This document shows, piece by piece, positions 1 through 53,411 of a stretch of DNA of 53,411 nucleotides. The position numbers and the translations under genes are program-made. Location of the stretch: the IMG/VR virus record IMGVR_UViG_3300034121_000706, positions 1 to 53,411 of that record, one strand, 5' to 3'. The stretch comes from a virus (lineage: Duplodnaviria > Caudoviricetes). The notes under the pieces are model-generated. The model had not been told where the DNA came from. It made no database searches and saw nothing but the letters and a program-made list of their open reading frames with translations. Each line of letters opens with the position of its first letter. Within the stretch, counting starts at the first letter, position 1.

Positions 1-474
1 AATAGTTCCCTTTTTTAACATTGAACCATTATCTAAAATAATAGCATCACCATTTGATATACTGATATTAAAACCGCCTGTTGTATTTCCGTTTGTAAGT
101 GTTTGTTGCAAATCTTGCGAACCGCCCCCACCGCCCGAACTATCTATAATAGCATATCGAATACCATTAATCTTAAATACTAAGCTATCTAAATTTCTGT
201 AAAGTGTATCTACTTTGCGGATTGAACGAACCGCAGTAATTGAATCATTTAAAGCACTTTGTGTTACACCTGAACCTGAAAACGTCTGCCATGTTGCACG
301 ACCGTTTGCATCCGAAGTTAATACCTTACCATTGGATGCGCCTTTGATTAGGTAGATTGCCGAATCAAAACGCACACCCTTTGCAAACCATGTCGAATCT
401 CTAAACTTATTTACTATCTGCGACTGTGCAGACAATGAAAATAATAATAATAATATTGTTATCGCTTTTTTCAT
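1..474 (-). CDS. Putative fibre/adhesin protein with N-terminal signal peptide (runs off window)
   Basis: Hand-translated: MKKAITILLLLFSLSAQSQIVNKFRD...GKVLTSDANGRATWQ...; the GKVLTSDANG-x-ATW motif is typical of trimeric fibre proteins. Confidence 0.75.
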   Translation of the reverse strand, partial: MKKAITILLLLFSLSAQSQIVNKFRDSTWFAKGVRFDSAIYLIKGASNGKVLTSDANGRATWQTFSGSGVTQSALNDSITAVRSIRKVDTLYRNLDSLVFKINGIRYAIIDSSGGGGGSQDLQQTLTNGNTTGGFNISISNGDAIILDNGSMLKKGTI

Positions 475-477
475 TAT

Positions 478-840
478 TTATATATAAATAAACTGTAAAA
501 TAGTTCCTGTATCAATAGACGATATAAACGTCACCGTGCCTGTTGTTGCATTTAATGAATAATCGGTTGGTATTCTTATTGAATTATCTGTAAATACCAT
601 TACAAGTGCTTTGCCTATTAGTAAATTGTCCTGTATCGTTGTAGTTCCTGTTGCAGTTTTAGTTAGATTTTTTACTTCACCAACCAAAACTGTATTTGTT
701 ACTGGTGCTGATCCAAGCGGATTTGATGGTGTTCCATTACCACTAATAGTACCATCAGTGAAAACCATGCTCAACCCCCTGTAAACCTCTACATTCACAA
801 CAACCGGTTCGCTTCTTATTTCTACTATAACTTCACCCAT
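478..840 (-). CDS. Small beta-rich virion/tail-associated protein
   Basis: ORF in structural operon; DGTISGNGT..NPL and DYSLNATTGTVTF motifs common in fibre-associated proteins. Confidence 0.6.
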   Translation of the reverse strand: MGEVIVEIRSEPVVVNVEVYRGLSMVFTDGTISGNGTPSNPLGSAPVTNTVLVGEVKNLTKTATGTTTIQDNLLIGKALVMVFTDNSIRIPTDYSLNATTGTVTFISSIDTGTILQFIYI

Positions 841-1139
841 ATAATATCGTCTATTTTAAAGGTGAAGCCATCTGCTAAAACAACCGTTATTACAACTCTC
901 CATTGACCTACTTCCCAATCTATCAATGCATCAACTAATAGCGAAAACTGATTTGCCGTTGGTGGCGTTATTCCATTTCCAACAGTAAATGGTTTATCTA
1001 CACCATCGTAACTTGCTACTGCTGTAATAGTAGCGGTAGAAATAGGCATGGGTGTTCCGTCTGCATAACTACATACATAAGTTTGACCTATAAATGTTGT
1101 ACCCTGTCTGTGTTCTACCATAATAATCTGATGTATCAA
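825..1139 (-). CDS. Hypothetical tail-associated protein (BppU-N-like fold possible)
   Basis: Beta-rich 104 aa with RQGTTF start motif; coupled to the next gene. Confidence 0.5.
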   Translation of the reverse strand: MIHQIIMVEHRQGTTFIGQTYVCSYADGTPMPISTATITAVASYDGVDKPFTVGNGITPPTANQFSLLVDALIDWEVGQWRVVITVVLADGFTFKIDDIIWVKL

Positions 1140-1154
1140 AAATAAACCTTATTA

Positions 1155-1182
1155 AATATCTGTAAGCTAACTTTTGAGTTAC
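1155..1182 (-). promoter_or_regulatory. Conserved 28-bp motif, candidate late promoter (copy 1)
   Basis: aatatctgtaagctaacttttgagttac matches 14451-14478 at 23/28; both lie just upstream of minus-strand structural genes. Confidence 0.55.
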
Positions 1183-1211
1183 AGAAGGCTTTAGTTGACT
1201 ATTTTTACAGC

Positions 1212-4200
1212 ATGGGTACTATTAAACAGAAGAATACTTTTGAAGGTGGATTAAATAAAGACACCACCCCTGAATCCATAAAAAATAATGAACTTATTGA
1301 TGCAGTTAATATGGATATTATCGGTGACGGTAAGTATTCAAAACTGCAAAATATTAAAGGCACAACTAAGGTTATTGATTATCTGCCAACAGGATATGAT
1401 ATAGCAACACTAAATGTACTCGGTGTATATGAGGTATATGTCAATTATGACTACAATTGTGATGCTGTATTCGAGAAAAAGCACGTTTCCTTAATCATTT
1501 TCTCATACGATGCAAATTCAGGTAGTGTTATTACATTGGTTGACCTTATAGATAATGCAAGACACCAACTTTACCCAAATACGACAGACGGCACAACACT
1601 TGATTTTCCACCACTCGGCACGTTAGATGCTTCCTACACAGAGGAACGTGGCACACCGCAGATATATTGGGATGATTTTAAAAACGTATTAAGAAGCCTT
1701 AATTTAAACGTATCGTGTAGTCCTACACTGCCACCACCGTCAATACGTGAACTTGAAGTGCGTAAACGGTATGCAGGTGGACAGCCAAATCTTGTTGCGA
1801 TAGAAGATGATGGCGTAGTACTATCCGGCACATATCAGTTTGCATTCAGATTTTATAATACCATTTCGGGTAACAGTTCTGATATATCCTTATTCTGTAA
1901 TCCAATATCAGTAGCAAAATCAGATTGTACTACTGTAAATTACGATGAACAATTAGGTGGTGAACTCGGTGAGATAATCAATAAAAAGATTGTATTGTCG
2001 GTTGACCTGACATCGGAAGCGCAATACTACGATGCAATACAGTTATACGTTATAAAGAATACCGATGGATTGCCGATACCATCAAATATTGTGTACCAAA
2101 CCGCACCAAAGAAGGATTGGTACGATAATCCTGACCGTATTATATATTCCAATCTTGGTATTGTGGAAACAACTATACCAGTTGAGAACGTGGTTACGGA
2201 AGATGCAGGAATTATGTGTGCGAAGACGCAGGTAATTAAGGATAACAGACTGTTTCGTGGCAATATCAGATATTATGACCGAACCAACGACAGAGGTGGT
2301 TCTACCATAGAAAATGCATACACAATAAAACGTGATGCTGATTTTAAATGTGGTGAAGAAAGCAACCGGCACAAAGGTTATTTCCGCAAAGAAGTATATC
2401 CTTTTGGTGTAGCCTACCACGATGAGTATATGAATTTTGGAAACGTAGAACCATTTGACTTTTCAGGTTTCTTTAAACAGAACACTCGCAGGACAACACC
2501 GTGTAACGGATATTCACACCCGACACCTACAACTTGGGTTGTGGTAATTGCCGATACTTCCGACCTGGCAATCGGTGATAGCGTATCATTCAACTCGAAT
2601 ATTGCACAGATTATCGGCATAACACCTACCACTATAACGATTAACGATGATATTGCCATTACATTAGGTGCTTCATTGAATATCCTGTACTCACAGAAAG
2701 GGAATCAAACTATGGATTGGGCGTGGAAATTCCCTGACCGTTCCGATAATCAGTTTGTATTAATGTCTGATGATGATAAACCGCAGTCAATAGGGTTACA
2801 TATAAAAGGAATTAAGAACCACCCTACTTGGGCGAAAGGCTTTGCTATTGTACGCCAAAAGCGTGTAAAGAATATACTATATCAATCACCGCATATACCA
2901 ACAGTCGGGGTTATGGGTGTGCCAACGCAGGGTATCGGTGCGATAAAGATTGATAAGAATACCAAAAAGATTACCGATGATGCGGATGCAGACTATAAAA
3001 AAGAGTTTGACTGCATACTGCCGAAAGTATTTGGTATGGGTATGGCTAAAAATATACCACGTTATCAGCTTAATTTCTACAATGATGCGGTAATGAAAAA
3101 ACGTGCTGAATGGTACGCTGCGTTCTACTCTTATTATCAAAATCACAATAAAGCCTACTCTAATACGCAAGATGCGGTAGGTTACGGTGCTGAAATACCT
3201 AATTACTGCTTAGTATATAATCCTGACTATATATTTAACAAATCAGGTAATCCAACATTCTACGATACCTTATCCGGTAACAACGAACTTGTAGTGGTAG
3301 ATGCAATCGCTTACAGGCGCAAGATTGTACACGAAGAAGATAACAAACTCAATATCAGCAATGCATATCAGGCGTTAAAACGTGAAAACTACTTTTATAA
3401 TTCAGGTGGCTATATTCAGTACCTATCAGGATTGAAGCAATATTTCACCAAATTACAGGATATTGATACCGATATTACCGATAATAAAATCATCAAAGAT
3501 TACCTATTGGTGTTAAATGGAGTTGAGCAATTCTTAACCAACAAGCCATTTAGTTCTGACGTATTCTATGATATTGACTATTGGGGTTACTTAGAAAAAC
3601 TATCCAATCAACAAGGTACATCAAATGCAATACCCGATACAACATCACAAGACCAATTCATAAACTCCGCAGCCAATCAGCGTTCTATACTGCTAAATAC
3701 AGATAAGAAACTGATTGACTTCACGTACTGGATATATGAGAAGTATTTTAACCAAAGCGTTAATCTATTCCCTTTTATCACGGCTTATACAGATAAAATA
3801 TACACTACATCACATTTAAACCGTACCGTAGGGGATATTAGAGATAAAGGTATTCGTGATATTGAAAACGATACAAGAGAACTGCCGGTACGAAACATAT
3901 TTATTGATGATGGACAAATCGCAGGTGGTTGTTACATAGTAAATAACGAAAGAGGATTATCGGACAGTCGCTATTCCAAAGTGTCAAACGAGTGGGTATT
4001 CACAGGCACATACGTTGCTTTGTCTGAATCAGACATTCTAAACAACACGCCAATAGATGTTGATATTTGGGGTGGTGACTGTTTTGTTTCTAAGTATTCC
4101 GTGAAAATTAATAACAACACCCAAAGGGTAAGTGATGTTTACACGAATATCCACGCAGAAGCAGATGATTACGACAGCAAGGGCACAATTCCCGATCCAT

Positions 4201-5558
4201 TGCAGTTTATGAAGAACACAAAGACAGGCTCATTTAAAGCAAATGTTGAGTTCCTAGAGTTATACTTGGAATCTGAAACGAATACTAATTACCATCAGGA
4301 GAAGAACGAGTACCCTGCATATAAAGGAAATCAGATAGCAAACTATTCTAATCCATATTTCTATCGTTACAATGGTTCGTATTCCGTAAACAATGAGAGC
4401 AAGGTATTTGTATCTAAGGATTTAGAAACGTTTACAGTAAACAAAACTTACTTTCCTGCACGTATAGTGTATAGCGACCAAAGGTTATACCAAGCAGACG
4501 GTAGTGGATTTATTGATACAGATGGATTTTCACGATTCGCAGTTCTAAACCGTAAAGATGAAGATGAGCAGTATGGACAGATAATAAAACTGATTGACTT
4601 TGGTGGTAACAATCTGTACGCTATTCAGGAACGCAAAGTTAAGGCAGAGCCAATCGGTATTGATATGGTACAACAAGGCGACAACCGTTCACTTGTATTA
4701 GGTACTGCATCTGTAATTGGTAATGGCGGTTACTACTTAGGTTTCAATAATGGAAGTCAACATATCCGTTCTGTAAAATCCCATAATGGGAACTGCTACT
4801 TTGTGGATGCAAAGAAGCAACAGGTTATCTCATTCGCTGACGGTGGGTTTGAGTTTGTTTCAGAACAGAACATGATTACATACTTCAAGAACCTACTGTT
4901 TAACGATACACAGATACGTGAGATTGATTTAAGTGGCTATATTGATGCCACACAGGACAATATGGAGTATATTATCAGTAAAAGGGTACATAGTTCCATT
5001 GCACAAGATATTGTTGTATTTAACGCTAAAAACAAGAAGTTTAAAACCCGTATCAATATTGGGAACGATATAATACTCAATGGTGTCTATGCAGGTCAAC
5101 AGTTATACCTACTTAACAAAGGAAGTGTTTATACCGCTTACACAAATAACCAACGTGGATTATGGTTTGGAACATACCGAAACTCATTATTCAAGTTTGT
5201 AGTTAATGATTATGCAGGGTTTGTAAAGATATTCAATGTATTCAACTTTGAAATGAAAGGTGGTTTCCTTGTAAATAAAGACAGAGGTAGTGCTACCGTT
5301 CCGAGTATTACTCCCGATTATCCTAATCAGGAAGCTGATTTATTAATACACGATACAAACAGTATTGCACCGCCACCATTCCAAATGCGTAACTATCAGT
5401 TTTGGTTAAACCGTATTCGTAACAAACAAGACAGAAGCAAGTTGCGTGGTGACTATATGGAAGTTGAGTTTGTGATTGCTAATGATGCAACAGATAACCG
5501 TGAAGTGGAGATAATGTCAATCAGTACAGATTGTGAAACGAGTTATAGAAATCGTTAA
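1212..5558 (+). CDS. crAss-like tail muzzle / stabilization protein
   Basis: N-terminus NTFEGGLNKD...IDAVNMDI, YQFAFRFY, YFRKEVYPFGVAY, WGGDCFV and C-terminal KLRGDYM resemble crAss muzzle/P22 gp10-like nozzle proteins; adjacent to ring genes. Confidence 0.8.
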   Translation: MGTIKQKNTFEGGLNKDTTPESIKNNELIDAVNMDIIGDGKYSKLQNIKGTTKVIDYLPTGYDIATLNVLGVYEVYVNYDYNCDAVFEKKHVSLIIFSYDANSGSVITLVDLIDNARHQLYPNTTDGTTLDFPPLGTLDASYTEERGTPQIYWDDFKNVLRSLNLNVSCSPTLPPPSIRELEVRKRYAGGQPNLVAIEDDGVVLSGTYQFAFRFYNTISGNSSDISLFCNPISVAKSDCTTVNYDEQLGGELGEIINKKIVLSVDLTSEAQYYDAIQLYVIKNTDGLPIPSNIVYQTAPKKDWYDNPDRIIYSNLGIVETTIPVENVVTEDAGIMCAKTQVIKDNRLFRGNIRYYDRTNDRGGSTIENAYTIKRDADFKCGEESNRHKGYFRKEVYPFGVAYHDEYMNFGNVEPFDFSGFFKQNTRRTTPCNGYSHPTPTTWVVVIADTSDLAIGDSVSFNSNIAQIIGITPTTITINDDIAITLGASLNILYSQKGNQTMDWAWKFPDRSDNQFVLMSDDDKPQSIGLHIKGIKNHPTWAKGFAIVRQKRVKNILYQSPHIPTVGVMGVPTQGIGAIKIDKNTKKITDDADADYKKEFDCILPKVFGMGMAKNIPRYQLNFYNDAVMKKRAEWYAAFYSYYQNHNKAYSNTQDAVGYGAEIPNYCLVYNPDYIFNKSGNPTFYDTLSGNNELVVVDAIAYRRKIVHEEDNKLNISNAYQALKRENYFYNSGGYIQYLSGLKQYFTKLQDIDTDITDNKIIKDYLLVLNGVEQFLTNKPFSSDVFYDIDYWGYLEKLSNQQGTSNAIPDTTSQDQFINSAANQRSILLNTDKKLIDFTYWIYEKYFNQSVNLFPFITAYTDKIYTTSHLNRTVGDIRDKGIRDIENDTRELPVRNIFIDDGQIAGGCYIVNNERGLSDSRYSKVSNEWVFTGTYVALSESDILNNTPIDVDIWGGDCFVSKYSVKINNNTQRVSDVYTNIHAEADDYDSKGTIPDPLQFMKNTKTGSFKANVEFLELYLESETNTNYHQEKNEYPAYKGNQIANYSNPYFYRYNGSYSVNNESKVFVSKDLETFTVNKTYFPARIVYSDQRLYQADGSGFIDTDGFSRFAVLNRKDEDEQYGQIIKLIDFGGNNLYAIQERKVKAEPIGIDMVQQGDNRSLVLGTASVIGNGGYYLGFNNGSQHIRSVKSHNGNCYFVDAKKQQVISFADGGFEFVSEQNMITYFKNLLFNDTQIREIDLSGYIDATQDNMEYIISKRVHSSIAQDIVVFNAKNKKFKTRINIGNDIILNGVYAGQQLYLLNKGSVYTAYTNNQRGLWFGTYRNSLFKFVVNDYAGFVKIFNVFNFEMKGGFLVNKDRGSATVPSITPDYPNQEADLLIHDTNSIAPPPFQMRNYQFWLNRIRNKQDRSKLRGDYMEVEFVIANDATDNREVEIMSISTDCETSYRNR

Positions 5559-6229
5559 TACAGCCGATTAACAAACATAGCAGGTGAGAATCCTGCATTA
5601 AGCCACGTTACACCCAATTTCTTTAATTCCAATGTATTTGGCATCATAATATTTCCGTATGCCTGGTCTGCAAGTTTAGTCCATAACTGATACTCGTATT
5701 GTACTTCGCTTTGTGGTGTACTATCCTTGAACTTATTGCGTTGTGTAGATTTGGTTTTCCAAATAATATACTGCTTGATTGCTCTACCTGCCTTGCCATC
5801 AACTAATGGTGTACCACACTCACCTAATGGCTGTCCGATATACTTCATTTTGGCTAATGTATATTGCTTACCGTTACTGCTGATATTGATATGTGTTGCA
5901 TTTTCACCTACCGTAACCTCGCAGGTTGACGTACAATTTTCACAGCAACTGCAACTCTCTGTATCGCTATCCATGTGCGGTTTAACACACGCACCGGCAT
6001 CGGTTTTTAATGTAATACTCAACGGTGCTACAAAATCCTTTGGTTTGCGGAACTGTAAATCATCAATAGGCAACCATTCTGTTTCTACTGCAAATAGCTT
6101 ACTGCCACCGATTGCTCTCATGGCTTCCTTACTCCATGTCAGCATAATAGGTAACATACTTTCATCCGGCAATGCTAATTCAACCATTACCTCTGCAATT
6201 AATTGTCGGGTACTAAGTTGGTATGCCAT
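5555..6229 (-). CDS. Tail ring/adaptor protein (crAss-like)
   Basis: ~220 aa; WSKEAMRAIG, Y.GQPL..CGTPLV, AIKQYIIWK and W...ADQA pattern of crAss ring proteins; synteny. Confidence 0.7.
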   Translation of the reverse strand: MAYQLSTRQLIAEVMVELALPDESMLPIMLTWSKEAMRAIGGSKLFAVETEWLPIDDLQFRKPKDFVAPLSITLKTDAGACVKPHMDSDTESCSCCENCTSTCEVTVGENATHINISSNGKQYTLAKMKYIGQPLGECGTPLVDGKAGRAIKQYIIWKTKSTQRNKFKDSTPQSEVQYEYQLWTKLADQAYGNIMMPNTLELKKLGVTWLNAGFSPAMFVNRLY

Positions 6230-6857
6230 CGTCTTGTAAATCTATTTTGGTTTGTAATTCTCTTAATCCAATTTTCTCTGCCTGGTCTAATATGCTCGGT
6301 ATTAACTCGTCAACGATTGGGTAATTTTCCGTATCTGGCATATCCGTTGTATCACAACTCGCTATATACGCAGTCAGTTTACAGTAACTTGGGAACACGC
6401 CATTAAACAAATAAATCTTATCTGCTACACGAACAAAGTATGCGAACTTAGATGAAAACTCTAATTTTAAATTCATGCCTAATTGTGCGATATTCGTTAC
6501 TCGCATAATTTGATTACTGCCTTGCATTAACTGTACAATACCACCGTCATTCGGTAATGCTAATATTCCTTTTGTTGTACCATCGCTATTCTGTGGTAGT
6601 TGTATGTATTGTCGTGTATTGCAATTACCAATACAAGTATCTGTTTCAGTTTGTACCAATAGACAGTCGTATGGTTTAATTATTTGTGCAGGAACTTCGC
6701 CACCGTTTCTTTTATTAATCCATTCAGACATTAATGATGCGGATGCAGTATCTAACCAAAAGCGTATCTGTTCTCTTGGAATAGCAAAATCATCACTCGG
6801 TTTAGCGTGTGACAATCGCAATTCTACATCGCTTATCATGTTGTCTATACTCGGCAT
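6213..6857 (-). CDS. Tail ring/tubular protein (crAss-like)
   Basis: SDDFAIPREQIRFWL N-terminal motif and C-terminal YPI...DLQDD typical of crAss ring proteins. Confidence 0.75.
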   Translation of the reverse strand: MPSIDNMISDVELRLSHAKPSDDFAIPREQIRFWLDTASASLMSEWINKRNGGEVPAQIIKPYDCLLVQTETDTCIGNCNTRQYIQLPQNSDGTTKGILALPNDGGIVQLMQGSNQIMRVTNIAQLGMNLKLEFSSKFAYFVRVADKIYLFNGVFPSYCKLTAYIASCDTTDMPDTENYPIVDELIPSILDQAEKIGLRELQTKIDLQDDGIPT

Positions 6858-7537
6858 TACTGTTTATTTTCCTGTGCCATTGCAGCTTCATTTAACTGCA
6901 CTTCACGTATTTTAATTGCATAATATTGTTCCATTCTTACCAACACATCATTTATAGCAGAATCACCCAAATCAGGATTAACATTATTCGTTGGTGTAGC
7001 AAGGTCTAATAATACCTTCTTTGGATAACGAGTAACCGTAAATGTAGCACTCCACGTTTGTTCGGGTAACACCTGAACGTAACCATCGTAACCTAACCAT
7101 ATAGGTCTGTTCACCTTTGGCTTTGTAAAAGCATTGCCTATTATCTGTGCGTAATCATTGTGCCGTACATAACGTGCTTTCCTTTTGGTGGCATCACTTT
7201 CATCCGATACAAGTGGTGTATTGATATGAAATAACTTTTGACTTCCTGTTAACTGTGCTTCAATAATTGCGTCTGTAATCTTGCCCGTGTTGTCACTGCT
7301 AACTGTAACCGGCTGAATTAATGATTTCCATTTATGTAAATCAGTCTGTGACATTTCAAAGGCATACGGCAAAGTACCGTTCTCACCACGTTTATTCTTA
7401 TTATTGAATTGGTCGGATAACACCGATAGTGATGCACGGTTGAATGTTTCCGTAAACTCGAAATCTTCTATTGAAGCATCACCGTACTTGTCAATCAGCG
7501 TGTTTAAAAACCTTGTGTATGTTTCGGCTATCGTCAT
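6857..7537 (-). CDS. Tail ring/tubular protein (crAss-like)
   Basis: FNRA...FEMSQ...LI motif, FTKP and YPKKV; synteny. Confidence 0.7.
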   Translation of the reverse strand: MTIAETYTRFLNTLIDKYGDASIEDFEFTETFNRASLSVLSDQFNNKNKRGENGTLPYAFEMSQTDLHKWKSLIQPVTVSSDNTGKITDAIIEAQLTGSQKLFHINTPLVSDESDATKRKARYVRHNDYAQIIGNAFTKPKVNRPIWLGYDGYVQVLPEQTWSATFTVTRYPKKVLLDLATPTNNVNPDLGDSAINDVLVRMEQYYAIKIREVQLNEAAMAQENKQ

Positions 7538-9183
7538 TATGGCAAGTCATATTCTGTGATTGTGTATGGTACGTTTTCAAGTTCCGTTGGACACACATAA
7601 TTAGTATTTATGCCCGTAGGTATATCTATCGTAATATCAAGCAACTTTGGAATACTTGCACCATTTGTAACAAGCAACGTTATAACCAATTCTCCACCGT
7701 ATGTATTTGTTCTCGCTACTGTAAAGTTGCTGAACTTATACAAACTACTAACTACTAAATCTAATCCATTTGTAACAGATTGAAGTCCTGTAAAGACAGG
7801 TAGTGCAGGGTTTAGTATGGTAGAAACAACACCTGTGTCATTTGTCCACTTCATTGAGTAAATCTGTGGCGTTCCTATGTCGTTTGTTATAGATATAGAA
7901 TTATACACCCTCAACGATGTGCCTGATTGCATACATAAATCTATTAATCCAGTAACGTTTAGGTTGTTAGGCGAACTCGTTATACTGTTTGTTATATAAA
8001 TATATGCCGTATCGGTTTGTCCATAAATATCTGTAAGCGTATATCTTAATGTATCAATACCGTTTGACGTTGCCTGGTACTGCAAACTTGTACTTGTTAA
8101 TACGGCATTACCTTTTGATGCACCACGTATAAGTCCACTCGCAAACACCGTATATGGTATAACATCATTTGAACCTACATTAAATGTTTGTGAAGCAGAA
8201 CTTGAAACACTATAAATATCATCATTCGCAACTAAGGCAGACAATGAAAATATAGGCACACTGGATGTCAATGTACTATCTTGCGTTCCACAGTATTTAT
8301 TTGATGCACATTTTTCTTTCCAAAATCTTGCTGTAATTTTTATGCTTCTTGCACCCTGAATATATCCATAAGGAATAGTCCATGATGTAACCGCACCTAA
8401 TGTTGAAGTTCCGCTTATTAATCCGTTTGCCATTACTGCACCCGTGCTATCGTATAACGTATATATGTACTCAATTTTTGTAAGACACATATCTGCCGGT
8501 ACTGCACCTATGCTATATGATGTAGCACTAACCGTTGTCGTTCCCGCCATACTCCCTATTGAATTGGTAGCGTATAATCTCCATACCTTACAGCTATCTA
8601 CCGTTGGATTGGTTGTTAAACAGGCAATATCAATCAGCTTATTCATTATACTATCAAAGTTTCTCGGAACACCTAAACAACTTATATCTAAATTCCTAAC
8701 AATTTTAGATTTTACACTATCAATATCTACCGACAAATTAAACTGCAAAGATGCACCTACTATCTGTGATATAATGTTTACAGAACTATCAGAACTTATT
8801 ATAGATGTATTGTATGTAGATTCAAACTCTGTGGTTATATCTTCAATAGCATTCATTAAACTATCAATTCTATTAATAAGAGCCGTATCGCTACCAACAA
8901 GGCTATCTATTCTTGTTCTGTGTGCGCACAATGCATTATTGATACCTCTAAGGTGTCCGTTTAATGTAGCTGCGGTTGGTGAGTAACAAGTAGGTGTAGT
9001 GCCGTCAAAATGGTCTACCTCGCTTGTGTAACCGTTAAATCCTTGCTGTGGTGATGAGATACTACTCGGTGCTGTTAACCCTTTAGGACACGTAGGACAG
9101 TTAACCTGTCCATACGCATCCACAACAGCAAAAAGGGAAATCATTAGGACTATTAATCCTGTATTCTTAAATTTATTAAACAT
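7537..9183 (-). CDS. Cys-rich fibre/surface protein with signal peptide and cadherin/Ig-like domain
   Basis: Hydrophobic N-terminus ending AYG|Q; coiled segments; ANDDIYSV..NVGSND..DTLRYTLTD..G.TDTA Ig-like motif. Confidence 0.7.
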   Translation of the reverse strand: MFNKFKNTGLIVLMISLFAVVDAYGQVNCPTCPKGLTAPSSISSPQQGFNGYTSEVDHFDGTTPTCYSPTAATLNGHLRGINNALCAHRTRIDSLVGSDTALINRIDSLMNAIEDITTEFESTYNTSIISSDSSVNIISQIVGASLQFNLSVDIDSVKSKIVRNLDISCLGVPRNFDSIMNKLIDIACLTTNPTVDSCKVWRLYATNSIGSMAGTTTVSATSYSIGAVPADMCLTKIEYIYTLYDSTGAVMANGLISGTSTLGAVTSWTIPYGYIQGARSIKITARFWKEKCASNKYCGTQDSTLTSSVPIFSLSALVANDDIYSVSSSASQTFNVGSNDVIPYTVFASGLIRGASKGNAVLTSTSLQYQATSNGIDTLRYTLTDIYGQTDTAYIYITNSITSSPNNLNVTGLIDLCMQSGTSLRVYNSISITNDIGTPQIYSMKWTNDTGVVSTILNPALPVFTGLQSVTNGLDLVVSSLYKFSNFTVARTNTYGGELVITLLVTNGASIPKLLDITIDIPTGINTNYVCPTELENVPYTITEYDLP

Positions 9184-9404
9184 TGTAGTCGTCTATAAAG
9201 GTTATCAATTTGTATTTCCGTTATGTATGTTCCTGCCGATTCAATGGCGTGTTTCAATGAATATACTTTTGCAATCTTTGCGCATAATCCACAATGGCTT
9301 TTACCGCAACAAACATATTCATTCAAACACACAACACTCTCTGCAAAGAACTGGTCTGTCCATAATAATATATTGGTCTTTTCCGTTGACGTTAGCATCC
9401 ACAA
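9153..9404 (-). CDS. Small Cys-rich virion protein
   Basis: ORF filling the gap in the structural operon; start may be a few codons downstream. Confidence 0.6.
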   Translation of the reverse strand: MWMLTSTEKTNILLWTDQFFAESVVCLNEYVCCGKSHCGLCAKIAKVYSLKHAIESAGTYITEIQIDNLYRRLQCLINLRIQD

Positions 9405-9907
9405 TCAGTATTTAATCGCCCACATTCTAATCCCATTCTTTCAATCGCCATATCGGCACTTAATAAGTCATTACGTTCTACCAAAGCCTGTAATCCAATA
9501 AACTGTCCTTGCAAACAAAATAAACGTTCCCAAAATTTAGAACCCTCATATCCGCATTGTTTCTCCAATGACTTAGTTGAGTATTCCGCAAGACAGGCGC
9601 AAAATCTTTCGGTTACAATAACACCTAAAACTTTTTCATCACTTCTTTCTGCTTGACCTACTGCATTGGTTACTGTCATTAATATACTGTACCATCCATC
9701 GTGTGTAATCGGTATCAATATTTCTTCTACTGTTTGCTCATCGTATGTAACCTCAATAAGTTCACCGGTGCGCTTATCTGTAATAATAAAGTTCACCAAT
9801 GAATTTGCTCTCGTTGGATTCGCACCACCATAAACGGTAGTATCTGTAACATTGATACCTGTACCAACATTTACTATCTCGTAATCCATCAATAGTGTTA
9901 AAGCCAT
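9392..9907 (-). CDS. Putative tail hub/structural protein
   Basis: VTDTTVYG..P.R and DGWY motifs, C-terminal DCGC as seen in crAss-like structural genes. Confidence 0.6.
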   Translation of the reverse strand: MALTLLMDYEIVNVGTGINVTDTTVYGGANPTRANSLVNFIITDKRTGELIEVTYDEQTVEEILIPITHDGWYSILMTVTNAVGQAERSDEKVLGVIVTERFCACLAEYSTKSLEKQCGYEGSKFWERLFCLQGQFIGLQALVERNDLLSADMAIERMGLECGRLNTDCGC

Positions 9908-9910
9908 TTA

Positions 9911-10171
9911 TTACAGGGTGTTTTGTAGTATAAAAAATTCCATCTGTGACTGTGGCATCCGATACGTTAAAATCTCGTTCTTGTCCTTATCGAATACACG
10001 CAATCTGTCTTTCTGTTTTGCTATCTTCATCTTCATTTCGCCCTTCACAAAGTCTGCTTCGCAACAACAGGCTTTTACAAAATCCCAACCAAATAGTGTT
10101 GGATTGAAAGGTATGGTTTCGTTCCATACCTTTCCATCTTTCTTCTTCGGTATCACCAAACTACTCATCAT
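9911..10171 (-). CDS. Hypothetical protein
   Basis: Translationally coupled ORF in the structural operon. Confidence 0.55.
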   Translation of the reverse strand: MMSSLVIPKKKDGKVWNETIPFNPTLFGWDFVKACCCEADFVKGEMKMKIAKQKDRLRVFDKDKNEILTYRMPQSQMEFFILQNTL

Positions 10172-10952
10172 CCTTTCCTTCGAGTTTGGCTTTAATTAAC
10201 GGTAACACATGAGCCATACTGGCATCGTCACCTTTTGTTTTGTTTTGCAAGTTTTTCAAAGCGTTTCTAAAATCAGTTCCGATTTGTTCCTCTGCGAAAA
10301 ATAATGCACCGGCACGTTCCTTTACTACTCTTAAATTGATTGCTCTGCGTAGTATCGCTTCAACTCTGAAACTTTCAAATAGCGTTCCTTTAGGTACACC
10401 GTCTTTCTGTTTCACATCAAGCATATCCAGGATGCGTTGCGGTTTGTTGTCAATGATGTCTGCAAAGTCAGGATCAGAAATGGTGTCAACTTCACGCATA
10501 CCCAAACAGATAGACAAATCTTTTAAATCTGCCTTTGGTAATCCTGCAACAACTAACAATGCTAATTGTCTGCCTTGTACCGATTTCTGTCTTTCAAGTT
10601 TGTTTTCCTGCGGATCAAACCATGATACTTTGTTTGTCAACTTCTGACTTCCTTTCGCCTTGCTGACAAGTTCATTGCTTTTCAGAAGTTCAATCATTTC
10701 TTCTTCATAGTACGGAACGATAATCTTCCGTGTCTTGTTCATGTCAAGTTCAACCAACCCGATTTCTCTGCCATCACTTCTTTTAGCAAGGAATGTGTCG
10801 GGTAATTTCAACTTTTCAATGTCGGCACGGCTGAAATATAATTTCTTTTTGTCACCGTTTTCGTTCTCCTTGTAACCATGTCGAAGTACCACCGAACCGC
10901 CTAAACAGTTAAACTCTACTCCTCCCTTTTGTTTTGTTGCTGTTGCTGTCAT
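10161..10952 (-). CDS. Hypothetical protein downstream of capsid genes
   Basis: 263-aa ORF with AT-rich initiation region. Confidence 0.75.
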   Translation of the reverse strand: MTATATKQKGGVEFNCLGGSVVLRHGYKENENGDKKKLYFSRADIEKLKLPDTFLAKRSDGREIGLVELDMNKTRKIIVPYYEEEMIELLKSNELVSKAKGSQKLTNKVSWFDPQENKLERQKSVQGRQLALLVVAGLPKADLKDLSICLGMREVDTISDPDFADIIDNKPQRILDMLDVKQKDGVPKGTLFESFRVEAILRRAINLRVVKERAGALFFAEEQIGTDFRNALKNLQNKTKGDDASMAHVLPLIKAKLEGKDDE

Positions 10953-10973
10953 TTTTATTTATTTAGTTAAGAA

Positions 10974-11414
10974 TTACTGTACTGCTCTACTCGCTTCTAC
11001 CCACTTAACTCCATTAAAGACGTATCGGATAACTGCGCCTAATGTACTTGCAAGTGTAACCCTTCCGCCCGTACTTGCAGGTTCAGAATTGGTTGACATA
11101 AACTTAATTAAGTGAGAAGCACCGGATGCATTTGTGGCTATAACTACTACCTCATCACCCACATAGCTATTCTTTACAGAAGTAAACTTAACTGTAATAG
11201 AATCTGCTACTGACATTTTAACGATTGTCTTTCCTGCCTTTGGGTATAGGTAAGCTGTGTCTGCACCTGCGGTATCAACTACGGCAACGTAAGCATTTAA
11301 TTGTGCGCCTGCCGTGCGACCATAAGTAGACGTAACAAAACGTGGTTTTATGTTCTGTGCGTTTAACGCAACCGTGAACGATATTGCGAATAATAAGAAG
11401 ATTATTTTTTTCAT
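10974..11414 (-). CDS. Putative capsid decoration/fibre protein with signal peptide
   Basis: MKKIIFLLFAISFTVALNA|Q signal; directly after MCP; C-terminal YVFNGVKWVEASR beta-sandwich motif. Confidence 0.7.
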   Translation of the reverse strand: MKKIIFLLFAISFTVALNAQNIKPRFVTSTYGRTAGAQLNAYVAVVDTAGADTAYLYPKAGKTIVKMSVADSITVKFTSVKNSYVGDEVVVIATNASGASHLIKFMSTNSEPASTGGRVTLASTLGAVIRYVFNGVKWVEASRAVQ

Positions 11415-11444
11415 TTGTTTATTTTTTGTTTGTTTTTATAAATA

Positions 11445-11469
11445 GGTAGCCACTTTTATTGTGGCTACC
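11445..11469 (-). terminator. Hairpin after major capsid gene (terminator/attenuator)
   Basis: Perfect 9-bp stem ggtagccac/gtggctacc, weak U-tract. Confidence 0.6.
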
Positions 11470-11489
11470 ATTAGGTTTAAAGTTTCGTA

Positions 11490-12833
11490 CTATACTCCGT
11501 AGAAGAAGCCATGTGCGTTTAAGCATTTCATTACCAACATCATTTTAGATGAATATGCACGTTCAAAACATCTGTCGTTAGATGAACGAACACCACCATC
11601 CACTAAAGGAGTGTGACCGTTTTTCTGTGTCATAATCATTTTTTCAACTTTGCCTGTAAATCCTTTCACATACTTAATCTGTGTAGCAGCACCGTCTTTC
11701 GTTTTAGAAACGTTTAGGAACAACAATGAATTTGCATAGTTGATTCCACCGGAAACTGGCGCAGGAATTAAGTCAAAAATATGTAAGTTGTGTAAGTGTA
11801 AGATTGCACCTCCAAATGCGTAAGATGTAACATCGAATCCTGCTTTACCTGCACGTCTTTCAGCAGTAAATGAACCTGCACCGCCAACTGTAAAGTAGTC
11901 TTTCAACGCCTTCTTAGTTTTAGCAATAGCAGTAGAACCACCTAATACCAACCATTCGCCTTCTGCATACGGAGAGTTTTTCACCAGAGCAGTACAGATG
12001 TCTTGTAAATCATCTTCTGCAATGTTACCCGCCCATGTTCCAACAGTTCCGCCTGTCATAATGTTGGCAATAATACCATCACCTGAAATCGCACCACTTG
12101 TTAATGATGTAGGGGATGCCGTAGCTTCACCGAACAATACATAGTTAGATACCGCAAGGTTGAACTCTTTTACATGAGTTTGCTCGTCAATCGAGTGGTA
12201 GTATTTAACCGTACCTTCTTTATTTCCAACCCATGATAATTGAGATTCTTCATCATAGCAGAAATGTTTGTTCTGACTGATGATTTGCGCCACAGCAGTA
12301 CGCTGGTTTGGCTTGTAACGTCTGCCATCGCTTAACGTTCCACATGGTGCAGTAACGTTTGCTACCCACATAATTTGACCGGCTGCTGCAATGTTTGCTG
12401 CCAAAATAGCTTCACCGTCAACCGCTTCAACAGTTAATACGTGATTTGGTGTAGTTGCGATTTCAGTAACCTGTACCAATTTCTGTTTGTCACCACTTCC
12501 TGATGGCAATAAAATGTAGTCACCGATTGCAAAATACGGATCAGTTTCAGTCAACGTCAATTCCGCAGTAGTAGTACCACCACCAGTAGACGATGTAATT
12601 GTGTACAGTTTGATGATTGCGCCTTCTTCCGCCCAATTCAGTGTAGATGATTCCGCTACACCTTCACCGATGTATTCTAAGATTTGTGGCAAGTTGTATT
12701 TCTCTGCCGTTTTAGCGATTAATGCATCCCATGAAGGTTTGCCGTATGCAGATACAAATAAGTTATTGTACGTGCAATCCCCAACTCTTGTCGCCATTTC
12801 GTTGCTTGGGGTTACTGTTTCTGTGTAAGCCAT
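11490..12833 (-). CDS. Major capsid protein (HK97-fold)
   Basis: 447 aa after the scaffold; WAEE, QIISQ, YVLFGE, GDGII pattern of HK97-fold MCPs; followed by hairpin. Confidence 0.8.
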   Translation of the reverse strand: MAYTETVTPSNEMATRVGDCTYNNLFVSAYGKPSWDALIAKTAEKYNLPQILEYIGEGVAESSTLNWAEEGAIIKLYTITSSTGGGTTTAELTLTETDPYFAIGDYILLPSGSGDKQKLVQVTEIATTPNHVLTVEAVDGEAILAANIAAAGQIMWVANVTAPCGTLSDGRRYKPNQRTAVAQIISQNKHFCYDEESQLSWVGNKEGTVKYYHSIDEQTHVKEFNLAVSNYVLFGEATASPTSLTSGAISGDGIIANIMTGGTVGTWAGNIAEDDLQDICTALVKNSPYAEGEWLVLGGSTAIAKTKKALKDYFTVGGAGSFTAERRAGKAGFDVTSYAFGGAILHLHNLHIFDLIPAPVSGGINYANSLLFLNVSKTKDGAATQIKYVKGFTGKVEKMIMTQKNGHTPLVDGGVRSSNDRCFERAYSSKMMLVMKCLNAHGFFYGV

Positions 12834-12885
12834 TTTTTATTTGGTTTTTCTTGTTTTTTTTAAAATTTGTTAATATCATGCTCTA

Positions 12886-14010
12886 CTACATCTGCGCTAT
12901 TGCTTCTGCAACAGAGTCTTTAATTGTAGCAGTTTGCGAATGTTGCGTTAGTTCCCGTCTTTCGGAGTTTTCTATTTTCTCAAAAACCTCTTTCTTTCCT
13001 TTGCTTCTTGCCTTTTCAAGTAGAAGTTCAGTGTTGCGTTTCCCATATTTCTCTCGGTAAATAATTCTCACCAATGCGTCTACATCGGGAAGTCCATCTT
13101 TATCAAGTGGCATAAGGTCTTGCAACGCTTGTTTCGGGTTTTTAAGAATGGTTGACAACTCCGCTTTTTCACTTTCCTTCACCTTTATCCCATCAACGCC
13201 TGTTAATGTTTGAATGGCTTTAGATACGTTGGTTGCGTACGCTTCATTCTTACGTGCTAAATTTTCCTGTGCTTGTGTGATTCCTTGCTCAATTTTGTTA
13301 ATCTCCGCTTGATACGATGCTTTTTCTGCATTAATCAGTTTTCTGCCTTCTAATTCCTTTTGGAATGCTGGTTGAGAATCTATATAATCCTCAAACTCCT
13401 GGCGTTTATCTTCCGGCAATTCAGATACATCTTTCACTCCGAACTGCTGTAAGATTCCGTATTTATAGGCTTCAACGGGACTTATACTATCGAGTGCGGT
13501 AAGCGTTTGTTTGTACTGCGTTAATTGCTGTACATCATTGGTATATGCCTTTAAGTCACCGCCATCCTTAACATAGTCGTTAAGTTTTTTGATTTCTTCG
13601 TTTGCATACACCTCATCCGCTTTCGCTTTCAAGGTCACATTTTCATTTTTCAAAGAACTGATAAACTCTTTTAGTTCACTCTTACTTTTTACTTCAACTC
13701 CAATTTCTTTTAATTCTTCGGGGTTGAATATTTCGTCTTTAGTCGCTTCCTGCTTTTGTTCTACATCTTCTTCGAGTTCGATTAAATCATCCTCTTTCTT
13801 TTCCTCTACTGCTTCTGTTTTATGCTCTGCAACAACTTCTGCTTTTTCTTCTTTTACGTCTTCCTGTTTAGGTGCTGACAATTCATCTGCGATGTTTTGT
13901 AAGTCCGAACTTTGTGTTTCAATCTTTGGCGCTTCTGTCGCTAAACTATCAGCGATGTTCTGCAATGTTTCATTTTCAGCCATTTTTCCCTTTTTACTGT
14001 TTATAACCAA
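12886..14010 (-). CDS. Capsid scaffolding protein
   Basis: Acidic low-complexity N-terminus, YVKDGGDL motif, coiled coils, immediately upstream of MCP. Confidence 0.75.
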   Translation of the reverse strand: MVINSKKGKMAENETLQNIADSLATEAPKIETQSSDLQNIADELSAPKQEDVKEEKAEVVAEHKTEAVEEKKEDDLIELEEDVEQKQEATKDEIFNPEELKEIGVEVKSKSELKEFISSLKNENVTLKAKADEVYANEEIKKLNDYVKDGGDLKAYTNDVQQLTQYKQTLTALDSISPVEAYKYGILQQFGVKDVSELPEDKRQEFEDYIDSQPAFQKELEGRKLINAEKASYQAEINKIEQGITQAQENLARKNEAYATNVSKAIQTLTGVDGIKVKESEKAELSTILKNPKQALQDLMPLDKDGLPDVDALVRIIYREKYGKRNTELLLEKARSKGKKEVFEKIENSERRELTQHSQTATIKDSVAEAIAQM

Positions 14011-14032
14011 GCAAACTGATATTTCATCAGTT

Positions 14033-14428
14033 TTATTTTTTCCCTTTTTTCTTTGGAACTACCGGTTCTGTTGGTGTTTCAGTTAAATCATCTGCAATAC
14101 TCTGTGCAAAATCATTAACTGCTTCACTCTCTGCCTTTATTCCATTTTCTTCTTTAACCACTTCCGCTACCGTTGCAACCACCACTTTTTCTTTTTCAAG
14201 ATATTCTGTTATACCATTTACAATTCCGTCACGCAGTTTTTGTGCAATCAGATTGTTTATACCTAAGTTGCTACCTGCTTTTATCTGTAATTCTTCAATT
14301 AAACCAACAGACTTTGTTCTTTTGTTTTGTATATGGTAAGCATTGTTTTGTACACTGATAACACCATCACCGATTGGTAATCCAAATAGAATGGTATCAA
14401 CAACTGCACTTAATTTATCTTTTTCCAT
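14033..14428 (-). CDS. Hypothetical protein
   Basis: 131-aa ORF heading the capsid operon; basic C-terminal tail. Confidence 0.7.
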   Translation of the reverse strand: MEKDKLSAVVDTILFGLPIGDGVISVQNNAYHIQNKRTKSVGLIEELQIKAGSNLGINNLIAQKLRDGIVNGITEYLEKEKVVVATVAEVVKEENGIKAESEAVNDFAQSIADDLTETPTEPVVPKKKGKK

Positions 14429-14450
14429 GTGTTAAAAATAATTGATAAAT

Positions 14451-14478
14451 AATATCTGTAAACCAAGTTTTGAATAAC
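14451..14478 (-). promoter_or_regulatory. Conserved 28-bp motif, candidate late promoter (copy 2)
   Basis: aatatctgtaaaccaagttttgaataac, 23/28 identical to 1155-1182; immediately downstream of a terminator and upstream of the capsid operon. Confidence 0.55.
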
Positions 14479-14479
14479 G

Positions 14480-14505
14480 AAAAAAGCCAACTTGATAGTT
14501 GACTT
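14480..14505 (-). terminator. Rho-independent terminator
   Basis: Minus strand aagtcaact-atca-agttggctt followed by a T run. Confidence 0.7.
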
Positions 14506-14547
14506 CCGAGCATGGACACCACACTCCTATTTATTGGGGAATAAATT

Positions 14548-15885
14548 TTACAATCCTAATTCATTGATTAAAGTTTGTGCCATACGGTGTTTGCTGCCAA
14601 TTTTGCCGTCTGTCATTCCTTTGATTAGTTCTTCGTATGTATATGGTTTTTTAGTTTTTGGATTTAATGTGTTTTTATACTCGTACATTAGTTTTTCTTT
14701 CGGTATCTGTGCTACTTTAGATGCGTATTGTGCGTAACCTTGTGGAGTTGCCATATACGACATATCGCCTTGTGATTTTAACGTGCTATCATCCCATGTT
14801 GGCTGTACTGTTGGTGTATTAGCTTGTTGCTGACCGTATGACAATAAAGAACCATCACCTTTAACGATTGGCTGTAATACACCTATTCCAGTCTGATTTT
14901 TACCATTCATTGTTTCGTATGTATTAGGTAATAAACCGCTTAGGTTAAATTGTGGAGTTGTGCTTGTTGTAGTTGGCTGTACTGTTGGTGTTGGTATAAC
15001 CTTAGGTGTAGGCATTGCAGTCATTGGCGTACTCATAGCCACATCTTGTTCCGTTAATACTTTCGGTGTTTGTTCTGCAAATAACTTATCGTTCTGTGCT
15101 GTACGTGCTAACACCGTTGCATTTTGACCTGCACCAATACCTGCATTAAATACATTACCAATACCCTTATTCACTAACTGCTCACCGTAGTTACGCCTTG
15201 CCTTAAATTCAGGTAAGTCAACATTTGTGAATTTATCAATTCTACCTTTTTGCATTGCGCTATCTTCCTGCATTTTTCTTGCAATCAATCCATCTAATAT
15301 TCCGCCTTGCTGTGTTTTAAATGCCAACTCACTTGCACCAATATTGCGTATTGCATCGTTATTAGCAGATGAATTAACTTGACTTTGCGCTGCGTAAGAT
15401 GCAACATCACCACCGCTTGATACTTTAGCTACCGCATCGTTCTTAGCGTTCTGCATAGCCATATCTCTCATCATCTTCTCACGGATAATCGGATCGCCAA
15501 TCTGTGATAATCTTTGTACGTCTGCTAATCGTGCTGATAGCTGTTGATTTGGTAACTGTTCGTATGGATATTTAGGTGCTTTCGTTTTGCCGAGTATTTT
15601 TGCACCGCCAATCATCTGACCTAAACCTAATACGCCACCTGCTGCATTCATAGCGGTATTTCCTATCTCTGCGGTTTTAGCAATTTTATTATCCGCTTTA
15701 CCTTTTGCTAATAGTGTTGCGTTGTATTCATCAGATGCTTTCTTTAGTAACTCGTCTTGTTTCTTATCACCTGTGCTAACAATAGTAGTTGTTCCATCAG
15801 GATTTAACATTAATCCCTTTGAAAGCAAATCTTTCCTTAGTGCTTCTAACTGTTCTTTAGTTAAATCGGTTGCCGTCTGTGCCAT
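14548..15885 (-). CDS. Internal virion / ejection protein
   Basis: Helical Ala/Gly/Gln-rich with amphipathic Gly segments; located between portal and scaffold. Confidence 0.65.
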   Translation of the reverse strand: MAQTATDLTKEQLEALRKDLLSKGLMLNPDGTTTIVSTGDKKQDELLKKASDEYNATLLAKGKADNKIAKTAEIGNTAMNAAGGVLGLGQMIGGAKILGKTKAPKYPYEQLPNQQLSARLADVQRLSQIGDPIIREKMMRDMAMQNAKNDAVAKVSSGGDVASYAAQSQVNSSANNDAIRNIGASELAFKTQQGGILDGLIARKMQEDSAMQKGRIDKFTNVDLPEFKARRNYGEQLVNKGIGNVFNAGIGAGQNATVLARTAQNDKLFAEQTPKVLTEQDVAMSTPMTAMPTPKVIPTPTVQPTTTSTTPQFNLSGLLPNTYETMNGKNQTGIGVLQPIVKGDGSLLSYGQQQANTPTVQPTWDDSTLKSQGDMSYMATPQGYAQYASKVAQIPKEKLMYEYKNTLNPKTKKPYTYEELIKGMTDGKIGSKHRMAQTLINELGL

Positions 15886-16345
15886 ATTCTAAATCGCTTT
15901 CTCTGAAAAATCTGTTTTCTCTAATCTTTTCCTTTTGGAAGTCTGCCAAACTATCCATTTTTGCTTCTCTGTTTTCAAGTACAGGTTTTGCCTTATTCTC
16001 TGCAATTTTCTTTGCTATTAATCCACCAAACAGTTCCGCTATCGGAGATAGTATACCACCTACAACTGGGATTGTTTTCATTATCCCACCTGCGATACCT
16101 GCACCTCTCTGTTGTCCAAAGTCCTGTGCTTGTTTCATGGTATAATCGCCACCATAGTCAAAGTTACCTTGCGATAATACCTTTCCTATCTGTGCGATAC
16201 CCTCTATCCCACCTTTGGCTATGCTCATCGGATCTAAACCACCGAGCATATTACCCATGCCGCCACCGCTTTCCTGTTGACCTTGCATACGATTAGCCAT
16301 ATCTTTATTAAGATTGTCCTGCATATACTTGTCTACCATACCCAT
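15857..16345 (-). CDS. Internal virion / DNA-pilot-like ejection protein
   Basis: Gly/Met-rich, hydrophobic GIAGGIMKTIPVVGGILSPIAELFGG segment. Confidence 0.65.
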   Translation of the reverse strand: MGMVDKYMQDNLNKDMANRMQGQQESGGGMGNMLGGLDPMSIAKGGIEGIAQIGKVLSQGNFDYGGDYTMKQAQDFGQQRGAGIAGGIMKTIPVVGGILSPIAELFGGLIAKKIAENKAKPVLENREAKMDSLADFQKEKIRENRFFRESDLEYGTDGNRFN

Positions 16346-16379
16346 ACTGTAAATTTACTTGTTTATTGCCATTAGCAAG

Positions 16380-19300
16380 TTACTTTTTGATAATCTGCTT
16401 TTTCATTTCACCACGTACCTTATTGTTTATCTGATTAAATACGGTTTCATTTATTCCGTAGAATGTCAACAAGTCAGCCATTAACATAATCTTAGCGTAA
16501 GTTTTTTGCTCATCTGTTAAACTTAGGCTTAAATCCCCATCCTGCGAACTACTCGTTTTTCTTAATTCTTCTTTAAGTTTAAAGTCAGAAGGGTTTTCTA
16601 TAAATGCTTTTAATACATCTGCCGGAACTGTGCTGTTGCTTACATCCATTCTGCCCTTAACGTTATTAAAGAACATATCTCGTCTTGTATATCTGCCGTT
16701 ATGTACAATAGTATAATCCTTCCCTTTGTAGGTAAATACTGAAACTTGTGATTGTGATTTGTAATCACCGAATGCGTTATTATCTGTTATGATATTAATA
16801 TCGTCTTTTAGGTTTAATAACTGATTGTAACCAACACCAACCGTACCGCCACTAAGTATATTAAAGTCCGTACTTCTGTTGTAATTTGGAATGATGCCGG
16901 TGTTTGTTTTAAATATGTGGTTATACAAAAAGTTTATGGCAGGTTTTGTAGCCATATTGTCAACCATTGGCATTGTTCCATACACTAAATCCTGCAATAT
17001 GTTATTTACAAAAGAAGATTTAATCTGTTCAGCTTTTCTAAGTTTCTCTAATTCAGCTTTTTCTTTTTCCGCTTCTGTTTCCTTTTCCTCATCATCATCA
17101 CCCAATCCAAGTTCTTTTAATAGTGCTGGTATTAATTGTGTTGCAACAAATGTTCCGATACCTAATTTAACGGCATTGAAAGCTATCTGTTCTGTTATAT
17201 ACGCACCAATATCACGACCTGCTTCTATCCTATCATCACCATTCGCTATATTCATGGTATTATCAACTAAACGTGCTTTTGCCTGTACTGCAAATGACAT
17301 GAATGGTAACGCTAATTGTGTTAATCCTTTTGCACTACCCCAAACTTCTGCTTGTCCTGCTTCTGTATTCGCACCTTGCGCTGTCTGAACCATTGTTTCA
17401 GCGTATGCCATCGCTTCCTTGTTTGGATTCTTAAATTCGTTATTTTCGTCAAATGCCAGGTTATTATCACGTAGGTATTTCTTGTAAAATGTGATCCATG
17501 AAATATCCGCAGCCAAAATATCAAAACTTCTTAATGGGTACATAGATAAATCCGAAAAGAAATCCCTGCCTTTGCCAATAGCTTTTAGTATTTTCTTAGC
17601 ATTGCCATCAGATATGTTTTTCTTAATGGTTGTGTTATCGTAATATCCACCTGCACCCTCTGCCCGTCTTGCACCAATCTCTGACTGTGCAAATAATTTC
17701 TGTAAATTCTCTTTCTGTCTTTTATTTCCAAATAACATAGTAAAATCCAAACCTTTTATATTTCCTTTACCTGCCGAGTTAAGGTATGTTGACATCAATA
17801 CAGTAGACTGCTTTAACACCTGCGTAATACTACCCAATGCAATAGTTCTTGATATTTTTGTAGCTTCATTCAGTAAATCATCCACAATCGTTGTTTCTTC
17901 GTATTTTGAAGTGCCAACTATTGTTTGTAATCTCTTTTTAAGTAAATCAAAGTTTTTAGCACCAAGTAATTCCCTTAGTTGCTTGTTATCAGAATTAAAT
18001 GCATTTGCAAGTGTGGTTATATCCGCAGATGTATTTATGTCATACTCGTTATCTCCGAGTGCCTTCATCTGTCTATTAATGAAATTAAAATCAAGTCCTG
18101 TGTTATCGTTTAATGATTCATAGTTTGCACGGTCAATCATTGACTTTGACTTCTTCTTTGTTATTCCTGTGCTACGTGCATCATTCATTAACTTCTCGCC
18201 AGTGTCACGTACCGTATCACCGGTTAAACTTGTAATGGATAATTTGGTGTATGAATTATATTCTTCAATTTCTTTATTGTGGAATAATAAAGAGTTCTCA
18301 CGGAAACGTGGTTTTTGTTCCGCATGATTGTCAGTAAAGAATTGCACCACTCGTTTGCCCTCTGAATCTATCTTAGACATATTATCGGCAATATCCTTTA
18401 GCTGTTGTCTGCCACCAATAACTTCATCTAATGCTTTCTGTAATAAGTCTGCTTGTTCCTTATACCCTTCTTTATTTATGGTTCGTAAGTTCTCAATATT
18501 CTTTTCAATGATTCTTTTCCACCGTGCAATATGTTCCGCTTCTTTAATATCGTCACCAATTTTTGTTTGTATAACTGCTGCGTATATGCTTTGTCGCATC
18601 TGACTGATAGGCTCAAATACAGATGATTTAAACTTCTCTGCCTTAAATGCCTTTTGCAGATTATGTGAATATGTTTTTGTTTTTGCAATACCACGCATTA
18701 GATTATTAATGCCTGACGCTTCCATTAACTTCGCACCAAGTTTTTTACCTTTTGCCATTGCAACAGATATTTGCTGAAAATTTCTGAACTTGCTTCCACC
18801 TTCTGACAGTTTTCTAAATTCACCGATTTCTGATTTAAGTGTATTCATCTTTGAATTTACTTCAACCGCTTTCTGTTGTGCTACAAACGCACCGCCACCG
18901 CTATAATCATTGTTCTGTGTAATGCCATTTATCAGCTTCAATACTCTTGCCATTTCAGTAGCAGTCATATCATCTAACTTCACGTTTAGTAAAGCATCAG
19001 TAATTTCTTTCTCTGCCGGTGACTGTGTAATTACACCAACTGAATTTGCCAATAGGTCTTTCAGTTCACCAATCTTGTTGTATGTTGCGGTAATGAAGTC
19101 CTGGCGTTTCTGTTCTGTCTTGATTTCTTTAAACGCTTCCACCATGTCACGTTCTTCATCTGTCAATCCGTACTTCTTAATATCATCTTTCGTGATAGAT
19201 TCAAATACTTCACGCTGTTGCGGTTCGTTTAAATCATCGAATGTTTTATCGTCACCGAATTTAGCTTTTGTTTTATTATCCAATACCGTAAAGAATGTCA

Positions 19301-22300
19301 TTGCATCGTCTTCTACAATATCGTTAATAGCGTTACTATTTATTTCGTCTTGTTGTGCTTTCACGTATGCCTGTACTTCATCGTACACTAATGTACTTTC
19401 CGCATCTGTCGGTTGTTTTACGACATTTGACGCTTGTTTCACTTTCTCTGCCAGTTCCACATACTTTGCAATATCACTAACGTCTAATGGATTTATAGTA
19501 GCAAAATCCTGTAATACCCCTGTAAGTTTACCCGACTGCACACCGCCCTTGCGTTTTGAACGTGCCTTAATTACTTCATATAATGTCTTTGCTTTTTGGT
19601 AAGTACGTTGGTCTGCTAAGTTTGCGATTTGGTTTATGATTTTACCTAAACGTACTGTACTGTTTTTCTCTACTGCGGTTGTGGCAAGGTTAATTAGTTT
19701 CTCTGCCTGTTTGCCCGTAATGCCGCCTAAATTGCCTTTAATTAATGCGGTGATATCAGCAACCATTTGTTTCTGTTGTTGCTTTAAACCCGCCTTATTT
19801 GCTGAATTATCGGCTTTTAGGTTATACACCAATAACTTGTATTTTATTTTTACCTTATCCGTTGCACTTAATGGCAGTGCTTCGTAAATCTTCTCTAATT
19901 GAGAAGTGGTAAACATCGCTTTTAGTGCAGGATTCTGTTTAATTTCTTCAATAAATGCGTCACGTTGGTCTGTATCAAAATTAAAGTCTGTTGCTTCTAA
20001 ATATGCTTGTGCTACATCGTATGCCTTTCCGATTTCTTCTTTTGATGGATTGTTGACTATCTGAAACAAAGGCTGTCCAAACTCTGCCATTTCTTTCAGT
20101 TCCGGTGTTATATCTATGGAATATTGGGTTGATGTTCCACCTGTTTCAGTTCCAGATGCCGCTTCTTGCGCTTGTTTCACGCTATTATACACACCAACTT
20201 TTTCTTCTCCACGCCATAATGTATATTTAATTCCGTCACTTGTGCCTATTTCATAGGTAATATCATCAAGTTCTGCTTTCCATTGTGGAAATTTACCTAT
20301 ATAACCAGTAACTTCCCAATCATTAAAGTAAACTTCATTTGAAGGTGAAGAATCAGATAATTTAACTTCAATTGCTTTCGGCTCTTGCTTAAACAAACTC
20401 TTTGCTACATTACCTACTATACCTAGACTACCTTCTGTTGGTGAACCATAAAAGCCTTTCATTCCTTTGCCACCAATTTTCAAATCCACTCCACGAACTG
20501 TATGAAATTCGGGGTTTTCTTTCATATTCTTTTTCCACTCTCTGCCCTTATTTCTATCAGCACCTTCAATAAGTTTTTGTGTCAAATCCTTACCAACAAT
20601 GCTTTCCATTTCTTGTGGCGTAACTTTCTTTCCGCTTCTTGAATATGGTTCAATTTCTTGCCCTTGTTTATCTTCTACAATTAGTTGATATGTTCCATCA
20701 TTGTTTTTACTTGCACTTGCAGCGTTAATTTGCTTACTCAAATCATATCTTTCATTCTGTTGCTCTCCTGTTGTCCAAGCTATTTTATCTACACCTTGTT
20801 TAACTGCTTCTTTAAGGGCTACTTTTAAACCAAGTTTAGTCCAAGCGTTTGTGTCGGTTACGAATGGTGCTTGTGGTGTTTTTCTTTCTTGATTAACTGC
20901 TTTATGCCATTTAAGCATTAAATCTTTATTGTCATAAGGCACTTGAAAATCATTAAGAATATCATTACTTTTAGCCATTGCCGTAGCCAAGCCTTTCCAA
21001 TCACTAAATCCTGCCGTTTCGTTCATTTTCTTCAAAACAACAACTGCATCTTTACCTAATTGAGTATCCCATTCAAAAGATGGTTCTTTAAATCCTTCTT
21101 TTTTCCCAGACTGCCCCCAATCGCTTTGTACTTCCTCCAAAAATAACACCTTATTGCCGTTCACATCGGTACGTGTATTCATTCTTAAATGAACAAGGAT
21201 ATTTGGCTCGTCAAAATGTGATGATTTGAATGTCTTTTTTCTTTGAGTATCAAGTTCGCTATTGTATTTAAAGCCTGAATAATATTTATTTAAAGCCTCG
21301 CTATAGCCACCTTTTTTCAAAGCATCCAAAGCCTCAATGGCTTCCGGATAATCCTTATCATTTTTAAATTCTTCACTTCTACCCTGTTCATCGTAAATTT
21401 TCATTCTACGCAAAGCACCTTCTGAATCGTTTAAGCCTAATTTTTCTAATGCCGGCTTGAGATACTTATCCCTAACTACATGATACGGCTCACCTTTTAT
21501 TTCTTTTTCAGGCATCGTAACCAACACCTCTTTGTAGTTGCTTTTTTCGCCTTCTAGTTGATAATCTGAGAATTTGGTTTGATTTCTAAAAGCCTCTTTC
21601 TTTTCGTCTGAGGACATATTGCGAATGTTGTCATTTATTTCATCAATTGCTATATCAATTGCATCTTCTTTGCCATCAGAATCATCTTTATATACTTCAA
21701 TTCTTCCATCATTATCAAAATTAACATACCATGATGTTTCATCTTCGTCAACAGAAGTTACATTGTTCCTGCGTATTTTTAATTCACCATCATCTTTCAC
21801 TACCTCAACAACTTCAATTCTATTTTCTTTTAGATACTGCTGAATTTCTGCTTTAGATACTGAACCTTGTTGTGAACTTAACCAATCCGTTAATCCTGTC
21901 CATTTCGCTTCATCGCCTTTGCCAAATTTATCTAGCCATTGTTTTGCCGGTAATTTATCAAATTTAGTTTCACCAATAATTTTTTCTAATGGAGAATAAA
22001 ATCCGTTTACTACTTCTGCGCCGCCATTAATTTCTTTTACCTTAATGTTTTCGCCTTGGAATGTAATTGTTTTTTCAGATGATTTCTGAGTACCAATTTT
22101 ACTATTTAAAATCTTACCACCCAATAATTCACCTACTACTTTTTTAGTGAACATATTGAACTTATCATCGGCACTAAGGTTTTTAATGCCTAATTTATCG
22201 CCTATGGTCTTAAAGAAATCAGATAGCCATTCTTTAAAGCGTTTCAGCATTGTAGGATTGCCATTGAATAACTGCTCACCTTTGTTTCCGATTGCAGTTA

Positions 22301-25300
22301 CAAGTGCTTCTGCCTGGATTTCAGCAATGGACTTTCCTTTGTATGCCGGATTCTTTTGTATCTCTGCGATTAATGCACGACCTTGTGGTGACAGTTTCAG
22401 TAATTCTATACCACGTTTAAATCCTTCGGGAAATACAGACTGCCATATGTGCCCGAATTCATGTATCGGTGTGTTTGCGTTAAGATTATCTGTATTTATG
22501 AATACTTTGCCATCGGGTGTTTTAAATCCGTAGATTGTGCCGTCTTTAGTTTTAACATCGGTTATCGCTATGCCTTTGTCTTGTAATTCTTTTTTAGCAT
22601 TTTCAAAATTATTCTTACCAAACAACTCTACTTTCACATTCGGAAATGCCTTTTTAAGTTTGTCTATCAGTTTCGTGAATACACTTTCTGATATTGGTGT
22701 GAATGATTTGTCTGTGGATTGTAGGTCTAAGTCTTTTTCTTCTTTGACTTGTTGGCTATTTTCGCTGCTGCTAATATCAGCGCTACTACCTTGCCTTTCC
22801 CCGCTTTTGTCTGTGGTTGTTTCGGTTGTTCCATTTGCTTGTTCATATTTTAGTGCTTCTTCCCAATTAATTGAACCATCTTCATTTACAAATTTAGCAT
22901 ATAAATCTGAATATTGCTTAAATTCTTTTTCATCAGATTCGGATATATTACTTAATGACTGCAATTCACTTTCAGATACATTATCATATTCTGATAAGAA
23001 ATCTGTTGTTTCATTTGCCTTCTGCGCCCAAAATAAATCTTCTCCGGTTACATCAATTCTCTCATAATTACCACCAAAACCACGTACAAGCGGTAACGAT
23101 TCCATGCTTCCGTACTCGTTTATTGCGTTGGCGACACGATTGATATTGGTAGATTCTGTTTTACCTGCGTCAATGTCTGCTTTTGCACGTCTGATTTCTT
23201 GCCAGGTTAAACCTAATTGCGATGCGTCAATATGATAATCAGTATCATTTCCGTTCCACTCAAACCAACTCTGTGCAATTTCTTTTACCTTTGCAATTAT
23301 ATCGGGAGATACCGAAACTTCTGTTGGTGCAATATTTATCTTTCTTATCTTCTTGCCTTTCTCGTTCAATACATCAATCTTATCACCTAATTTACCCTTT
23401 ACGGTATATCCTAAATCAGATGCAAGTTTCTGTATCTTCTGACGTATCTCTGACTTTCTTGTTTTCTTATTTGTCGGAGTAGAATTGTATTCACGCATTA
23501 AGCCAACTAATCTGTCGTGCTTATCGTTCTTTAGTTTCTGTTCGGATGATACTTGTTCAGCTTTCTTTTGTGGTTCTGCTTTGGGTTGTACTTCGTCAAC
23601 ATAAGACTTTTGCTCACCTTTAAACTTCACTTTTTCCTTATCGAATACCACTAATTCACCTTCTTGTGTCTTGCTTTCACGGAAATAGATACCATCGTAT
23701 CCTTGTGCCTTTAACTCGTTTGTGGTTAATTCAGCAAGTTTCTTTATTCCTTTATCGTTAAGATTGTCAAGCGTTACCCTACCATCAGGCAATTTTTGAT
23801 AGTCAACGGTATCAAATTCGTCAAACTTATCTTTATTGGCATTTAAAACTTCTTGTCTTTTGTCCACCAATCCATAGTCGCCGTTCTCCACCACAAGCGG
23901 ATTTTTGATGTCAACTTCTACCCTTTCTGCCTTATTGTCTTTGGTTTCGTAGCGATTGCCTTTTTCTGTGGAAACAAACGTGCCTAACGCTTGATTTTCA
24001 CCCATGTTTTTCCCTTTTACATGGGTAAGATTTTTGGATTTTATTTCATCAATAATAGCATTAGGCTTTTTTGTAAGTAATTCTTTTTTTAGATTATCTA
24101 CATATTTATCTACTAGCAATGCAGGTGGAACACCATTTGGATAATCTCTCTGTATTCTTTCTGCAATTATTACAGCATCATTTGCATTATCAAACTCAAT
24201 ATTTGATGCAGGCAATTGACTGTCTTTTTCACCAATATTTAACAGGACTTTATTGCCAAAGTCGTTTACTCTGTGTTTTTCAGTTTCATAATAAACATTT
24301 GAACCATTTCCTAATTGTCTAATAGGTTTTATCTCTTGTTCATTTTGTTGAACTTCTTTTCCGTTGGACACATTTTGTCCATCTCCTTGTTGAACTCCGT
24401 TATCGTTTTCTGGTGTTTGTTGTATTCCTGTGACGTTATTTTGTTCTTGCCCTGCGTTAATAGGTTCAACTGGTGTAATAGGATTCTCTTGCTCATCTTG
24501 TATTCTTTTATACTCTACATTCGCCTGATTAGATGCTTCATCTTGCGGTATAATTAATTCAGAACGGTCTTGTCCGAACTGCTCTTTCGCCTGTTCACGA
24601 TTAATAATTGTACCGTCTGACAGCTTAAACAACCCTTCCGCTTGTCTATCAACTTGCGAAATATCTTGTCCATCTGCTTGTGCTTTTAATATAGCTTCTG
24701 CATGGTTTTTACCTTCGTACTTCTTGCCATTAATATTGATAACCGCACTTGTAATTTGTACCGGTTCAACACCTTTCGGTTTATTCCTTACATCTGTTAA
24801 TGCGGATTTCTCTACTGTGATAATTCCATCTTCACCAATTTCAGGATTGTTGGTATTTATTACCACTTCACCATCTGCAAGGTCGTCAAGTATAGTAACT
24901 TCTGCACCATTGTAAGTTGCAATCTTATCTTCCTCTATCAGCGTATTCGGATTGGCAATATTACTCAATGCTTTTTCCTTGCCTTTATTGTACGTGCCGT
25001 CTGCAACTTCTTCTAAACGCTTATTAATGTCGTCTAACAGTAATTGATTCTTCTTATTCAACACTTCGTCATTCACCTGCGACATCGTATTTTTTAGCGT
25101 GTACTTTTTTAATAATAGTTCCGCTAAATCATCATGCAAATCTTCTTTAATAGTAGGCTTAACCGAATTGTACTGTTTCGATATTTCTTCAAATGCTTTT
25201 ACCTCGTAATCAAACTTACCTTGTTCAATATCTCCATCTGCCAACATCTTCTGTCGCATATCCACGAACTGTTGTGGATTATCAAGTGCGTTCTGTAATG

Positions 25301-27692
25301 CTATCTTGCGTTGTTCGGGTACTGAATTAGCAACTTCAATAGGTGTCATTAGTAAACTCGCCATCGTGGTAATCATAGCGGTTTCTATCGTCTGCTTGGT
25401 ATCAAAGAATGGTTTATTCAAATCTTCAAATCCTTGCTGACCGTTTTTCTGTGCTTTGGTATTGTAGTATGTTTCCGTTGCACGTTGTACTGCCGGTTCT
25501 AATACCAATTCCTCTAAGTTTTCACCGAACGTATTCTTTACACCTTCCTTAGCCATACGTTTAGCGTACTGTCCTATTGACATTTCGCCTGAACGGATTA
25601 ACTGCACATCTGCTTTGGATATATTGTTTGATATAAACTTACCTATACTTTTACTTGCCGTACCTTTTACGATATTGGCTTCCATTGGATTCACCAAAGT
25701 AACCATACCTGTCATTATAGACGTTAGTGTGGCAAAGTCATTCGCTTCTTGTGGTGTCAGTCCTGCTGTTAATCCGCTTTCGTACATATCTCCGTACATC
25801 TGTGCTGCGGAAACGCCTATTGTTGTTGCGGTTGATACCGTTCCTGCCGTTCCTGCACCCGCTACTAAACCTGTTGCACCGCCTGTCAATGCAGCAGTTG
25901 CCATCATCGTACCCATATCAAGTATCGTTGGTGTGGCTTTGGTAATTAATGTTGAGAAACTGAAATCACTTTCGGTTTTATATGCCGTTGGGTTTTCATT
26001 GTACTTATCTGTGATTTCCTTTTTAGTCTTATCATTTATATTCCTGAACTTATCATCACGTACATCGTTTTTAGGCTTACCGTTTTCATCTAACATTACT
26101 TTATAACCGTCTACATCTGCATACTTCTGTATAATATCACGTTGTACATCAGTAGCGGTAGGATTAAGTATGTCACGTTTCTTACTTGCGTAAATTGCCT
26201 GGTCGAACATTTTATCAAATACATCGTACTTGTTTTCGTCACCAATGGGATTTAAAATATCTAACATCTTTGGTACAGATGCCAATGCTTTTAGTGTTCT
26301 GCCTAATAGCTTATCGCCTTCATCTGCAACCTTTGCGCCTGTGAATGTTTTATCGGATTCTCCTGTAATCAAATTCTCTGCCATTACAACAGGACTTAAT
26401 TGAGATAGCGCACCCATAATATCACTCGCCTTTCCTAAGATACCTTTACTCTGATACGCTTTTTTCATCGCATCTTTTTTGGCTTGTGCCTTGTCGCCTT
26501 CATCTAATAATTTACGATATTCTGCAAATTCAGGTTTACTTATCTCTGAATTTGCATCATTAGTTAATTGGTTTATTTTGTCGTTTATATTAAGGTATGT
26601 TGTGAAATCTTCATCTTGTACTTTAGAATTTATACCTTCCTGTTTTTTTAGTATTTCTTCTCGTCTGCCATCTATATCTTTTTCAATCGCCTGTATCTGT
26701 GCTAACTTAGCATTGTACATAGGTTCAGCCTGTTCTTTTGGTAATTGATTTTCTGTAATCTGTTTTTCTATATCCTTTAATTCCAAAACAAGTTTATCGT
26801 ATTCAGATTTTCTTTTTGTAGAGTACAAACCAAACTGCTGTGCTTCTGCCTGTATCTGTGTATTCTGTTTTGCTATATCTGTAAAGAAATCTTCACCGAA
26901 CTTAGATTTTAAAACACTTTCGTATGACTTACCTCTATCATTTAATGCTCTTATCTGTGCATCGTAAATAGACATTTCACCATTATATGCCTGTGCGTTA
27001 TTATTAGAGTTTGACTGTATTTCAAAATCTAATTCTTCTGCCGTTTTATCTTTATTTAAAAAATATTTTAGTTGGTCTTTGTCTGTATTTAACAACTCCT
27101 CTGTTGATAGTGTATTCACAATACTAAGTTTGCTTACGGGAGTTATTCCTTTATCTAACACTACTGTATTATCAGAAGATTTGTCTGTAACATCAACTAA
27201 GTATGGATTTTCTTGTTGTGCTATTTCAGGTTGTTCAGAAACTGTTGTGCCTTGTCCTAAAATAGATTTATCGGCAAATCCTTTTTGTCCGTTATCTATC
27301 AAATAATCACCTGTAATTTGCTGTTCTTTTGTCGGTATTCCGATTGGCTTCTTTGTTGTTATTGGTGTTTTAGTGGTTGCTGTATTATTGAATGTAGGAA
27401 TTTTAAACATAGAACTATTAAAACCTAAATCTTGTGTAGTATATTTTAAAACTCCTACACCTTTAGTTGATGTTTGTTTTTGTGAAAACAGTTCGGGAAA
27501 TTTTGAGTTTATAGTTTTAAAGTCACTCTTGTATTGTGGATTGTTTGCTGTTGCCACATATTCTTGTAACAACTTTGTATCATATCCTTTAAGTTCAGGA
27601 AACTTTGAGTTTATAATATTCCAATCGCTTTTGTATTGCGGATTATTTGCAGTAGCAACATACTCCTGTAATATATCTTTTACTTCCGCCAT
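16380..27692 (-). CDS. Giant polyvalent internal virion protein (ART-like, zincin metallopeptidase and other domains)
   Basis: 3770 aa; Gly/Ala hydrophobic hairpins; GYDGI...EGELVVFD ART-like; NTPIHEFGHIW HExxH; SHFDEPN...LEEVQSDW domain; helical C-terminus. Confidence 0.8.
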   Translation of the reverse strand: MAEVKDILQEYVATANNPQYKSDWNIINSKFPELKGYDTKLLQEYVATANNPQYKSDFKTINSKFPELFSQKQTSTKGVGVLKYTTQDLGFNSSMFKIPTFNNTATTKTPITTKKPIGIPTKEQQITGDYLIDNGQKGFADKSILGQGTTVSEQPEIAQQENPYLVDVTDKSSDNTVVLDKGITPVSKLSIVNTLSTEELLNTDKDQLKYFLNKDKTAEELDFEIQSNSNNNAQAYNGEMSIYDAQIRALNDRGKSYESVLKSKFGEDFFTDIAKQNTQIQAEAQQFGLYSTKRKSEYDKLVLELKDIEKQITENQLPKEQAEPMYNAKLAQIQAIEKDIDGRREEILKKQEGINSKVQDEDFTTYLNINDKINQLTNDANSEISKPEFAEYRKLLDEGDKAQAKKDAMKKAYQSKGILGKASDIMGALSQLSPVVMAENLITGESDKTFTGAKVADEGDKLLGRTLKALASVPKMLDILNPIGDENKYDVFDKMFDQAIYASKKRDILNPTATDVQRDIIQKYADVDGYKVMLDENGKPKNDVRDDKFRNINDKTKKEITDKYNENPTAYKTESDFSFSTLITKATPTILDMGTMMATAALTGGATGLVAGAGTAGTVSTATTIGVSAAQMYGDMYESGLTAGLTPQEANDFATLTSIMTGMVTLVNPMEANIVKGTASKSIGKFISNNISKADVQLIRSGEMSIGQYAKRMAKEGVKNTFGENLEELVLEPAVQRATETYYNTKAQKNGQQGFEDLNKPFFDTKQTIETAMITTMASLLMTPIEVANSVPEQRKIALQNALDNPQQFVDMRQKMLADGDIEQGKFDYEVKAFEEISKQYNSVKPTIKEDLHDDLAELLLKKYTLKNTMSQVNDEVLNKKNQLLLDDINKRLEEVADGTYNKGKEKALSNIANPNTLIEEDKIATYNGAEVTILDDLADGEVVINTNNPEIGEDGIITVEKSALTDVRNKPKGVEPVQITSAVININGKKYEGKNHAEAILKAQADGQDISQVDRQAEGLFKLSDGTIINREQAKEQFGQDRSELIIPQDEASNQANVEYKRIQDEQENPITPVEPINAGQEQNNVTGIQQTPENDNGVQQGDGQNVSNGKEVQQNEQEIKPIRQLGNGSNVYYETEKHRVNDFGNKVLLNIGEKDSQLPASNIEFDNANDAVIIAERIQRDYPNGVPPALLVDKYVDNLKKELLTKKPNAIIDEIKSKNLTHVKGKNMGENQALGTFVSTEKGNRYETKDNKAERVEVDIKNPLVVENGDYGLVDKRQEVLNANKDKFDEFDTVDYQKLPDGRVTLDNLNDKGIKKLAELTTNELKAQGYDGIYFRESKTQEGELVVFDKEKVKFKGEQKSYVDEVQPKAEPQKKAEQVSSEQKLKNDKHDRLVGLMREYNSTPTNKKTRKSEIRQKIQKLASDLGYTVKGKLGDKIDVLNEKGKKIRKINIAPTEVSVSPDIIAKVKEIAQSWFEWNGNDTDYHIDASQLGLTWQEIRRAKADIDAGKTESTNINRVANAINEYGSMESLPLVRGFGGNYERIDVTGEDLFWAQKANETTDFLSEYDNVSESELQSLSNISESDEKEFKQYSDLYAKFVNEDGSINWEEALKYEQANGTTETTTDKSGERQGSSADISSSENSQQVKEEKDLDLQSTDKSFTPISESVFTKLIDKLKKAFPNVKVELFGKNNFENAKKELQDKGIAITDVKTKDGTIYGFKTPDGKVFINTDNLNANTPIHEFGHIWQSVFPEGFKRGIELLKLSPQGRALIAEIQKNPAYKGKSIAEIQAEALVTAIGNKGEQLFNGNPTMLKRFKEWLSDFFKTIGDKLGIKNLSADDKFNMFTKKVVGELLGGKILNSKIGTQKSSEKTITFQGENIKVKEINGGAEVVNGFYSPLEKIIGETKFDKLPAKQWLDKFGKGDEAKWTGLTDWLSSQQGSVSKAEIQQYLKENRIEVVEVVKDDGELKIRRNNVTSVDEDETSWYVNFDNDGRIEVYKDDSDGKEDAIDIAIDEINDNIRNMSSDEKKEAFRNQTKFSDYQLEGEKSNYKEVLVTMPEKEIKGEPYHVVRDKYLKPALEKLGLNDSEGALRRMKIYDEQGRSEEFKNDKDYPEAIEALDALKKGGYSEALNKYYSGFKYNSELDTQRKKTFKSSHFDEPNILVHLRMNTRTDVNGNKVLFLEEVQSDWGQSGKKEGFKEPSFEWDTQLGKDAVVVLKKMNETAGFSDWKGLATAMAKSNDILNDFQVPYDNKDLMLKWHKAVNQERKTPQAPFVTDTNAWTKLGLKVALKEAVKQGVDKIAWTTGEQQNERYDLSKQINAASASKNNDGTYQLIVEDKQGQEIEPYSRSGKKVTPQEMESIVGKDLTQKLIEGADRNKGREWKKNMKENPEFHTVRGVDLKIGGKGMKGFYGSPTEGSLGIVGNVAKSLFKQEPKAIEVKLSDSSPSNEVYFNDWEVTGYIGKFPQWKAELDDITYEIGTSDGIKYTLWRGEEKVGVYNSVKQAQEAASGTETGGTSTQYSIDITPELKEMAEFGQPLFQIVNNPSKEEIGKAYDVAQAYLEATDFNFDTDQRDAFIEEIKQNPALKAMFTTSQLEKIYEALPLSATDKVKIKYKLLVYNLKADNSANKAGLKQQQKQMVADITALIKGNLGGITGKQAEKLINLATTAVEKNSTVRLGKIINQIANLADQRTYQKAKTLYEVIKARSKRKGGVQSGKLTGVLQDFATINPLDVSDIAKYVELAEKVKQASNVVKQPTDAESTLVYDEVQAYVKAQQDEINSNAINDIVEDDAMTFFTVLDNKTKAKFGDDKTFDDLNEPQQREVFESITKDDIKKYGLTDEERDMVEAFKEIKTEQKRQDFITATYNKIGELKDLLANSVGVITQSPAEKEITDALLNVKLDDMTATEMARVLKLINGITQNNDYSGGGAFVAQQKAVEVNSKMNTLKSEIGEFRKLSEGGSKFRNFQQISVAMAKGKKLGAKLMEASGINNLMRGIAKTKTYSHNLQKAFKAEKFKSSVFEPISQMRQSIYAAVIQTKIGDDIKEAEHIARWKRIIEKNIENLRTINKEGYKEQADLLQKALDEVIGGRQQLKDIADNMSKIDSEGKRVVQFFTDNHAEQKPRFRENSLLFHNKEIEEYNSYTKLSITSLTGDTVRDTGEKLMNDARSTGITKKKSKSMIDRANYESLNDNTGLDFNFINRQMKALGDNEYDINTSADITTLANAFNSDNKQLRELLGAKNFDLLKKRLQTIVGTSKYEETTIVDDLLNEATKISRTIALGSITQVLKQSTVLMSTYLNSAGKGNIKGLDFTMLFGNKRQKENLQKLFAQSEIGARRAEGAGGYYDNTTIKKNISDGNAKKILKAIGKGRDFFSDLSMYPLRSFDILAADISWITFYKKYLRDNNLAFDENNEFKNPNKEAMAYAETMVQTAQGANTEAGQAEVWGSAKGLTQLALPFMSFAVQAKARLVDNTMNIANGDDRIEAGRDIGAYITEQIAFNAVKLGIGTFVATQLIPALLKELGLGDDDEEKETEAEKEKAELEKLRKAEQIKSSFVNNILQDLVYGTMPMVDNMATKPAINFLYNHIFKTNTGIIPNYNRSTDFNILSGGTVGVGYNQLLNLKDDINIITDNNAFGDYKSQSQVSVFTYKGKDYTIVHNGRYTRRDMFFNNVKGRMDVSNSTVPADVLKAFIENPSDFKLKEELRKTSSSQDGDLSLSLTDEQKTYAKIMLMADLLTFYGINETVFNQINNKVRGEMKKQIIKK
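27489..27671 (-). repeat. Two tandem 34-aa (102-bp period) repeats at N-terminus of giant protein
   Basis: LQEYVATANNPQYKSD(WNI/FKT)INSKFPEL occurs twice. Confidence 0.9.
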
Positions 27693-27694
27693 AT

Positions 27695-29023
27695 TTATCT
27701 GCTTTTTACCGTTGTTGTTGCCTTGTATTCTTTAGTCTTTTTTATGGTCGTTGCTTTCTCTGACTGCGTATTGGTAGTCTTTGTTTGAACTGGTACATCT
27801 TGCTGATTTGCTTCAACATTGTAGTACCCGTTATCATCCGTAAAATCGTACGTGCCTATCTGTTGACCTATCTGTTTTTCCTTATACCCGTATGCAGGTT
27901 TAAACCTATCCGCCAATGCTTGTTTTCCAACCTCATCATTACCATAAACACCGTCTATTTTATCACCATCGTAAACAATCACATAGTATTTGTCTTCTTT
28001 TAACGGTACACTCTGTTTTGTTCTTTTATCAACTCCTTTCGTTACTCCATATTTAGATAAATCACTACCCTTAACTGTTATTAAGGTTCTCGGACTTTCT
28101 TCTACCTTTCCAAAACTGTTATTTTGTAATATGCCGAAACTTCCGCTAAATGGTGTATTAGGTTTATTTAATACAAATTCTAATTTATCTTCAAATGTAC
28201 CACCGGCAACCTCTTGTTGTGATTTCAAGTTCTCAAACTTATCTCTTTGTAATCCTAAATTAGAATAATCCAATCTCATTTTATCTTTATGTTGTTGCAT
28301 ATCCAATGCTAACTTAGCAGCGAACTTACTGTCGTACATTGGAGGTATAAGGCTTTCACGTATTTGTGCGCCATCTTGCTCAATCTTATCAGCTAATTCA
28401 GGATTCTTAGACTTCATATCCTCTATCTGATTATCTACAAAATCATAATCATCTTTCCATCTTTGTAGATATGATTGATATTGATTCTGGTCGTATATTG
28501 CGATAGGTTTACTATACGCTTTTTGCAACCCTTTTATTTTTGCAAACGGATCTTCTATCTGATATTTACCTAACTGTTCAGAAGTAAACGGTTGTGTTGC
28601 ATCAGGACTACCCGATATAGTATTTGGATTTAACTTTCCTTTTTCAAATTGTAATTGGTTTTGTCTATAACCTTTCAATTCTTTGCCAGTCTGCAAAAAT
28701 TCCTGATACATCTTATTCCACTCTTGCGAGAATTGTAAGTGTGTTGGATTATTCTTCGGTTTCGTTACATCTATACCAACGGAACGACCTTTTACTGCAT
28801 AATCTTTCAGCTTTGTCGCTAAGTCAAAGTATTTCTGTGTTAAATCAGTATCGGTTTGTATGTCTTTTTCTGTGGTTACATCAGGAACGGATATATCGTC
28901 TAATGACGGTAATCCCCATGCAGCAGCACTCACATCACGCAAGTTTGGTAATGCCTGTTGGTATAACGGACTTTGTGGTACGTTCACATCTACAAGTCCT
29001 GCGCCTGTGTTTCCGTATATCAT
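27695..29023 (-). CDS. Putative internal virion protein
   Basis: 442 aa between portal and giant protein, coupled to both. Confidence 0.6.
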   Translation of the reverse strand: MIYGNTGAGLVDVNVPQSPLYQQALPNLRDVSAAAWGLPSLDDISVPDVTTEKDIQTDTDLTQKYFDLATKLKDYAVKGRSVGIDVTKPKNNPTHLQFSQEWNKMYQEFLQTGKELKGYRQNQLQFEKGKLNPNTISGSPDATQPFTSEQLGKYQIEDPFAKIKGLQKAYSKPIAIYDQNQYQSYLQRWKDDYDFVDNQIEDMKSKNPELADKIEQDGAQIRESLIPPMYDSKFAAKLALDMQQHKDKMRLDYSNLGLQRDKFENLKSQQEVAGGTFEDKLEFVLNKPNTPFSGSFGILQNNSFGKVEESPRTLITVKGSDLSKYGVTKGVDKRTKQSVPLKEDKYYVIVYDGDKIDGVYGNDEVGKQALADRFKPAYGYKEKQIGQQIGTYDFTDDNGYYNVEANQQDVPVQTKTTNTQSEKATTIKKTKEYKATTTVKSR

Positions 29024-31203
29024 ACTGTTTGTTCTTTACTTAATTCCTGTTTCTTTGTATCTTCCTTCATTGCCGTTTTCTGCAAATCTACATTTCCTTT
29101 GTACTGCGTTTTCTGCATTTCACGTTGCGTAATAGCCTGTTGTGTCTGCTGTCCTGCTTGTTGTTGCATCTGTGTATTTGCCAACATCGCTTCTTGTTGT
29201 GCCTGTTGCATTTGCATTTGCATCGCCTGGTCTTTCTGCTCTTTCTTCTTCATTACAGATATGTAGTCAACAACCGCACCCTTCACATCTTCCTGTGACT
29301 TCATTTCTAATTCCAATGCTTCGTGTAGTGGTAAGTTATGTTGTAATCCGGCAACGATATATTTTTCAAGAACGCTACGTGGCATGATCTGATTTCTTAC
29401 TACTATCTCATGCTCATCATCCGCAATATCTTCATCAATATCTAAGAAGTCAATATACAAGTCACCAATAATATCTCGCCATCTGTCAGGGTTATTCTTC
29501 CATGATATACGGATATGCTGTGCGTGTTTGGTAAGTAGCTTACTTTCAAACATAAAGAATCCACTGTAAAATCCTTTTGATGCTTTGGCACTCTGCGCAA
29601 TAGCCATTTCAGTCACACCGTTCAACTGATTTGCGGACTGAATAACACCTTGTCGTGCATCATTCATACCGCTAATGCTTTTCATTTCATTATCAGTAAA
29701 CGACATTAGATTCATTAATCCTGCAATCGTATTTCCTAAACCGCTATCGGTAGTATTACTTGCACCACCGCCCTGTATCGGTGCGCCTTCATTCTGTTGT
29801 GAGTTGTAAAATTCAACACCATGTCCTTTTAAATAATGGAACATTGTGTTAATTGCAGACTGTCCATCACCCCATTCTTTCGGCAATCTTGATGTATCAA
29901 TTCTTGTAACGCTACCATTAGACTTTGTAATTTCTAACTGCACTTTTGTCCATAAGTAGTTAATGAAATCCTGCGTTTGCATGATGTCCATAACCATAGA
30001 CTTGCTTTGTCCGTTAATATACAAAGGTCTGTATGATGTAATTGACGTTGTAGTGTGTCCGTAATCGGTATAGAATGTTGGTTGGTTCTCAACGTTTCCG
30101 TATTCCACTAAATATTTATCAGCAATTAGTGTTGCTTTCTTTAATACATTTCTTTCCTTGCGTACCACCTTGAACGATACTGCATCTGCGTACTTACGTT
30201 TATCAACCTTTTTGGTTGCTTCCTCACCTACCAATACCTCAAATGTTTCCAATCCGTTCTCATACACCGCTTCTACACCTGCAATCTTTTCAATATCCAC
30301 CCACTCCCAAGAAGATATTAATACCCTTGCTTGTCCTGTTTCGTATGGTTCAAAGTATTTTTGGTTATCAAACTCCACATAATACTCACCATTTGAAGAT
30401 GATACGTTGTTTTTTAAGCGTTCCTTTATTTCTTCAACCGCTTCTGCCGATAATTTATATTTCTCTGTCACTTCACGTACATCTCCGTAGTACACCTCAC
30501 CAATACCTTGTGTCTTAGACAAGAAATCATCGTCATTAACATTACGTGGGTAAAAGGTATTTAACGGTTGTACCCTTGCAATTTTTGGCATACCGTTTAT
30601 AATACTTGTACGTGCATGGCACTCACCGGCAACCACCGCATCTAATAGGAACTGTAACCTAATGTATCGGTAACTCCAATATTCAACCGTATATCTTAAA
30701 CACGCTTCAATAGCACGTTCCGATATATCTTTGATGTTTTCTAATTTTTCCTGTACATCTTCATCATCTTCAACTTCACTTGCAATATTGATACCGCTTT
30801 CTTCCGCAGCCATATCCATTAAAGGCTTAATTGACATATCTGCCAATACCTTTAATTTGTAATCCATTTTACGGGTTTTTGCTTCCTTGTTTACCGCATT
30901 CGCACTCGCTTCAAATCCTAAGTCAATCAAATCACCAATAAGTGTATTCACTTTGGTTTTGATTTTATTAAGATTCATGTAAACAACTGGCGTTGTCAGC
31001 TTGTTGTCGCCAACCTGAATATCGTAACCGCTAAATAAATCTGTGAATCCTGTGTCGCCTTGTGTGCCGTGAAAGTAATCGTAACATAACGACATTTGGC
31101 TTTTTAGAATAGAGTGCCTGTCAATAGACTGCTTCATAAGCCGTCTTATCCAGTCTTTATAATAATCTTCCGTATTGATTTTTTTATCAACCTCTTGAGC
31201 CAC
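29020..31203 (-). CDS. Portal protein
   Basis: 727 aa downstream of terminase; N.IKTKVNTLIG, ISGMNDARQG motifs and Gln-rich C-terminal barrel of P22/crAss portals. Confidence 0.9.
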   Translation of the reverse strand: MAQEVDKKINTEDYYKDWIRRLMKQSIDRHSILKSQMSLCYDYFHGTQGDTGFTDLFSGYDIQVGDNKLTTPVVYMNLNKIKTKVNTLIGDLIDLGFEASANAVNKEAKTRKMDYKLKVLADMSIKPLMDMAAEESGINIASEVEDDEDVQEKLENIKDISERAIEACLRYTVEYWSYRYIRLQFLLDAVVAGECHARTSIINGMPKIARVQPLNTFYPRNVNDDDFLSKTQGIGEVYYGDVREVTEKYKLSAEAVEEIKERLKNNVSSSNGEYYVEFDNQKYFEPYETGQARVLISSWEWVDIEKIAGVEAVYENGLETFEVLVGEEATKKVDKRKYADAVSFKVVRKERNVLKKATLIADKYLVEYGNVENQPTFYTDYGHTTTSITSYRPLYINGQSKSMVMDIMQTQDFINYLWTKVQLEITKSNGSVTRIDTSRLPKEWGDGQSAINTMFHYLKGHGVEFYNSQQNEGAPIQGGGASNTTDSGLGNTIAGLMNLMSFTDNEMKSISGMNDARQGVIQSANQLNGVTEMAIAQSAKASKGFYSGFFMFESKLLTKHAQHIRISWKNNPDRWRDIIGDLYIDFLDIDEDIADDEHEIVVRNQIMPRSVLEKYIVAGLQHNLPLHEALELEMKSQEDVKGAVVDYISVMKKKEQKDQAMQMQMQQAQQEAMLANTQMQQQAGQQTQQAITQREMQKTQYKGNVDLQKTAMKEDTKKQELSKEQTV

Positions 31204-31223
31204 TCATTAAAATTTACACTAAA

Positions 31224-31883
31224 TTAAAGCATTTTAATCTTCTGTAAGTGATAGTTTAATATATCAGTCTGTATGCTTTTGTTCAAAAGATAAAACTTCA
31301 TATCCGAAACTTCGTTAAACCTACTTATAAACATTGGTAACACATCACATGGTTCGTGGTACATATACCTGGCATCCTTGTTGTAGTAATTTTCGTCAAC
31401 TACTTCTTTTTTAACCATTTCGGCTGCATACTTTATAACTTTTTCTGCTTTTATGTAGCAAGGGTTGTTTTCTTCTCTGCCAAATGTTCGGTACTCATGT
31501 CCTATTGATTTAAGAAATCCAGACAATATGCGTGAATTGTTGCGTTCAAAGTTTCCGTGTGTTTCAATCTTTGCCAAAAGGAACGGATATGCCATGTAAT
31601 GCATCAGTGAGTATAGTAATATCTGTTTTTTAGTTAAATCTATCAGGCTGTAATTGGTTTTAGGCTTCATTATTGTCAATAACTCATCCATATTCTCCTT
31701 TATGTAATCAAATATATGGCAACTATGTTCCGCATAGGTGTACACTTTTGCGGTTTGACCAGCAAACATAGGTGTTAAACTGATAGCGTATATGGCATCT
31801 GTTATCTCATACCCATTGTCAAGTACATTCTCGTCTAAACTCGTTAGGTGCATTTTTTTCTTACTTCGTGTCTTTAGTATCAT
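31224..31883 (-). CDS. Degenerate HD-domain (YfbR-like) protein
   Basis: ISLTPMFAGQT..VYTYAEHS matches the LS...RFxGH...YSVAxHS motif, but LLHD is replaced by LMHY; start moved to MILKTRS. Confidence 0.6.
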   Translation of the reverse strand: MILKTRSKKKMHLTSLDENVLDNGYEITDAIYAISLTPMFAGQTAKVYTYAEHSCHIFDYIKENMDELLTIMKPKTNYSLIDLTKKQILLYSLMHYMAYPFLLAKIETHGNFERNNSRILSGFLKSIGHEYRTFGREENNPCYIKAEKVIKYAAEMVKKEVVDENYYNKDARYMYHEPCDVLPMFISRFNEVSDMKFYLLNKSIQTDILNYHLQKIKML

Positions 31884-31887
31884 GGTA

Positions 31888-33864
31888 TTAAGTTTTTTTA
31901 AACCTGTTGTTTTCTCTTGTAAACCCAAATAACTTCTGTACTTGCCCTGTCGGCTTAACTATATTGTCACCCAATAATCTTTTTTGGCTGTCGTGTATTA
32001 AGCATCCACCTAATGCATCCACACTATCTAATTTCTTTGTCTGTACTGTATCATCGTACCGTGTCATATCCAATACAAGATTTGGAAAGTAGATTCTGTC
32101 GGAGTAATCCTCAACGTACTGTTGTAGGAAACTTCTGCGGTGGTCTTTCCAGTATTCATCTACCTTTAAGCCATATTCTTTGAAGTCAATATTTACATCA
32201 GATGCTTTTAATGGCTTACGTTGCATCAGATGTTTGGCGTTATCTAAAAACCAAATGTGTATCGGTGACGGTTCTCGTTCCACTAATGCCTTACAGTTAT
32301 ACCAGGTGCAAATCCGTGAACAGTATTCCGCAAACGTTCTCGGATCATCAGGATTATCTATGTACTCACATACAGGTAGGTAACCCATGCGTAAATGAAT
32401 ATCCAATTTCTGTTTTAGTGTAACTGCATCTTGTAATTGTGTGAATAACTGCTCTTTCTCAAAGTCATTCATTTTGACTTTTCGCTTGAATACATACATC
32501 GCACCCTTTGAGCCAATGGTTTGCTTCTGCTGAATACCGTATGCATCCACAAATGCTATGTATATTGCCGATGTTATACTTTCACGTTGCGGTGTTTCAA
32601 TAAACTTTACCTTACCGCCTTTCTTTGGGAAGAATATTATGCTTTTTCTGTTATCATCCCAATTCAACTCACCCTCTCTCATATAATTATCATTCGATGC
32701 GAGTACCTTTGATTGGTGAAATAACTTTGTTTTATTAAATATTGATGTGCCTGTGCTTTGTAGTGCTTCTTCTGGTGTTAATGGGAACTTCTGCATTTCC
32801 TCTGCTAACTGTTGGTCGTTATTGTACTGAAATAACTTGTACCGCTTAGTCATAATCTCAAATACTGCTTTTTCAATATCCTCGTTACCATAATCGTCAA
32901 CGTGCATACCTGCGAATGCGGGAACAAACCACCGTATTAAATCTCTTGTTTCTGCCCTATCCCAAAGTTCAATGTAGTCTTGCCCGAACTTATCAAAGTC
33001 ACCTGCCACACCTGTTAGAATTGGTACACCTACCCTTGTGATACCATTTTTTCCGTTTAACGCAGGTAGCGTATTGTCAACTAACTGTAAAAGGTTTTTT
33101 GTTTTACCGGATTCATCATGCCCCCAAATCCTTGCACCATACCCCTCCAATGATTCAGGCGTTGGCGCACGGCTGACAATACGGCTGTCGTTTCCCAATA
33201 TAATTGTATTACCGTCTTTGTCTTTTGTCTTTTTACCTACGTGGTACACACCACGATTGTTCTCTATTTCTGAATATCTTAGGTAACTTGGATAACGGTA
33301 AAAATTAAACTTTACTTTCTGTTGCAGAAATGAATCACTGGCAGCTTCATCTTTTGATGTAAGTAAGGCAGTCACCTCTTTGTTTACACTAATCACGGTA
33401 TTCATTGCGTGACCTAACTCTGCTGACTTACCTAAACCTCGCTTACTCAACCATATAATTCCTTGCCCTCTGTTGTCACCAAAGTAATTACTGTTACCAT
33501 ACAGGCAACTTTCGATTAATTCAAATGTTTTATTGGTGTACTCACGGTATTCAGGTCTTATTCCACCACCACCTGCTCTATCTAAAATGCTTGTATAGTT
33601 GACATACGAATACATTGTGCCGTTAAGCGCATCGTGTCCATTCTTCCACCTGCGGAAATATTCAAGCTGACGTTCCTCACGTTCTTCTTTTGTTTTTAAA
33701 TGCAGTAGTGATTGTGGTAGCGTAATCCGTTTATGTTTAATCAGATTAGGCTTCGGCATATACCCGTGTTGTTCGAGTGTGTCCATGTACCGCTTTGTAA
33801 TGTCCTTAATGGATTCCAAAGAGTTTGGTGTGAATATCTCGTTTATAGGGTTTTTGATTATCAC
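31888..33864 (-). CDS. terL: Terminase large subunit
   Basis: Walker A SKRGLGKS, Walker B WGHDESG, FPLTPEEA, nuclease FVDAYG and DSVDA. Confidence 0.93.
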   Translation of the reverse strand: MIIKNPINEIFTPNSLESIKDITKRYMDTLEQHGYMPKPNLIKHKRITLPQSLLHLKTKEEREERQLEYFRRWKNGHDALNGTMYSYVNYTSILDRAGGGGIRPEYREYTNKTFELIESCLYGNSNYFGDNRGQGIIWLSKRGLGKSAELGHAMNTVISVNKEVTALLTSKDEAASDSFLQQKVKFNFYRYPSYLRYSEIENNRGVYHVGKKTKDKDGNTIILGNDSRIVSRAPTPESLEGYGARIWGHDESGKTKNLLQLVDNTLPALNGKNGITRVGVPILTGVAGDFDKFGQDYIELWDRAETRDLIRWFVPAFAGMHVDDYGNEDIEKAVFEIMTKRYKLFQYNNDQQLAEEMQKFPLTPEEALQSTGTSIFNKTKLFHQSKVLASNDNYMREGELNWDDNRKSIIFFPKKGGKVKFIETPQRESITSAIYIAFVDAYGIQQKQTIGSKGAMYVFKRKVKMNDFEKEQLFTQLQDAVTLKQKLDIHLRMGYLPVCEYIDNPDDPRTFAEYCSRICTWYNCKALVEREPSPIHIWFLDNAKHLMQRKPLKASDVNIDFKEYGLKVDEYWKDHRRSFLQQYVEDYSDRIYFPNLVLDMTRYDDTVQTKKLDSVDALGGCLIHDSQKRLLGDNIVKPTGQVQKLFGFTRENNRFKKT

Positions 33865-33870
33865 TTATAC

Positions 33871-34065
33871 TTATTGTTTTGCTTCTTTAATCCATAAATC
33901 AATCAATGCTTTTGTCTTTTCCATGTCTTGAATAAAACACCCCTTTCTTTCGGCACGGTCTATCCGTTTTATTAAATCAAATTGATATGCGTTCCAACCA
34001 CGTTGTTGTGCAATCTTATAAAGACTACCATTGCTGTTATCGTAGTATTCGGGTGTTTTAGACAT
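33871..34065 (-). CDS. DUF3310-like (T7 gp1.7-related) small protein
   Basis: P.YY...IKRIDRAERKG..QDMEK pattern. Confidence 0.65.
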   Translation of the reverse strand: MSKTPEYYDNSNGSLYKIAQQRGWNAYQFDLIKRIDRAERKGCFIQDMEKTKALIDLWIKEAKQ

Positions 34066-34330
34066 TCAGTTTTGCTTTCAGTTTTTTCCACCACGACTTA
34101 ATTCTGTTTTTCAGTTTCACATCTTCGGCTTTCTTTTTCTCAATGTGCATTTCACGGATTTGCTTAATCAAAGACATCAGCATTTCAAATAATTCCATGC
34201 GTGTACAGTCCTCGAAATTCTTTCCGTTTAACATCTTCTCTTTTGCCACCATCAGGCGAAAGTCATTGCGTGACATTTCAACCTGTGGTGGTGGTGTTTG
34301 CTGTTGTGGTGCTTTCTTCATCTTATCCAT
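34058..34330 (-). CDS. Hypothetical protein
   Basis: Coupled ORF. Confidence 0.6.
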   Translation of the reverse strand: MDKMKKAPQQQTPPPQVEMSRNDFRLMVAKEKMLNGKNFEDCTRMELFEMLMSLIKQIREMHIEKKKAEDVKLKNRIKSWWKKLKAKLNV

Positions 34331-34353
34331 TTTTGCTGTTGTGGATTAATAAT

Positions 34354-34464
34354 TTACTTCCAAATTAGATATACTGTGTACATAACCGCAATACCGAGTG
34401 TGCAAATAAATAGCACGTACAATAATGCAAGAGTTCCGAATAATATGGATAGTATTTTGTTCAT
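34354..34464 (-). CDS. 36-aa hydrophobic membrane peptide
   Basis: Hand-translated MNKILSILFGTLALLYVLFICTLGIAVMYTVYLIWK; fills an intergenic gap. Confidence 0.55.
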   Translation of the reverse strand: MNKILSILFGTLALLYVLFICTLGIAVMYTVYLIWK

Positions 34465-34467
34465 AGA

Positions 34468-34860
34468 TTAGAACGGAAGATCAAGACTGTCACCAGGCAA
34501 CGCTTCTTGCGTCAAACCGTTTTCATCTACCTTAGAACTGAACTGTTCCTGCGATACGGCTTCTGCTTTCTTTTCCGATTTACTTGCGTTTACGGTTTTG
34601 TAAGCGGAAATATCCGTGTACCATTTACCTTGATACTCACGGCTTTTAAATGTGTATTCAACTTCAATAAAGTCACCGACCTTATTAAATTTTGCAAAGT
34701 CGTCAACGAATTTACCGTTGTCGCCCTTTGCTGACTTTGTAAACGTACAAGATTGTGGGTATTGTCCTTCTGTTTCCTGAACGACAAACATTACGCTTTT
34801 CCACTCGCCACGTTCTGTTACTGGCATAATTGCCGTGATTTTTCCTGAAAATTTCTGCAT
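34468..34860 (-). CDS. DUF3127 family OB-fold ssDNA-binding-like protein
   Basis: GKI...W....FVVQE..QYPQ...SREYQGKWYTDI and C-terminal DLPF tail. Confidence 0.85.
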   Translation of the reverse strand: MQKFSGKITAIMPVTERGEWKSVMFVVQETEGQYPQSCTFTKSAKGDNGKFVDDFAKFNKVGDFIEVEYTFKSREYQGKWYTDISAYKTVNASKSEKKAEAVSQEQFSSKVDENGLTQEALPGDSLDLPF

Positions 34861-34880
34861 TTTTTATTTGTTTAATTGTG

Positions 34881-35264
34881 TTATTTATTATTCATATAAT
34901 CGTCAATAATCTTTTTGGCATTATCAAATCCGACTGCGAATACCGCATAGTAACCAACATTCAAAAGAATATTTAGCGTCTTGTTCTGCTCTTGGATATG
35001 CTGACCTTTACTTAAACTACCGTCTTTTAAATATGGACTACTATCGGTTGATTTAAGTTCCAATATCAATCCGTGATACTCTGAATTTGGTTTTAGGATT
35101 ATCATATCAGGTATCTTGTGTACCGACCTTTGTGCTTTTAATGATGTTGCTTGTCCCATTGTTAACCTTACACCACTGGCATCGCAAGTGAATACTATAT
35201 CAGGATATTGTAGTTTCAAATAACTACTTACCGCTTTTGATAGATTTTCTTCTTTCTTTGCCAT
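34881..35264 (-). CDS. VRR-NUC domain nuclease (resolvase-like)
   Basis: PD...HGLILELK PD-(D/E)xK motif, Q...GY.A.F..GFD.AK..ID.Y. Confidence 0.85.
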   Translation of the reverse strand: MAKKEENLSKAVSSYLKLQYPDIVFTCDASGVRLTMGQATSLKAQRSVHKIPDMIILKPNSEYHGLILELKSTDSSPYLKDGSLSKGQHIQEQNKTLNILLNVGYYAVFAVGFDNAKKIIDDYMNNK

Positions 35265-35464
35265 TAATCCAAAATTAGTTTGGCATATATCCCATTAGCG
35301 TACCCTGTTTCCTTAACCTTTGTCTTTGACAACTCACCGAAGTAACGGTACTCGCCGTCAATACAGATAGTATCGTTCTTTGCGCTTTTGGTTACAGTCT
35401 TTTTCTTGTTGTTGACGTAAACCTTGTCGCCTTCTCGCAGTAGGTATATATCTATTGATGTCAT
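35264..35464 (-). CDS. Hypothetical protein
   Basis: Coupled ORF. Confidence 0.6.
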   Translation of the reverse strand: MTSIDIYLLREGDKVYVNNKKKTVTKSAKNDTICIDGEYRYFGELSKTKVKETGYANGIYAKLILD

Positions 35465-35904
35465 GCGGTTGTTTTTAAAGTGAGTTCTTTGCCGGTAAGC
35501 GAGTGGTACAAGTTTTGGAGTTGATGAACTGTTTTTATTTCATACCGAAAGTCATAATAAAAAACCTGTTCTGTCGGTAAATCACCACCATCATCATCTA
35601 CATCTGATTTTTGGTGTATATAAAAATCATAGAAGTTCCATTGTGTATGTATTGATTTATACTTTGAGTTAAACCCAAACTTCTCCAACCATTCTTCTGT
35701 CAAGGGAATAGGTTCTGCTTCCGATACATACATTAATCCATCCTTTGACATATTCATCGGATTAAGATTTGTTCGTATAGTTTCAAGGTGAGAAGCAAAT
35801 CCATATTCATCATTCCAATCCATATTAGATTCTATGCCAATAATGTATTGTACCTCACCAGGAATGGTTACATAGTTCCCGATTCTATAATCTCTTGCTC
35901 TCAT
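35461..35904 (-). CDS. Conserved Bacteroidota phage protein (YopX-like)
   Basis: RIGNYV...PIPLTEEWLEKFGF...VHQLQNLY..LTG.EL. Confidence 0.75.
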   Translation of the reverse strand: MRARDYRIGNYVTIPGEVQYIIGIESNMDWNDEYGFASHLETIRTNLNPMNMSKDGLMYVSEAEPIPLTEEWLEKFGFNSKYKSIHTQWNFYDFYIHQKSDVDDDGGDLPTEQVFYYDFRYEIKTVHQLQNLYHSLTGKELTLKTTA

Positions 35905-35905
35905 A

Positions 35906-36118
35906 TTACAGTACAATTTCTTTTTCTACTTTGCCGGTACAATCAATCACCCGAATAACTGTTTTACTATCTACCATAAACAATCCCGCCATTGCCTTAA
36001 TGTTTTTGAGTGCGGATTGCTTTGTCTTTAATGTTTTAGTACATACCAATACCTGATTGTTCTTGCCGTGATAGGACACATAGAACTGCTTGTCTTTTGA
36101 ACGATGAATCTTTATCAT
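35906..36118 (-). CDS. YegP/DUF1508-like protein
   Basis: I.RSKD.QFY....KN.QVL......TKQSA.K.I; start taken at MIKIHRS. Confidence 0.7.
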   Translation of the reverse strand: MIKIHRSKDKQFYVSYHGKNNQVLVCTKTLKTKQSALKNIKAMAGLFMVDSKTVIRVIDCTGKVEKEIVL

Positions 36119-36129
36119 ATTATTTAGTT

Positions 36130-36834
36130 TTAGTTTGAAAATAAAGTTACTGGCTTTGCAGGTCTGTCGCCATTTTGCCAATCACTGAACTTTTTATCAC
36201 CCATTTTCTTTATAAAGTGTTTTATATTATTTCTATATAACCCCACCCTGTGATTTGGGTTTACCGCAGCCTGACTATCATCATCCCCAATATCATTGTA
36301 ACCGGCTTCAATCATTTCTTTATGGTTTGGAAATACGTCACTATGCCTATCGGTATCTCTGTTTATTAAATAATCTTCCCTGCCACCAAAAGAAAATATA
36401 GTAATAAAGTTTTCAGGTAACTCTCCGATGCTCTTAAATAACGAAACCTCTTTTGTGTAGGTATAAAATATACACTGCGGGTTGCCATTCGCAAAATTTA
36501 TCCAATCCATTGCATATTGTAAACTAAAAAAATCACCTGCATCGTGTATGCGAATATATTTGCCATCGTATTTTTTAAGTTTCAACTCATCGTTTATTGC
36601 CTTAATCCACTCATCTCTTTTATTTAACACAAATTCAAGTTTCTCAATATGCGCCTTCCTTACATTACTGAACATAAAAGTTCCGTTCTTTGCATAACAA
36701 AAGGCTGCACAAACACCGGCATTAGGACAAGTATTAAATTTAGTTCCATTGGTTAACGTTACCCAATGTGCGGGTAATGTCCATCCATAAATACCTGTCT
36801 TTTTTAAATCCTTATTTTGTGTAAACAAATTCAT
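36130..36834 (-). CDS. GP88-like (radical-SAM-like Fe-S) protein
   Basis: TCPNAGVCAAFCYA, IRIHDAGDFF, FYTYTK, LPENF motifs. Confidence 0.8.
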   Translation of the reverse strand: MNLFTQNKDLKKTGIYGWTLPAHWVTLTNGTKFNTCPNAGVCAAFCYAKNGTFMFSNVRKAHIEKLEFVLNKRDEWIKAINDELKLKKYDGKYIRIHDAGDFFSLQYAMDWINFANGNPQCIFYTYTKEVSLFKSIGELPENFITIFSFGGREDYLINRDTDRHSDVFPNHKEMIEAGYNDIGDDDSQAAVNPNHRVGLYRNNIKHFIKKMGDKKFSDWQNGDRPAKPVTLFSN

Positions 36835-36986
36835 TCTTTAGTTTTACCATTTTTATAAACCCAACCCCATCCGTAGAACACCTTTCGTAGTCCACACCTT
36901 TCACACACCTTATCTGCCACCTGATAACTACTCAACATCTTGACTTTACGCCACCGATGCATTCCGAAGTAGCACCATATACTCAT
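36831..36986 (-). CDS. Small Zn-binding protein (DUF1660-like)
   Basis: Hand-translated MSIWCYFGMHRW...CERCG; ATGA overlaps on both sides. Confidence 0.7.
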   Translation of the reverse strand: MSIWCYFGMHRWRKVKMLSSYQVADKVCERCGLRKVFYGWGWVYKNGKTKE

Positions 36987-37420
36987 ACAAAGAACCATTT
37001 TATCCAGTTCGGAATGCGGTCAAGTTTGTTTCGCAATTCATTATTGGCTTTACCCGATATTCGTGCAACTTCACGTTGATTCATTTCATTCATAGCCAAT
37101 ACCGCATATTGGTCGGATTCAAACTTCAACACTGATTTTAAGGTTTCTATCTCACCTCTAAGTGTAGTATTCTCACGCTTATCTAATTCGTGCAATTTCT
37201 CAAATGGAAGCAAACGTTTAATTTCTGCATTCAGTTTCGTAATATGCTGATTCAACTCGCCTATCTCAACCGTATAGCCGATGTTCTTTTCGTATATCTC
37301 ATCATACGCATCCTTGTTGTTCTTCGCAATCTCCGTCTGCGTAAGTACCTCTAATTTTAAAGCTGCAATCTCTACGTCATGCACCGTTGCTTTCTGTTTT
37401 GTGTTCTTTGTCTTTATCAT
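36983..37420 (-). CDS. Coiled-coil protein
   Basis: Heptad-rich; C-terminal IPNWIKWFFV. Confidence 0.7.
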   Translation of the reverse strand: MIKTKNTKQKATVHDVEIAALKLEVLTQTEIAKNNKDAYDEIYEKNIGYTVEIGELNQHITKLNAEIKRLLPFEKLHELDKRENTTLRGEIETLKSVLKFESDQYAVLAMNEMNQREVARISGKANNELRNKLDRIPNWIKWFFV

Positions 37421-37423
37421 ATT

Positions 37424-38011
37424 CTATAATTTATTTACATCTACATTATCAGCAGTATTCGTTTCAACCGTTTCCTTCTCCTTAACTTCCTCAATAACAT
37501 TATCCGGTACTTCATACTCAAAAGACAACTCCTTCTCAAAGAACTTAATCTGATCGTAGGTACTCTTTATCGTTTCATCCTTAATGCTCTTTGCCGTTGC
37601 ATTATATATCTTCACCTTCTCATCGGTATCATCCACATTCTTCAAACTCTTAATAAACTCCAACTGCGCATCCAGGTAATCTTCCAATACCTGTATCGTA
37701 TCACCAATCTTCTTACGTTTATTATTGTTTATGTCACGGTGATACACCACGATAGCATCCTCAACGTCTTTATTCTTTTTATCCAATATACGCTTACCTT
37801 TCACCGTTGGCTTATCCACCCACCACAACCCATCACATAACTTCAATGCCAGTAACCGTCTATCACCATCACTACGCATCCTGAATATTCCATTACTATC
37901 CGCCACATGAACCACATATTCCATTTCAGCACTATCCAACTTTGGAAACAGCTTCGCCAAACCCACATTGAGTTCAAATACATCTTTACCTGCTTCAATA
38001 CGGACTGTCAT
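37424..38011 (-). CDS. Possible terminase small subunit
   Basis: Helical 195 aa upstream of terL; EYV..V.D....FR pattern reminiscent of crAss-like TerS; function inferred. Confidence 0.4.
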   Translation of the reverse strand: MTVRIEAGKDVFELNVGLAKLFPKLDSAEMEYVVHVADSNGIFRMRSDGDRRLLALKLCDGLWWVDKPTVKGKRILDKKNKDVEDAIVVYHRDINNNKRKKIGDTIQVLEDYLDAQLEFIKSLKNVDDTDEKVKIYNATAKSIKDETIKSTYDQIKFFEKELSFEYEVPDNVIEEVKEKETVETNTADNVDVNKL

Positions 38012-39360
38012 AATTTCAGTTTACTTATTATCTGTGCCAATACGTTTACCACAATCGAATTACCTGCCTGTTTGTATGCCTGACTGTTGCTGACAACCGA
38101 GAAATCGAATGTATCGGGAAAATCCATCAAGCGGAAACATTCTCTTGGTGTTAACTTTCTAATCCTTTTACTACTCTCCACCGCATTCGTATCACCTGTA
38201 TCTAAACAGTACGTGATTCCATCTGTCCAGGACAGATGCCCTGTACCGCCTTTACCTGTCGTACTTGAACGTGGCATCATGTTGTGGACTACAATATCTT
38301 CAACCTCATACAATCCTGTCTTTGCACCCAATCCACCACCTTCTGATTTTATTGTACAAGCAATACCATTATCATCGTATATTCTGCCTGCATCAGAATT
38401 GTTTTCATACAAACTACCAACCTGTGTTAGCTGCGGGATTGCTTGTACTTCTATCTGTTTTGGTTGCTTATAGTCAGTTGCAGTTAAGCAATTCATTAAT
38501 TTACTGTTCTCGCTAAACACCAAACCTCTCTCACCGCCTTTTTCTAAATCACCGACTATATCGTAATCCTGATTCAACTTCAAAATATTATCACTAATAT
38601 CTAATGAAGATGAAGATGAAGTAATCGCACCCGCAACACCTTCCTCATCCTTAAAGTTTATCTTACCTGCATTAAAGTTATCAGCACAATTGTTAAAATA
38701 CTCCAACATCTTATCACTTAAATAATACTTTTCATCCACTTCACTTTCCAAAACATCTTTCAACCTTTTAGTCAACGGTATCTCTTTTGGAAAACTAAAC
38801 ACATTATCTGCATCATCACGAATACCTATAATAAACACCCTCTCCCGATTCTGCGGTACACCAAAGTCTTTTGCATTCAGAACCTTCCAGTACACATGAT
38901 ACGGTACTGCACCATCATACGGAAAAACAATAGGCATACCATTAACCGATTTACCACCCAAGAGATGCAACCACTCACTAAAAGTTTTACCACCATCATC
39001 ACTCAATAAGCCTTTTACATTCTCGAATATGAAATAACGTGGCTTGTTCTTAACTATAAACTCATGTGAATTGAAAAACAAAATACCTCGCTTATCATCC
39101 TTACCTAACCGCTTACCGGCTAAACTGAAACTCTGACAAGGAGGACTCGTCATATAAATATCCAAACTATCGCCAGGTATCTCCCTCTCATAAACATCAC
39201 TCGGATAATAGTCAGGCTCACCGTAGTTGTGTATATAAGTCAATCTTGCATACTTATCCTTATCACAGGCAAAAACAGTCTTATGTTTTATACCCAATCG
39301 CATCAACGACTGCTCAAATGCACCTACTCCGCTAAAATCAGAACCTACTCTTATACTCAT
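38008..39360 (-). CDS. DNA cytosine-5 methyltransferase
   Basis: FSGVG (I), PPCQSFS (IV), ENVKGL (VI), PQNRERVF (VIII), RKLTPREC (IX), QAGNS (X). Confidence 0.95.
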   Translation of the reverse strand: MSIRVGSDFSGVGAFEQSLMRLGIKHKTVFACDKDKYARLTYIHNYGEPDYYPSDVYEREIPGDSLDIYMTSPPCQSFSLAGKRLGKDDKRGILFFNSHEFIVKNKPRYFIFENVKGLLSDDGGKTFSEWLHLLGGKSVNGMPIVFPYDGAVPYHVYWKVLNAKDFGVPQNRERVFIIGIRDDADNVFSFPKEIPLTKRLKDVLESEVDEKYYLSDKMLEYFNNCADNFNAGKINFKDEEGVAGAITSSSSSLDISDNILKLNQDYDIVGDLEKGGERGLVFSENSKLMNCLTATDYKQPKQIEVQAIPQLTQVGSLYENNSDAGRIYDDNGIACTIKSEGGGLGAKTGLYEVEDIVVHNMMPRSSTTGKGGTGHLSWTDGITYCLDTGDTNAVESSKRIRKLTPRECFRLMDFPDTFDFSVVSNSQAYKQAGNSIVVNVLAQIISKLKL

Positions 39361-39662
39361 ATCTCGCTTTCAATATTATCGGTTACCACATCTCGAAATC
39401 CCAACAACTCCATGTACGGTACAAACACCCCAAACTCGTCAAATAACATATCAGAAATCTGCTTCGCCTTCTTTAAACTATGTATGCCATTACGCTGTAA
39501 TCTGTCAGCCGTTTGCCACTCATATCCGAACCCTTTTTTACGCATAGCACCACATACCATTGATGTCGTAATACCGCCTGAAAACCTCTCTATTACAGCC
39601 GTATGGTGATTTAAACACCAGTCGTACTTTGTAGGGTAATCCTTTCTTCTCCTTATTGCCAT
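39357..39662 (-). CDS. Hypothetical (possible DNA-binding) protein
   Basis: First gene of the minus-strand operon. Confidence 0.65.
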   Translation of the reverse strand: MAIRRRKDYPTKYDWCLNHHTAVIERFSGGITTSMVCGAMRKKGFGYEWQTADRLQRNGIHSLKKAKQISDMLFDEFGVFVPYMELLGFRDVVTDNIESEI

Positions 39663-39707
39663 CTTATTATAATGTAGTTTTGCCGTTATAACTATTGTAT
39701 CACATTA

Positions 39708-39715
39708 CAAACATA
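39708..39715 (-). promoter_or_regulatory. Bacteroidota -7 promoter element (TATGTTTG)
   Basis: Matches TAnnTTTG about 45 bp upstream of 39662. Confidence 0.55.
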
Positions 39716-39958
39716 CACCACTTTATCATAATATTACATAATTACCACATCTTACATTTCCACATTTCACGGTAATCATTAAAGTATTTTTTGTAACCAT
39801 TTACAGTGAGGTATTACCAGTGTTGGTATGGTATATGTGCGTGTGTTGTGGGTTGGAATAGAATAGAATAGGGGTGCGCACATCGGAAAGAAACTACCCC
39901 CATACTTAACAAGGGGTGGGGTGCTAAAGGATGCTTAAATAAATGATTTTCAGGCTCT

Positions 39959-39986
39959 ACTTAACATAATGTAAATTATAAGACAA
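39959..39986 (-). other. dif-like XerC/XerD recombination site
   Basis: Minus strand TTGTCTTATAA-TTTACA-TTATGTTAAGT; 11-6-11 layout, XerD arm 10/11 to E. coli TTATGTTAAAT. Confidence 0.75.
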
Positions 39987-40283
39987 TATTATGCAGTCCT
40001 TTGTTTTGCTATTATATACTGATAAAAAGAAATTTAGAAAGGAAATAGAACTAAAAAAGAATATCGGTTAGCTCCTCTCCTACCCTACTGCTATATATAT
40101 GAGTGCTATCTGTACGCTGTTTCCTTAAAGTATCTGTATATATATGCGTATTGCTTTTAAATATCGCCTGTATTTCGTCTTCGTTTGTGTTTTGTTCCTG
40201 GTGTTTGGTGGTTGTTCGCTTAATATTGTGCCGGTTAACTTACTGCGGATTGTGTATTATGTGTTGAGATTTAAAAAAATGAT

Positions 40284-40291
40284 TATCTTTG
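40284..40291 (+). promoter_or_regulatory. Bacteroidota -7 promoter element (TATCTTTG)
   Basis: TAnnTTTG upstream of 40355. Confidence 0.55.
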
Positions 40292-40354
40292 CGCTGTGGC
40301 TTCATATCCTTTTCAAGTTCACAATATTTATGCACATAAGGTAAAAGATATAAA

Positions 40355-40642
40355 ATGGCTCAAAGGATTAGAAATAATAGTTTAGCTAATTACCTGTATA
40401 ATGATTGCCGGATTATATTACTACATATTATTGGCAGTGATTATAAAAAGTTTGCAGATAATCACGGTATTAATGTTCAATCGGTTCAAAACTTCATTAA
40501 ATGGAATTATTCAGATTATGTACTGCATACATCAGATAAAGTGTATAGATATTTAAGCATAGAAAATTGTATTAAGATTCTAGAGTTATCCGGTTATGAA
40601 ATACGGTTAAGTTTAGTATTAAAAAATGATGTTGAAATTTAG
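40355..40642 (+). CDS. Putative Cro/C1-type HTH regulator
   Basis: YKKFADNHGINVQSVQNF HTH-like; LSIENCIKILELSGYEI tail. Confidence 0.6.
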   Translation: MAQRIRNNSLANYLYNDCRIILLHIIGSDYKKFADNHGINVQSVQNFIKWNYSDYVLHTSDKVYRYLSIENCIKILELSGYEIRLSLVLKNDVEI

Positions 40643-41189
40643 CGTATTTTTTACCTGTTTTAATGGTGTTATTTTCAATGATTTTTTAAGGTGTTAAAAT
40701 GGTATGTTTTAGGCTAAATAATGGCTAAAATGCATGTTTATGTTATTTTGTAACTGTTGTATGTTACTGTAATAGGCTTAATTATTGTTTTAAACTATCA
40801 AATTTCAATTATTTTATCTTTTTGGTGTATTGATACCACTTTTAATAAATAATGGCTTAAATATGGTTTAAATCAATTTTAGTTTTTAGATTTTTGTATT
40901 TCTGAAAGAAATATTTTAGTGTTATTGTTACTGTTACTCTTAAGCTTGTTACAATGTCTGTTGCATAATCTGTGACAATGTATGTTACAGAGATAAGTTT
41001 TATTGATTATCAGCTATTTGTGTAAAAAATGTGTATGTTTTTATTTTAGAGTTGAAAAAATAATATTTCAAAAGTTTTTCAAAATTATTTCAAAAACTTG
41101 CAAAAAAGTGGTAAAAATGGGCAATAAATATAGATTTTAATAATGTTTTAAAAATAGGCTGTTTTTAGTGGTTTATTTTGGTGGTTTTT

Positions 41190-41546
41190 TTACCTGCCAT
41201 TTTTCAGATAATTTTTACTAATTAAATAGATATTTTGATAGTCTGTTTTTTGTATTATTTCATGCTGAATTAATGCATTGATTGATTTATAAAATACAGA
41301 CTTTTTGAGTCCTGTTTTTTCCTGGTTAATTACAATTTTACTTTTATTGATGCCAATATTTTTACAGATATATTGTATTAGTATTATTTCAGATGTAGTT
41401 AATAAATGTAATTTATCTATTAATGGAATAAAGAATTTTATAAATTTATCATTGCTGCCAGTGAATTGCTTTTTAGTTTTTAGCAGCATCATGTATTCAC
41501 CCGTTGAAGGATCAACAACCGGAATATTTATTTTAATTTGTTTCAC
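41190..41546 (-). CDS. RepL-like winged-helix replication/maintenance protein
   Basis: VDPSTGE...KFIKFF...wHTH KSVFYKSINALI...NIYLI; resembles plasmid RepL-type proteins. Confidence 0.6.
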   Translation of the reverse strand: MKQIKINIPVVDPSTGEYMMLLKTKKQFTGSNDKFIKFFIPLIDKLHLLTTSEIILIQYICKNIGINKSKIVINQEKTGLKKSVFYKSINALIQHEIIQKTDYQNIYLISKNYLKNGR

Positions 41547-41592
41547 TCTCTTTATATACTACTAAGAAGGAAATGTTAAAACAGTCGTAAAA

Positions 41593-41632
41593 AGTCCACG
41601 TTTTGTGGAAATTAGTCCACGCCGTGTGGACT
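41593..41632. promoter_or_regulatory. Two tandem palindromic TCCAC-N5-GTGGA sites (operator/iteron)
   Basis: agtccacgttttgtggaa and agtccacgccgtgtggact, 21-bp period, upstream of the RepL-like gene. Confidence 0.6.
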
Positions 41633-41669
41633 ATCATAATAATATTATTAATGTGTTTATACACTCATT

Positions 41670-42001
41670 TATGTTAAATATTTCACCTTATAAGATGTGG
41701 CGCAAGTTGTCGGATAACTTAAACACACCTTATAAGGCTACTATATTTATATTATTTCTATTGGTTGAAATGTTCCGACATTCAACGCTATTATACAAAT
41801 ATACAATATAAACTGCCAGACTAAACAACATTTATGTACTTAGTATTTAGCTAAAATATACCTATTTTAATACATTAGATTATTTCTATATGTTAAATAT
41901 TACACTGCTTACATATTAAAATAAATACGGGTTAATCAATGTTTATTGATAGTTTAGTGTATATTGATATACTTGTTAATCAATCTAATATGTTAAATAT
42001 T
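41670..42001 (+). repeat. Three copies of TATGTTAAATATT
   Basis: At 41670, 41889 and 41989. Confidence 0.7.
41796..41803 (-). promoter_or_regulatory. Bacteroidota -7 promoter element (TATATTTG)
   Basis: TAnnTTTG on minus strand followed by hairpin 41764-41786. Confidence 0.45.
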
Positions 42002-42076
42002 CAATGTGCCTATTGATAAATTGATTTATTATGCCTTACTTTGTATCACATTAACAAACCGACTAAAAACAAGATT

Positions 42077-42232
42077 ATGAAAACAGTAATTAAAAAACCG
42101 AGAAAATTAACCAAACAGCTATTTGCATCTATTTATGATAGCGCACGAAAATTAAGAAGAACCGATCCAATACAGTTTGAAGTACTATACAACGACTGGA
42201 AAAGATTAAGACAAGGCATGATATACAGATAA
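42077..42232 (+). CDS. Small early protein
   Basis: ATG at 42077 with A-rich leader. Confidence 0.6.
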   Translation: MKTVIKKPRKLTKQLFASIYDSARKLRRTDPIQFEVLYNDWKRLRQGMIYR

Positions 42233-42309
42233 TCTAAAACAAAAAAGCGCACACCGGCAAGTGTACGCAATAATTAACCTTAACCTTTCACAATTTAAAA
42301 TTAAATCTT

Positions 42310-42984
42310 ATGACAAATTTAGCACAAAACACAGAAACAAACAACAGCACAGTATTAGAACAAACACAATCTTGTTATAATCCTTACTTTGTAACACTAT
42401 CAGGAAAACAAAAGAAGGTTGATAGTATTAAATTTTACGACCACACAACAGGCGAAGTATTATTTTCACAAAATTGGTTTACAGACAGTCAATACGGCAG
42501 TAATAATGAAACGCCTAAAATTATATTCCCTTTTACATTTATACGCAAAACAGAAAAAGACTTAAACAGCGTAAAACCATTTTACAAAAAATTTCAGGAT
42601 CAATTTAATCTTAAATCTGATTTACATTCAGTGGTATTGTTTATACCAGTTAGTATGTTAGACAATTTTAAGGTTAAAAAAGATGTATTTCAGTTTGAAA
42701 CGGAAACAGATACTAATTATCGAGATTATTTTTACTTTGATGTTGTATGCGTTAAAGAACTATATAAAATTGACAAAGAAAACGACAAGCTAATATACTA
42801 CAATAGTGAAGAATTTAAACAAACATTAACCGGAAAAGGACACTATAAGAAAGTATTAAAACCATTAGGCGAAAAAGTGGAAATGATAGTAAACGCATTC
42901 AAAAGCGCAGGTATTGAAAATGCCGGAAGATACGAGATTGAAAAAATGTTAACAGTTTGTAACATTGAATTAATAAACTCTTAA
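42310..42984 (+). CDS. Early hypothetical protein
   Basis: 224-aa ORF with AT-rich leader. Confidence 0.8.
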   Translation: MTNLAQNTETNNSTVLEQTQSCYNPYFVTLSGKQKKVDSIKFYDHTTGEVLFSQNWFTDSQYGSNNETPKIIFPFTFIRKTEKDLNSVKPFYKKFQDQFNLKSDLHSVVLFIPVSMLDNFKVKKDVFQFETETDTNYRDYFYFDVVCVKELYKIDKENDKLIYYNSEEFKQTLTGKGHYKKVLKPLGEKVEMIVNAFKSAGIENAGRYEIEKMLTVCNIELINS

Positions 42985-42995
42985 AACCTACAAAA

Positions 42996-43223
42996 ATGAA
43001 AACTTACATAATAAGTAAAGACGGAGAAGTAAAAGCGGAACTGAACAACCAGGAAAGCGATATAAACGTGATAGGCAAAATGCAAAAATTACAAAGCCAA
43101 TCAACACATTGGGCGATAAAATACGAAGGTTGGAAAGTTGCGGAGATAGACGAAGAAACCGGAATTAAAAGCCAGTGGATAACAAAAGGAGATTTTTTAA
43201 TTATTTCAGAACCTATTAAATAA
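42996..43223 (+). CDS. Early hypothetical protein
   Basis: Tightly packed ORF. Confidence 0.75.
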   Translation: MKTYIISKDGEVKAELNNQESDINVIGKMQKLQSQSTHWAIKYEGWKVAEIDEETGIKSQWITKGDFLIISEPIK

Positions 43224-43230
43224 AAAGACA

Positions 43231-43482
43231 ATGAAAAAGCAAAATAAATACACCTACTTAAATGTAATTCAGCAAAATTATGGACAAGGTTGGGAAGATG
43301 TAAGCGAGTACGAAGCAAACAGCCAGTTTATTAACCTCGAAAAATCCGGAGTATTTTACGAAGATAAGAAAGGAAGAAAACGGGAATATTGGCTAACTAC
43401 CCACGATCTGAAAGAATACAGATTAACAGGTTATCCGACAAGGATAATAAACCGCAAAGAATTAAACAAAGCTATAATTTAA
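43231..43482 (+). CDS. Early hypothetical protein
   Basis: IQQNYGQGWEDV...LKEYR motif recurrent in phage early proteins. Confidence 0.75.
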   Translation: MKKQNKYTYLNVIQQNYGQGWEDVSEYEANSQFINLEKSGVFYEDKKGRKREYWLTTHDLKEYRLTGYPTRIINRKELNKAII

Positions 43483-43501
43483 CCAAACTAAAAACAGTAC
43501 A

Positions 43502-44128
43502 ATGAAAACAATAACAATAAATCTATACAAGTTCAACGAACTTTCAGAAAAAGCAAAACAAACAGCAATTAATGATTATAGAAACGAACAAGACAACTAC
43601 ATTTATTATGATGAAATAATAGAAACCGTTAAAAAGTTAATTGATTTATTCAACCTTAAAACCGGAAACAGATACACAGATATAAGATGCAGCCATATAG
43701 ACGACACTATTTTAGAATTATCAGGAGTAAGACTTTATAAATATATTATGAATAATTACGGCAAGGAATTATTTACACCTAAGTTTAAAAAATGTATTGA
43801 CAGAGAAGTAAAAAGTAAATCATATATCTGTAAGGTTGACACTAATTGGAAAGGAGAAAAATACACGATGTTATATTATAAACACAAAACAGATAACAGT
43901 TGTGTATTAACAGGAGTGTGTTACGATGATGATATTTTAAAACCAGTGTACGACTTTTTAAGCAAACCTGATAAAAATACAACCTTTGAAGATTTAATCA
44001 GTGAAATTGAAAGCGCAATTAAAAAGACTTTTGATAATACCGAACAATGGCTAAATTCCGATGAATTTATAACGGAAGAAATAGAGAACAACGGATACGA
44101 CTTTACAGAAAACGGAAAAGTAGCCTAA
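43502..44128 (+). CDS. Conserved phage early protein
   Basis: LYKFNELSEKAKQ.AI...C.LTGVCYD...SDE...E..E.N.Y.F.ENG family motifs. Confidence 0.8.
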   Translation: MKTITINLYKFNELSEKAKQTAINDYRNEQDNYIYYDEIIETVKKLIDLFNLKTGNRYTDIRCSHIDDTILELSGVRLYKYIMNNYGKELFTPKFKKCIDREVKSKSYICKVDTNWKGEKYTMLYYKHKTDNSCVLTGVCYDDDILKPVYDFLSKPDKNTTFEDLISEIESAIKKTFDNTEQWLNSDEFITEEIENNGYDFTENGKVA

Positions 44129-44129
44129 T

Positions 44130-44324
44130 ATGATAATCAAAACAATGAAATCCGCAGACCTCTTTGAAATCGACAAAGTGCAAATTTTCGACAGATTGAC
44201 AGGTAACTATATTTGTACAATGACATTAACAGACAGCGCCGGAGATTTACGCAACATTGCAGACTACCAACCGGAAATTAAGACAAAGGAAAGCGAAAAC
44301 CCGAAACAAACTAAATTATTTTAA
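44130..44324 (+). CDS. Early hypothetical protein
   Basis: Packed ORF. Confidence 0.6.
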   Translation: MIIKTMKSADLFEIDKVQIFDRLTGNYICTMTLTDSAGDLRNIADYQPEIKTKESENPKQTKLF

Positions 44325-44342
44325 ACACTTAAAAAATATATC

Positions 44343-44633
44343 ATGCAGCTAATAATAACACGAAAGGCAAACGCAATAATAAAGAACCTAAACACGAATG
44401 AAAAAACTATGTACGAATATATAGTGGAATTAATTAAACAAGACAACGACCATATCCAAAAATGCGAAACGGAAAAGTATTTCCACGATGATAAAGAACA
44501 TTTTAATAAAGCAATAAGCCACCAGTTAAATTTGTCATTCAGGGCAAAGTATATAATACAAATTTTAGGACTTTATTTATACGATGATATAGAAACAAAA
44601 ACCATAACAGTAAAAGCAAGAAACGATAATTAA
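44343..44633 (+). CDS. Early hypothetical protein
   Basis: Packed ORF. Confidence 0.7.
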   Translation: MQLIITRKANAIIKNLNTNEKTMYEYIVELIKQDNDHIQKCETEKYFHDDKEHFNKAISHQLNLSFRAKYIIQILGLYLYDDIETKTITVKARNDN

Positions 44634-44702
44634 CCACCAAAACGAATTAACTAAACAACATAAACGAATATTAAATAATCAACCAATTTTAAAAACAATT
44701 TT

Positions 44703-44930
44703 ATGGCAAATTTAACCAAGTCAGAACGACACAACCGGATGTTAAATAAAACATTCAACCACTACAAAAACCACCAAAATAATTTACCACCTTGTCAGCT
44801 ATACGGCAGATTTTTAGAAATTGCAAAAGAAAAGCTAAATATTACAATAGATGAAGCGAGAAAACAATATGGACAGTACACAGTGCAGCAGTGGGAAATA
44901 TTATTAAAATTAGGTTGGAATAAATCTTAA
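44703..44930 (+). CDS. Early hypothetical protein
   Basis: Packed ORF. Confidence 0.7.
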   Translation: MANLTKSERHNRMLNKTFNHYKNHQNNLPPCQLYGRFLEIAKEKLNITIDEARKQYGQYTVQQWEILLKLGWNKS

Positions 44931-45004
44931 ACGGATCAAACTTCCACTAAACAGCAAGGTATTACCGGCAATTAATCAATTTTAAAACTAAAAATAATAA
45001 TTTT

Positions 45005-45256
45005 ATGAAAGTATTAATAAACACAATTTTCAGGGTAAATGTAGACGGAGAATTTAATTATATGTCTGTTAGAGAAATTGAACTATCAGGACTGAACACC
45101 GTACAACATAAAAGTAACGGATATTCACACGACTGGACAGAAATAGTGAAATTCTGCCCTGAAAGAGATACAGATTTAGAAATAAAGAACACAGTATATT
45201 TAACCAAACGACCAACCGGCAGAGTGCAGGGAAGTAGCACCGTATCATTTAGCTAA
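45005..45256 (+). CDS. Early hypothetical protein
   Basis: Follows leader repeat. Confidence 0.7.
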   Translation: MKVLINTIFRVNVDGEFNYMSVREIELSGLNTVQHKSNGYSHDWTEIVKFCPERDTDLEIKNTVYLTKRPTGRVQGSSTVSFS

Positions 45257-45318
45257 TCTTAAACCTCCACTAATCCGCAAGGCAGTAACAGAATTTTTAA
45301 CAAACTAAATTTAAGAAA

Positions 45319-45873
45319 ATGAATAACGCAGAAATAAATCTAAAAATGAACACATTAAATTTAAGAGAAATAGCAGAACTAAATGGACTGACTTACGCAG
45401 AATCAACGAGCGGAAATAATGGTTATCCAAGCGGAATTAAAGGCATTATTTTAGGCTTTGAAACATTCGAGGAAGCAGAAGAATTAGCCGAAAAACACGG
45501 ACTAAGTATCGAAACATTTAAGAAAAAAGACGGCTGGCAACTTTGGGAAAGAACCGGAAATAAAGCATACGAACCATTTAAAAATAGTTGTGATGATTAT
45601 GGTGACAATTACAGCCAGTTAGAAAAAATGAGTGAAAAAGTATTTTTTGAATCAGAGGTAAAAGACAGCCTTGAAAATTTCGACAATTTAGAAGATTTAC
45701 AAAATTTCTTATCTAAAAAACAAAATTTATTTGACGAAGTTGAAATTTTGGAAATTGACGAAATAGTAATTACTTGTCAAGGCGAATATTACGAAACTAT
45801 CAAAAAAACAAGCATGATTTTTTCGCACGACACAAAAACAATAGTTATAGGATTAATATACAGAAACCAATAG
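45319..45873 (+). CDS. Early acidic hypothetical protein
   Basis: Follows leader repeat; NGYPS...GFETFEEAE...DGWQLW. Confidence 0.8.
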   Translation: MNNAEINLKMNTLNLREIAELNGLTYAESTSGNNGYPSGIKGIILGFETFEEAEELAEKHGLSIETFKKKDGWQLWERTGNKAYEPFKNSCDDYGDNYSQLEKMSEKVFFESEVKDSLENFDNLEDLQNFLSKKQNLFDEVEILEIDEIVITCQGEYYETIKKTSMIFSHDTKTIVIGLIYRNQ

Positions 45874-45934
45874 CAAGAAACGTAAATTAAATATTTATAA
45901 AATTATATTAAATAACCTCTTAAAATTTACAGCA

Positions 45935-46168
45935 ATGAAGAACACAATATACATCAACGCAAAGGAACTGATTAAAAAAGAAGCCAAAACGCTTAAAACA
46001 CAGAACCCAAAAGATAAAGCGTATATAAGATATAATCTTAACAATTTAGCCAATGAATTAATAAAACAATTTAATTGGTATGCGATGAAAGAAATGATAA
46101 CACAGAAAAAAGCTACAACATACGCTTATTGGCTAAGTTCGTACACAGCAAAACAACAACCGAAATAA
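45935..46168 (+). CDS. Early hypothetical protein
   Basis: ORF with A-rich leader. Confidence 0.7.
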   Translation: MKNTIYINAKELIKKEAKTLKTQNPKDKAYIRYNLNNLANELIKQFNWYAMKEMITQKKATTYAYWLSSYTAKQQPK

Positions 46169-46250
46169 AGCGTAATTAATCAAACCACTTTAAACCTCCA
46201 CTAATCCGCAAGGCAGCAAAAGAATTATTAACAAAGTAAAATTTAAAAGT

Positions 46251-46463
46251 ATGAAAACAACATATAACGTCACAGAAGTTGAAAACCAAAAAGTACATAA
46301 ATTTAACACAATAAAAAAGGCGAAAGAATTTATTGAAAATTGGGGAATAACAAACAATCAACATACAGGTAAAGTAGATATTGACAAACGAACTATACTT
46401 TGGCATGTAGGAACATTTAAAAATCCAGTCATTCAATTTGAAAAAATAAACCACTTTAATTAA
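46251..46463 (+). CDS. Early hypothetical protein
   Basis: Follows leader repeat. Confidence 0.7.
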   Translation: MKTTYNVTEVENQKVHKFNTIKKAKEFIENWGITNNQHTGKVDIDKRTILWHVGTFKNPVIQFEKINHFN

Positions 46464-46478
46464 TCTAAATCAAACAAA

Positions 46479-46754
46479 ATGAACAAAGCACAAATCAAAA
46501 AAGCATTAGACTTTTACAAAGCATTAGCGCACCCCCTTAGTGATAAAATCCTACCGCTGATAAGCAAACGTGAATACCAGGTGCAAGAAATTTACAACAC
46601 CCTGAAATTGGAACAGTCAGCCGTAAGCGTACATTTAAACCGATTAAAAACGCATGGCATTGTATTATTCCGGCAAGACGGTAAGAAACGCCATTATAGG
46701 CTGAATGATGCAGTAATTGAGAAGGCGGAACAAGCTGCAAAGTTAGTATCTTAA
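46479..46754 (+). CDS. ArsR/SmtB (HlyU-like) HTH transcription regulator
   Basis: KALAHP...IL...V.EIY..LKLEQSAVSVHL..LK..GIV..RQDGK.R.Y.L. Confidence 0.9.
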   Translation: MNKAQIKKALDFYKALAHPLSDKILPLISKREYQVQEIYNTLKLEQSAVSVHLNRLKTHGIVLFRQDGKKRHYRLNDAVIEKAEQAAKLVS

Positions 46755-46803
46755 CTAAGGTGCAAGGTAGTAACAGAATTATTAACAAACTAAATTTAAG
46801 AAA

Positions 46804-47136
46804 ATGAAAGCAACGTATCACGAATTAAAAGACAATATTAAAGACCTTAATATATCTATTGAAGATTTATATAAAGCAAAAGACAAACAAATTTTAATTT
46901 GGCTATCTGACAAAGATTATTACTTCACTTTAATATTGAAGTCAAACGGAAAGCCAGACTGTAAAATAAGTTCATTTACAGCAAATATTTGGGCAAGGAC
47001 AGACGCAGGAGTAAATTATAAAAAATACAAAGACACAGCCACGTTACAAAGAGAAGTAAAAAAACTTATTAAAAGTAAGATTGACACAAGCGGAGATATA
47101 TCATTCAGTCTTAATAACGAGGTACACATTTTTTAA
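46804..47136 (+). CDS. Early hypothetical protein
   Basis: Follows leader repeat. Confidence 0.7.
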   Translation: MKATYHELKDNIKDLNISIEDLYKAKDKQILIWLSDKDYYFTLILKSNGKPDCKISSFTANIWARTDAGVNYKKYKDTATLQREVKKLIKSKIDTSGDISFSLNNEVHIF

Positions 47137-47195
47137 AAAAAAGCAAACCAATAACCAACCAACCGATTTTTAACAACTAACATAAATAAACAAGT

Positions 47196-47378
47196 ATGGA
47201 AATAAGCATTACAGTCAACGGCACAATGAAGATAGCTATGACACCAAAGACAGAGGTTATGAAGTATATGGCAGAACTCATTAAAGACGAAGCAACCTTT
47301 GTAGTTTCACGCCCAAATAATTCAAGCGAGATAGTATTCACACTGGTAAAAGAAAGGGCAATAACCGAACCAAAATAA
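47196..47378 (+). CDS. Hypothetical protein
   Basis: ORF with A-rich leader. Confidence 0.65.
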   Translation: MEISITVNGTMKIAMTPKTEVMKYMAELIKDEATFVVSRPNNSSEIVFTLVKERAITEPK

Positions 47379-47473
47379 AAAAAGTTACATTTTTTTACAA
47401 ATAAGTTGCATAATTAAAAAACTTTACTTAATATTGTACTACAATTCTGAACTACAAACAAACGATACACCAA

Positions 47474-47848
47474 ATGCTGAAAGAAGAAATAAAAAAACGA
47501 TGCCTGGAAGATGCTGATTTATTCGCTGATTTATGCGCAACCACAGGCAAGATACCTAATGCTACTTTGCAGTTCCTTAACAGAAATTCAAGTATAGAAT
47601 TAAGAAGTTACGAGGTTATGACTGTAATTAAAAAGCACACAGGATTAACAGAAAAAGATATTTTAAATCCAATAATCAAACCAATGAAATACGCATTAAT
47701 CAACAGCAAAGGAATGTACTTACAGGCAGGTAGAGATTTCTCATTCACAGCATACAGCAAGGAAGCACTAACATTTAGCACCGGACAGGAAGCAGAACGC
47801 AGAAGTAAACAGTTGATGCGATTCGGAGTGAAGGTGGTTCAGGTATAA
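47474..47848 (+). CDS. Hypothetical protein, N-terminal Cro-like HTH possible
   Basis: First gene after promoter-like 47405-47436. Confidence 0.65.
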   Translation: MLKEEIKKRCLEDADLFADLCATTGKIPNATLQFLNRNSSIELRSYEVMTVIKKHTGLTEKDILNPIIKPMKYALINSKGMYLQAGRDFSFTAYSKEALTFSTGQEAERRSKQLMRFGVKVVQV

Positions 47849-47894
47849 TTTTTTCATAGGGTTGTTTTTAAGTAGTTTTGGTTAGCTACACACG

Positions 47895-47943
47895 GTAGGT
47901 CGGGAGTTTTAATTAGGGTTTTATGTTTCATTTCCCGACCTAC
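47895..47943 (+). other. 11-bp stem, 27-nt loop structure in T-rich non-coding region
   Basis: gtaggtcggga ... tcccgacctac. Confidence 0.6.
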
Positions 47944-48179
47944 TAATTTTTAAAAAGTTCTTTTACAATATACAATGCAGAACGATGATGTACTCCGATG
48001 TCTTGGAGTGAGAAAGTAGAAGGTGTTTCTTATCGGGTTAATACTGCAATCAGTACCGTAAAATGTACGTTCTGCGCCAATTATGTTGGTACTCATAAGT
48101 ACATAAGATACACAAAGACTGGCAATCGGAAAGACGATACCCTTTTGGGTTTTTAAATCAAACAAATTAAATCAATAAT

Positions 48180-48365
48180 ATGAGTAACAGATACTACAAA
48201 GGCAATCCGATAAACAACAAAGCTATTGCCAAAGACTGCGAGGATATATTTTGCAAAACGTATATGGATAAGATACGGTTCGCTTGTGCTATCAATGCAG
48301 ACGGAAATAAGATATACCATATCGTAAGGATAGCCAATAAACAATCAGCAATAATCTTAAACTAA
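48180..48365 (+). CDS. Hypothetical protein
   Basis: ORF with A-rich leader. Confidence 0.6.
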   Translation: MSNRYYKGNPINNKAIAKDCEDIFCKTYMDKIRFACAINADGNKIYHIVRIANKQSAIILN

Positions 48366-48372
48366 TAAACCA

Positions 48373-48543
48373 ATGACAAACAAACCAAAATACGACATAT
48401 TAGGTGAACGCATTGACGAACACAGCTACTACTCAAAAAAGCAACAGAAAGAATTTGACTTTTATCAGTTCTTTAAGGTAATCGGTATCGCATCAGGTGT
48501 AATATTACTCGCATCATTAATCTTTCAAATAATCATTAAGTAA
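48373..48543 (+). CDS. Small membrane-anchored protein (56 aa)
   Basis: Hand-translated MTNKPKYD...VIGIASGVILLASLIFQIIIK. Confidence 0.65.
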   Translation: MTNKPKYDILGERIDEHSYYSKKQQKEFDFYQFFKVIGIASGVILLASLIFQIIIK

Positions 48544-48731
48544 TGGCAGAACGAATAGCATTCACGTTGGTAATTAACAACAGAATACACACCGAAGATA
48601 GCTGCGGTAATTGCCGGAGAGAAATACAGACAACAAGCGAAAGCCTATTGTACGAACTACACAAGTTCGGATTAAAAAACACCGTTAACAGTCACGCCAT
48701 TTATTACACAATTAAAAGCAAAGCACTATGA
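48543..48731 (+). CDS. Hypothetical protein
   Basis: Coupled ORF. Confidence 0.6.
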   Translation: MAERIAFTLVINNRIHTEDSCGNCRREIQTTSESLLYELHKFGLKNTVNSHAIYYTIKSKAL

Positions 48732-49180
48732 GTTTACATCAAAAATACATCATCGTTAAGCGTACCGAGTACAACAATATGCTAAAGGAAATTGAAAGAA
48801 TCCGTAAGCGTGAAAAGCGGATTATCAATACGGTTGCCATAGCAGAAATAACATTGGAAGATATGAAAGAGATATTCGCATTCTGCCACGAAACAAAAAG
48901 CAGAGTACCTGATGTAGTTGAATTACGACACTTTTCCAGGTACTTCTTATGCATGAACACAGAGTACATTTTAAAGAGAATAGGCACGTTGACGAACTGC
49001 AAAGACCACGCAACTGTAATCCATAGCAGGAACAGTATAGAGCAACATATTAACCGCTATCCGAACACCATGAATGCATACATAGCATTCGAGGAAGAAA
49101 TTATGGGTAAGATTGAAAAGATATACAACGCACAGGTGCAAGTGCCGGTACAGGAAGAAGAATTGGAAATGGCGAGTTAA
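48728..49180 (+). CDS. DnaA C-terminal-like HTH protein
   Basis: KSR....V..R...Y....LKRIG.....DHATVIHS motif. Confidence 0.85.
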   Translation: MSLHQKYIIVKRTEYNNMLKEIERIRKREKRIINTVAIAEITLEDMKEIFAFCHETKSRVPDVVELRHFSRYFLCMNTEYILKRIGTLTNCKDHATVIHSRNSIEQHINRYPNTMNAYIAFEEEIMGKIEKIYNAQVQVPVQEEELEMAS

Positions 49181-49187
49181 TTAAGTA

Positions 49188-49412
49188 ATGGGAAAAAGAG
49201 AGTTAACGAAGTACAGACAGTTATTGTTAAAAGCATTTAGGCTGAATCCGATTAAGATACATCATTCTACTGGACTTCCGATGAATGAAATAATATGGCA
49301 TATACAAGGGTTAGAAACGGAAAATGTAACGGAATTAACCATGCATAATCTATATGAAACAATCGAAAGCGAAATTAGCAAAACCAACAGTAAATTAAAT
49401 TTAGTACAATAA
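49188..49412 (+). CDS. Hypothetical protein
   Basis: Packed ORF. Confidence 0.65.
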   Translation: MGKRELTKYRQLLLKAFRLNPIKIHHSTGLPMNEIIWHIQGLETENVTELTMHNLYETIESEISKTNSKLNLVQ

Positions 49413-49672
49413 TGAGAAAAGAGATATTTATGGTATTTACAGGTTATGCTGAACTGGCATTTGGCAGCTTAGAAAAGGCAGAAAAATTCAAAAGTGAAAA
49501 AGGACTTAATACCATAATATTTAAGTACGGAGAAGAAAACCCAAACAAGATACCGGAGGTCAAAAGAGAAACAGATTACAGAAAGTGCAAAGACAATATG
49601 GCGACACTTAGTTATGGCTATGGCAAGTCAAGACAAAGTTTAACATCACGTTCAATGGATAGTAAATATTAA
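49412..49672 (+). CDS. Hypothetical protein
   Basis: Coupled ORF. Confidence 0.65.
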   Translation: MRKEIFMVFTGYAELAFGSLEKAEKFKSEKGLNTIIFKYGEENPNKIPEVKRETDYRKCKDNMATLSYGYGKSRQSLTSRSMDSKY

Positions 49673-49676
49673 GACA

Positions 49677-49871
49677 ATGAGAACAGACGCAAATCAAATA
49701 CTAATGGATATGAATAAAGAGGTAGGCAAACAATCCATTCTGATAACTGTAATAAAAGACCTATCAATGTTCAGCCATACCAAGGAGTACAAGCAGTACC
49801 AAGTAATGTTGGAGGAATCAGAACAAAAATACGATGAATTGAAGAACGAATTAAATAACATTATAAAATAA
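49677..49871 (+). CDS. Hypothetical protein
   Basis: Packed ORF. Confidence 0.65.
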   Translation: MRTDANQILMDMNKEVGKQSILITVIKDLSMFSHTKEYKQYQVMLEESEQKYDELKNELNNIIK

Positions 49872-49878
49872 AAACAAA

Positions 49879-50433
49879 ATGCAACTCAAAAAAGCAAAAG
49901 ATAATTGGGTTAATATTCCTTTTGATTATGAATATGAAATAACAAGATTCGGTCACGTTAGAAATATTAATACAGGAAACGTAATAAGGCATTTTACCAA
50001 TAGAGGTGGATATAAGTATTGCACAGTAAGCAACAGTGGTAGGAAAAGGAATATAATGATACATAGACTTATTGCACCTGTATTTATTCCAAATCCAAAT
50101 AATAAGCCATCTATTAATCACATTAATTGCAACAAAACAGACAACAGAATAGAAAACTTAGAATGGTGTACGCCAAAAGAAAATGCAATACACGCAAGGC
50201 AGAATGGATTAACTGTAAATCCGCCTTCACAAAATGGAAAACTTGGTAAACTCAACAGTACATCAAAGCCAGTAAGGCAGATAGATTTATCCGGCAATAT
50301 TATTCGTGATTATGATTGCGCAAGACAAGCTATGGAATACGGATTTACACCATCACATATTAGCAGATGTTGTAATGGAACAAAAGAAAAATACAAAGGA
50401 TATAAATGGACTTTCATAAATAAAAACAAATAA
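49879..50433 (+). CDS. NUMOD4-HNH-NUMOD1 homing endonuclease
   Basis: YEITRFGHVRN, HRLIA..FIPNP.NKP.INHIN.NK.DNR..NLEW, C-terminal NUMOD1-like domain. Confidence 0.92.
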   Translation: MQLKKAKDNWVNIPFDYEYEITRFGHVRNINTGNVIRHFTNRGGYKYCTVSNSGRKRNIMIHRLIAPVFIPNPNNKPSINHINCNKTDNRIENLEWCTPKENAIHARQNGLTVNPPSQNGKLGKLNSTSKPVRQIDLSGNIIRDYDCARQAMEYGFTPSHISRCCNGTKEKYKGYKWTFINKNK

Positions 50434-50437
50434 TAAA

Positions 50438-51385
50438 ATGGGAAAATTAAGACAGGCGACAAGAACAAGAGCCAAAATCAGATTAGGACTTTCAGCGGTT
50501 TCAGGTGGGGGTAAGACAATGAGTGCATTACTTATAGCTAAGGGTATTTGCGGTGATCTATCAAAAGTAGCATTAATAGACACAGAAAATGGAAGTGGTG
50601 ATTTATATGCACACTTAGGAAGCTATAACGTATTACCATTAGAACCCGATTTCACTCCTGAAAAATATATAAGTGCTATTCACGAATGCGAAAATGCCGG
50701 AATGGAAGTTATTATAATTGATTCCATAACGCATGAATGGGATGGCAAGGGCGGAATATTGGATATATCAAACTCAATGTCAGGGAACAGCTATACTAAT
50801 TGGGCAAAATTAACACCAAGACATCAAGCGTTTATTGATGCTATCCTACAATCAAAATGCCACATTATTACAACGGTAAGAAGAAAGCAGGATTACGAAA
50901 TGACAACCAATTCAAGTGGCAAGTTAGTTCCGCAAAAGGTTGGACTGAAAGAGGTAACAAGAGAAGGGTTTGAATATGAATTAACAATAAACTTAGAACT
51001 TGACACAAAGCACAATGCTTCTGCATCAAAAGACAGAACAGGTTTGTTTATTGGTAAGCCTGAATTTGTACCATCAGAAGAAACAGGGAAACTCATTAAA
51101 GATTGGTGCGAAACCGGTGTAGATGAAAGTACCGCCATTACAGACGCAGTTACAAAATTGGCTAACTGCAATACAGTAGATGAATTAAAAGCACTGAAAA
51201 TTGAATTACCTGACTTTGTGGTGAAATCACCAGTCTTTACCAAATCAGCAACAGAACGGTACAATGCTATTATAGCACAGTCACCGAAAGAACCGGCAGT
51301 AAATCAAGAATTAACCGAAGAAGAAAAGGCAGAGATAGCAAAGGAAGAAGCGGATTTATTTAGCAAACCCAAAAACAAGAAGTAA
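50438..51385 (+). CDS. AAA_24 / Sak4-like recombination ATPase
   Basis: SGGGKT Walker A, IDTENGS, IIIDSITHEW, FEYE, KDRT. Confidence 0.9.
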   Translation: MGKLRQATRTRAKIRLGLSAVSGGGKTMSALLIAKGICGDLSKVALIDTENGSGDLYAHLGSYNVLPLEPDFTPEKYISAIHECENAGMEVIIIDSITHEWDGKGGILDISNSMSGNSYTNWAKLTPRHQAFIDAILQSKCHIITTVRRKQDYEMTTNSSGKLVPQKVGLKEVTREGFEYELTINLELDTKHNASASKDRTGLFIGKPEFVPSEETGKLIKDWCETGVDESTAITDAVTKLANCNTVDELKALKIELPDFVVKSPVFTKSATERYNAIIAQSPKEPAVNQELTEEEKAEIAKEEADLFSKPKNKK

Positions 51386-51386
51386 T

Positions 51387-51557
51387 ATGCCAAAGGAATG
51401 CGAGGAATGTGACGGAACAGGTAAAGTATGTTATTCGTGCTGCGGTGACGACATAAAAGGAAATGACATTGATTTATGCCCTACCTGTTACGAGCATTGT
51501 AGCCTTGAAGAAGAAGATTGTGAATCGTGCAATGGAACAGGAATTATTGAAGATTAA
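51387..51557 (+). CDS. DnaJ-type zinc-finger mini-protein (56 aa)
   Basis: Hand-translated MPKECEECDGTG...CPTCYEHC...CESCNGTGIIED. Confidence 0.8.
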   Translation: MPKECEECDGTGKVCYSCCGDDIKGNDIDLCPTCYEHCSLEEEDCESCNGTGIIED

Positions 51558-51568
51558 AATAACCACCA

Positions 51569-51964
51569 ATGACAACCACAGAGCAAATAAATATGATTTA
51601 TTCAGACACACAAGGAAGCCTATACGTGCTGAAATCAGGTGCAGTGGAGTTATCTCTTAACTGCGAGAAAAGAACACGCAAATTAGGTCATTTTGGTACA
51701 CCGCCAAACGGTGTGTTGTCATACTATAAACATGAGAAAGAAAAAGATGTATTTCGTAAGACAAATGCATGGAGTATTAATTGGAATGTTATACAATACT
51801 TACCGAGTGACAGCAGTATGATAAACATTAAATCGGAAGGTGGTATTTACCGTATCAGTAAGGAGAAGGCATTGAAAATGGGTGAGTTCATGTTTTTTAA
51901 GAATGCCGGTATTGAGAAGAAGATTTACGTGCGGAAGATATTTTTTGATGTGGATGGGTTATAA
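51569..51964 (+). CDS. Hypothetical protein
   Basis: 131-aa ORF; its stop codon lies in the first TAAC of the array. Confidence 0.75.
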   Translation: MTTTEQINMIYSDTQGSLYVLKSGAVELSLNCEKRTRKLGHFGTPPNGVLSYYKHEKEKDVFRKTNAWSINWNVIQYLPSDSSMINIKSEGGIYRISKEKALKMGEFMFFKNAGIEKKIYVRKIFFDVDGL

Positions 51965-52080
51965 CGATTGGTGGCTTGGCGAAGTTGCCGAACACAAAAC
52001 TTCATTAGAATTACAAATTTTAAAATTAAGATAAAATGTCAATAGAAAACGAATACGGCAATTTTGCCAAACCGATGTTA
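51962..52080 (+). repeat. attC-like hairpin site A
   Basis: taacgattggtggcttggcgaagttgccg ... cggcaattttgccaaaccgatgtta, imperfect inverted repeat with unpaired bases. Confidence 0.8.
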
Positions 52081-52257
52081 GGCGAAGTGTATTTGGTTAA
52101 AAAAAATAAAAAGTTTATGAAAGGTCACGGATATAGCACATTAAATGGTTATAAATTTAATTGGACTTTTGATAAAAATGAAGCGAGGAAAATGGAGTAT
52201 TCAACTGCTAATAGTTTAGCTATATCAAGCGGTGGTTCTGTTTTACATTTCGCCTAA
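52036..52257 (+). CDS. Cassette-associated hypothetical protein
   Basis: Starts inside site A, ends at the TAA of the next TAAC. Confidence 0.7.
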   Translation: MSIENEYGNFAKPMLGEVYLVKKNKKFMKGHGYSTLNGYKFNWTFDKNEARKMEYSTANSLAISSGGSVLHFA

Positions 52258-52455
52258 CGATTTGCAGATTGGCGGTCGTTTTTTAACCAATTAAATAAAC
52301 GAAAATGGAATTACAAACAGCAATAGAAATACTTGAATACCATCAGGAATGGAGATTAGGTAAAAGAGAAGATATGATTCACGAACCTAAAAAACTGATA
52401 GAGGCTTTGGATATAGTACTAAGCGAGGTTAAAAAATTTCGCATAGGTGCTGTTA
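52255..52455 (+). repeat. attC-like site B (arms poorly matched, chimeric)
   Basis: Left arm resembles site E, right arm taggtgctgtta shared with site C. Confidence 0.6.
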
Positions 52456-52556
52456 GCGGTTCGTTGCTTGATGATAAGTGGAAACAATATAGAAATATTA
52501 CTAATAATGAAGATGCTTGGTGCTTTAAAGAGTGGTTAAAAAGCAATGACCGCTAA
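52305..52556 (+). CDS. Cassette-associated hypothetical protein
   Basis: Starts inside site B, ends at the TAA of the next TAAC. Confidence 0.7.
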   Translation: MELQTAIEILEYHQEWRLGKREDMIHEPKKLIEALDIVLSEVKKFRIGAVSGSLLDDKWKQYRNITNNEDAWCFKEWLKSNDR

Positions 52557-52679
52557 CGGTTCGCAGCTAAACGAGGTGGCTGATTATACCTCGAAACTTT
52601 AATTAAAGGAACAAAATTATGAATATAGACAAAACTCAATCAGAAGCAGAAAGCCAGCCATCTTGTTTAGGTGCTGTTA
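52554..52679 (+). repeat. attC-like hairpin site C
   Basis: taacggttcgcagctaaacgaggtggctg ... cagccatcttgtttaggtgctgtta. Confidence 0.8.
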
Positions 52680-52912
52680 TGCGTAGTGTTTCTGATGTTA
52701 TCAAAGAAGGTAGTATAGTTTGGGTAAAATCATCTAACCAACAAATTCATTGTGGAAGGGTGGATAAACTTTATCCCGAAACAAATGAAGCAATGGTATT
52801 TAATTTTGATGCTTGGACACATTGGCAAGTATCTTATGATAATATTGTAAGAGTAGGGGTAAAACATTTTAACGGTGATGGGTACAATGATTGGATGTCT
52901 AGGCTTCCTTAA
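52619..52912 (+). CDS. Cassette-associated small SH3/KOW-like protein
   Basis: Starts inside site C; IKEGSIVWV...GRVDKL beta-barrel pattern. Confidence 0.7.
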   Translation: MNIDKTQSEAESQPSCLGAVMRSVSDVIKEGSIVWVKSSNQQIHCGRVDKLYPETNEAMVFNFDAWTHWQVSYDNIVRVGVKHFNGDGYNDWMSRLP

Positions 52913-53034
52913 CATTACGCATAACTAATCGCTAACACTTTAAAATGTACGCACAAATAAAGCCTACAACGTTTATTAGAAATGCTATAAGAGATATGGA
53001 AAGTGAATTGCGTAGTCGGTATTAGAATTACCGC

Positions 53035-53083
53035 TAACGTTCCTCAGATTGGCGGTCGTTTTAATGCTGCCAATGTGCTGTTA
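53035..53083 (+). repeat. Short attC-like hairpin site E (49 bp)
   Basis: taacgttcctcagattggcggt ... gctgccaatgtgctgtta. Confidence 0.75.
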
Positions 53084-53110
53084 TATTTAGGTTTTTAAAA
53101 CTTTAGACAA

Positions 53111-53311
53111 ATGACATTAAAAGAATTAAGAGAAAAAAGAAAGAAAGCAGAACCATTTTTTAGCGATTGCTGCAAAAAAAGTTTTGTTGGAAAAAGTAAT
53201 GGTTTATACACATACTATGTTTGTGAATGTGGCAAAAAAACAACACCAATAAACGGCAAAGGAAAAATGCTTGATTTATACGGATTAGTTAAACGAGTTT
53301 TAAAAACTTGA
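53111..53311 (+). CDS. Cassette-associated small Cys/Zn-binding protein
   Basis: SDCC...YVCECGK; wholly enclosed between 23-bp inverted repeats. Confidence 0.7.
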   Translation: MTLKELREKRKKAEPFFSDCCKKSFVGKSNGLYTYYVCECGKKTTPINGKGKMLDLYGLVKRVLKT

Positions 53312-53355
53312 ATATAACGATTAACAGATTTATTTAGTTTATTAATTTATATATC

Positions 53356-53411
53356 ATGGAAGAAATAAAGAAAATATTTGAAGAAATAATGGATTATCAG
53401 ATGAATAATGT
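53356..53411 (+). CDS. Partial ORF in next array unit
   Basis: ATG at 53356 after TAAC 53315; runs off window. Confidence 0.5.
   Translation, partial: MEEIKKIFEEIMDYQMNN

Follow-up and report, generated by a model that had tools for sequence, protein, structure and literature searches.

The promoter/stem-loop cassettes (PeSLs) of T4-type phages, for which homologous recombination between promoter-bearing repeats has been proposed as the route of exchange, resemble the locus reported here in the small accessory ORFs of virulent phages, in the repeated stem-loop linkers and in the shuffling among relatives. The pdif/Xer modules of Acinetobacter plasmids are gene modules with inverted sites and an Xer-type recombinase outside the module; the pdif sites are 28-bp double-stranded dif-like sequences with sequence-specific arms. 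The present system is like them in that modules are bounded by inverted sites and that the Xer-type recombinase lies outside the module. Integrons are the textbook gene-capture device, yet almost none are reported in Bacteroidetes by IntegronFinder 2.0, and they are described as rare in phages by Qi et al. 2023 (Front Microbiol, PMC9892861). The latter study describes clusters of attC sites without integrase (CALINs) in virulent phages, including Polaribacter phage P12002L, for which two attC sites were predicted by IntegronFinder/HattCI and one of them was recombined into attI1 by IntI1 in E. coli (PMC9892861). The P12002L cluster is close to our locus: it is an integrase-less array in a phage of Flavobacteriia, and it has the same hairpin family and the loop of our hairpin E. 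The difference is that two sites are reported there and treated as integron attC sites, and that the hairpin family, the Xer-like recombinase, the inverted polarity and the core-crossing ORFs, all four of which come from the present analysis, do not appear in the accessible part of PMC9892861.

The window that we analysed is the whole 53,411-nt contig IMGVR_UViG_3300034121_000706 of a lake-water phage, which covers about 36% of the phage genome. Its last 1.5 kb (51962-53411) is an array of small genes and hairpins, which we interpret, with a probability of roughly three in four, as a recombinase-less cassette array where small gene segments alternate with attC-like folded-DNA recombination sites. 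The last ordinary gene before the array (51569..51964, + strand, 131 aa, no family) has a TAA stop that is the TAA of the first core. It is followed on the + strand by junction hairpin A (51962..52080, 119 nt), cassette 1 (52077..52258), junction B (52255..52455), cassette 2 (52452..52557), junction hairpin C (52554..52679, 126 nt), cassette 3 (52676..52925), the remains of junction D (52922..53034), junction hairpin E (53035..53083, 49 nt, short type), cassette 5 (53080..53318), and core F with the beginning of a next unit (53315..53411, ATG at 53357), inside which the contig ends. The original prediction had listed an alternation of TAAC cores (51962, 52255, 52554, 52922, 53035, 53315) and GTTA cores (52077, 52452, 52676, 53080); these coordinates are right as read from the letters, and all ten cores are supported by independent criteria. 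Three ORFs (51569-51964, 52036-52257 and 52305-52556) do end with the TAA of a TAAC core, as had been noticed.

The AAC and GTT triplets are present without exception, in 10/10 cores of the window and in all 82 short hairpins of our alignment. The full integron consensus is mostly absent: RYYYAAC fits one of the six inverse cores (GCCTAAC, 52251) and GTTRRRY one of the four cores (GTTAGGC, 52077). The claim that the array follows the grammar of attC sites stands for the folded architecture, the complementary cassette ends and the breakpoints at cores, but not for the complete 7-mers.

Segments A, C and E had been described as imperfect hairpins with extra unpaired bases directly after TAAC, and we find the same, with 18, 19 and 11 base pairs, respectively, 5-6 unpaired nucleotides after TAAC and 1-2 before GTTA. 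All three have the attC architecture of outer AAC/GTT boxes, inner stem, spacer and variable loop. In hairpin A, TAAC is followed by six unpaired nucleotides and an imperfect stem of 18 bp, which encloses an A-rich loop of 65 nt with an ATG at 52036; a 2-nt spacer and GTTA come after the stem. Hairpin C has a 19-bp stem and an ATG at 52619 in its loop. Hairpin E carries the conserved loop TCGTTTTAATG; this 11-nt loop, invariant in the short type, has no counterpart in integron sites. Junction B is a short-type hairpin interrupted in the loop (5' half 52255-52282, 3' half about 52438-52455) by an insert of about 150 nt that contains an ATG at 52305. Of junction D there is a stump, TAACTAATCGCTAAC, with the remainder of the hairpin absent, after which come a mini-ORF of 26 codons and a second copy of the ACCGCTAAC end; this junction does not fold (z +0.43). 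When the whole window was shuffled 60 times, one shuffle had a stem of at least 18 pairs. When both strands were folded as single-stranded DNA and compared with shuffles, as the original prediction had proposed, the + strand of C was clearly better (z -2.73, 0/200 shuffles equal), with less separation for E (z -2.00, 8/200) and A (z -1.43, 15/200), while the - strand stayed near the shuffles (A -0.22, C +0.13, E -0.64). The thermodynamic support for the hairpins of the window is modest, and the strong evidence is comparative. Among 82 distinct short hairpins in the alignment, 91% of the paired cells are paired, and 10 of the 12 inner-stem pairs vary on both sides, in 219 cells. The covariation score is 0.422 compared to 0.152 in shuffles (0/500 reach 0.422) and to at most 0.10 with slid partners. 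The hairpin sites are a conserved, covarying structure. Hairpin E scores 65.3 bits (E 6e-16) against the corresponding covariance model R1, of whose seed it is a member; it is the only match of R1 in the window, and the long-loop junctions A, B and C are beyond the model, so that counts obtained with R1 are lower bounds.

The gene segments between hairpins are framed as GTTA plus X at one end and the reverse complement of X plus TAAC at the other, which is the hallmark of integron cassettes. In cassette 1, GTTAGGCGAA at 52077 is complementary to TTCGCCTAAC ending at 52258; in cassette 2, GTTAGCGGT at 52452 is complementary to ACCGCTAAC ending at 52557 and also to the copy ending at 53038; in cassette 3, GTTATGCGTA at 52676 is complementary to TACGCATAAC ending at 52925; and the sites 53080 and 53315 of cassette 5 form 23-nt terminal inverted repeats with 91% complementarity. 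Pairs with at least five extra complementary bases number five in the array region, of which 52096/52284, an A/T run, is probably due to chance; 500 block shuffles of the region gave 0.058 on average and never more than 2, and the remaining 51.9 kb of the window has four. The same rule holds in Flavobacterium phage mumin6-1 (four cassettes, methyltransferases among them), in L008 (seven consecutive cassettes), in L003-L005 and in bacterial arrays. In the window, its relatives and the bacterial arrays, as in integrons, the two ends of a cassette match each other: its 5' end can pair with the inverse core that closes it. With such ends, a circularised unit would rebuild a longer hairpin.

Gain, loss and reordering of units with breakpoints at cores had been predicted for related phages, and such events were found. 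Contig L313 lacks exactly 52254-52552 of the window, that is, hairpin B and cassette 2, and CTAACG flanks the indel. Homologues of cassette 1 (81-95% aa identity) occur in six viral contigs in other junction contexts; in L314 and L315 it stands between different hairpins and homology is confined to about 52066/52069 - 52259/52262. A rule by which a hairpin travels with one gene is therefore insufficient. Hairpin C and cassette 3 are conserved together in L318 and L319 (75%), and L318 has an intact short hairpin at the place of junction D, where its alignment with the window splits 12 nt after TAAC. In four other lake metagenomes, contig matches begin or end at 51962, 52081/52084, 52255/52259, 52551-52561, 52920-52925, 53035-53083 and 53314; one contig of run X5 matches 53035-53083 (hairpin E) only, and the match of one contig of run X3 begins at 53314. 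A joint from 52680 to 53035 in run X5 was dismissed, the 26-letter side being too short. As a counterexample, a variant in run X4 has 74 other letters for 52476-52982, with ends that are not at cores. The nearest contig at the nucleotide level, the 75-kb L316, has 52084-52397 in common at 97.5%, and L250, a 97%-complete contig and the closest relative by its AAA_24 protein, has different cassettes at the same genomic place. These comparisons of contigs show that phages gain, lose and exchange units exactly at the cores, and the notion of a shufflable accessory-gene array in this phage is borne out by the L313 loss, the L314/L315 contexts and the breakpoints at cores in the lake contigs. The 3' arm of junction B also follows intact short hairpins in L188 and L231, and in L188, L231 and L236 some hairpins are chimeric, combining two types with the joint in the conserved loop. 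Exchange by homologous recombination in the loop therefore occurs as well. Among the high-scoring segment pairs, 69 start at TAAC and continue downstream as opposed to 12 that come from upstream and end at GTTA, a few repeated families dominating these counts; 10 span exactly one hairpin from TAAC to GTTA. In an anchored comparison of flanks, the 3' arm seemed to belong to the flank downstream and the 5' arm to that upstream, the 16 and 7 informative pairs being non-independent and too few to decide.

More than 100 viral contigs, Polaribacter phage P12002L and long arrays of Bacteroidota chromosomes contain the short hairpin family. Of 101 genomes sampled from one Bacteroidota family, 50 have the same grammar, which is also present in three unrelated groups of cultured or sequenced phages. 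For the pattern scan of genome contigs (18 fixed bases, 596 Gb, about 120 chance matches expected), matches without the second arm, in Firmicutes, CPR and others, were taken as random, and only those confirmed by the covariance model were counted (116 matches, 93 loci). Hairpin A is 74% identical over 120 nt to the junction between two DNA methyltransferase genes of mumin6-1, and its type occurs in six IMG/VR contigs as well. In P12002L, the hairpin between the methyltransferase genes gp36 and gp35 has the loop of hairpin E, and R1 finds five sites on the gene strand (E <= 7e-5) that flank methyltransferase and Mom-like genes.

The strand that folds can be told from its mismatches. On the TAACG strand, the ratio of G·T to A·C mismatches is 51:22 in viral copies and 108:26 in bacterial copies, and in 36 bacterial hairpins flanked by genes of the other strand it still amounts to 35:11. 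Since the bias follows the TAACG strand whatever the gene direction, the fold is one of single-stranded DNA and not of mRNA, and selection for folding acts on the TAACG strand irrespective of how the genes around it are oriented. Of 50 determinable flank sets in phages, 49 have the hairpin on the gene-sense strand, and phage sites are thus inverted relative to the genes compared to bacterial arrays. The ORFs at 52036, 52305 and 52619 begin in the loop of the preceding hairpin and cross the core (3/3 long junctions in the window): ORF 52036-52257 (73 aa) begins within loop A, continues in frame across the core and terminates in the TAAC that ends cassette 1, cassette 2 is the C-terminal 33 codons of ORF 52305-52556, and cassette 3 holds ORF 52619-52912 (97 aa). 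An integron cassette would contain a whole ORF, whereas these three start outside their cassettes. Among 121 long candidate hairpins of viral loci, 48 have an ATG in the loop in frame with the next gene and an A-rich leader. The junction would thus have a second role, as the place where translation begins and the source of the first 14-49 codons of the gene that follows, and this role may well coexist with recombination.

That no integrase is in view was confirmed, as neither a six-frame search of the contig (PF00589) nor the 64 ORFs gave a tyrosine recombinase. None was found either in five array-bearing phage records that were checked, among them the whole genome of mumin6-1 and a contig that is 97% complete. 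L316 encodes a tyrosine recombinase that we rejected as the array enzyme; it is of another type, lies beside DnaB and has no hairpin within 1.5 kb. In a Bacteroidota chromosome, a XerA/IntI-like tyrosine recombinase is located 1.4 kb past the final hairpin of an array that spans 38 kb and has at least 17 of them, and homologues lie 0.5-5.2 kb from a hairpin in six further genomes of that family, as well as in three bacterial loci retrieved through their hairpins and in three viral loci. Conversely, loci retrieved with the recombinase protein alone had an adjoining hairpin, with one strong and three weak matches. At the level of whole genomes there is no association, the recombinase being present in 36 of 50 genomes with short hairpins and 34 of 51 without, so only its positional proximity is informative. 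The hairpin-linked recombinases score 136-208 bits on TIGR02249, all seven proteins being below the cut-off of 265; the matches split in two stretches, with model positions about 182-239, the region specific to integron integrases, missing. Their best structural relatives by sequence are XerA and then IntI4 in two pieces. In the literature searched, we found no paper on such a recombinase-hairpin system in Bacteroidota.

The comparison with sedentary chromosomal integrons can be put in these terms. Both have a folded single-strand site with paired outer AAC/GTT, inner stem, unpaired spacer and variable loop, cassettes whose inverse core can pair with their own 5' end, and one favoured strand; in Bacteroidota chromosomes, too, unrelated accessory genes stand in long co-oriented arrays, and a tyrosine recombinase lies at one end of them. 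In contrast to integrons, the hairpin-linked recombinase does not have the IntI-specific insertion, the outer complementarity is 9-14 nt or more compared to 7, the short type has its invariant 11-nt loop, phage genes are on the folding strand and start codons are in loops; an unsystematic look also brought up neither an attI nor a common promoter such as integrons have at the head of the array. As to pdif sites, the arms here vary and covary, which indicates recognition of folded structure, and the PeSLs differ from our array, in which the ends of a cassette are complementary, folding is strand-specific and a tyrosine recombinase is linked to the sites. Hairpins A, B, C and E all lie on the + strand within 1.1 kb of a recombinase-free contig, and accepting them as attC-like makes the array a CALIN. 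The array is integron-like and not a canonical integron; the caveats touch family membership and not function. Judged from the sequences compared, the system is a little-described one of Bacteroidota and their phages that would use a different recombinase from that of integrons.

In the mechanism that we propose, the single-stranded TAACG strand would fold and a tyrosine recombinase would cut at TAA|C, the same chemistry as the bottom-strand cleavage of integrons. With genes on the folding strand, the mobile unit would be a hairpin and its downstream gene, with which the L313 indel is consistent. The enzyme is probably XerA/IntI-like and would come from the host or from the unsequenced two thirds of the phage genome. 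A broader reading, on which our own confidence is evenly divided, is that this is a second kind of integron common to Bacteroidota and virulent phages, in which a compact XerA/IntI-like recombinase works without the insertion thought essential for folded attC. The phage sites would be reversed, with the folding strand as coding strand, and the loops would give a start codon and a short N-terminal head, so that events swap genes and also fuse heads to bodies; phages and hosts would draw on one pool of accessory genes, e.g. orphan DNA methyltransferases. If the mechanism holds, it would explain how integrase-less virulent phages trade small early genes and anti-restriction methyltransferases, the definition of the integron would be broadened, and there would be a natural system whose recombination sites double as translation starts.

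Several other explanations have to be weighed against a recombination array. The hairpins may be intercistronic RNA elements for processing, stability or translation start, with genes swapped by homologous recombination at the linkers, as has been proposed for the promoter/stem-loop cassettes of T4-type phages. The gene-sense orientation in 49/50 phage flank sets, the A-rich leader and in-frame ATG of long loops (3/3 and 48/121), the better folding of the + strand and the loop-joined chimeras all agree with this. However, mRNA of the bacterial hairpins with opposite genes would have A·C mismatches where we see the 35:11 bias, and neither the 9-23-nt complementarity of segment ends nor the nearby dedicated recombinase is explained; moreover, Rfam 15 gave no covariance-model match at E <= 1 in 51500-53411 and tRNAs only in nine related loci, and intrinsic terminators number one (- strand) compared to 1.3 expected. 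We consider RNA elements unlikely as the whole explanation.

Descent from a canonical bacterial IntI-type integron that a phage acquired and that decayed, i.e. a CALIN in the strict sense, would account for the site architecture and the cassette-end complementarity, and for the two P12002L sites called by IntegronFinder/HattCI, one of which IntI1 recombined (PMC9892861). It is nevertheless quite improbable: no recombinase in five of five array-bearing bacterial genomes is above the integron-integrase cut-off (136-208 as opposed to 265 bits), integrons are almost absent from Bacteroidetes as reported by IntegronFinder 2.0, the 7-mer consensus is mostly lacking and the phage polarity is inverted. 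Small non-autonomous mobile elements, either MITE-like or of the HUH / IS200-IS605 type and landing after stop codons, are very hard to credit, although they would fit the inverted TAAC...GTTA termini, a conserved loop of the kind present where HUH enzymes nick, and homology one hairpin long (the 10 segment pairs from TAAC to GTTA and the X5 contig at 53035-53083). Target-site duplications are absent, and whereas the two flanks of a gene segment are complementary, those of a hairpin are unrelated. No such transposase was found among the 64 ORFs of the window or in 14 bacterial loci with 92 ORFs, and the stems covary rather than keep their sequence. Finally, 4-mers such as TAAC and GTTA are frequent where a genome is rich in A+T, and their counts in the region are not above chance (12 TAAC and 11 GTTA compared to 7.9 and 10.4 in 500 shuffles, of which the original prediction had chosen 6/12 and 4/11), nor are the 111 copies of TAACG in the whole window compared to 112 expected. 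Chance is refuted, however, by the end pairs, the hairpins, the covariation and the core breakpoints in relatives, and its probability is negligible.

As to the genes themselves, PHROGs and Pfam gave no function for the five cassette ORFs. The ORF of cassette 5 (53111-53311, 66 aa) has Cys pairs resembling a zinc ribbon.

All of the cores listed in the original prediction, TAAC at 51962, 52255, 52554, 52922, 53035 and 53315 and GTTA at 52077, 52452, 52676 and 53080, were found to be correctly placed on re-check. Their regular alternation, however, results from picking some of a larger number of such words, since neither word is enriched in the region (12 and 11 occurrences compared to 7.9 and 10.4 in shuffles, respectively) and TAACG occurs 111 times in the whole window, with 112 expected; every chosen site nevertheless passes independent tests. 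Segments A (51962-52080), C (52554-52679) and E (53035-53083) do fold into long, imperfect hairpins of 18, 19 and 11 pairs, respectively, with 5-6 unpaired bases following TAAC in each, as had been described, and 1-2 unpaired bases preceding GTTA. Among 60 shuffles of the entire window, one produced a stem of at least 18 pairs; the actual sequence contains two, separated by 470 nt and lying on one strand. Folding of both strands as single-stranded DNA gave z values of -1.43 (A), -2.73 (C) and -2.00 (E) for the + strand, whereas the - strand was no better than shuffles. Three ORFs end in the TAA of TAAC, as had been described. The decisive feature, which the original prediction did not contain, is that the ends of the segments are complementary: each gene segment starts with GTTA and a sequence X, and finishes with the reverse complement of X and TAAC. 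This complementarity covers 9-10 perfect bases in three segments and is a 23-nt, 91% inverted repeat in the fourth. Five bracketing pairs, one of which is probably a chance A/T run, are present in the region compared to 0.058 in shuffles, and four in the other 51.9 kb. Junction B (52255-52455) is a short-type hairpin having its loop split by approximately 150 nt, which carry the first 49 codons of the ORF at 52305-52556. Junction D is a stump, the whole hairpin being retained at the same place in the related locus L318, and junction F is truncated by the contig end.

Gain, loss and reordering of units with breakpoints at the cores, as anticipated for a shufflable array, can be seen in relatives. 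As far as ...CATTTCGC, the related locus L313 is identical in sequence to the window; the next 299 bases, which are hairpin B and cassette 2 (52452-52557), are missing from it, and the match begins again at CTAACGG. Direct repeats of CTAACG border this indel. Cassette 1 (52077-52258) recurs in L314 and L315 (91-93% identity) with other hairpin types on both sides, the homology stopping no more than a few bases from GTTA and TAAC, and hairpin C and cassette 3 (52676-52925) are common to L318 and L319 as a single block. The closest relative by AAA_24 protein (L250; 75% at the amino-acid level, contig 97% complete) carries an array in the position corresponding to that of the window, all of whose cassettes are different, one of them encoding a 272-aa enzyme. 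On manual reading, approximately 7 of 51 AAA_24 relatives have hairpins tiled with bracketed cassettes, in places that vary. Four other lake metagenomes include contigs whose match to the window is confined to single modules, with break-off points at 51962, 52081/52084, 52255/52259, 52551-52561, 52920-52925, 53035-53083 and 53314. Counted manually, 13-14 of the 23 listed loose ends (of 48) lie at most 4 nt from a core, compared to approximately 2 expected. Neither of the outcomes that had been named against the array (invariant gene order or breakpoints unrelated to the cores, and hairpins scoring no better than shuffled sequence) was observed.

One contig of the lake-metagenome run X4 joins 52475 to 52983 via 74 other letters, which replace 52476-52982, and its breakpoints are not at cores. 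A 75-kb viral contig with terminal repeats (L316, genome G110) contains 52084-52397 of the window at 97.5%; its cassette 1 has its own short start and lacks the upstream hairpin, and the contig encodes a different tyrosine recombinase adjoining a DnaB helicase.

Hairpin A has 74% identity over 120 nt to a junction of the Flavobacterium siphophage mumin6-1 that starts at the stop codon of a DNA methyltransferase gene; this phage has at least five junctions of this kind and four bracketed cassettes. Pattern searches returned 6 IMG/VR contigs for type A and, for type E, at least 120 matches in the viral collection and at least 120 in the genome collection. Since approximately 120 chance matches are expected in the latter, only those confirmed by the covariance model were kept. 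In an alignment of 82 distinct viral copies, TAACG, GTT and the loop TCGTTTTAATG are invariant, which is partly forced by the search pattern, and the inner stem is free to vary in sequence with pairing kept, both sides changing in 10 of 12 pairs. The covariation score is 0.422, compared to 0.152 in shuffles and at most 0.10 when partners were slid. The stem bases of types A and C are those of the short type, with the loop enlarged, and no Rfam family matches the hairpins. The 11-nt loop and its closing GG/CC pairs (53056-53068 in E) are invariant in viral and bacterial short-type copies while the stem covaries; although partly imposed by the pattern, this invariance is also kept in model matches found without the pattern. 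Loops of integron sites, in contrast, are not conserved, and the difference hints at a second binding partner. In the viral loci L188, L231, L236 and L241, hairpins have the 5' arm of one type and the 3' arm of another, and the loop of the L241 hairpin is in tandem duplicate. The mixed-arm hairpins look like footprints of exchange within the conserved loop, and chimeras of this kind indicate that homologous exchange contributes too.

Of 50 determinable flank sets in phages, 49 have the hairpin on the strand of the genes, and an RNA role of the hairpins is therefore possible there. In contrast, bacterial genomes have arrays of the same family with genes mostly on the opposite strand (37 hairpins with both flanks opposite compared to 10 with both flanks the same), and many of the same-strand cases resemble phage contigs that binning has placed in MAGs. 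On the TAACG strand, G·T pairs outnumber A·C mismatches, with ratios of 35:11 in 36 opposite-flank bacterial hairpins, 108:26 across the bacterial copies as a whole and 51:22 across the viral copies. Because the excess holds whatever the gene direction, the strand selected to fold is set by the site and not by transcription, which points to single-stranded DNA as the selected fold, as in integrons.

At the bacterial loci, unrelated accessory genes lie in rows and share one direction; among their products are hydrolases, esterases, a HipA toxin and an Argonaute with a nuclease, as well as many proteins that match no family. Hairpins of a single orientation separate these genes, and the end-complementarity rule applies here too. 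In one complete MAG chromosome, an array of approximately 38 kb with at least 17 model matches stops 1.4 kb short of a gene for a tyrosine recombinase; the assembled copy of this gene is truncated. Homologues of the recombinase are present in three bacterial and three viral loci (two of the latter near-identical) fetched solely by hairpin pattern, and loci fetched solely by the recombinase protein have a hairpin within approximately 1 kb, with one strong (43.6 bits) and three weak matches. Among 101 sampled genomes of one Bacteroidota family, 50 have short hairpins and 70 the recombinase, and the two lie 0.45-5.2 kb apart on one contig in 6 genomes; a genome-level association is absent in this sample (recombinase in 36 of 50 genomes with hairpins vs 34 of 51 without). 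The best family of the recombinase is 'XerA / integron integrase' (NF040815, up to 229 bits), and its closest solved relatives are XerA proteins. On the integron-integrase model it scores 136-208 bits, under the cut-off of 265, in two pieces that skip model positions ~182-239, a stretch containing the IntI-specific region; Smyshlyaev et al. 2021 describe the insertion merely as 'not fully conserved' within their integron-like subgroup. Bacterial forms have an additional N-terminal domain of approximately 75-140 residues, and viral forms are 267-271 aa long. In G002, the genome of locus L050, 25 recombinase-family matches fall into sets of identical length (open frames of 371, 315 and 256 aa), and the gene there appears to be multi-copy and mobile.

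A search of the window, which is the entire record (a single contig of 53,411 bases, both ends open, approximately 36% complete by CheckV), found no tyrosine recombinase, and none is present in 5 of 5 other array-bearing phage records examined. The contig is from a tailed phage with distantly crAss-like virion genes (muzzle C-terminal domain, tail ring proteins 1 and 2, P22-type portal and large terminase), amid which lies an ORF of 3770 aa (16380-27692, - strand) with no Pfam or PHROG match. Numerous small early genes occupy the + strand from approximately 40 kb, and the array sits immediately downstream of genes for an HNH/NUMOD4 homing-type endonuclease (49879-50433, +) and an AAA_24 ATPase (50438-51385, +). 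The endonuclease gene and that of a C-5 cytosine DNA methyltransferase (38008-39360, - strand) are both outside the array; in related phages, methyltransferases are often encoded by the cassettes themselves. The nameable nucleotide relatives are Flavobacterium phages, and the runs containing the stretch are lake-water metagenomes.

Clusters of attC sites without an integrase (CALINs) have already been published for phages. Qi et al. 2023 (PMC9892861) used IntegronFinder and HattCI to screen 10,705 phage genomes and reported 17 CALINs. One of these CALINs, in the virulent Polaribacter phage P12002L, carries two methyltransferase genes, and IntI1 recombined one of its two predicted sites into attI1. 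Using a covariance model of the short-type hairpin (R1), we found five sites in P12002L at 29998-38946 on the - strand, which is the gene strand, compared to the two attC sites of the published analysis. The five hairpins flank three methyltransferase genes and a Mom-like gene; the one between gp36 and gp35 has a loop identical to that of E, and gp35 is bracketed by GTTAGGCAC ... GTGCCTAAC. Sharing the hairpin family with this CALIN, the array of the window belongs to a type previously described from phages. Integrons are described as nearly absent from Bacteroidetes in the IntegronFinder 2.0 report. The literature searched contains no account of the hairpin family, the Xer-like recombinase, the inverted polarity in phages or start codons in loops.

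The observation is confirmed and the integron-like interpretation is supported, but the array does not qualify as a canonical integron on account of the integrase and several details of the sites. As the most likely mechanism, we suggest that the TAACG strand would fold once single-stranded and be cut by a recombinase between TAA and C, corresponding to bottom-strand cleavage in integrons, and that replication would resolve the exchange. The mobile unit in bacteria would be a gene and its downstream hairpin. The genes of the window's phage are on the folding strand, which would make the unit there a hairpin and its downstream gene. The L313 indel and the block of hairpin C and cassette 3 fit such a unit, as does the excess of homology segments starting at TAAC and running downstream over those that come from upstream and end at GTTA (69 vs 12, the segments being non-independent). 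The foreign hairpins flanking cassette 1 in L314 and L315, and the invariant loop, are unexplained by the unit model.

In each of the three long junctions A, B and C, a loop ATG follows an A-rich leader and is in frame across GTTA up to the next core-embedded or core-adjacent stop. The homologues of cassette 1 in L313, L315 and L316 are read from three different upstream starts in one common frame, and the initial codons of the protein are thus supplied by the context and not by the cassette. A second intergenic repeat family at 44936-46802 consists of 4 copies of approximately 59 nt, 64-88% identical to the reference copy and each directly upstream of a small early ORF. These repeats share a conserved 28-nt A-rich leader terminating in ATG, which is also found at 52280-52307, within junction B.

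Follow-up and report, generated by a model that had tools for sequence, protein, structure and literature searches.

The GTTA...TAAC segments at the end of the window (the whole stretch of lake phage DNA analysed here, 53,411 nucleotides) are units in an array that runs from position 51958 to the contig end. This array is probably an integron-like cassette system of Bacteroidota phages, recombined on folded coding-strand DNA, and not a classical integron. Its anatomy, the conservation of this anatomy, the pairing of own ends as opposed to neighbouring ends, the strand bias, the break points at the cores and the linkage to a recombinase in related records are seen in the sequences. The window represents only about 36% of a genome, and the array runs off the contig end.

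Layout of the array and its inverted repeats

In the array, gene bodies (GTTA...TAAC) alternate with hairpin modules (TAAC...GTTA, Table 1). A typical hairpin module opens with TAAC and 5 nt and closes with 1 nt and GTTA; in between, some 20 bp form an imperfect stem, which is mismatched at position 4/5, has G·T at 11 and 14, and encloses a loop. The loop usually holds the start codon and the first codons of the next gene.

Table 1. Features of the array at the end of the window
Feature	Position	Strand	Description
Left border of array	51958..51965	+	GTTATAAC at the stop of ORF 51569-51964; TAAC opens site A
Hairpin site A	51962..52080	+	TAAC, 6 nt, 19-bp stem, loop, 2 nt, GTTA; cores 111 nt apart
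Cassette body 1	52077..52258	+	Ends of 15 nt: 14 Watson-Crick pairs, G·T (position 11)
Site B (atypical)	52255..52455	+	Cores 193 nt apart; loop codes the conserved 51-aa leader of ORF 52305-52556
Cassette body 2	52452..52557	+	106 nt; ends pair over 9 + 6 bp, without G·T at position 11
Hairpin site C	52554..52679	+	TAAC, 5 nt, 20-bp stem, 72-nt loop, 1 nt, GTTA
Cassette body 3	52676..52925	+	Ends of 15 nt: 14 Watson-Crick pairs, G·T (position 11)
Region D	52922..53037	+	Decayed junction and cassette remnant; TAAC, second CGCTAAC at 52930-52936
Mini site E	53035..53083	+	TAAC, 6 nt, stem of 11 bp including G·T, short loop, GTTA; cores 41 nt apart
Cassette body 4	53080..53318	+	Ends of 23 nt: 21 Watson-Crick pairs, T·G (position 9), G·T (position 11)
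Site F	53315..53411	+	TAAC, 5 nt, start of a hairpin module, ATG at 53357; cut by the contig end

The genes are divided between the two kinds of module. The ATG of ORF 52036-52257 (position 52036) lies in the loop of site A, residues 14-73 are encoded by body 1, and the stop is the TAA of the TAAC core. Body 2 has no start of its own and contributes the 32-aa tail of ORF 52305-52556. The ATG at 52619 lies in the loop of site C, whose stem has a G·G at position 4 and a G·T at both 11 and 14, and body 3 codes for residues 20-97 of ORF 52619-52912; its left arm includes an ATG (52679). ORF 53111-53311 is located entirely within body 4. For the ORF at the left border, 51569-51964, we looked for a matching left arm and found none. 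Pfam and PHROGs searches with the cassette ORFs returned no informative family.

Several sites have relatives within or outside the window. The 5' halves of sites B and E are 81% identical over 36 nt; the stem of site B, paired by hand, comprises 17 Watson-Crick pairs and one G·T among 25 positions and is absent from the minimum-energy fold. A hairpin homologous to site C, with altered pairs, is present in L188/L189, and site F is 100% identical to a 75-kb record, G042, over 98 nt. Region D contains a 26-aa ORF (52945-53025) with an end resembling the tail of protein P0002, and its right arm, ...ATTACCGCTAAC, is matched by the left arm at 52452. In the X4 contig, 52475 is connected to 52983 with 74 different letters in between. 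By analogy with attC clusters (CALINs), the window could be described as holding three intact and three decayed or cut sites, without a recombinase.

A preliminary description of this DNA had noted four GTTA...TAAC segments, each with its own inverted ends, and all four were confirmed as bodies 1 to 4. The repeat search recovered the pairs 52077-52091 / 52244-52258 (15 nt, 93% complementary), 52676-52690 / 52911-52925 (15 nt, 93%) and 53080-53102 / 53296-53318 (23 nt, 91%). The remaining pair, 52452-52469 / 52541-52557, holds as 9 + 6 bp around a small internal loop, but an ungapped scan finds its first 9 bp only. Where the three ungapped pairs depart from Watson-Crick pairing, at four positions in all, the opposition is each time a G/T wobble on the + strand.

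The whole window holds 24 inverted repeats with a score of at least 11 and a span of 60-450 nt, and four of the 24 start exactly with GTTA. In 300 dinucleotide shuffles of the window we counted a mean of 0.15 GTTA...TAAC modules (maximum 2), compared with the four observed. Between 51900 and 53411, where three ungapped pairs were observed, 2,000 shuffles gave a mean of 0.0065, with any such pair in 13 of them. The fourth match in the window, at 44525-44716, shares no other feature with the family: a hairpin site and the position-11 G·T are both absent, and a start codon coincides with its right arm; this pair is probably due to chance. We did not count a crossing repeat (52090-52104 / 52279-52293), which is A/T-rich and is lost in body 1 homologues with other neighbours; its right copy is also compatible with the far side of site B. 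Inverted repeats starting with GCAT (L017, L021, L050) form a separate, iteron-like repeat block.

Pairing of cassette ends and conservation of the hairpin site

We compared the window with 88 cassettes from other viral contigs, each bounded by two sites. Own ends form Watson-Crick pairs at positions 5-9 in 72-84 and at positions 12-15 in 61-66 of the 88 cassettes. At outer position 11, G·T is found in 66 and a Watson-Crick pair in one, and position 16 pairs in just 26; own-end complementarity extends over 15 bp and then stops. Ends facing each other across a hairpin, by comparison, pair at positions 5-9 in only 38-90 of 176 cases. The core reads GTTA, then T or G, two letters of any kind, mostly G, and mostly C or T. 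Within the window, the 15-bp pairing with G·T at 11 is found in exact form in units 1 and 3; unit 4 retains the G·T in a longer stem, and unit 2 deviates.

That each pair of ends differs from the others holds outside the window too, with 81 distinct left-end 15-mers among the 88 cassettes. As given by Nivina et al. 2016 (PMC5027507), the R box of classical attC sites has the consensus RYYYAAC/GTTRRRY and measures about 7 nt. The ends are indeed longer than this, and the 15-bp pairing with G·T at position 11 is conserved as a feature; the stem is usually of this fixed length, however, and not open-ended, the 23 bp of unit 4 being an outlier. When the units were closed in silico on any of three hairpins, own ends contributed a gain of -10.5 to -16.3 kcal/mol and the ends of other units one of -0.8 to -7.1 kcal/mol.

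Among homologues, L026 and L032 keep their pairing via two compensated changes. The body 1 homologue L187 (also LR756500.1) has a different 3' end and its own ends are unpaired; L186 is without the left arm. Cassette-against-cassette blastn among the 88 produced 22 hits with few homologous pairs, so covariation between homologues rests on few cases. Overall, the modules do not lack covarying ends, as the preliminary description had considered they might: the variable positions pair in the 72-84 of 88 cassettes given above.

The hairpin modules themselves form a family. A scanner for TAAC, GTTA and a stem of about 20 bp, with spacers of 4-6 nt and 0-2 nt, accepted 201 sites (180 unique) in 93 of 199 sequences and four in the same sequences reversed. 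With a pattern silent on the 3' arm, at least 129 viral stretches were matched, and the stem was present in 79 of the 129 matches listed. Among 16 sites from outside the pattern selection, picked for having a stem, 88.6% of cells pair, compared with 35.6-47.9% when the partner is slid. In this set both partners vary at 17 of 20 inner-stem pairs, and at one pair all 16 sites have G·U. Two flank motifs are weak when taken alone: TAACGNTTNNCAG occurs nine times in the window (4.0 expected) and GGTGCTGTTA eight times (2.6 expected).

The stems have a marked strand bias. Inner stems contain 325 G(5')·T versus 22 T·G pairs and seven A·C versus 67 C·A; nearly every C·A falls at positions 4-5. Wobble pairs, in the inner stems as at outer position 11, are nearly confined to the coding strand. 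At sites A, C and E, folding of the + strand is favoured over that of the - strand by 1.8-6.5 kcal/mol (site A, -14.3 versus -10.4; site C, -18.2 versus -11.7 kcal/mol). The fold z-scores of single sites in the array context are weak (-0.9, -1.9 and -1.0). The gene is on the folding strand in 79 of 88 cassettes, so gene orientation does not discriminate between DNA and RNA, and the wobble bias toward the coding strand would equally be expected of an RNA structure.

We therefore considered an RNA-level element. Stems in early polycistronic mRNA could serve processing, stability or translational control, a long-range stem closing each gene and the junction hairpin being bound by a dimeric RNA-binding protein or ribonuclease, with mosaicism as a side effect. 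On the sense strand the wobbles would be G·U, the gene lies on the wobble-bearing strand in the 79 cassettes mentioned, hairpin loops hold start codons and the TAAC core holds stop codons; many complete array-bearing phages, moreover, have no recombinase. But this reading leaves unexplained why local partners mismatch across a hairpin while the distant own ends match, why break points lie at both cores, and why six records combine a recombinase with a common terminal TAAC junction. Rfam gave no match at E <= 10 on either strand of 43000-53411. Nor was there any excess of sigma-70-type promoters (8 versus 8.7 expected) or intrinsic terminators (1 versus 1.1) in 51400-53411, in a scan that did not cover Bacteroidota promoters. 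We consider an RNA-level element very improbable.

Break points and the array-linked recombinase

The same bodies and hairpins recur in many different combinations, and homology ends at the GTTA and TAAC cores. Body 1, which is found in other contexts in L182-L186, sits behind three unrelated full hairpins (window, L184, L185) and a related one in L187, and in front of four different hairpins (window = L186, L183, L184, L185). Of the best 120 homologues, 82 carry the junction motif, and in these the 51-aa leader of ORF 52305 runs, at the codons GGTGCT|GTTA, into 71 distinct tails. The GTTA of site B is the best documented break point, even though the stem of this site is unfolded in the minimum-energy structure. 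The G042 record and the last 19.9 kb of the window have three cassette pieces only in common, at 97-100% identity, and the matches end at 52084, 52566 and 53314. Contigs from four lake metagenome runs had 49 loose ends; among the 23 listed, 17 lie 10 nt or less from a core. Neither a circle nor an excision joint was seen; these runs were searched as assembled contigs, data in which rare joints are invisible.

The window gave no PF00589 match, neither in six frames nor in the 75 ORFs scanned with Pfam. Among 37 site-bearing viral records searched for PF00589, eight had a hit, and six of the 37 encode a Xer-like tyrosine recombinase of 266-298 aa downstream of the array and on the same strand. 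In these six records the last TAAC lies about 30-65 nt ahead of the recombinase gene in a hairpin-less junction; in five of six, TAAC is followed by NNN-TATAT(G/A)TAA. Because the terminal motif TAACNNNTATATRTAA does not exceed expectation in the window (8 matches versus 11.5 expected), we see no attI-like site there. The six enzymes are 36-72% identical to each other. They reach 136-161 bits on the integron integrase model TIGR02249 (cut-off 265), which they match in two stretches with profile positions of about 180-238 unmatched. Their best model is NF040815 (XerA-type), at 176-206 bits and under its cut-off of 220.

Most arrays are found without such a gene. No recombinase was found in five related array-bearing records, one of them 98% complete, and among 11 records at least 90% complete three have any PF00589 hit, only one of these being of the array-linked kind. 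With the six recombinases as queries, tblastn found none within 2 kb of sites in other loci, 35 stem-confirmed bacterial sites included. The recombinase of G042 lies about 19 kb away from the array and scores lower (75 bits).

The absence of the recombinase from most array-bearing records, together with the conserved cores and flanks and the translation starts in the loops, would suit another explanation: conserved regulatory hairpins may act as short-homology hot spots for general recombination in co-infecting phages, with no dedicated enzyme. Such a system would resemble PeSL (promoter-early-stem-loop) elements, mobile regulatory cassettes of T4-type phages that are exchanged by homologous recombination between repeats. 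As in our arrays, small accessory phage genes are flanked there by repeated modules of expression signal and stem-loop and are shuffled between phages, but we know of no own-end complementarity, core motif or linked recombinase in PeSL elements. Short homology would neither create nor maintain a cassette-specific own-end complementarity of 15 bp with a fixed G·T, and it leaves the recombinase linkage and the hairpin-less terminal junction unexplained. We regard hot spots of general recombination as unlikely.

Proposed mechanism and relation to integrons

In the integron-like reading that we prefer, the two ends of a cassette and the hairpin would stack, in single-stranded coding-strand DNA, as one long imperfect hairpin. 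Its two protein-binding arms would flank an asymmetric 5/1-nt bulge beside the paired TAAC/GTTA core, where a Xer-like tyrosine recombinase would cut and exchange strands. Own ends would match, and ends facing across a hairpin would not, because partners are swapped at the core. If the folded coding strand were cut in its AAC, the hairpin and the downstream gene would move as one, to be inserted beside the recombinase at the 3' end of the array. Exchange would occur at the GTTA side as well, and hairpins and bodies would therefore reassort. Inferred parts of this model are that the DNA folds as a single strand, that a circle forms as an intermediate, where the cut falls, and that the enzyme acts in trans on the window array.

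The preliminary description had placed the cut at G|TTA; the main cut would more likely lie in TAAC, 5' of the hairpin. It had also offered two alternatives for the inverted ends, and both hold in part. A circle with an extended hairpin stem agrees with the folds, which favour own ends, but the circle itself is a putative intermediate. As to two kinds of independently foldable module, GTTA...TAAC bodies and TAAC...GTTA hairpins do assort independently.

A broader version of this reading is plausible to us, though we lean slightly against it. A 'mirror-image integron' may be active across unrelated Bacteroidota phages, lytic crAss-like ones included, in which a small Xer-like recombinase, often supplied in trans from another phage or the host, recombines the coding strand, so that cassettes would travel hairpin-first with their own start codon. 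The AAC of TAAC and that of the GTTA complement, and thus of both strands, would be usable, and bodies and expression leaders would therefore reassort. This reassortment would yield protein families with one N-terminal leader and dozens of different tails.

The likeness to integrons is extensive. The phage arrays consist of cassettes, mostly single-gene, and their sites share with attC the folded imperfect hairpin with two stems, an unpaired spacer, a variable loop and paired AAC/GTT cores, a layout that sites A, C and E show in the window. The first bases of a cassette are complementary to the far side of the cassette's own site, one strand is marked by a G:T excess, and a tyrosine recombinase of the Xer/IntI branch lies at one end of some arrays. 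Phage attC clusters (CALINs) are reported by Qi et al. 2023 (PMC9892861). Among the six attC sites of three virulent phages that they describe, five were recombined by IntI1 into attI1, and the top strand of P12002L_attC2 gave no recombinants. Our array could be an ordinary classical attC cluster served on its bottom strand by a host integron integrase, IntI, as Qi et al. 2023 suggested for the CALINs of phages. The attC-like architecture and the activity of IntI1 on those phage sites speak for this, and the P12002L phage holds two sites that our scanner accepts at a lower cut-off of 9.

However, the differences from classical integrons are many. According to Nivina et al. 2016 (PMC5027507), the G:T excess marks the recombined (bottom) strand of classical attC sites, whereas in the phage arrays the predicted folding strand, judged from G·T bias and fold energies, is the coding one. 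The phage hairpin lies 5' of the gene and supplies its start codon, unlike the classical attC, which lies 3' of the gene. The outer stem, with its fixed G·T at position 11, measures 15 bp and not 7 bp, and the bulge is 5/1 nt. The recombinase is located at the 3' end, co-oriented, while the classical attI lies beside intI and Pc at the 5' end; the array-linked enzymes are without the IntI-specific insert and below the TIGR02249 cut-off. Break points lie at both cores in the phage arrays, so hairpins and bodies reassort, and the carriers are Bacteroidota phages, some of lytic type (crAss-like here). In addition, titles are available for 25 of the stem-confirmed bacterial loci, and 23 of these are presumably Bacteroidota, the phylum being assigned from names. 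A classical cluster is, in our estimate, the least probable of the explanations considered.

Other single-strand systems offer partial parallels. Phages of the CTX-phi type are filamentous, and their single-stranded DNA is integrated by host XerCD on a folded, forked hairpin. By analogy, the phage arrays may likewise combine a Xer-type tyrosine recombinase with a bulged site that exists only in folded single-stranded DNA, but CTX-phi inserts one whole genome into one chromosomal site and the arrays hold many small cassettes in dsDNA phages. IS200/IS605 and REP/RAYT elements use HUH (Y1) transposases and strand-specific imperfect hairpins in single-stranded DNA. Strand-specific hairpin recognition and short fixed tetranucleotides at the cut may be common to both, yet we saw no HUH gene here and the array-linked enzyme is a tyrosine recombinase.

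Integrons are the textbook bacterial device for stockpiling and swapping genes, with one integrase family and bottom-strand recombination. The phage arrays would follow the same logic with a different enzyme branch, the opposite strand, and another site geometry and cassette layout, in virulent-type phages of a phylum where classical integrons matter little. Such an integron-like cassette system of Bacteroidota phages is scarcely described so far: in the openly accessible literature we found the phage system described nowhere beyond Qi et al. 2023. The 15-bp outer stem, the three fixed G·T pairs and the 5/1 bulge provide testable substrates for strand choice by tyrosine recombinases. For annotation there is a warning, as many small phage proteins would be leader-tail chimeras formed at GTTA. 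Finally, the system would explain the movement of accessory genes between otherwise unrelated freshwater and marine phages, as in the 97-100% identical cassettes that the window and the dissimilar 75-kb phage G042 have in common.

Inverted ends of the cassettes

According to the preliminary description, each of the four GTTA...TAAC units of the array carries its own long inverted repeats. All four pairs lie at the positions given there (see table), and wherever the three ungapped pairs depart from Watson-Crick pairing (four oppositions), the departure is a G/T wobble on the + strand. While units 1 and 3 fit the general end pattern (15 bp, G·T at position 11) exactly, the stem of unit 4 is longer than usual, retaining the G·T at 11, and unit 2 departs from the pattern. 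An exact GTTA start was found in 4 of the 24 inverted repeats of the window (score >=11, span 60-450 nt). Dinucleotide shuffles of the window (n=300) contained on average 0.15 GTTA...TAAC pairs and at most 2, versus 4 observed. Within 51900-53411, three pairs compared with a shuffle mean of 0.0065 (at least one pair in 13 of 2000 shuffles). Thus, the inverted ends are not due to chance.

Array features in the window
Feature	Position	Strand	Description
site A	51962-52080	+	built like site C; contains ATG of ORF 52036
unit 1 ends	52077-52091 / 52244-52258	+	14/15 complementary
site B	52255-52455	+	atypical
unit 2 ends	52452-52469 / 52541-52557	+	9 + 6 bp, small loop between
site C	52554-52679	+	TAAC, 5 nt, 20-bp stem, 72-nt loop, 1 nt, GTTA
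unit 3 ends	52676-52690 / 52911-52925	+	14/15 complementary
region D	52922-53037	+	decayed
site E	53035-53083	+	miniature hairpin site
unit 4 ends	53080-53102 / 53296-53318	+	21/23 complementary
site F	from 53315 to contig end	+	truncated by contig end

A further GTTA...TAAC inverted repeat (44525-44716, 14 nt, one mismatch), whose right arm lies over the start codon of ORF 44703, was rejected as a cassette: it has neither a hairpin site nor a G·T at position 11 and is probably a chance occurrence. The left arm of unit 3, GTTATGCGTAGT, contains an ATG and recurs on cassettes with different contents (loci L095 and L183); certain arm types may be favoured for supplying a start codon.

We then considered 88 cassettes, each bounded by two sites. 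Their own ends (the first and last 15 nt of one cassette) formed Watson-Crick pairs at the variable positions 5-9 in 72-84 and at positions 12-15 in 61-66 cassettes. Position 11 was G·T in 66 cassettes and Watson-Crick in a single one, and pairing ended at position 16 (paired in 26). Where two ends face each other across one hairpin, just 38-90 of 176 cases were paired at positions 5-9. That the pairs differ from one another held outside the window too, with 81 distinct 15-mers among the 88 cassette arms. When the window units were closed in silico, as had been suggested, and folded on hairpin A, C or E, their own ends gained -10.5 to -16.3 kcal/mol versus -0.8 to -7.1 kcal/mol for the ends of another unit. 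Covariation of the two ends between homologues was borne out in part: both arm differences between L026 and L032 are compensated, but L187 (= LR756500.1) has a different 3' end and its own ends do not pair. A C-to-T change in the L185 arm yields an additional G·T, and the L188 arm has a single mismatch at position 5.

Hairpin modules and their strand bias

The GTTA...TAAC bodies are separated by modules spanning from TAAC to GTTA. In the stem of site C, position 4 is G·G and positions 11 and 14 are G·T; its loop holds the ATG of ORF 52619. Units 1 and 2 take their stop codon from the TAA within the TAAC core. A scan of the window found no hairpin sites outside the array. Region D contains an ORF (52945-53025, 26 aa) whose C-terminal end resembles the tail of P0002, a homologue of the protein of ORF 52305-52556, and its right arm fits the left arm at 52452. 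An intact version of this cassette is present in a contig from lake run X4; from the copy in the window, the hairpin and the 5' part seem to have been lost.

Sites of this kind occurred in 8 of 51 loci collected around relatives of the window ATPase. A search pattern comprising the 5' half and the cores, silent on the 3' arm, gave at least 129 viral matches, with the stem present in 79 among the 129 listed, and in bacterial genomes the stem was present in 35 of 121 matches. Of the 25 stem-confirmed bacterial loci listed with a title, 23 are, going by their names, Bacteroidota. In total, 201 sites (180 unique) were found versus 4 in the same sequences reversed. The TAAC-to-GTTA spacing had its main peak at 116-120 nt and another at 111-112 nt, and smaller classes lay at ~78-85 and ~40 nt. 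In a set of 16 sites, independent of the pattern but selected for the presence of a stem, both sides changed in 17 of the 20 inner pairs, one pair was G·U in 16/16, and pairing (88.6%) fell to 35.6-47.9% when the partner was slid. Three related phage loci (L017 6971-7181, L021 8840-9050, L050 12915-13125) carry GCATTGCGAACGCATTGC-type inverted and direct repeat blocks followed by (GGAAA)n, which look like iterons or an origin.

Inner stems held 325 G(5')·T versus 22 T·G oppositions, the 5' G being imposed by the pattern at most sites but its partner not, and 7 A·C versus 67 C·A, the latter nearly all at positions 4-5. No search imposed the G·T at position 11 of the outer stem. The + strand folded more stably than the - strand at sites A (-14.3 versus -10.4 kcal/mol), C (-18.2 versus -11.7) and E (-7.0 versus -5.2), with weak single-site z-scores (-0.9, -1.9 and -1.0). 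The G:T excess lies on the coding strand, whereas in classical attC sites it marks the bottom strand, the one that is recombined (Nivina 2016, PMC5027507). Counted outward from the bulge, position 11 is a G·T in either arm, and its G lies on the strand leaving the centre; we read this symmetry as a pseudo-dyad, as would be expected for two protein monomers.

Exchange of cassettes and hairpins

Body 1 recurs in L182-L186 (88-95% protein identity). The hairpins upstream of it are unrelated in the window, L184 and L185, and those downstream differ between the window (= L186), L183, L184 and L185; homology stops at GTTA and TAAC. In L188/L189, body 3 kept the homologous upstream hairpin with different neighbours on both sides.

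The first 51 aa of ORF 52305-52556 are a leader encoded in site B. All 13 homologues aligned have it unchanged and part immediately after residues GAVS, that is, between GGTGCT and GTTA. Relatives of the nearly invariant leader are abundant (680 at E <= 0.001). Among the 120 best homologues (P0001-P0120), it is followed by dozens of C-terminal tails (3-96 residues) that are unrelated to one another, with the switch at the GTTA core; the 82 bearing the junction motif had 71 distinct first-ten-residue tails (~59 crude clusters). The actual product may be the leader alone, the tails being accidental.

Only three pieces of the last 19.9 kb of the window (52084-52397, 52357-52566 and 53314-53411) have a match, at 97-100% identity, in G042 (L186, L322, L323), a phage record of 75 kb that has terminal repeats. 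In lake-water contigs from four runs, one of which (X1) may be the window's own sample, 17 of the 23 loose ends listed (of 49) lay <=10 nt from a core. These contigs join other cassettes or hairpins at 51973, 52255, 52449, 52554-52566, 52920-52922 and 53314, and one has 74 letters in place of 52476-52982.

Genomic setting, recombinase and proposed mechanism

The window, which is the entire record, is a linear viral contig (completeness ~36%) with Pfam matches to crAss-type tail ring and muzzle proteins, a P22-like portal, a C5 methylase, an HNH endonuclease and an AAA_24 ATPase. Between ~40 kb and the contig end, the run of small ORFs on the + strand resembles an early or accessory region. An HNH/NUMOD4 homing-endonuclease-like gene (49879-50433) lies directly 5' of the ATPase gene. 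A 3770-aa ORF (16380-27692, - strand) within the crAss-like structural block has no Pfam match and could encode a virion RNA polymerase-type protein of crAss-like phages.

Pfam analysis of the ORFs and a PF00589 search revealed no tyrosine recombinase in the window, and PF00589 was absent from five related array-bearing records. It matched in 8 of 37 further site-bearing records, and in six of the eight the array is followed, on its own strand, by a gene for a recombinase of 266-298 aa. These six genes are preceded by same-strand sites, the last body's TAAC lying ~30-65 nt before the gene start; in five, this TAAC is followed by NNN-TATAT(G/A)TAA without a hairpin. The proteins share 36-72% identity. 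Their best model is XerA-type, scoring under the cut-off, and the integron-integrase model matched below its cut-off in two stretches with its middle skipped; the enzymes are therefore Xer-like rather than IntI. Many complete array-bearing phages have no recombinase, and G042 encodes a different tyrosine recombinase distant from its array (55299-55811).

Qi et al. 2023 (PMC9892861) describe attC clusters found with classical detectors in virulent phages, including Polaribacter phage P12002L, and IntI1 activity on 5/6 sites from three such phages. Our scanner accepted two P12002L sites at a lowered cut-off. The literature searched held no account of an outer stem of 15 bp, of fixed wobbles, of a bias towards the coding strand, of a layout with the hairpin first or of an Xer-like partner.

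The hairpins and paired ends may have a role in RNA, since the wobble bias fits it too, as does the sense orientation of the gene in 79 of 88 cassettes; such a role would not explain why partners are swapped, where homology breaks or why a recombinase is present. The sequences themselves show the anatomy, the pairing of own rather than facing ends, the strand bias, the break points and the linkage to the recombinase. In an integron-like system, the substrate would be folded coding-strand DNA. A cut inside the AAC of the folded strand, as described for integrons (PMC5027507), would fall in TAAC, and the frequent GTTA break points would require either that the opposite strand is used or that a further exchange takes place. 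With such a cut, the hairpin would travel with the downstream gene, and cassettes would enter at the hairpin-less junction adjoining the recombinase.

Follow-up and report, generated by a model that had tools for sequence, protein, structure and literature searches.

At its right-hand end the lake phage contig analysed here (the window, 53,411 nucleotides) carries a series of attC-like hairpin sites with open reading frames that start inside the hairpin loops, and we consider it rather probable that an array of gene modules bounded by hairpins begins here, one whose L and R units are exchanged between related phages at both of their borders. Arrays of this type are typical of Flavobacteriia phages. 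As judged from comparison of their sequences, related phages appear to have re-assorted pieces at the hairpins, with the result that a single protein head occurs in combination with dozens of unrelated tails. The initial annotation of the window had interpreted the loop-borne starts as possible combinatorial protein assembly by recombination at GTTA, with frame-dependent on/off switching of cassettes as a further possible outcome; its observation of attC-like sites with ORF starts in their loops is confirmed, and its interpretation as a whole is partly supported.

Hairpin sites, modules and ORFs in the window

From position 51962 to the end of the contig, hairpin sites separate the ORFs of the + strand. 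Each site (L) is built of TAAC followed by G, a spacer of 5–7 nt, the L stem with its loop, and GTTA, like an integron attC, and a second stem, R, forms between the sequence that follows each GTTA and the sequence that precedes the next TAAC. The resemblance to attC sites noted at the outset is borne out in the build of the sites. Likewise, the ATGs at 52036, 52305 and 52619 do lie in hairpin loops, and reading continues from them through the 3' arm. The sites, the R modules and the ORFs are listed below.

51962..52080, + strand: L site 0; TAAC 51962-65, spacer 51966-72, GTTA 52077-80
52255..52455, + strand: L site 1; canonical left half (TAAC, spacer, 52265-82), variant right arm 52440-52, GTTA 52452-55
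52554..52679, + strand: L site 2; TAAC 52554-57, spacer, CAG plus 16-bp stem, loop with ATG 52619, GTTA 52676-79
53035..53083, + strand: L site 3; canonical short form with TAAC, 6-nt spacer, CAG plus 8-bp stem, GTTA
52077..52258, + strand: R module A; arms 52077-91 and 52244-58, 15 nt, 93% complementary
52451..52557, + strand: R module B; about 106 nt, arms 52451-60 and 52548-57, no ATG of its own
52676..52925, + strand: R module C; arms 52676-90 and 52911-25, 15 nt, 93% complementary
53080..53318, + strand: R module D; 23-nt arms, 91% complementary
52036..52257, + strand: ORF A; 73 aa, contains FAKPMLG, stop is the TAA of TAAC 52255-58
52305..52556, + strand: ORF B; 83 aa, contains RIGAVSG, stop is the TAA of TAAC 52554-57
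52619..52912, + strand: ORF C; 97 aa, contains CLGAVMR
53111-53311, + strand: ORF D; 66 aa, own start, wholly enclosed by the arms of R module D

Site 0 has an 18-bp stem (51973-90 with 52056-73) that closes a 65-nt loop (51991-52055) containing ATG 52036. Its TAAC includes the TAA stop of the ORF at 51569-51964, and it shares about 74% identity over 120 nt with the site located 5' of the methylase gene gp006 of phage mumin6-1. Site 1 is weaker: its halves pair poorly and its minimum-energy fold lacks the canonical stem. The left half of this site is the canonical element and the right half is a variant found in loci L069 and L087; between the two halves is a nested unit that bears ATG 52305 and a 46-aa N-domain and whose own inner stem, a perfect 10 bp (52279-88 with 52427-36), surrounds the ATG. 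In the relative L129 the full structure folds. Site 2 has a GTG bulge in its 3' arm and a predicted fold energy of −17.8 kcal/mol on the + strand versus −8.6 on the − strand, and site 3 has an 11-nt loop, TCGTTTTAATG, with the GTG bulge again in the return arm. An 18-mer of the element occurs twice in the window versus 0.01 copies expected.

R modules A, C and D possess module-specific inverted repeats of 15, 15 and 23 nt that run from the start of GTTA to the end of TAAC, and every mismatch in their arms (one each in A and C, two in D) is a G.T on the + strand. The 5' arm of R module B can also pair with 52923-37. In ORF A, residues 1-13 form a leader derived from the loop and the 3' arm and the body begins at M-L-G-E-V-Y; in ORF C the leader comprises residues 1-20, similarly derived from loop and arm, and is followed by a conserved body from V-M-R-S-V. 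ORF B begins with a conserved two-helix N-domain (residues 1-46), continues through the linker FRIGAV, which the arm encodes, and ends in a tail of 34 aa contributed by R module B. In its AlphaFold model the two-helix head is predicted with confidence (pLDDT about 90 for residues 1-40) and the tail with low confidence. The reading frames at GTTA are those first assigned, GCT GTT in ORFs B and C and ATG TTA in ORF A. Pfam and PHROGs searches with ORFs A–D and a 26-aa ORF gave no accepted family at an E-value limit of 0.01; a weak Pfam match of ORF A to Ig_NUP210_2nd (E 0.009, 16.2 bits against a cut-off of 27) was disregarded. A protein atlas search returned only unnamed clusters of 44-48 aa.

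Covariation, folding strand and spread of the family

Folded singly, the window sites have modest z-scores (−1.4 to −2.2), and we take the evidential weight for the sites to rest on covariation and not on single-sequence folds. An alignment of 43 distinct sites, each about 120 nt long, has compensatory changes in 15 of its 16 stem pairs; TAACG (including the G directly after AAC) and GTTA are invariant in all 43, and one G.U pair is kept in every one of them. In a further relative (L134) the GTTA/TAAC pair is replaced by a compensatory GTTG...CAAC. The R stems are likewise in excess: stems of at least 14 positions number 85 distinct cases versus about 11 expected, and R pairs of at least 14 bp number 169 versus about 19 in shuffles, whereas shuffles yield pairs of 10-12 bp at least as often. 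The 85 distinct R stems contain 98 G.T/T.G wobbles versus 13 A.C/C.A (in shuffles, 38 versus 51), the L stems contain 69 versus 26, and the + strand folds better than the − strand at all three window sites examined. The sense strand is thereby the predicted folding strand, which makes the ORFs inverted relative to classical integron cassettes.

The exact 18-mer is present in 67 viral contigs, and the same build is found in the cultured Flavobacterium phage mumin6-1 (about ten sites within 6 kb) and in Polaribacter phage P12002L. In P12002L two sites of this build (NC_028924, 38035-38090 and 38879-38936) flank gp54; they may or may not be the P12002L_attC1 and attC2 of PMC9892861. A search with the canonical 65-nt element against 50,697 phage records gave no match, and Flavobacterium phages were matched by degenerate long sites only. 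Amongst genome contigs the 18-mer was found in 31 stretches, eight with the full element and one with a partial element, the remainder being at chance level; the full and partial elements are all in Flavobacterium-type or small binned contigs, and none of the 31 stretches indicates a chromosomal integron. An Rfam search of 51000-53411 with E up to 1 returned nothing.

Measured from the T of TAAC to the G of GTTA, the sites of the family cluster near lengths of 45, 83 and 122 nt, and their loops span 11–370 nt. On the left a spacer of 5 nt is most frequent (26/56), on the right the spacer is mostly 1–3 nt (40/56), and unpaired stem bases take the form of the GTG bulge in the canonical form and of an unpaired column in the long form. 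The L sites are highly diverse (70 classes less than 70% alike), all modules are co-oriented, and DNA methylases make up nine of the 19 module ORFs with a Pfam match (76 ORFs scanned).

Mosaicism at the junctions and open frames through the arms

When N-terminal and C-terminal parts are compared separately, the homology break anticipated at the GAV/PML junction is present in the families of ORFs A, B and C. For ORF B we used the best 120 of 680 matches, in 105 of which the junction could be placed. Across these 105 homologues the N-part (first 49 aa) has a median identity of about 94%, while the 103 tails of at least 12 aa that follow ...GAV, the position of GTTA, fall into 55 unrelated clusters. 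The DNA of five loci has the same break, the 147 nt from ATG to GTTA being 91-99% identical to the window and the next 60 nt 52-65%. The N-domain is also found as a stand-alone gene of 48-52 aa. Homologues of ORF A and ORF C are the mirror image, with conserved bodies and variable leaders. Many of the tails in the ORF B family are cysteine-rich and zinc-ribbon-like.

The proposal that GTTA is the enzymatic crossover is not supported. Homology does break sharply there, but breaks at TAAC are at least as frequent; a crossover solely at TAAC was dropped in turn because the breaks at GTTA are equally sharp. Mosaicism extends from relatives to lake metagenomes. Among the loose metagenome contig ends listed, 23 in all, ten are at TAAC (−1 to +4) and four near GTTA, and in one metagenome contig the ORF C module is missing (52558 is joined to 52914) where another from the same run spans it. 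When the gathered loci were searched locally for an R unit shared by different L units, one clear case and one artefact emerged. Many contigs have the canonical 45-nt element in identical form amid flanks that differ, on both sides in 549 pairs, although breakpoint counts among the gathered loci, this one included, are biased because the loci were collected via the canonical element.

Starts downstream of GTTA are not the case in general. The leader frame is kept in 15 of 16 ORF A homologues and in all 20 ORF C homologues, and in the mumin6-1 gp006 DNA methylase, whose domain begins at residue 37, there is no start between GTTA and the domain. Of 35 long-loop modules, 21 have the start of their main ORF within the loop. 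All but one of these 21 ORFs reach the R 3' arm, 12 in phase 0, eight in phase 2 and none in phase 1, and in 11 of the 20 the first 80 nt beyond GTTA contain no in-frame ATG. The most frequent stop positions are the TAA of TAAC (13) and a point 12 nt ahead of TAAC (13). An ATG is contained in 49 of 56 loops, either as the main start or as that of a short ORF that mostly crosses GTTA; a role for loop ATGs in driving coupled short ORFs was rejected, since for long loops they are indistinguishable from chance. The compared proteins are gene predictions, and from the frames that stay open across the arms we infer that the fusion proteins are probably translated and used.

Proposed exchange of units, rival readings and known systems

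In the explanation that we favor, L and R units alternate on the sense strand. An L unit runs from TAAC-G to GTTA as an imperfect attC-like hairpin whose terminal loop may be minimal (11 nt), may hold an A-rich leader and a start codon, or may hold a whole 46-aa N-domain. An R unit runs from GTTA to the next TAAC, is closed by its own inverted repeat and bears the gene body, with the stop codon in or at its 3' arm. Translation would start in the L loop, proceed with melting of the 3' arm and pass on into the R unit. Swapping of L and R units among related phages at both borders would then allow N- and C-terminal parts to be combined in many ways. The build of the units, its covariation, the sense-strand bias, the frames open across the arms and the mosaic pattern are observations. 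The exchange itself would be a reaction of DNA, directed by structure and taking place at the bases of the hairpins in the manner of attC x attC recombination; its enzyme would either come in trans or be one not yet recognised.

A recombinase is not encoded consistently, so this mechanism is one that we infer. Tyrosine recombinases (PF00589) were detected in two of 50 element-bearing records (2/17 at ≥90% completeness) and in neither the window nor mumin6-1, serine recombinases (PF00239) in one of 19 (1/17 at ≥90% completeness), and the Y1 HUH transposase PF01797, which bears on membership of the IS200/IS605 or REP/RAYT groups, in 0 of 19 (0/17 at ≥90% completeness); PHROGs searches of 60 other window ORFs gave no recombinase. 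A bolder reading, which we hold tentatively and with some doubt, is that Flavobacteriia phages possess an integrase-less two-part cassette system in which hairpin adaptor units would provide a start codon, a leader or an entire N-domain and hairpin-closed body units the remainder of the protein. Structure-directed exchange between them would act as a population-level combinatorial protein generator and would also re-deal anti-restriction genes such as DNA methylases, by way of an undescribed enzyme for sense-strand hairpins.

Several further observations run counter to such exchange. Plain homologous recombination would also leave breaks at the edges of a conserved linker, and the strand that folds is the sense strand, with an invariant G.U that is no less characteristic of RNA elements than of DNA in single-stranded form. 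The rarity of the full integron core consensus, the weak fold of site 1 and the single clear case of one R unit behind different L units count against it too. The hairpins could instead be RNA elements of an early polycistronic transcript that present the start codon in an A-rich loop and insulate cistrons, the shuffling being a by-product of homologous or single-strand-annealing recombination between linkers, as proposed for PeSL. We regard this as unlikely, though as the most serious of the rivals. It would account for folding of the sense strand with G.U tolerated and one G.U invariant, for the shortage of recombinases and for the canonical element that stays identical amid differing flanks, and a gene for an AAA_24 (Sak4-like) protein is just upstream of the array (50438-51385). 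It leaves unexplained, however, the inverted repeats of 14-26 bp that are particular to each R unit and so far exceed expectation, and the L sites are so diverse that they offer little homology for exchange. The conserved ATG that ends the minimal loop, together with the high proportion of loops with an ATG, also speaks for presentation of start codons, but by our estimate an ATG is expected by chance in about 70% of 70-nt loops. Finally, there is no excess of sigma-70 promoters (8 versus 8.9) or terminators (1 versus 1.3), in a scan that has Bacteroidota promoters outside its range.

It is improbable that the hairpin loops are landing sites for small selfish genes, that the N-domain unit inserted into many different L sites in this way, and that the variety of tails reflects the place of landing and not exchange at GTTA. 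A gene of about 460 nt, endonuclease-VII-type as read from its translation, occupies the minimal loop in L055 and L092, and L106 is the same site empty, with flanks identical to theirs. A terminal inverted repeat of 10 bp bounds the N-domain unit, which is found between at least three different covarying arm pairs (window/L128, L129-131 and L134) but encodes no nuclease. Landing would moreover cover ORF B only, ORFs A and C being variable leaders on constant bodies, and would leave the R/L architecture itself unexplained. Chance association of unrelated small phage ORFs with incidental palindromes, to which the weak fold z-scores and the shuffle-level frequency of 10-12 bp R pairs might point, is refuted to near certainty by the covariation, the excess of long R pairs, the wobble bias of the R stems and the 67 contigs with the exact 18-mer.

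If exchange of L and R units is correct, this would be a cassette system whose recombination site is coding sequence, in which exchange of units remodels proteins and not gene content alone, and lytic phages of abundant aquatic hosts could re-deal their early genes by it. Methylase content has been linked to plating efficiency on different hosts by the describers of Muminvirus (PMC7077304). The arrays bear on the origin of integron cassettes and attC sites and on whether attC-like sites work without a resident integrase, and mumin6-1 and P12002L are cultured, non-pathogenic systems for direct study.

Our literature search found no description of this architecture, and the nearest known systems each share only part of it. 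Features of attC sites according to PMC2727003 are a G that follows AAC on the strand being recombined, a spacer that stays unpaired and a terminal structure that varies. The sites described here resemble them in the imperfect hairpin with conserved AAC and GTT triplets and G after AAC, and in the L stem, unpaired spacer and loop of a few nt up to a large structure (PMC2727003). They are also alike in site size (about 45-125 nt), in the preference for one strand, in the complementarity of the 5' end of a cassette to its own 3'-end box and in methylase-rich cargo. As reported in PMC9892861, CALINs (clusters of attC sites without an integrase) occur in virulent phages, attC sites are predicted around the methylase genes of P12002L, and one P12002L phage attC was recombined with attI1 by IntI1, although that attC may not be one of the sites found here. 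Unlike an integron, the window array has no integrase (PF00589 search), attI or Pc, and the full RYYYAAC/GTTRRRY consensus is mostly absent (GTTRRRY in 12 and RYYYAAC in 11 of 138 distinct sites). In integrons it is the strand antisense to the cassette ORFs that folds and recombines, whereas here the sense strand folds, the ORFs begin inside the site and read through the arms, the R stems are 14-26 bp long and both site borders act as breakpoints.

PeSL of T4-type phages are similarly short conserved stem-loops; they lie among the small early genes that occupy variable regions of lytic phage genomes and are linked to ORF insertion, deletion and replacement (PMC2839356, PMC4122927). They are described as a composite of early promoter and stem-loop terminator, and the sigma-70-type scan of the array showed no excess of either. 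The modules of the array, in contrast, have their own inverted repeats and their coding sequence runs through the stems.

In shufflons and Gin/Cin-type segments a crossover inside the coding region joins a constant N-part to alternative C-parts, by inversion within one genome, with fixed repeats and a dedicated recombinase encoded next to them. In the arrays described here the alternatives are spread over different genomes, a recombinase gene is lacking, the hairpin sites covary and the modules are co-oriented. A recombination site can also give a start codon or short leader in integrons, at attI1 (ORF-11) and in start-borrowing cassettes. There it is an occasional feature of attI, whereas the loop-borne starts of the array (21 of 35 long-loop sites) are a regular inter-cassette design.

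Hairpin sites and reading frames in the window

The viral record is linear (53,411 bases, completeness estimate 36%) and carries its structural genes, portal and large terminase, on the − strand, with small early genes on the + strand occupying the window from ~40 kb on. At DNA level its matches indicate a link to Flavobacterium phages (13 of the 15 matching phage records), and the runs holding the stretch are mostly lake-water metagenomes. Among the structural genes, one uninterrupted frame on the − strand (16380-27692) spans 3770 aa. GC falls to 26% at 40000-42000, the boundary of the − strand late and + strand early genes, where positions 40751-40987 form a TAAC...GTTA inverted repeat whose stem is 13 bp.

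The initial annotation had claimed that ORFs start inside attC-like sites and read across GTTA, where recombination would swap N- and C-terminal parts. The three ORFs are indeed present, with the peptides and frames it described; each has a TAAC before it and crosses a GTTA. The bases following each GTTA are complementary to those preceding the next TAAC (R stems), and a second hairpin (L) lies between TAAC and GTTA.

Features of the hairpin array and its upstream flank
49879-50433: HNH/NUMOD4 endonuclease, directly upstream of the array
50438-51385: AAA_24 protein, directly upstream of the array
52036-52257, + strand: ORF A
52305-52556, + strand: ORF B
52619-52912, + strand: ORF C
52077-91 with 52244-58: R stem
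52676-90 with 52911-25: R stem
53080-102 with 53296-318: R stem
52451-60 with 52548-57: R stem, weaker
Site 0: 18-bp stem, 65-nt loop enclosing ATG 52036
Site 1: hybrid, both halves matching known arms yet pairing poorly
Site 2: CAG plus 16-bp stem, loop enclosing ATG 52619
Site 3, 53035-53083: canonical short form

The first three R stems contain four mismatches, each a G.T on the + strand, and the + strand gave a more stable fold than the − strand at each of the three sites tested (−14.3 vs −10.4, −17.8 vs −8.6 and −7.0 vs −5.2 kcal/mol). At site 1, a perfect 10-bp inner stem encloses ATG 52305, and the full structure of this site type is formed in the fold of a relative. No Rfam match was found at positions 51000-53411 of the window.

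Every canonical site has a conserved 11-nt loop with an ATG at its end (53056-53066 in the window); this ATG opens a short frame of 6-18 codons that passes GTTA in phase 1, its stop often lying at most ~50 nt from the main start. A 26-aa ORF at 52945-53025, between the ORF C unit and site 3, has no relatives in the loci compared. Three TAAC motifs occur within 28 nt 3' of ORF C (52910-52937), and the 7-nt CGCTAAC flanks the ORF C unit on both sides (52549-52557 and 52910-52937), a pair that looks like a duplicated target.

Probable exchange of protein ends across GTTA

ORF B has 680 database homologues at E ≤ 0.001, and we examined the best 120 of these. The junction motif is found in 105 of the 120, and the remaining 15 fall outside the motif pattern but have the same head by eye. 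Among the 105, residues 1-49 show a median identity of 94% to the window, and after ...F-R-[I/L]-G-A-V the sequences are unrelated, so the homology break anticipated at the GAV junction is found. BLASTP sorts the 103 tails that reach 12 aa or more into 55 clusters, and many tails carry CxxC pairs. Tails of at least 28 aa occur in 96 of 105; the chance of 28 consecutive open codons in a random 35%-GC frame is an estimated ~0.13, so the tails are kept open. The stretch running from ATG to GTTA measures 147 nt at every locus, and in five related viral loci (L125, L126, L129, L130 and L131) it matches the window at 91-99% identity, whereas the 60 nt past GTTA do so at 52-65%. In at least three arm pairs, changes in the arm encoding R-[I/L]-G-A-V are matched by changes in the 5' arm. 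The head is also found on its own as a 48-52 aa gene (L032, L141, L143, L144 and L146) and in other fusions, and AlphaFold models it as two helices (pLDDT ~90) with a tail of low confidence. One protein, P0027, has the N-domain twice in tandem, followed by a cysteine-rich tail.

In ORFs A and C it is the body that is constant. The 16 homologues of ORF A are conserved from L-G-E-V-Y and have diverse leaders, several of them showing Leu or Val in place of the junction Met; in ORF C the body is likewise conserved, the leader variable and the junction Met not invariant. True starts downstream of GTTA are, in general, contradicted by retention of the leader frame in 15 of 16 ORF A homologues and of a leader of ~20 residues in 20 of 20 for ORF C, and constant pairing of N- and C-terminal parts in full-length homologues is contradicted for all three ORFs. 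At the level of predicted ORFs, the central prediction of swapped protein ends holds.

Loop starts are common in related loci. Of 35 long-loop modules, 21 have the start of the main ORF in the loop and 12 have it after the R 5' arm. Twenty loop-started ORFs reach the R 3' arm, crossing GTTA in phase 0 (n = 12) or phase 2 (n = 8) and never in phase 1, and in 11 of the 20 the first 80 nt past GTTA contain no in-frame ATG. Stop codons are most frequent at two places, the TAA of TAAC (n = 13), which ends ORFs A and B, and 12 nt upstream of it (n = 13). The clearest predicted loop start is that of the gp006 methylase of Flavobacterium phage mumin6-1, which has its ATG in the loop, no start codon from GTTA to the catalytic motif, and a Pfam domain at residues 37-255 covering the full profile. 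Pfam matched 19 of 76 module ORFs, nine being DNA methylases of four families and others a TET-associated glycosyltransferase, PAPS-reductase-like, YopX, HD domain, radical SAM and class I tRNA-synthetase-like proteins; such cargo suggests roles in anti-restriction and DNA modification.

Spread, covariation and folding strand of the sites

The short-form 18-mer occurs twice in the window (0.01 expected) and exactly in 67 viral contigs, in whose alignment the core is constant and the variable flanks end in TAAC or begin with GTTA. Site length in the loci scanned, measured between the T of TAAC and the G of GTTA, clusters around 45, 83 and 122 nt. We picked 70 mutually dissimilar long sites and aligned 43 (alignment A3): TAACG and GTTA are invariant, and RNAalifold gave 16 pairs, 15 with compensatory changes. 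Of two L-stem pairs, at columns 27/115 and 24/118, one is G.U in 43 of 43 and a second in 32 of 43, and column 18 is unpaired; these three look like recognition features rather than drift. At L134:2640-2760 the core covaries with GTTG...CAAC in place of GTTA...TAAC, and a 9-bp R stem is retained. Virulent cultured phage mumin6-1 has an array of ~10 sites of the same build among gp003-gp019, which include four DNA methylases, and such sites flank the gp54 methylase of Polaribacter phage P12002L. The hairpin-site observation is real and general. Text searches of the Flavobacterium phage description (PMC7077304) found no mention of these repeats.

We counted 169 R stems with 14 or more pairs, against ~19 in shuffles. 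Under a scoring that treated G.T and A.C equally, 85 distinct R stems contain 98 G.T or T.G and 13 A.C or C.A (shuffles, 38 and 51), and L stems contain 69 and 26, respectively; the sense strand is therefore the strand kept foldable.

Borders of exchange and likeness to integrons

Breaks do occur at GTTA, as proposed, and TAAC forms a second border. The window and locus L118 have ORF B in common and differ directly before its TAAC and after the next one, and L055 and L106 diverge right after a TAAC. In pairwise locus matches, a set biased by the way the loci were found, 47 of 125 internal left ends lie at TAAC, and of 133 right ends 25 lie at TAAC and 16 at GTTA. Among 23 of the 49 loose ends in contigs of four lake-water runs, ten lie at TAAC (−1 to +4), three at 9-11 nt past it, four near GTTA and six elsewhere. 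In one contig of run X1, position 52558 is followed directly by 52914, so that precisely 52559-52913 (the L2 plus ORF C unit) is absent, a second X1 contig spans that unit, and in an X4 contig 52476-52982 is replaced by 74 other letters. Thus, with breaks at both borders, the L and R units behave as separate exchangeable pieces.

As to what moves them, few element-bearing records encode a recombinase of the families searched: PF00589 is present in 2 of 50 records (2 of the 17 that are 90% complete or more), PF00239 in 1 of 19, and PF01797 in 0 of 19. A serious rival is that the hairpins act at the RNA level and exchange proceeds by general recombination. The N-domain unit may also have travelled by loop insertion, a route shown for one homing-endonuclease-like gene: a ~460-nt gene with its own Bacteroidota-like promoter, reading as a putative endonuclease-VII-type HNH nuclease, is lodged in a canonical site, within its minimal 11-nt loop (L055:300-775 and L092 ~6200-6660), and the same site is empty, with identical flanks, at L106:7525-7575.

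Our literature search found no paper on coding sequence running through such sites. Virulent phages including P12002L are described as carrying attC-like clusters, and IntI1 recombined one P12002L site, which may be among the sites found here (both in PMC9892861). The attC likeness proposed by the initial annotation is partial. The core consensus is mostly absent, an integrase is lacking, and it is the sense strand that folds, which counts against membership; the likeness stands in the traits described for attC in PMC2727003, namely AAC and GTT triplets with a G after AAC, a spacer and a variable terminal loop, and module ends complementary to each other as in cassettes.
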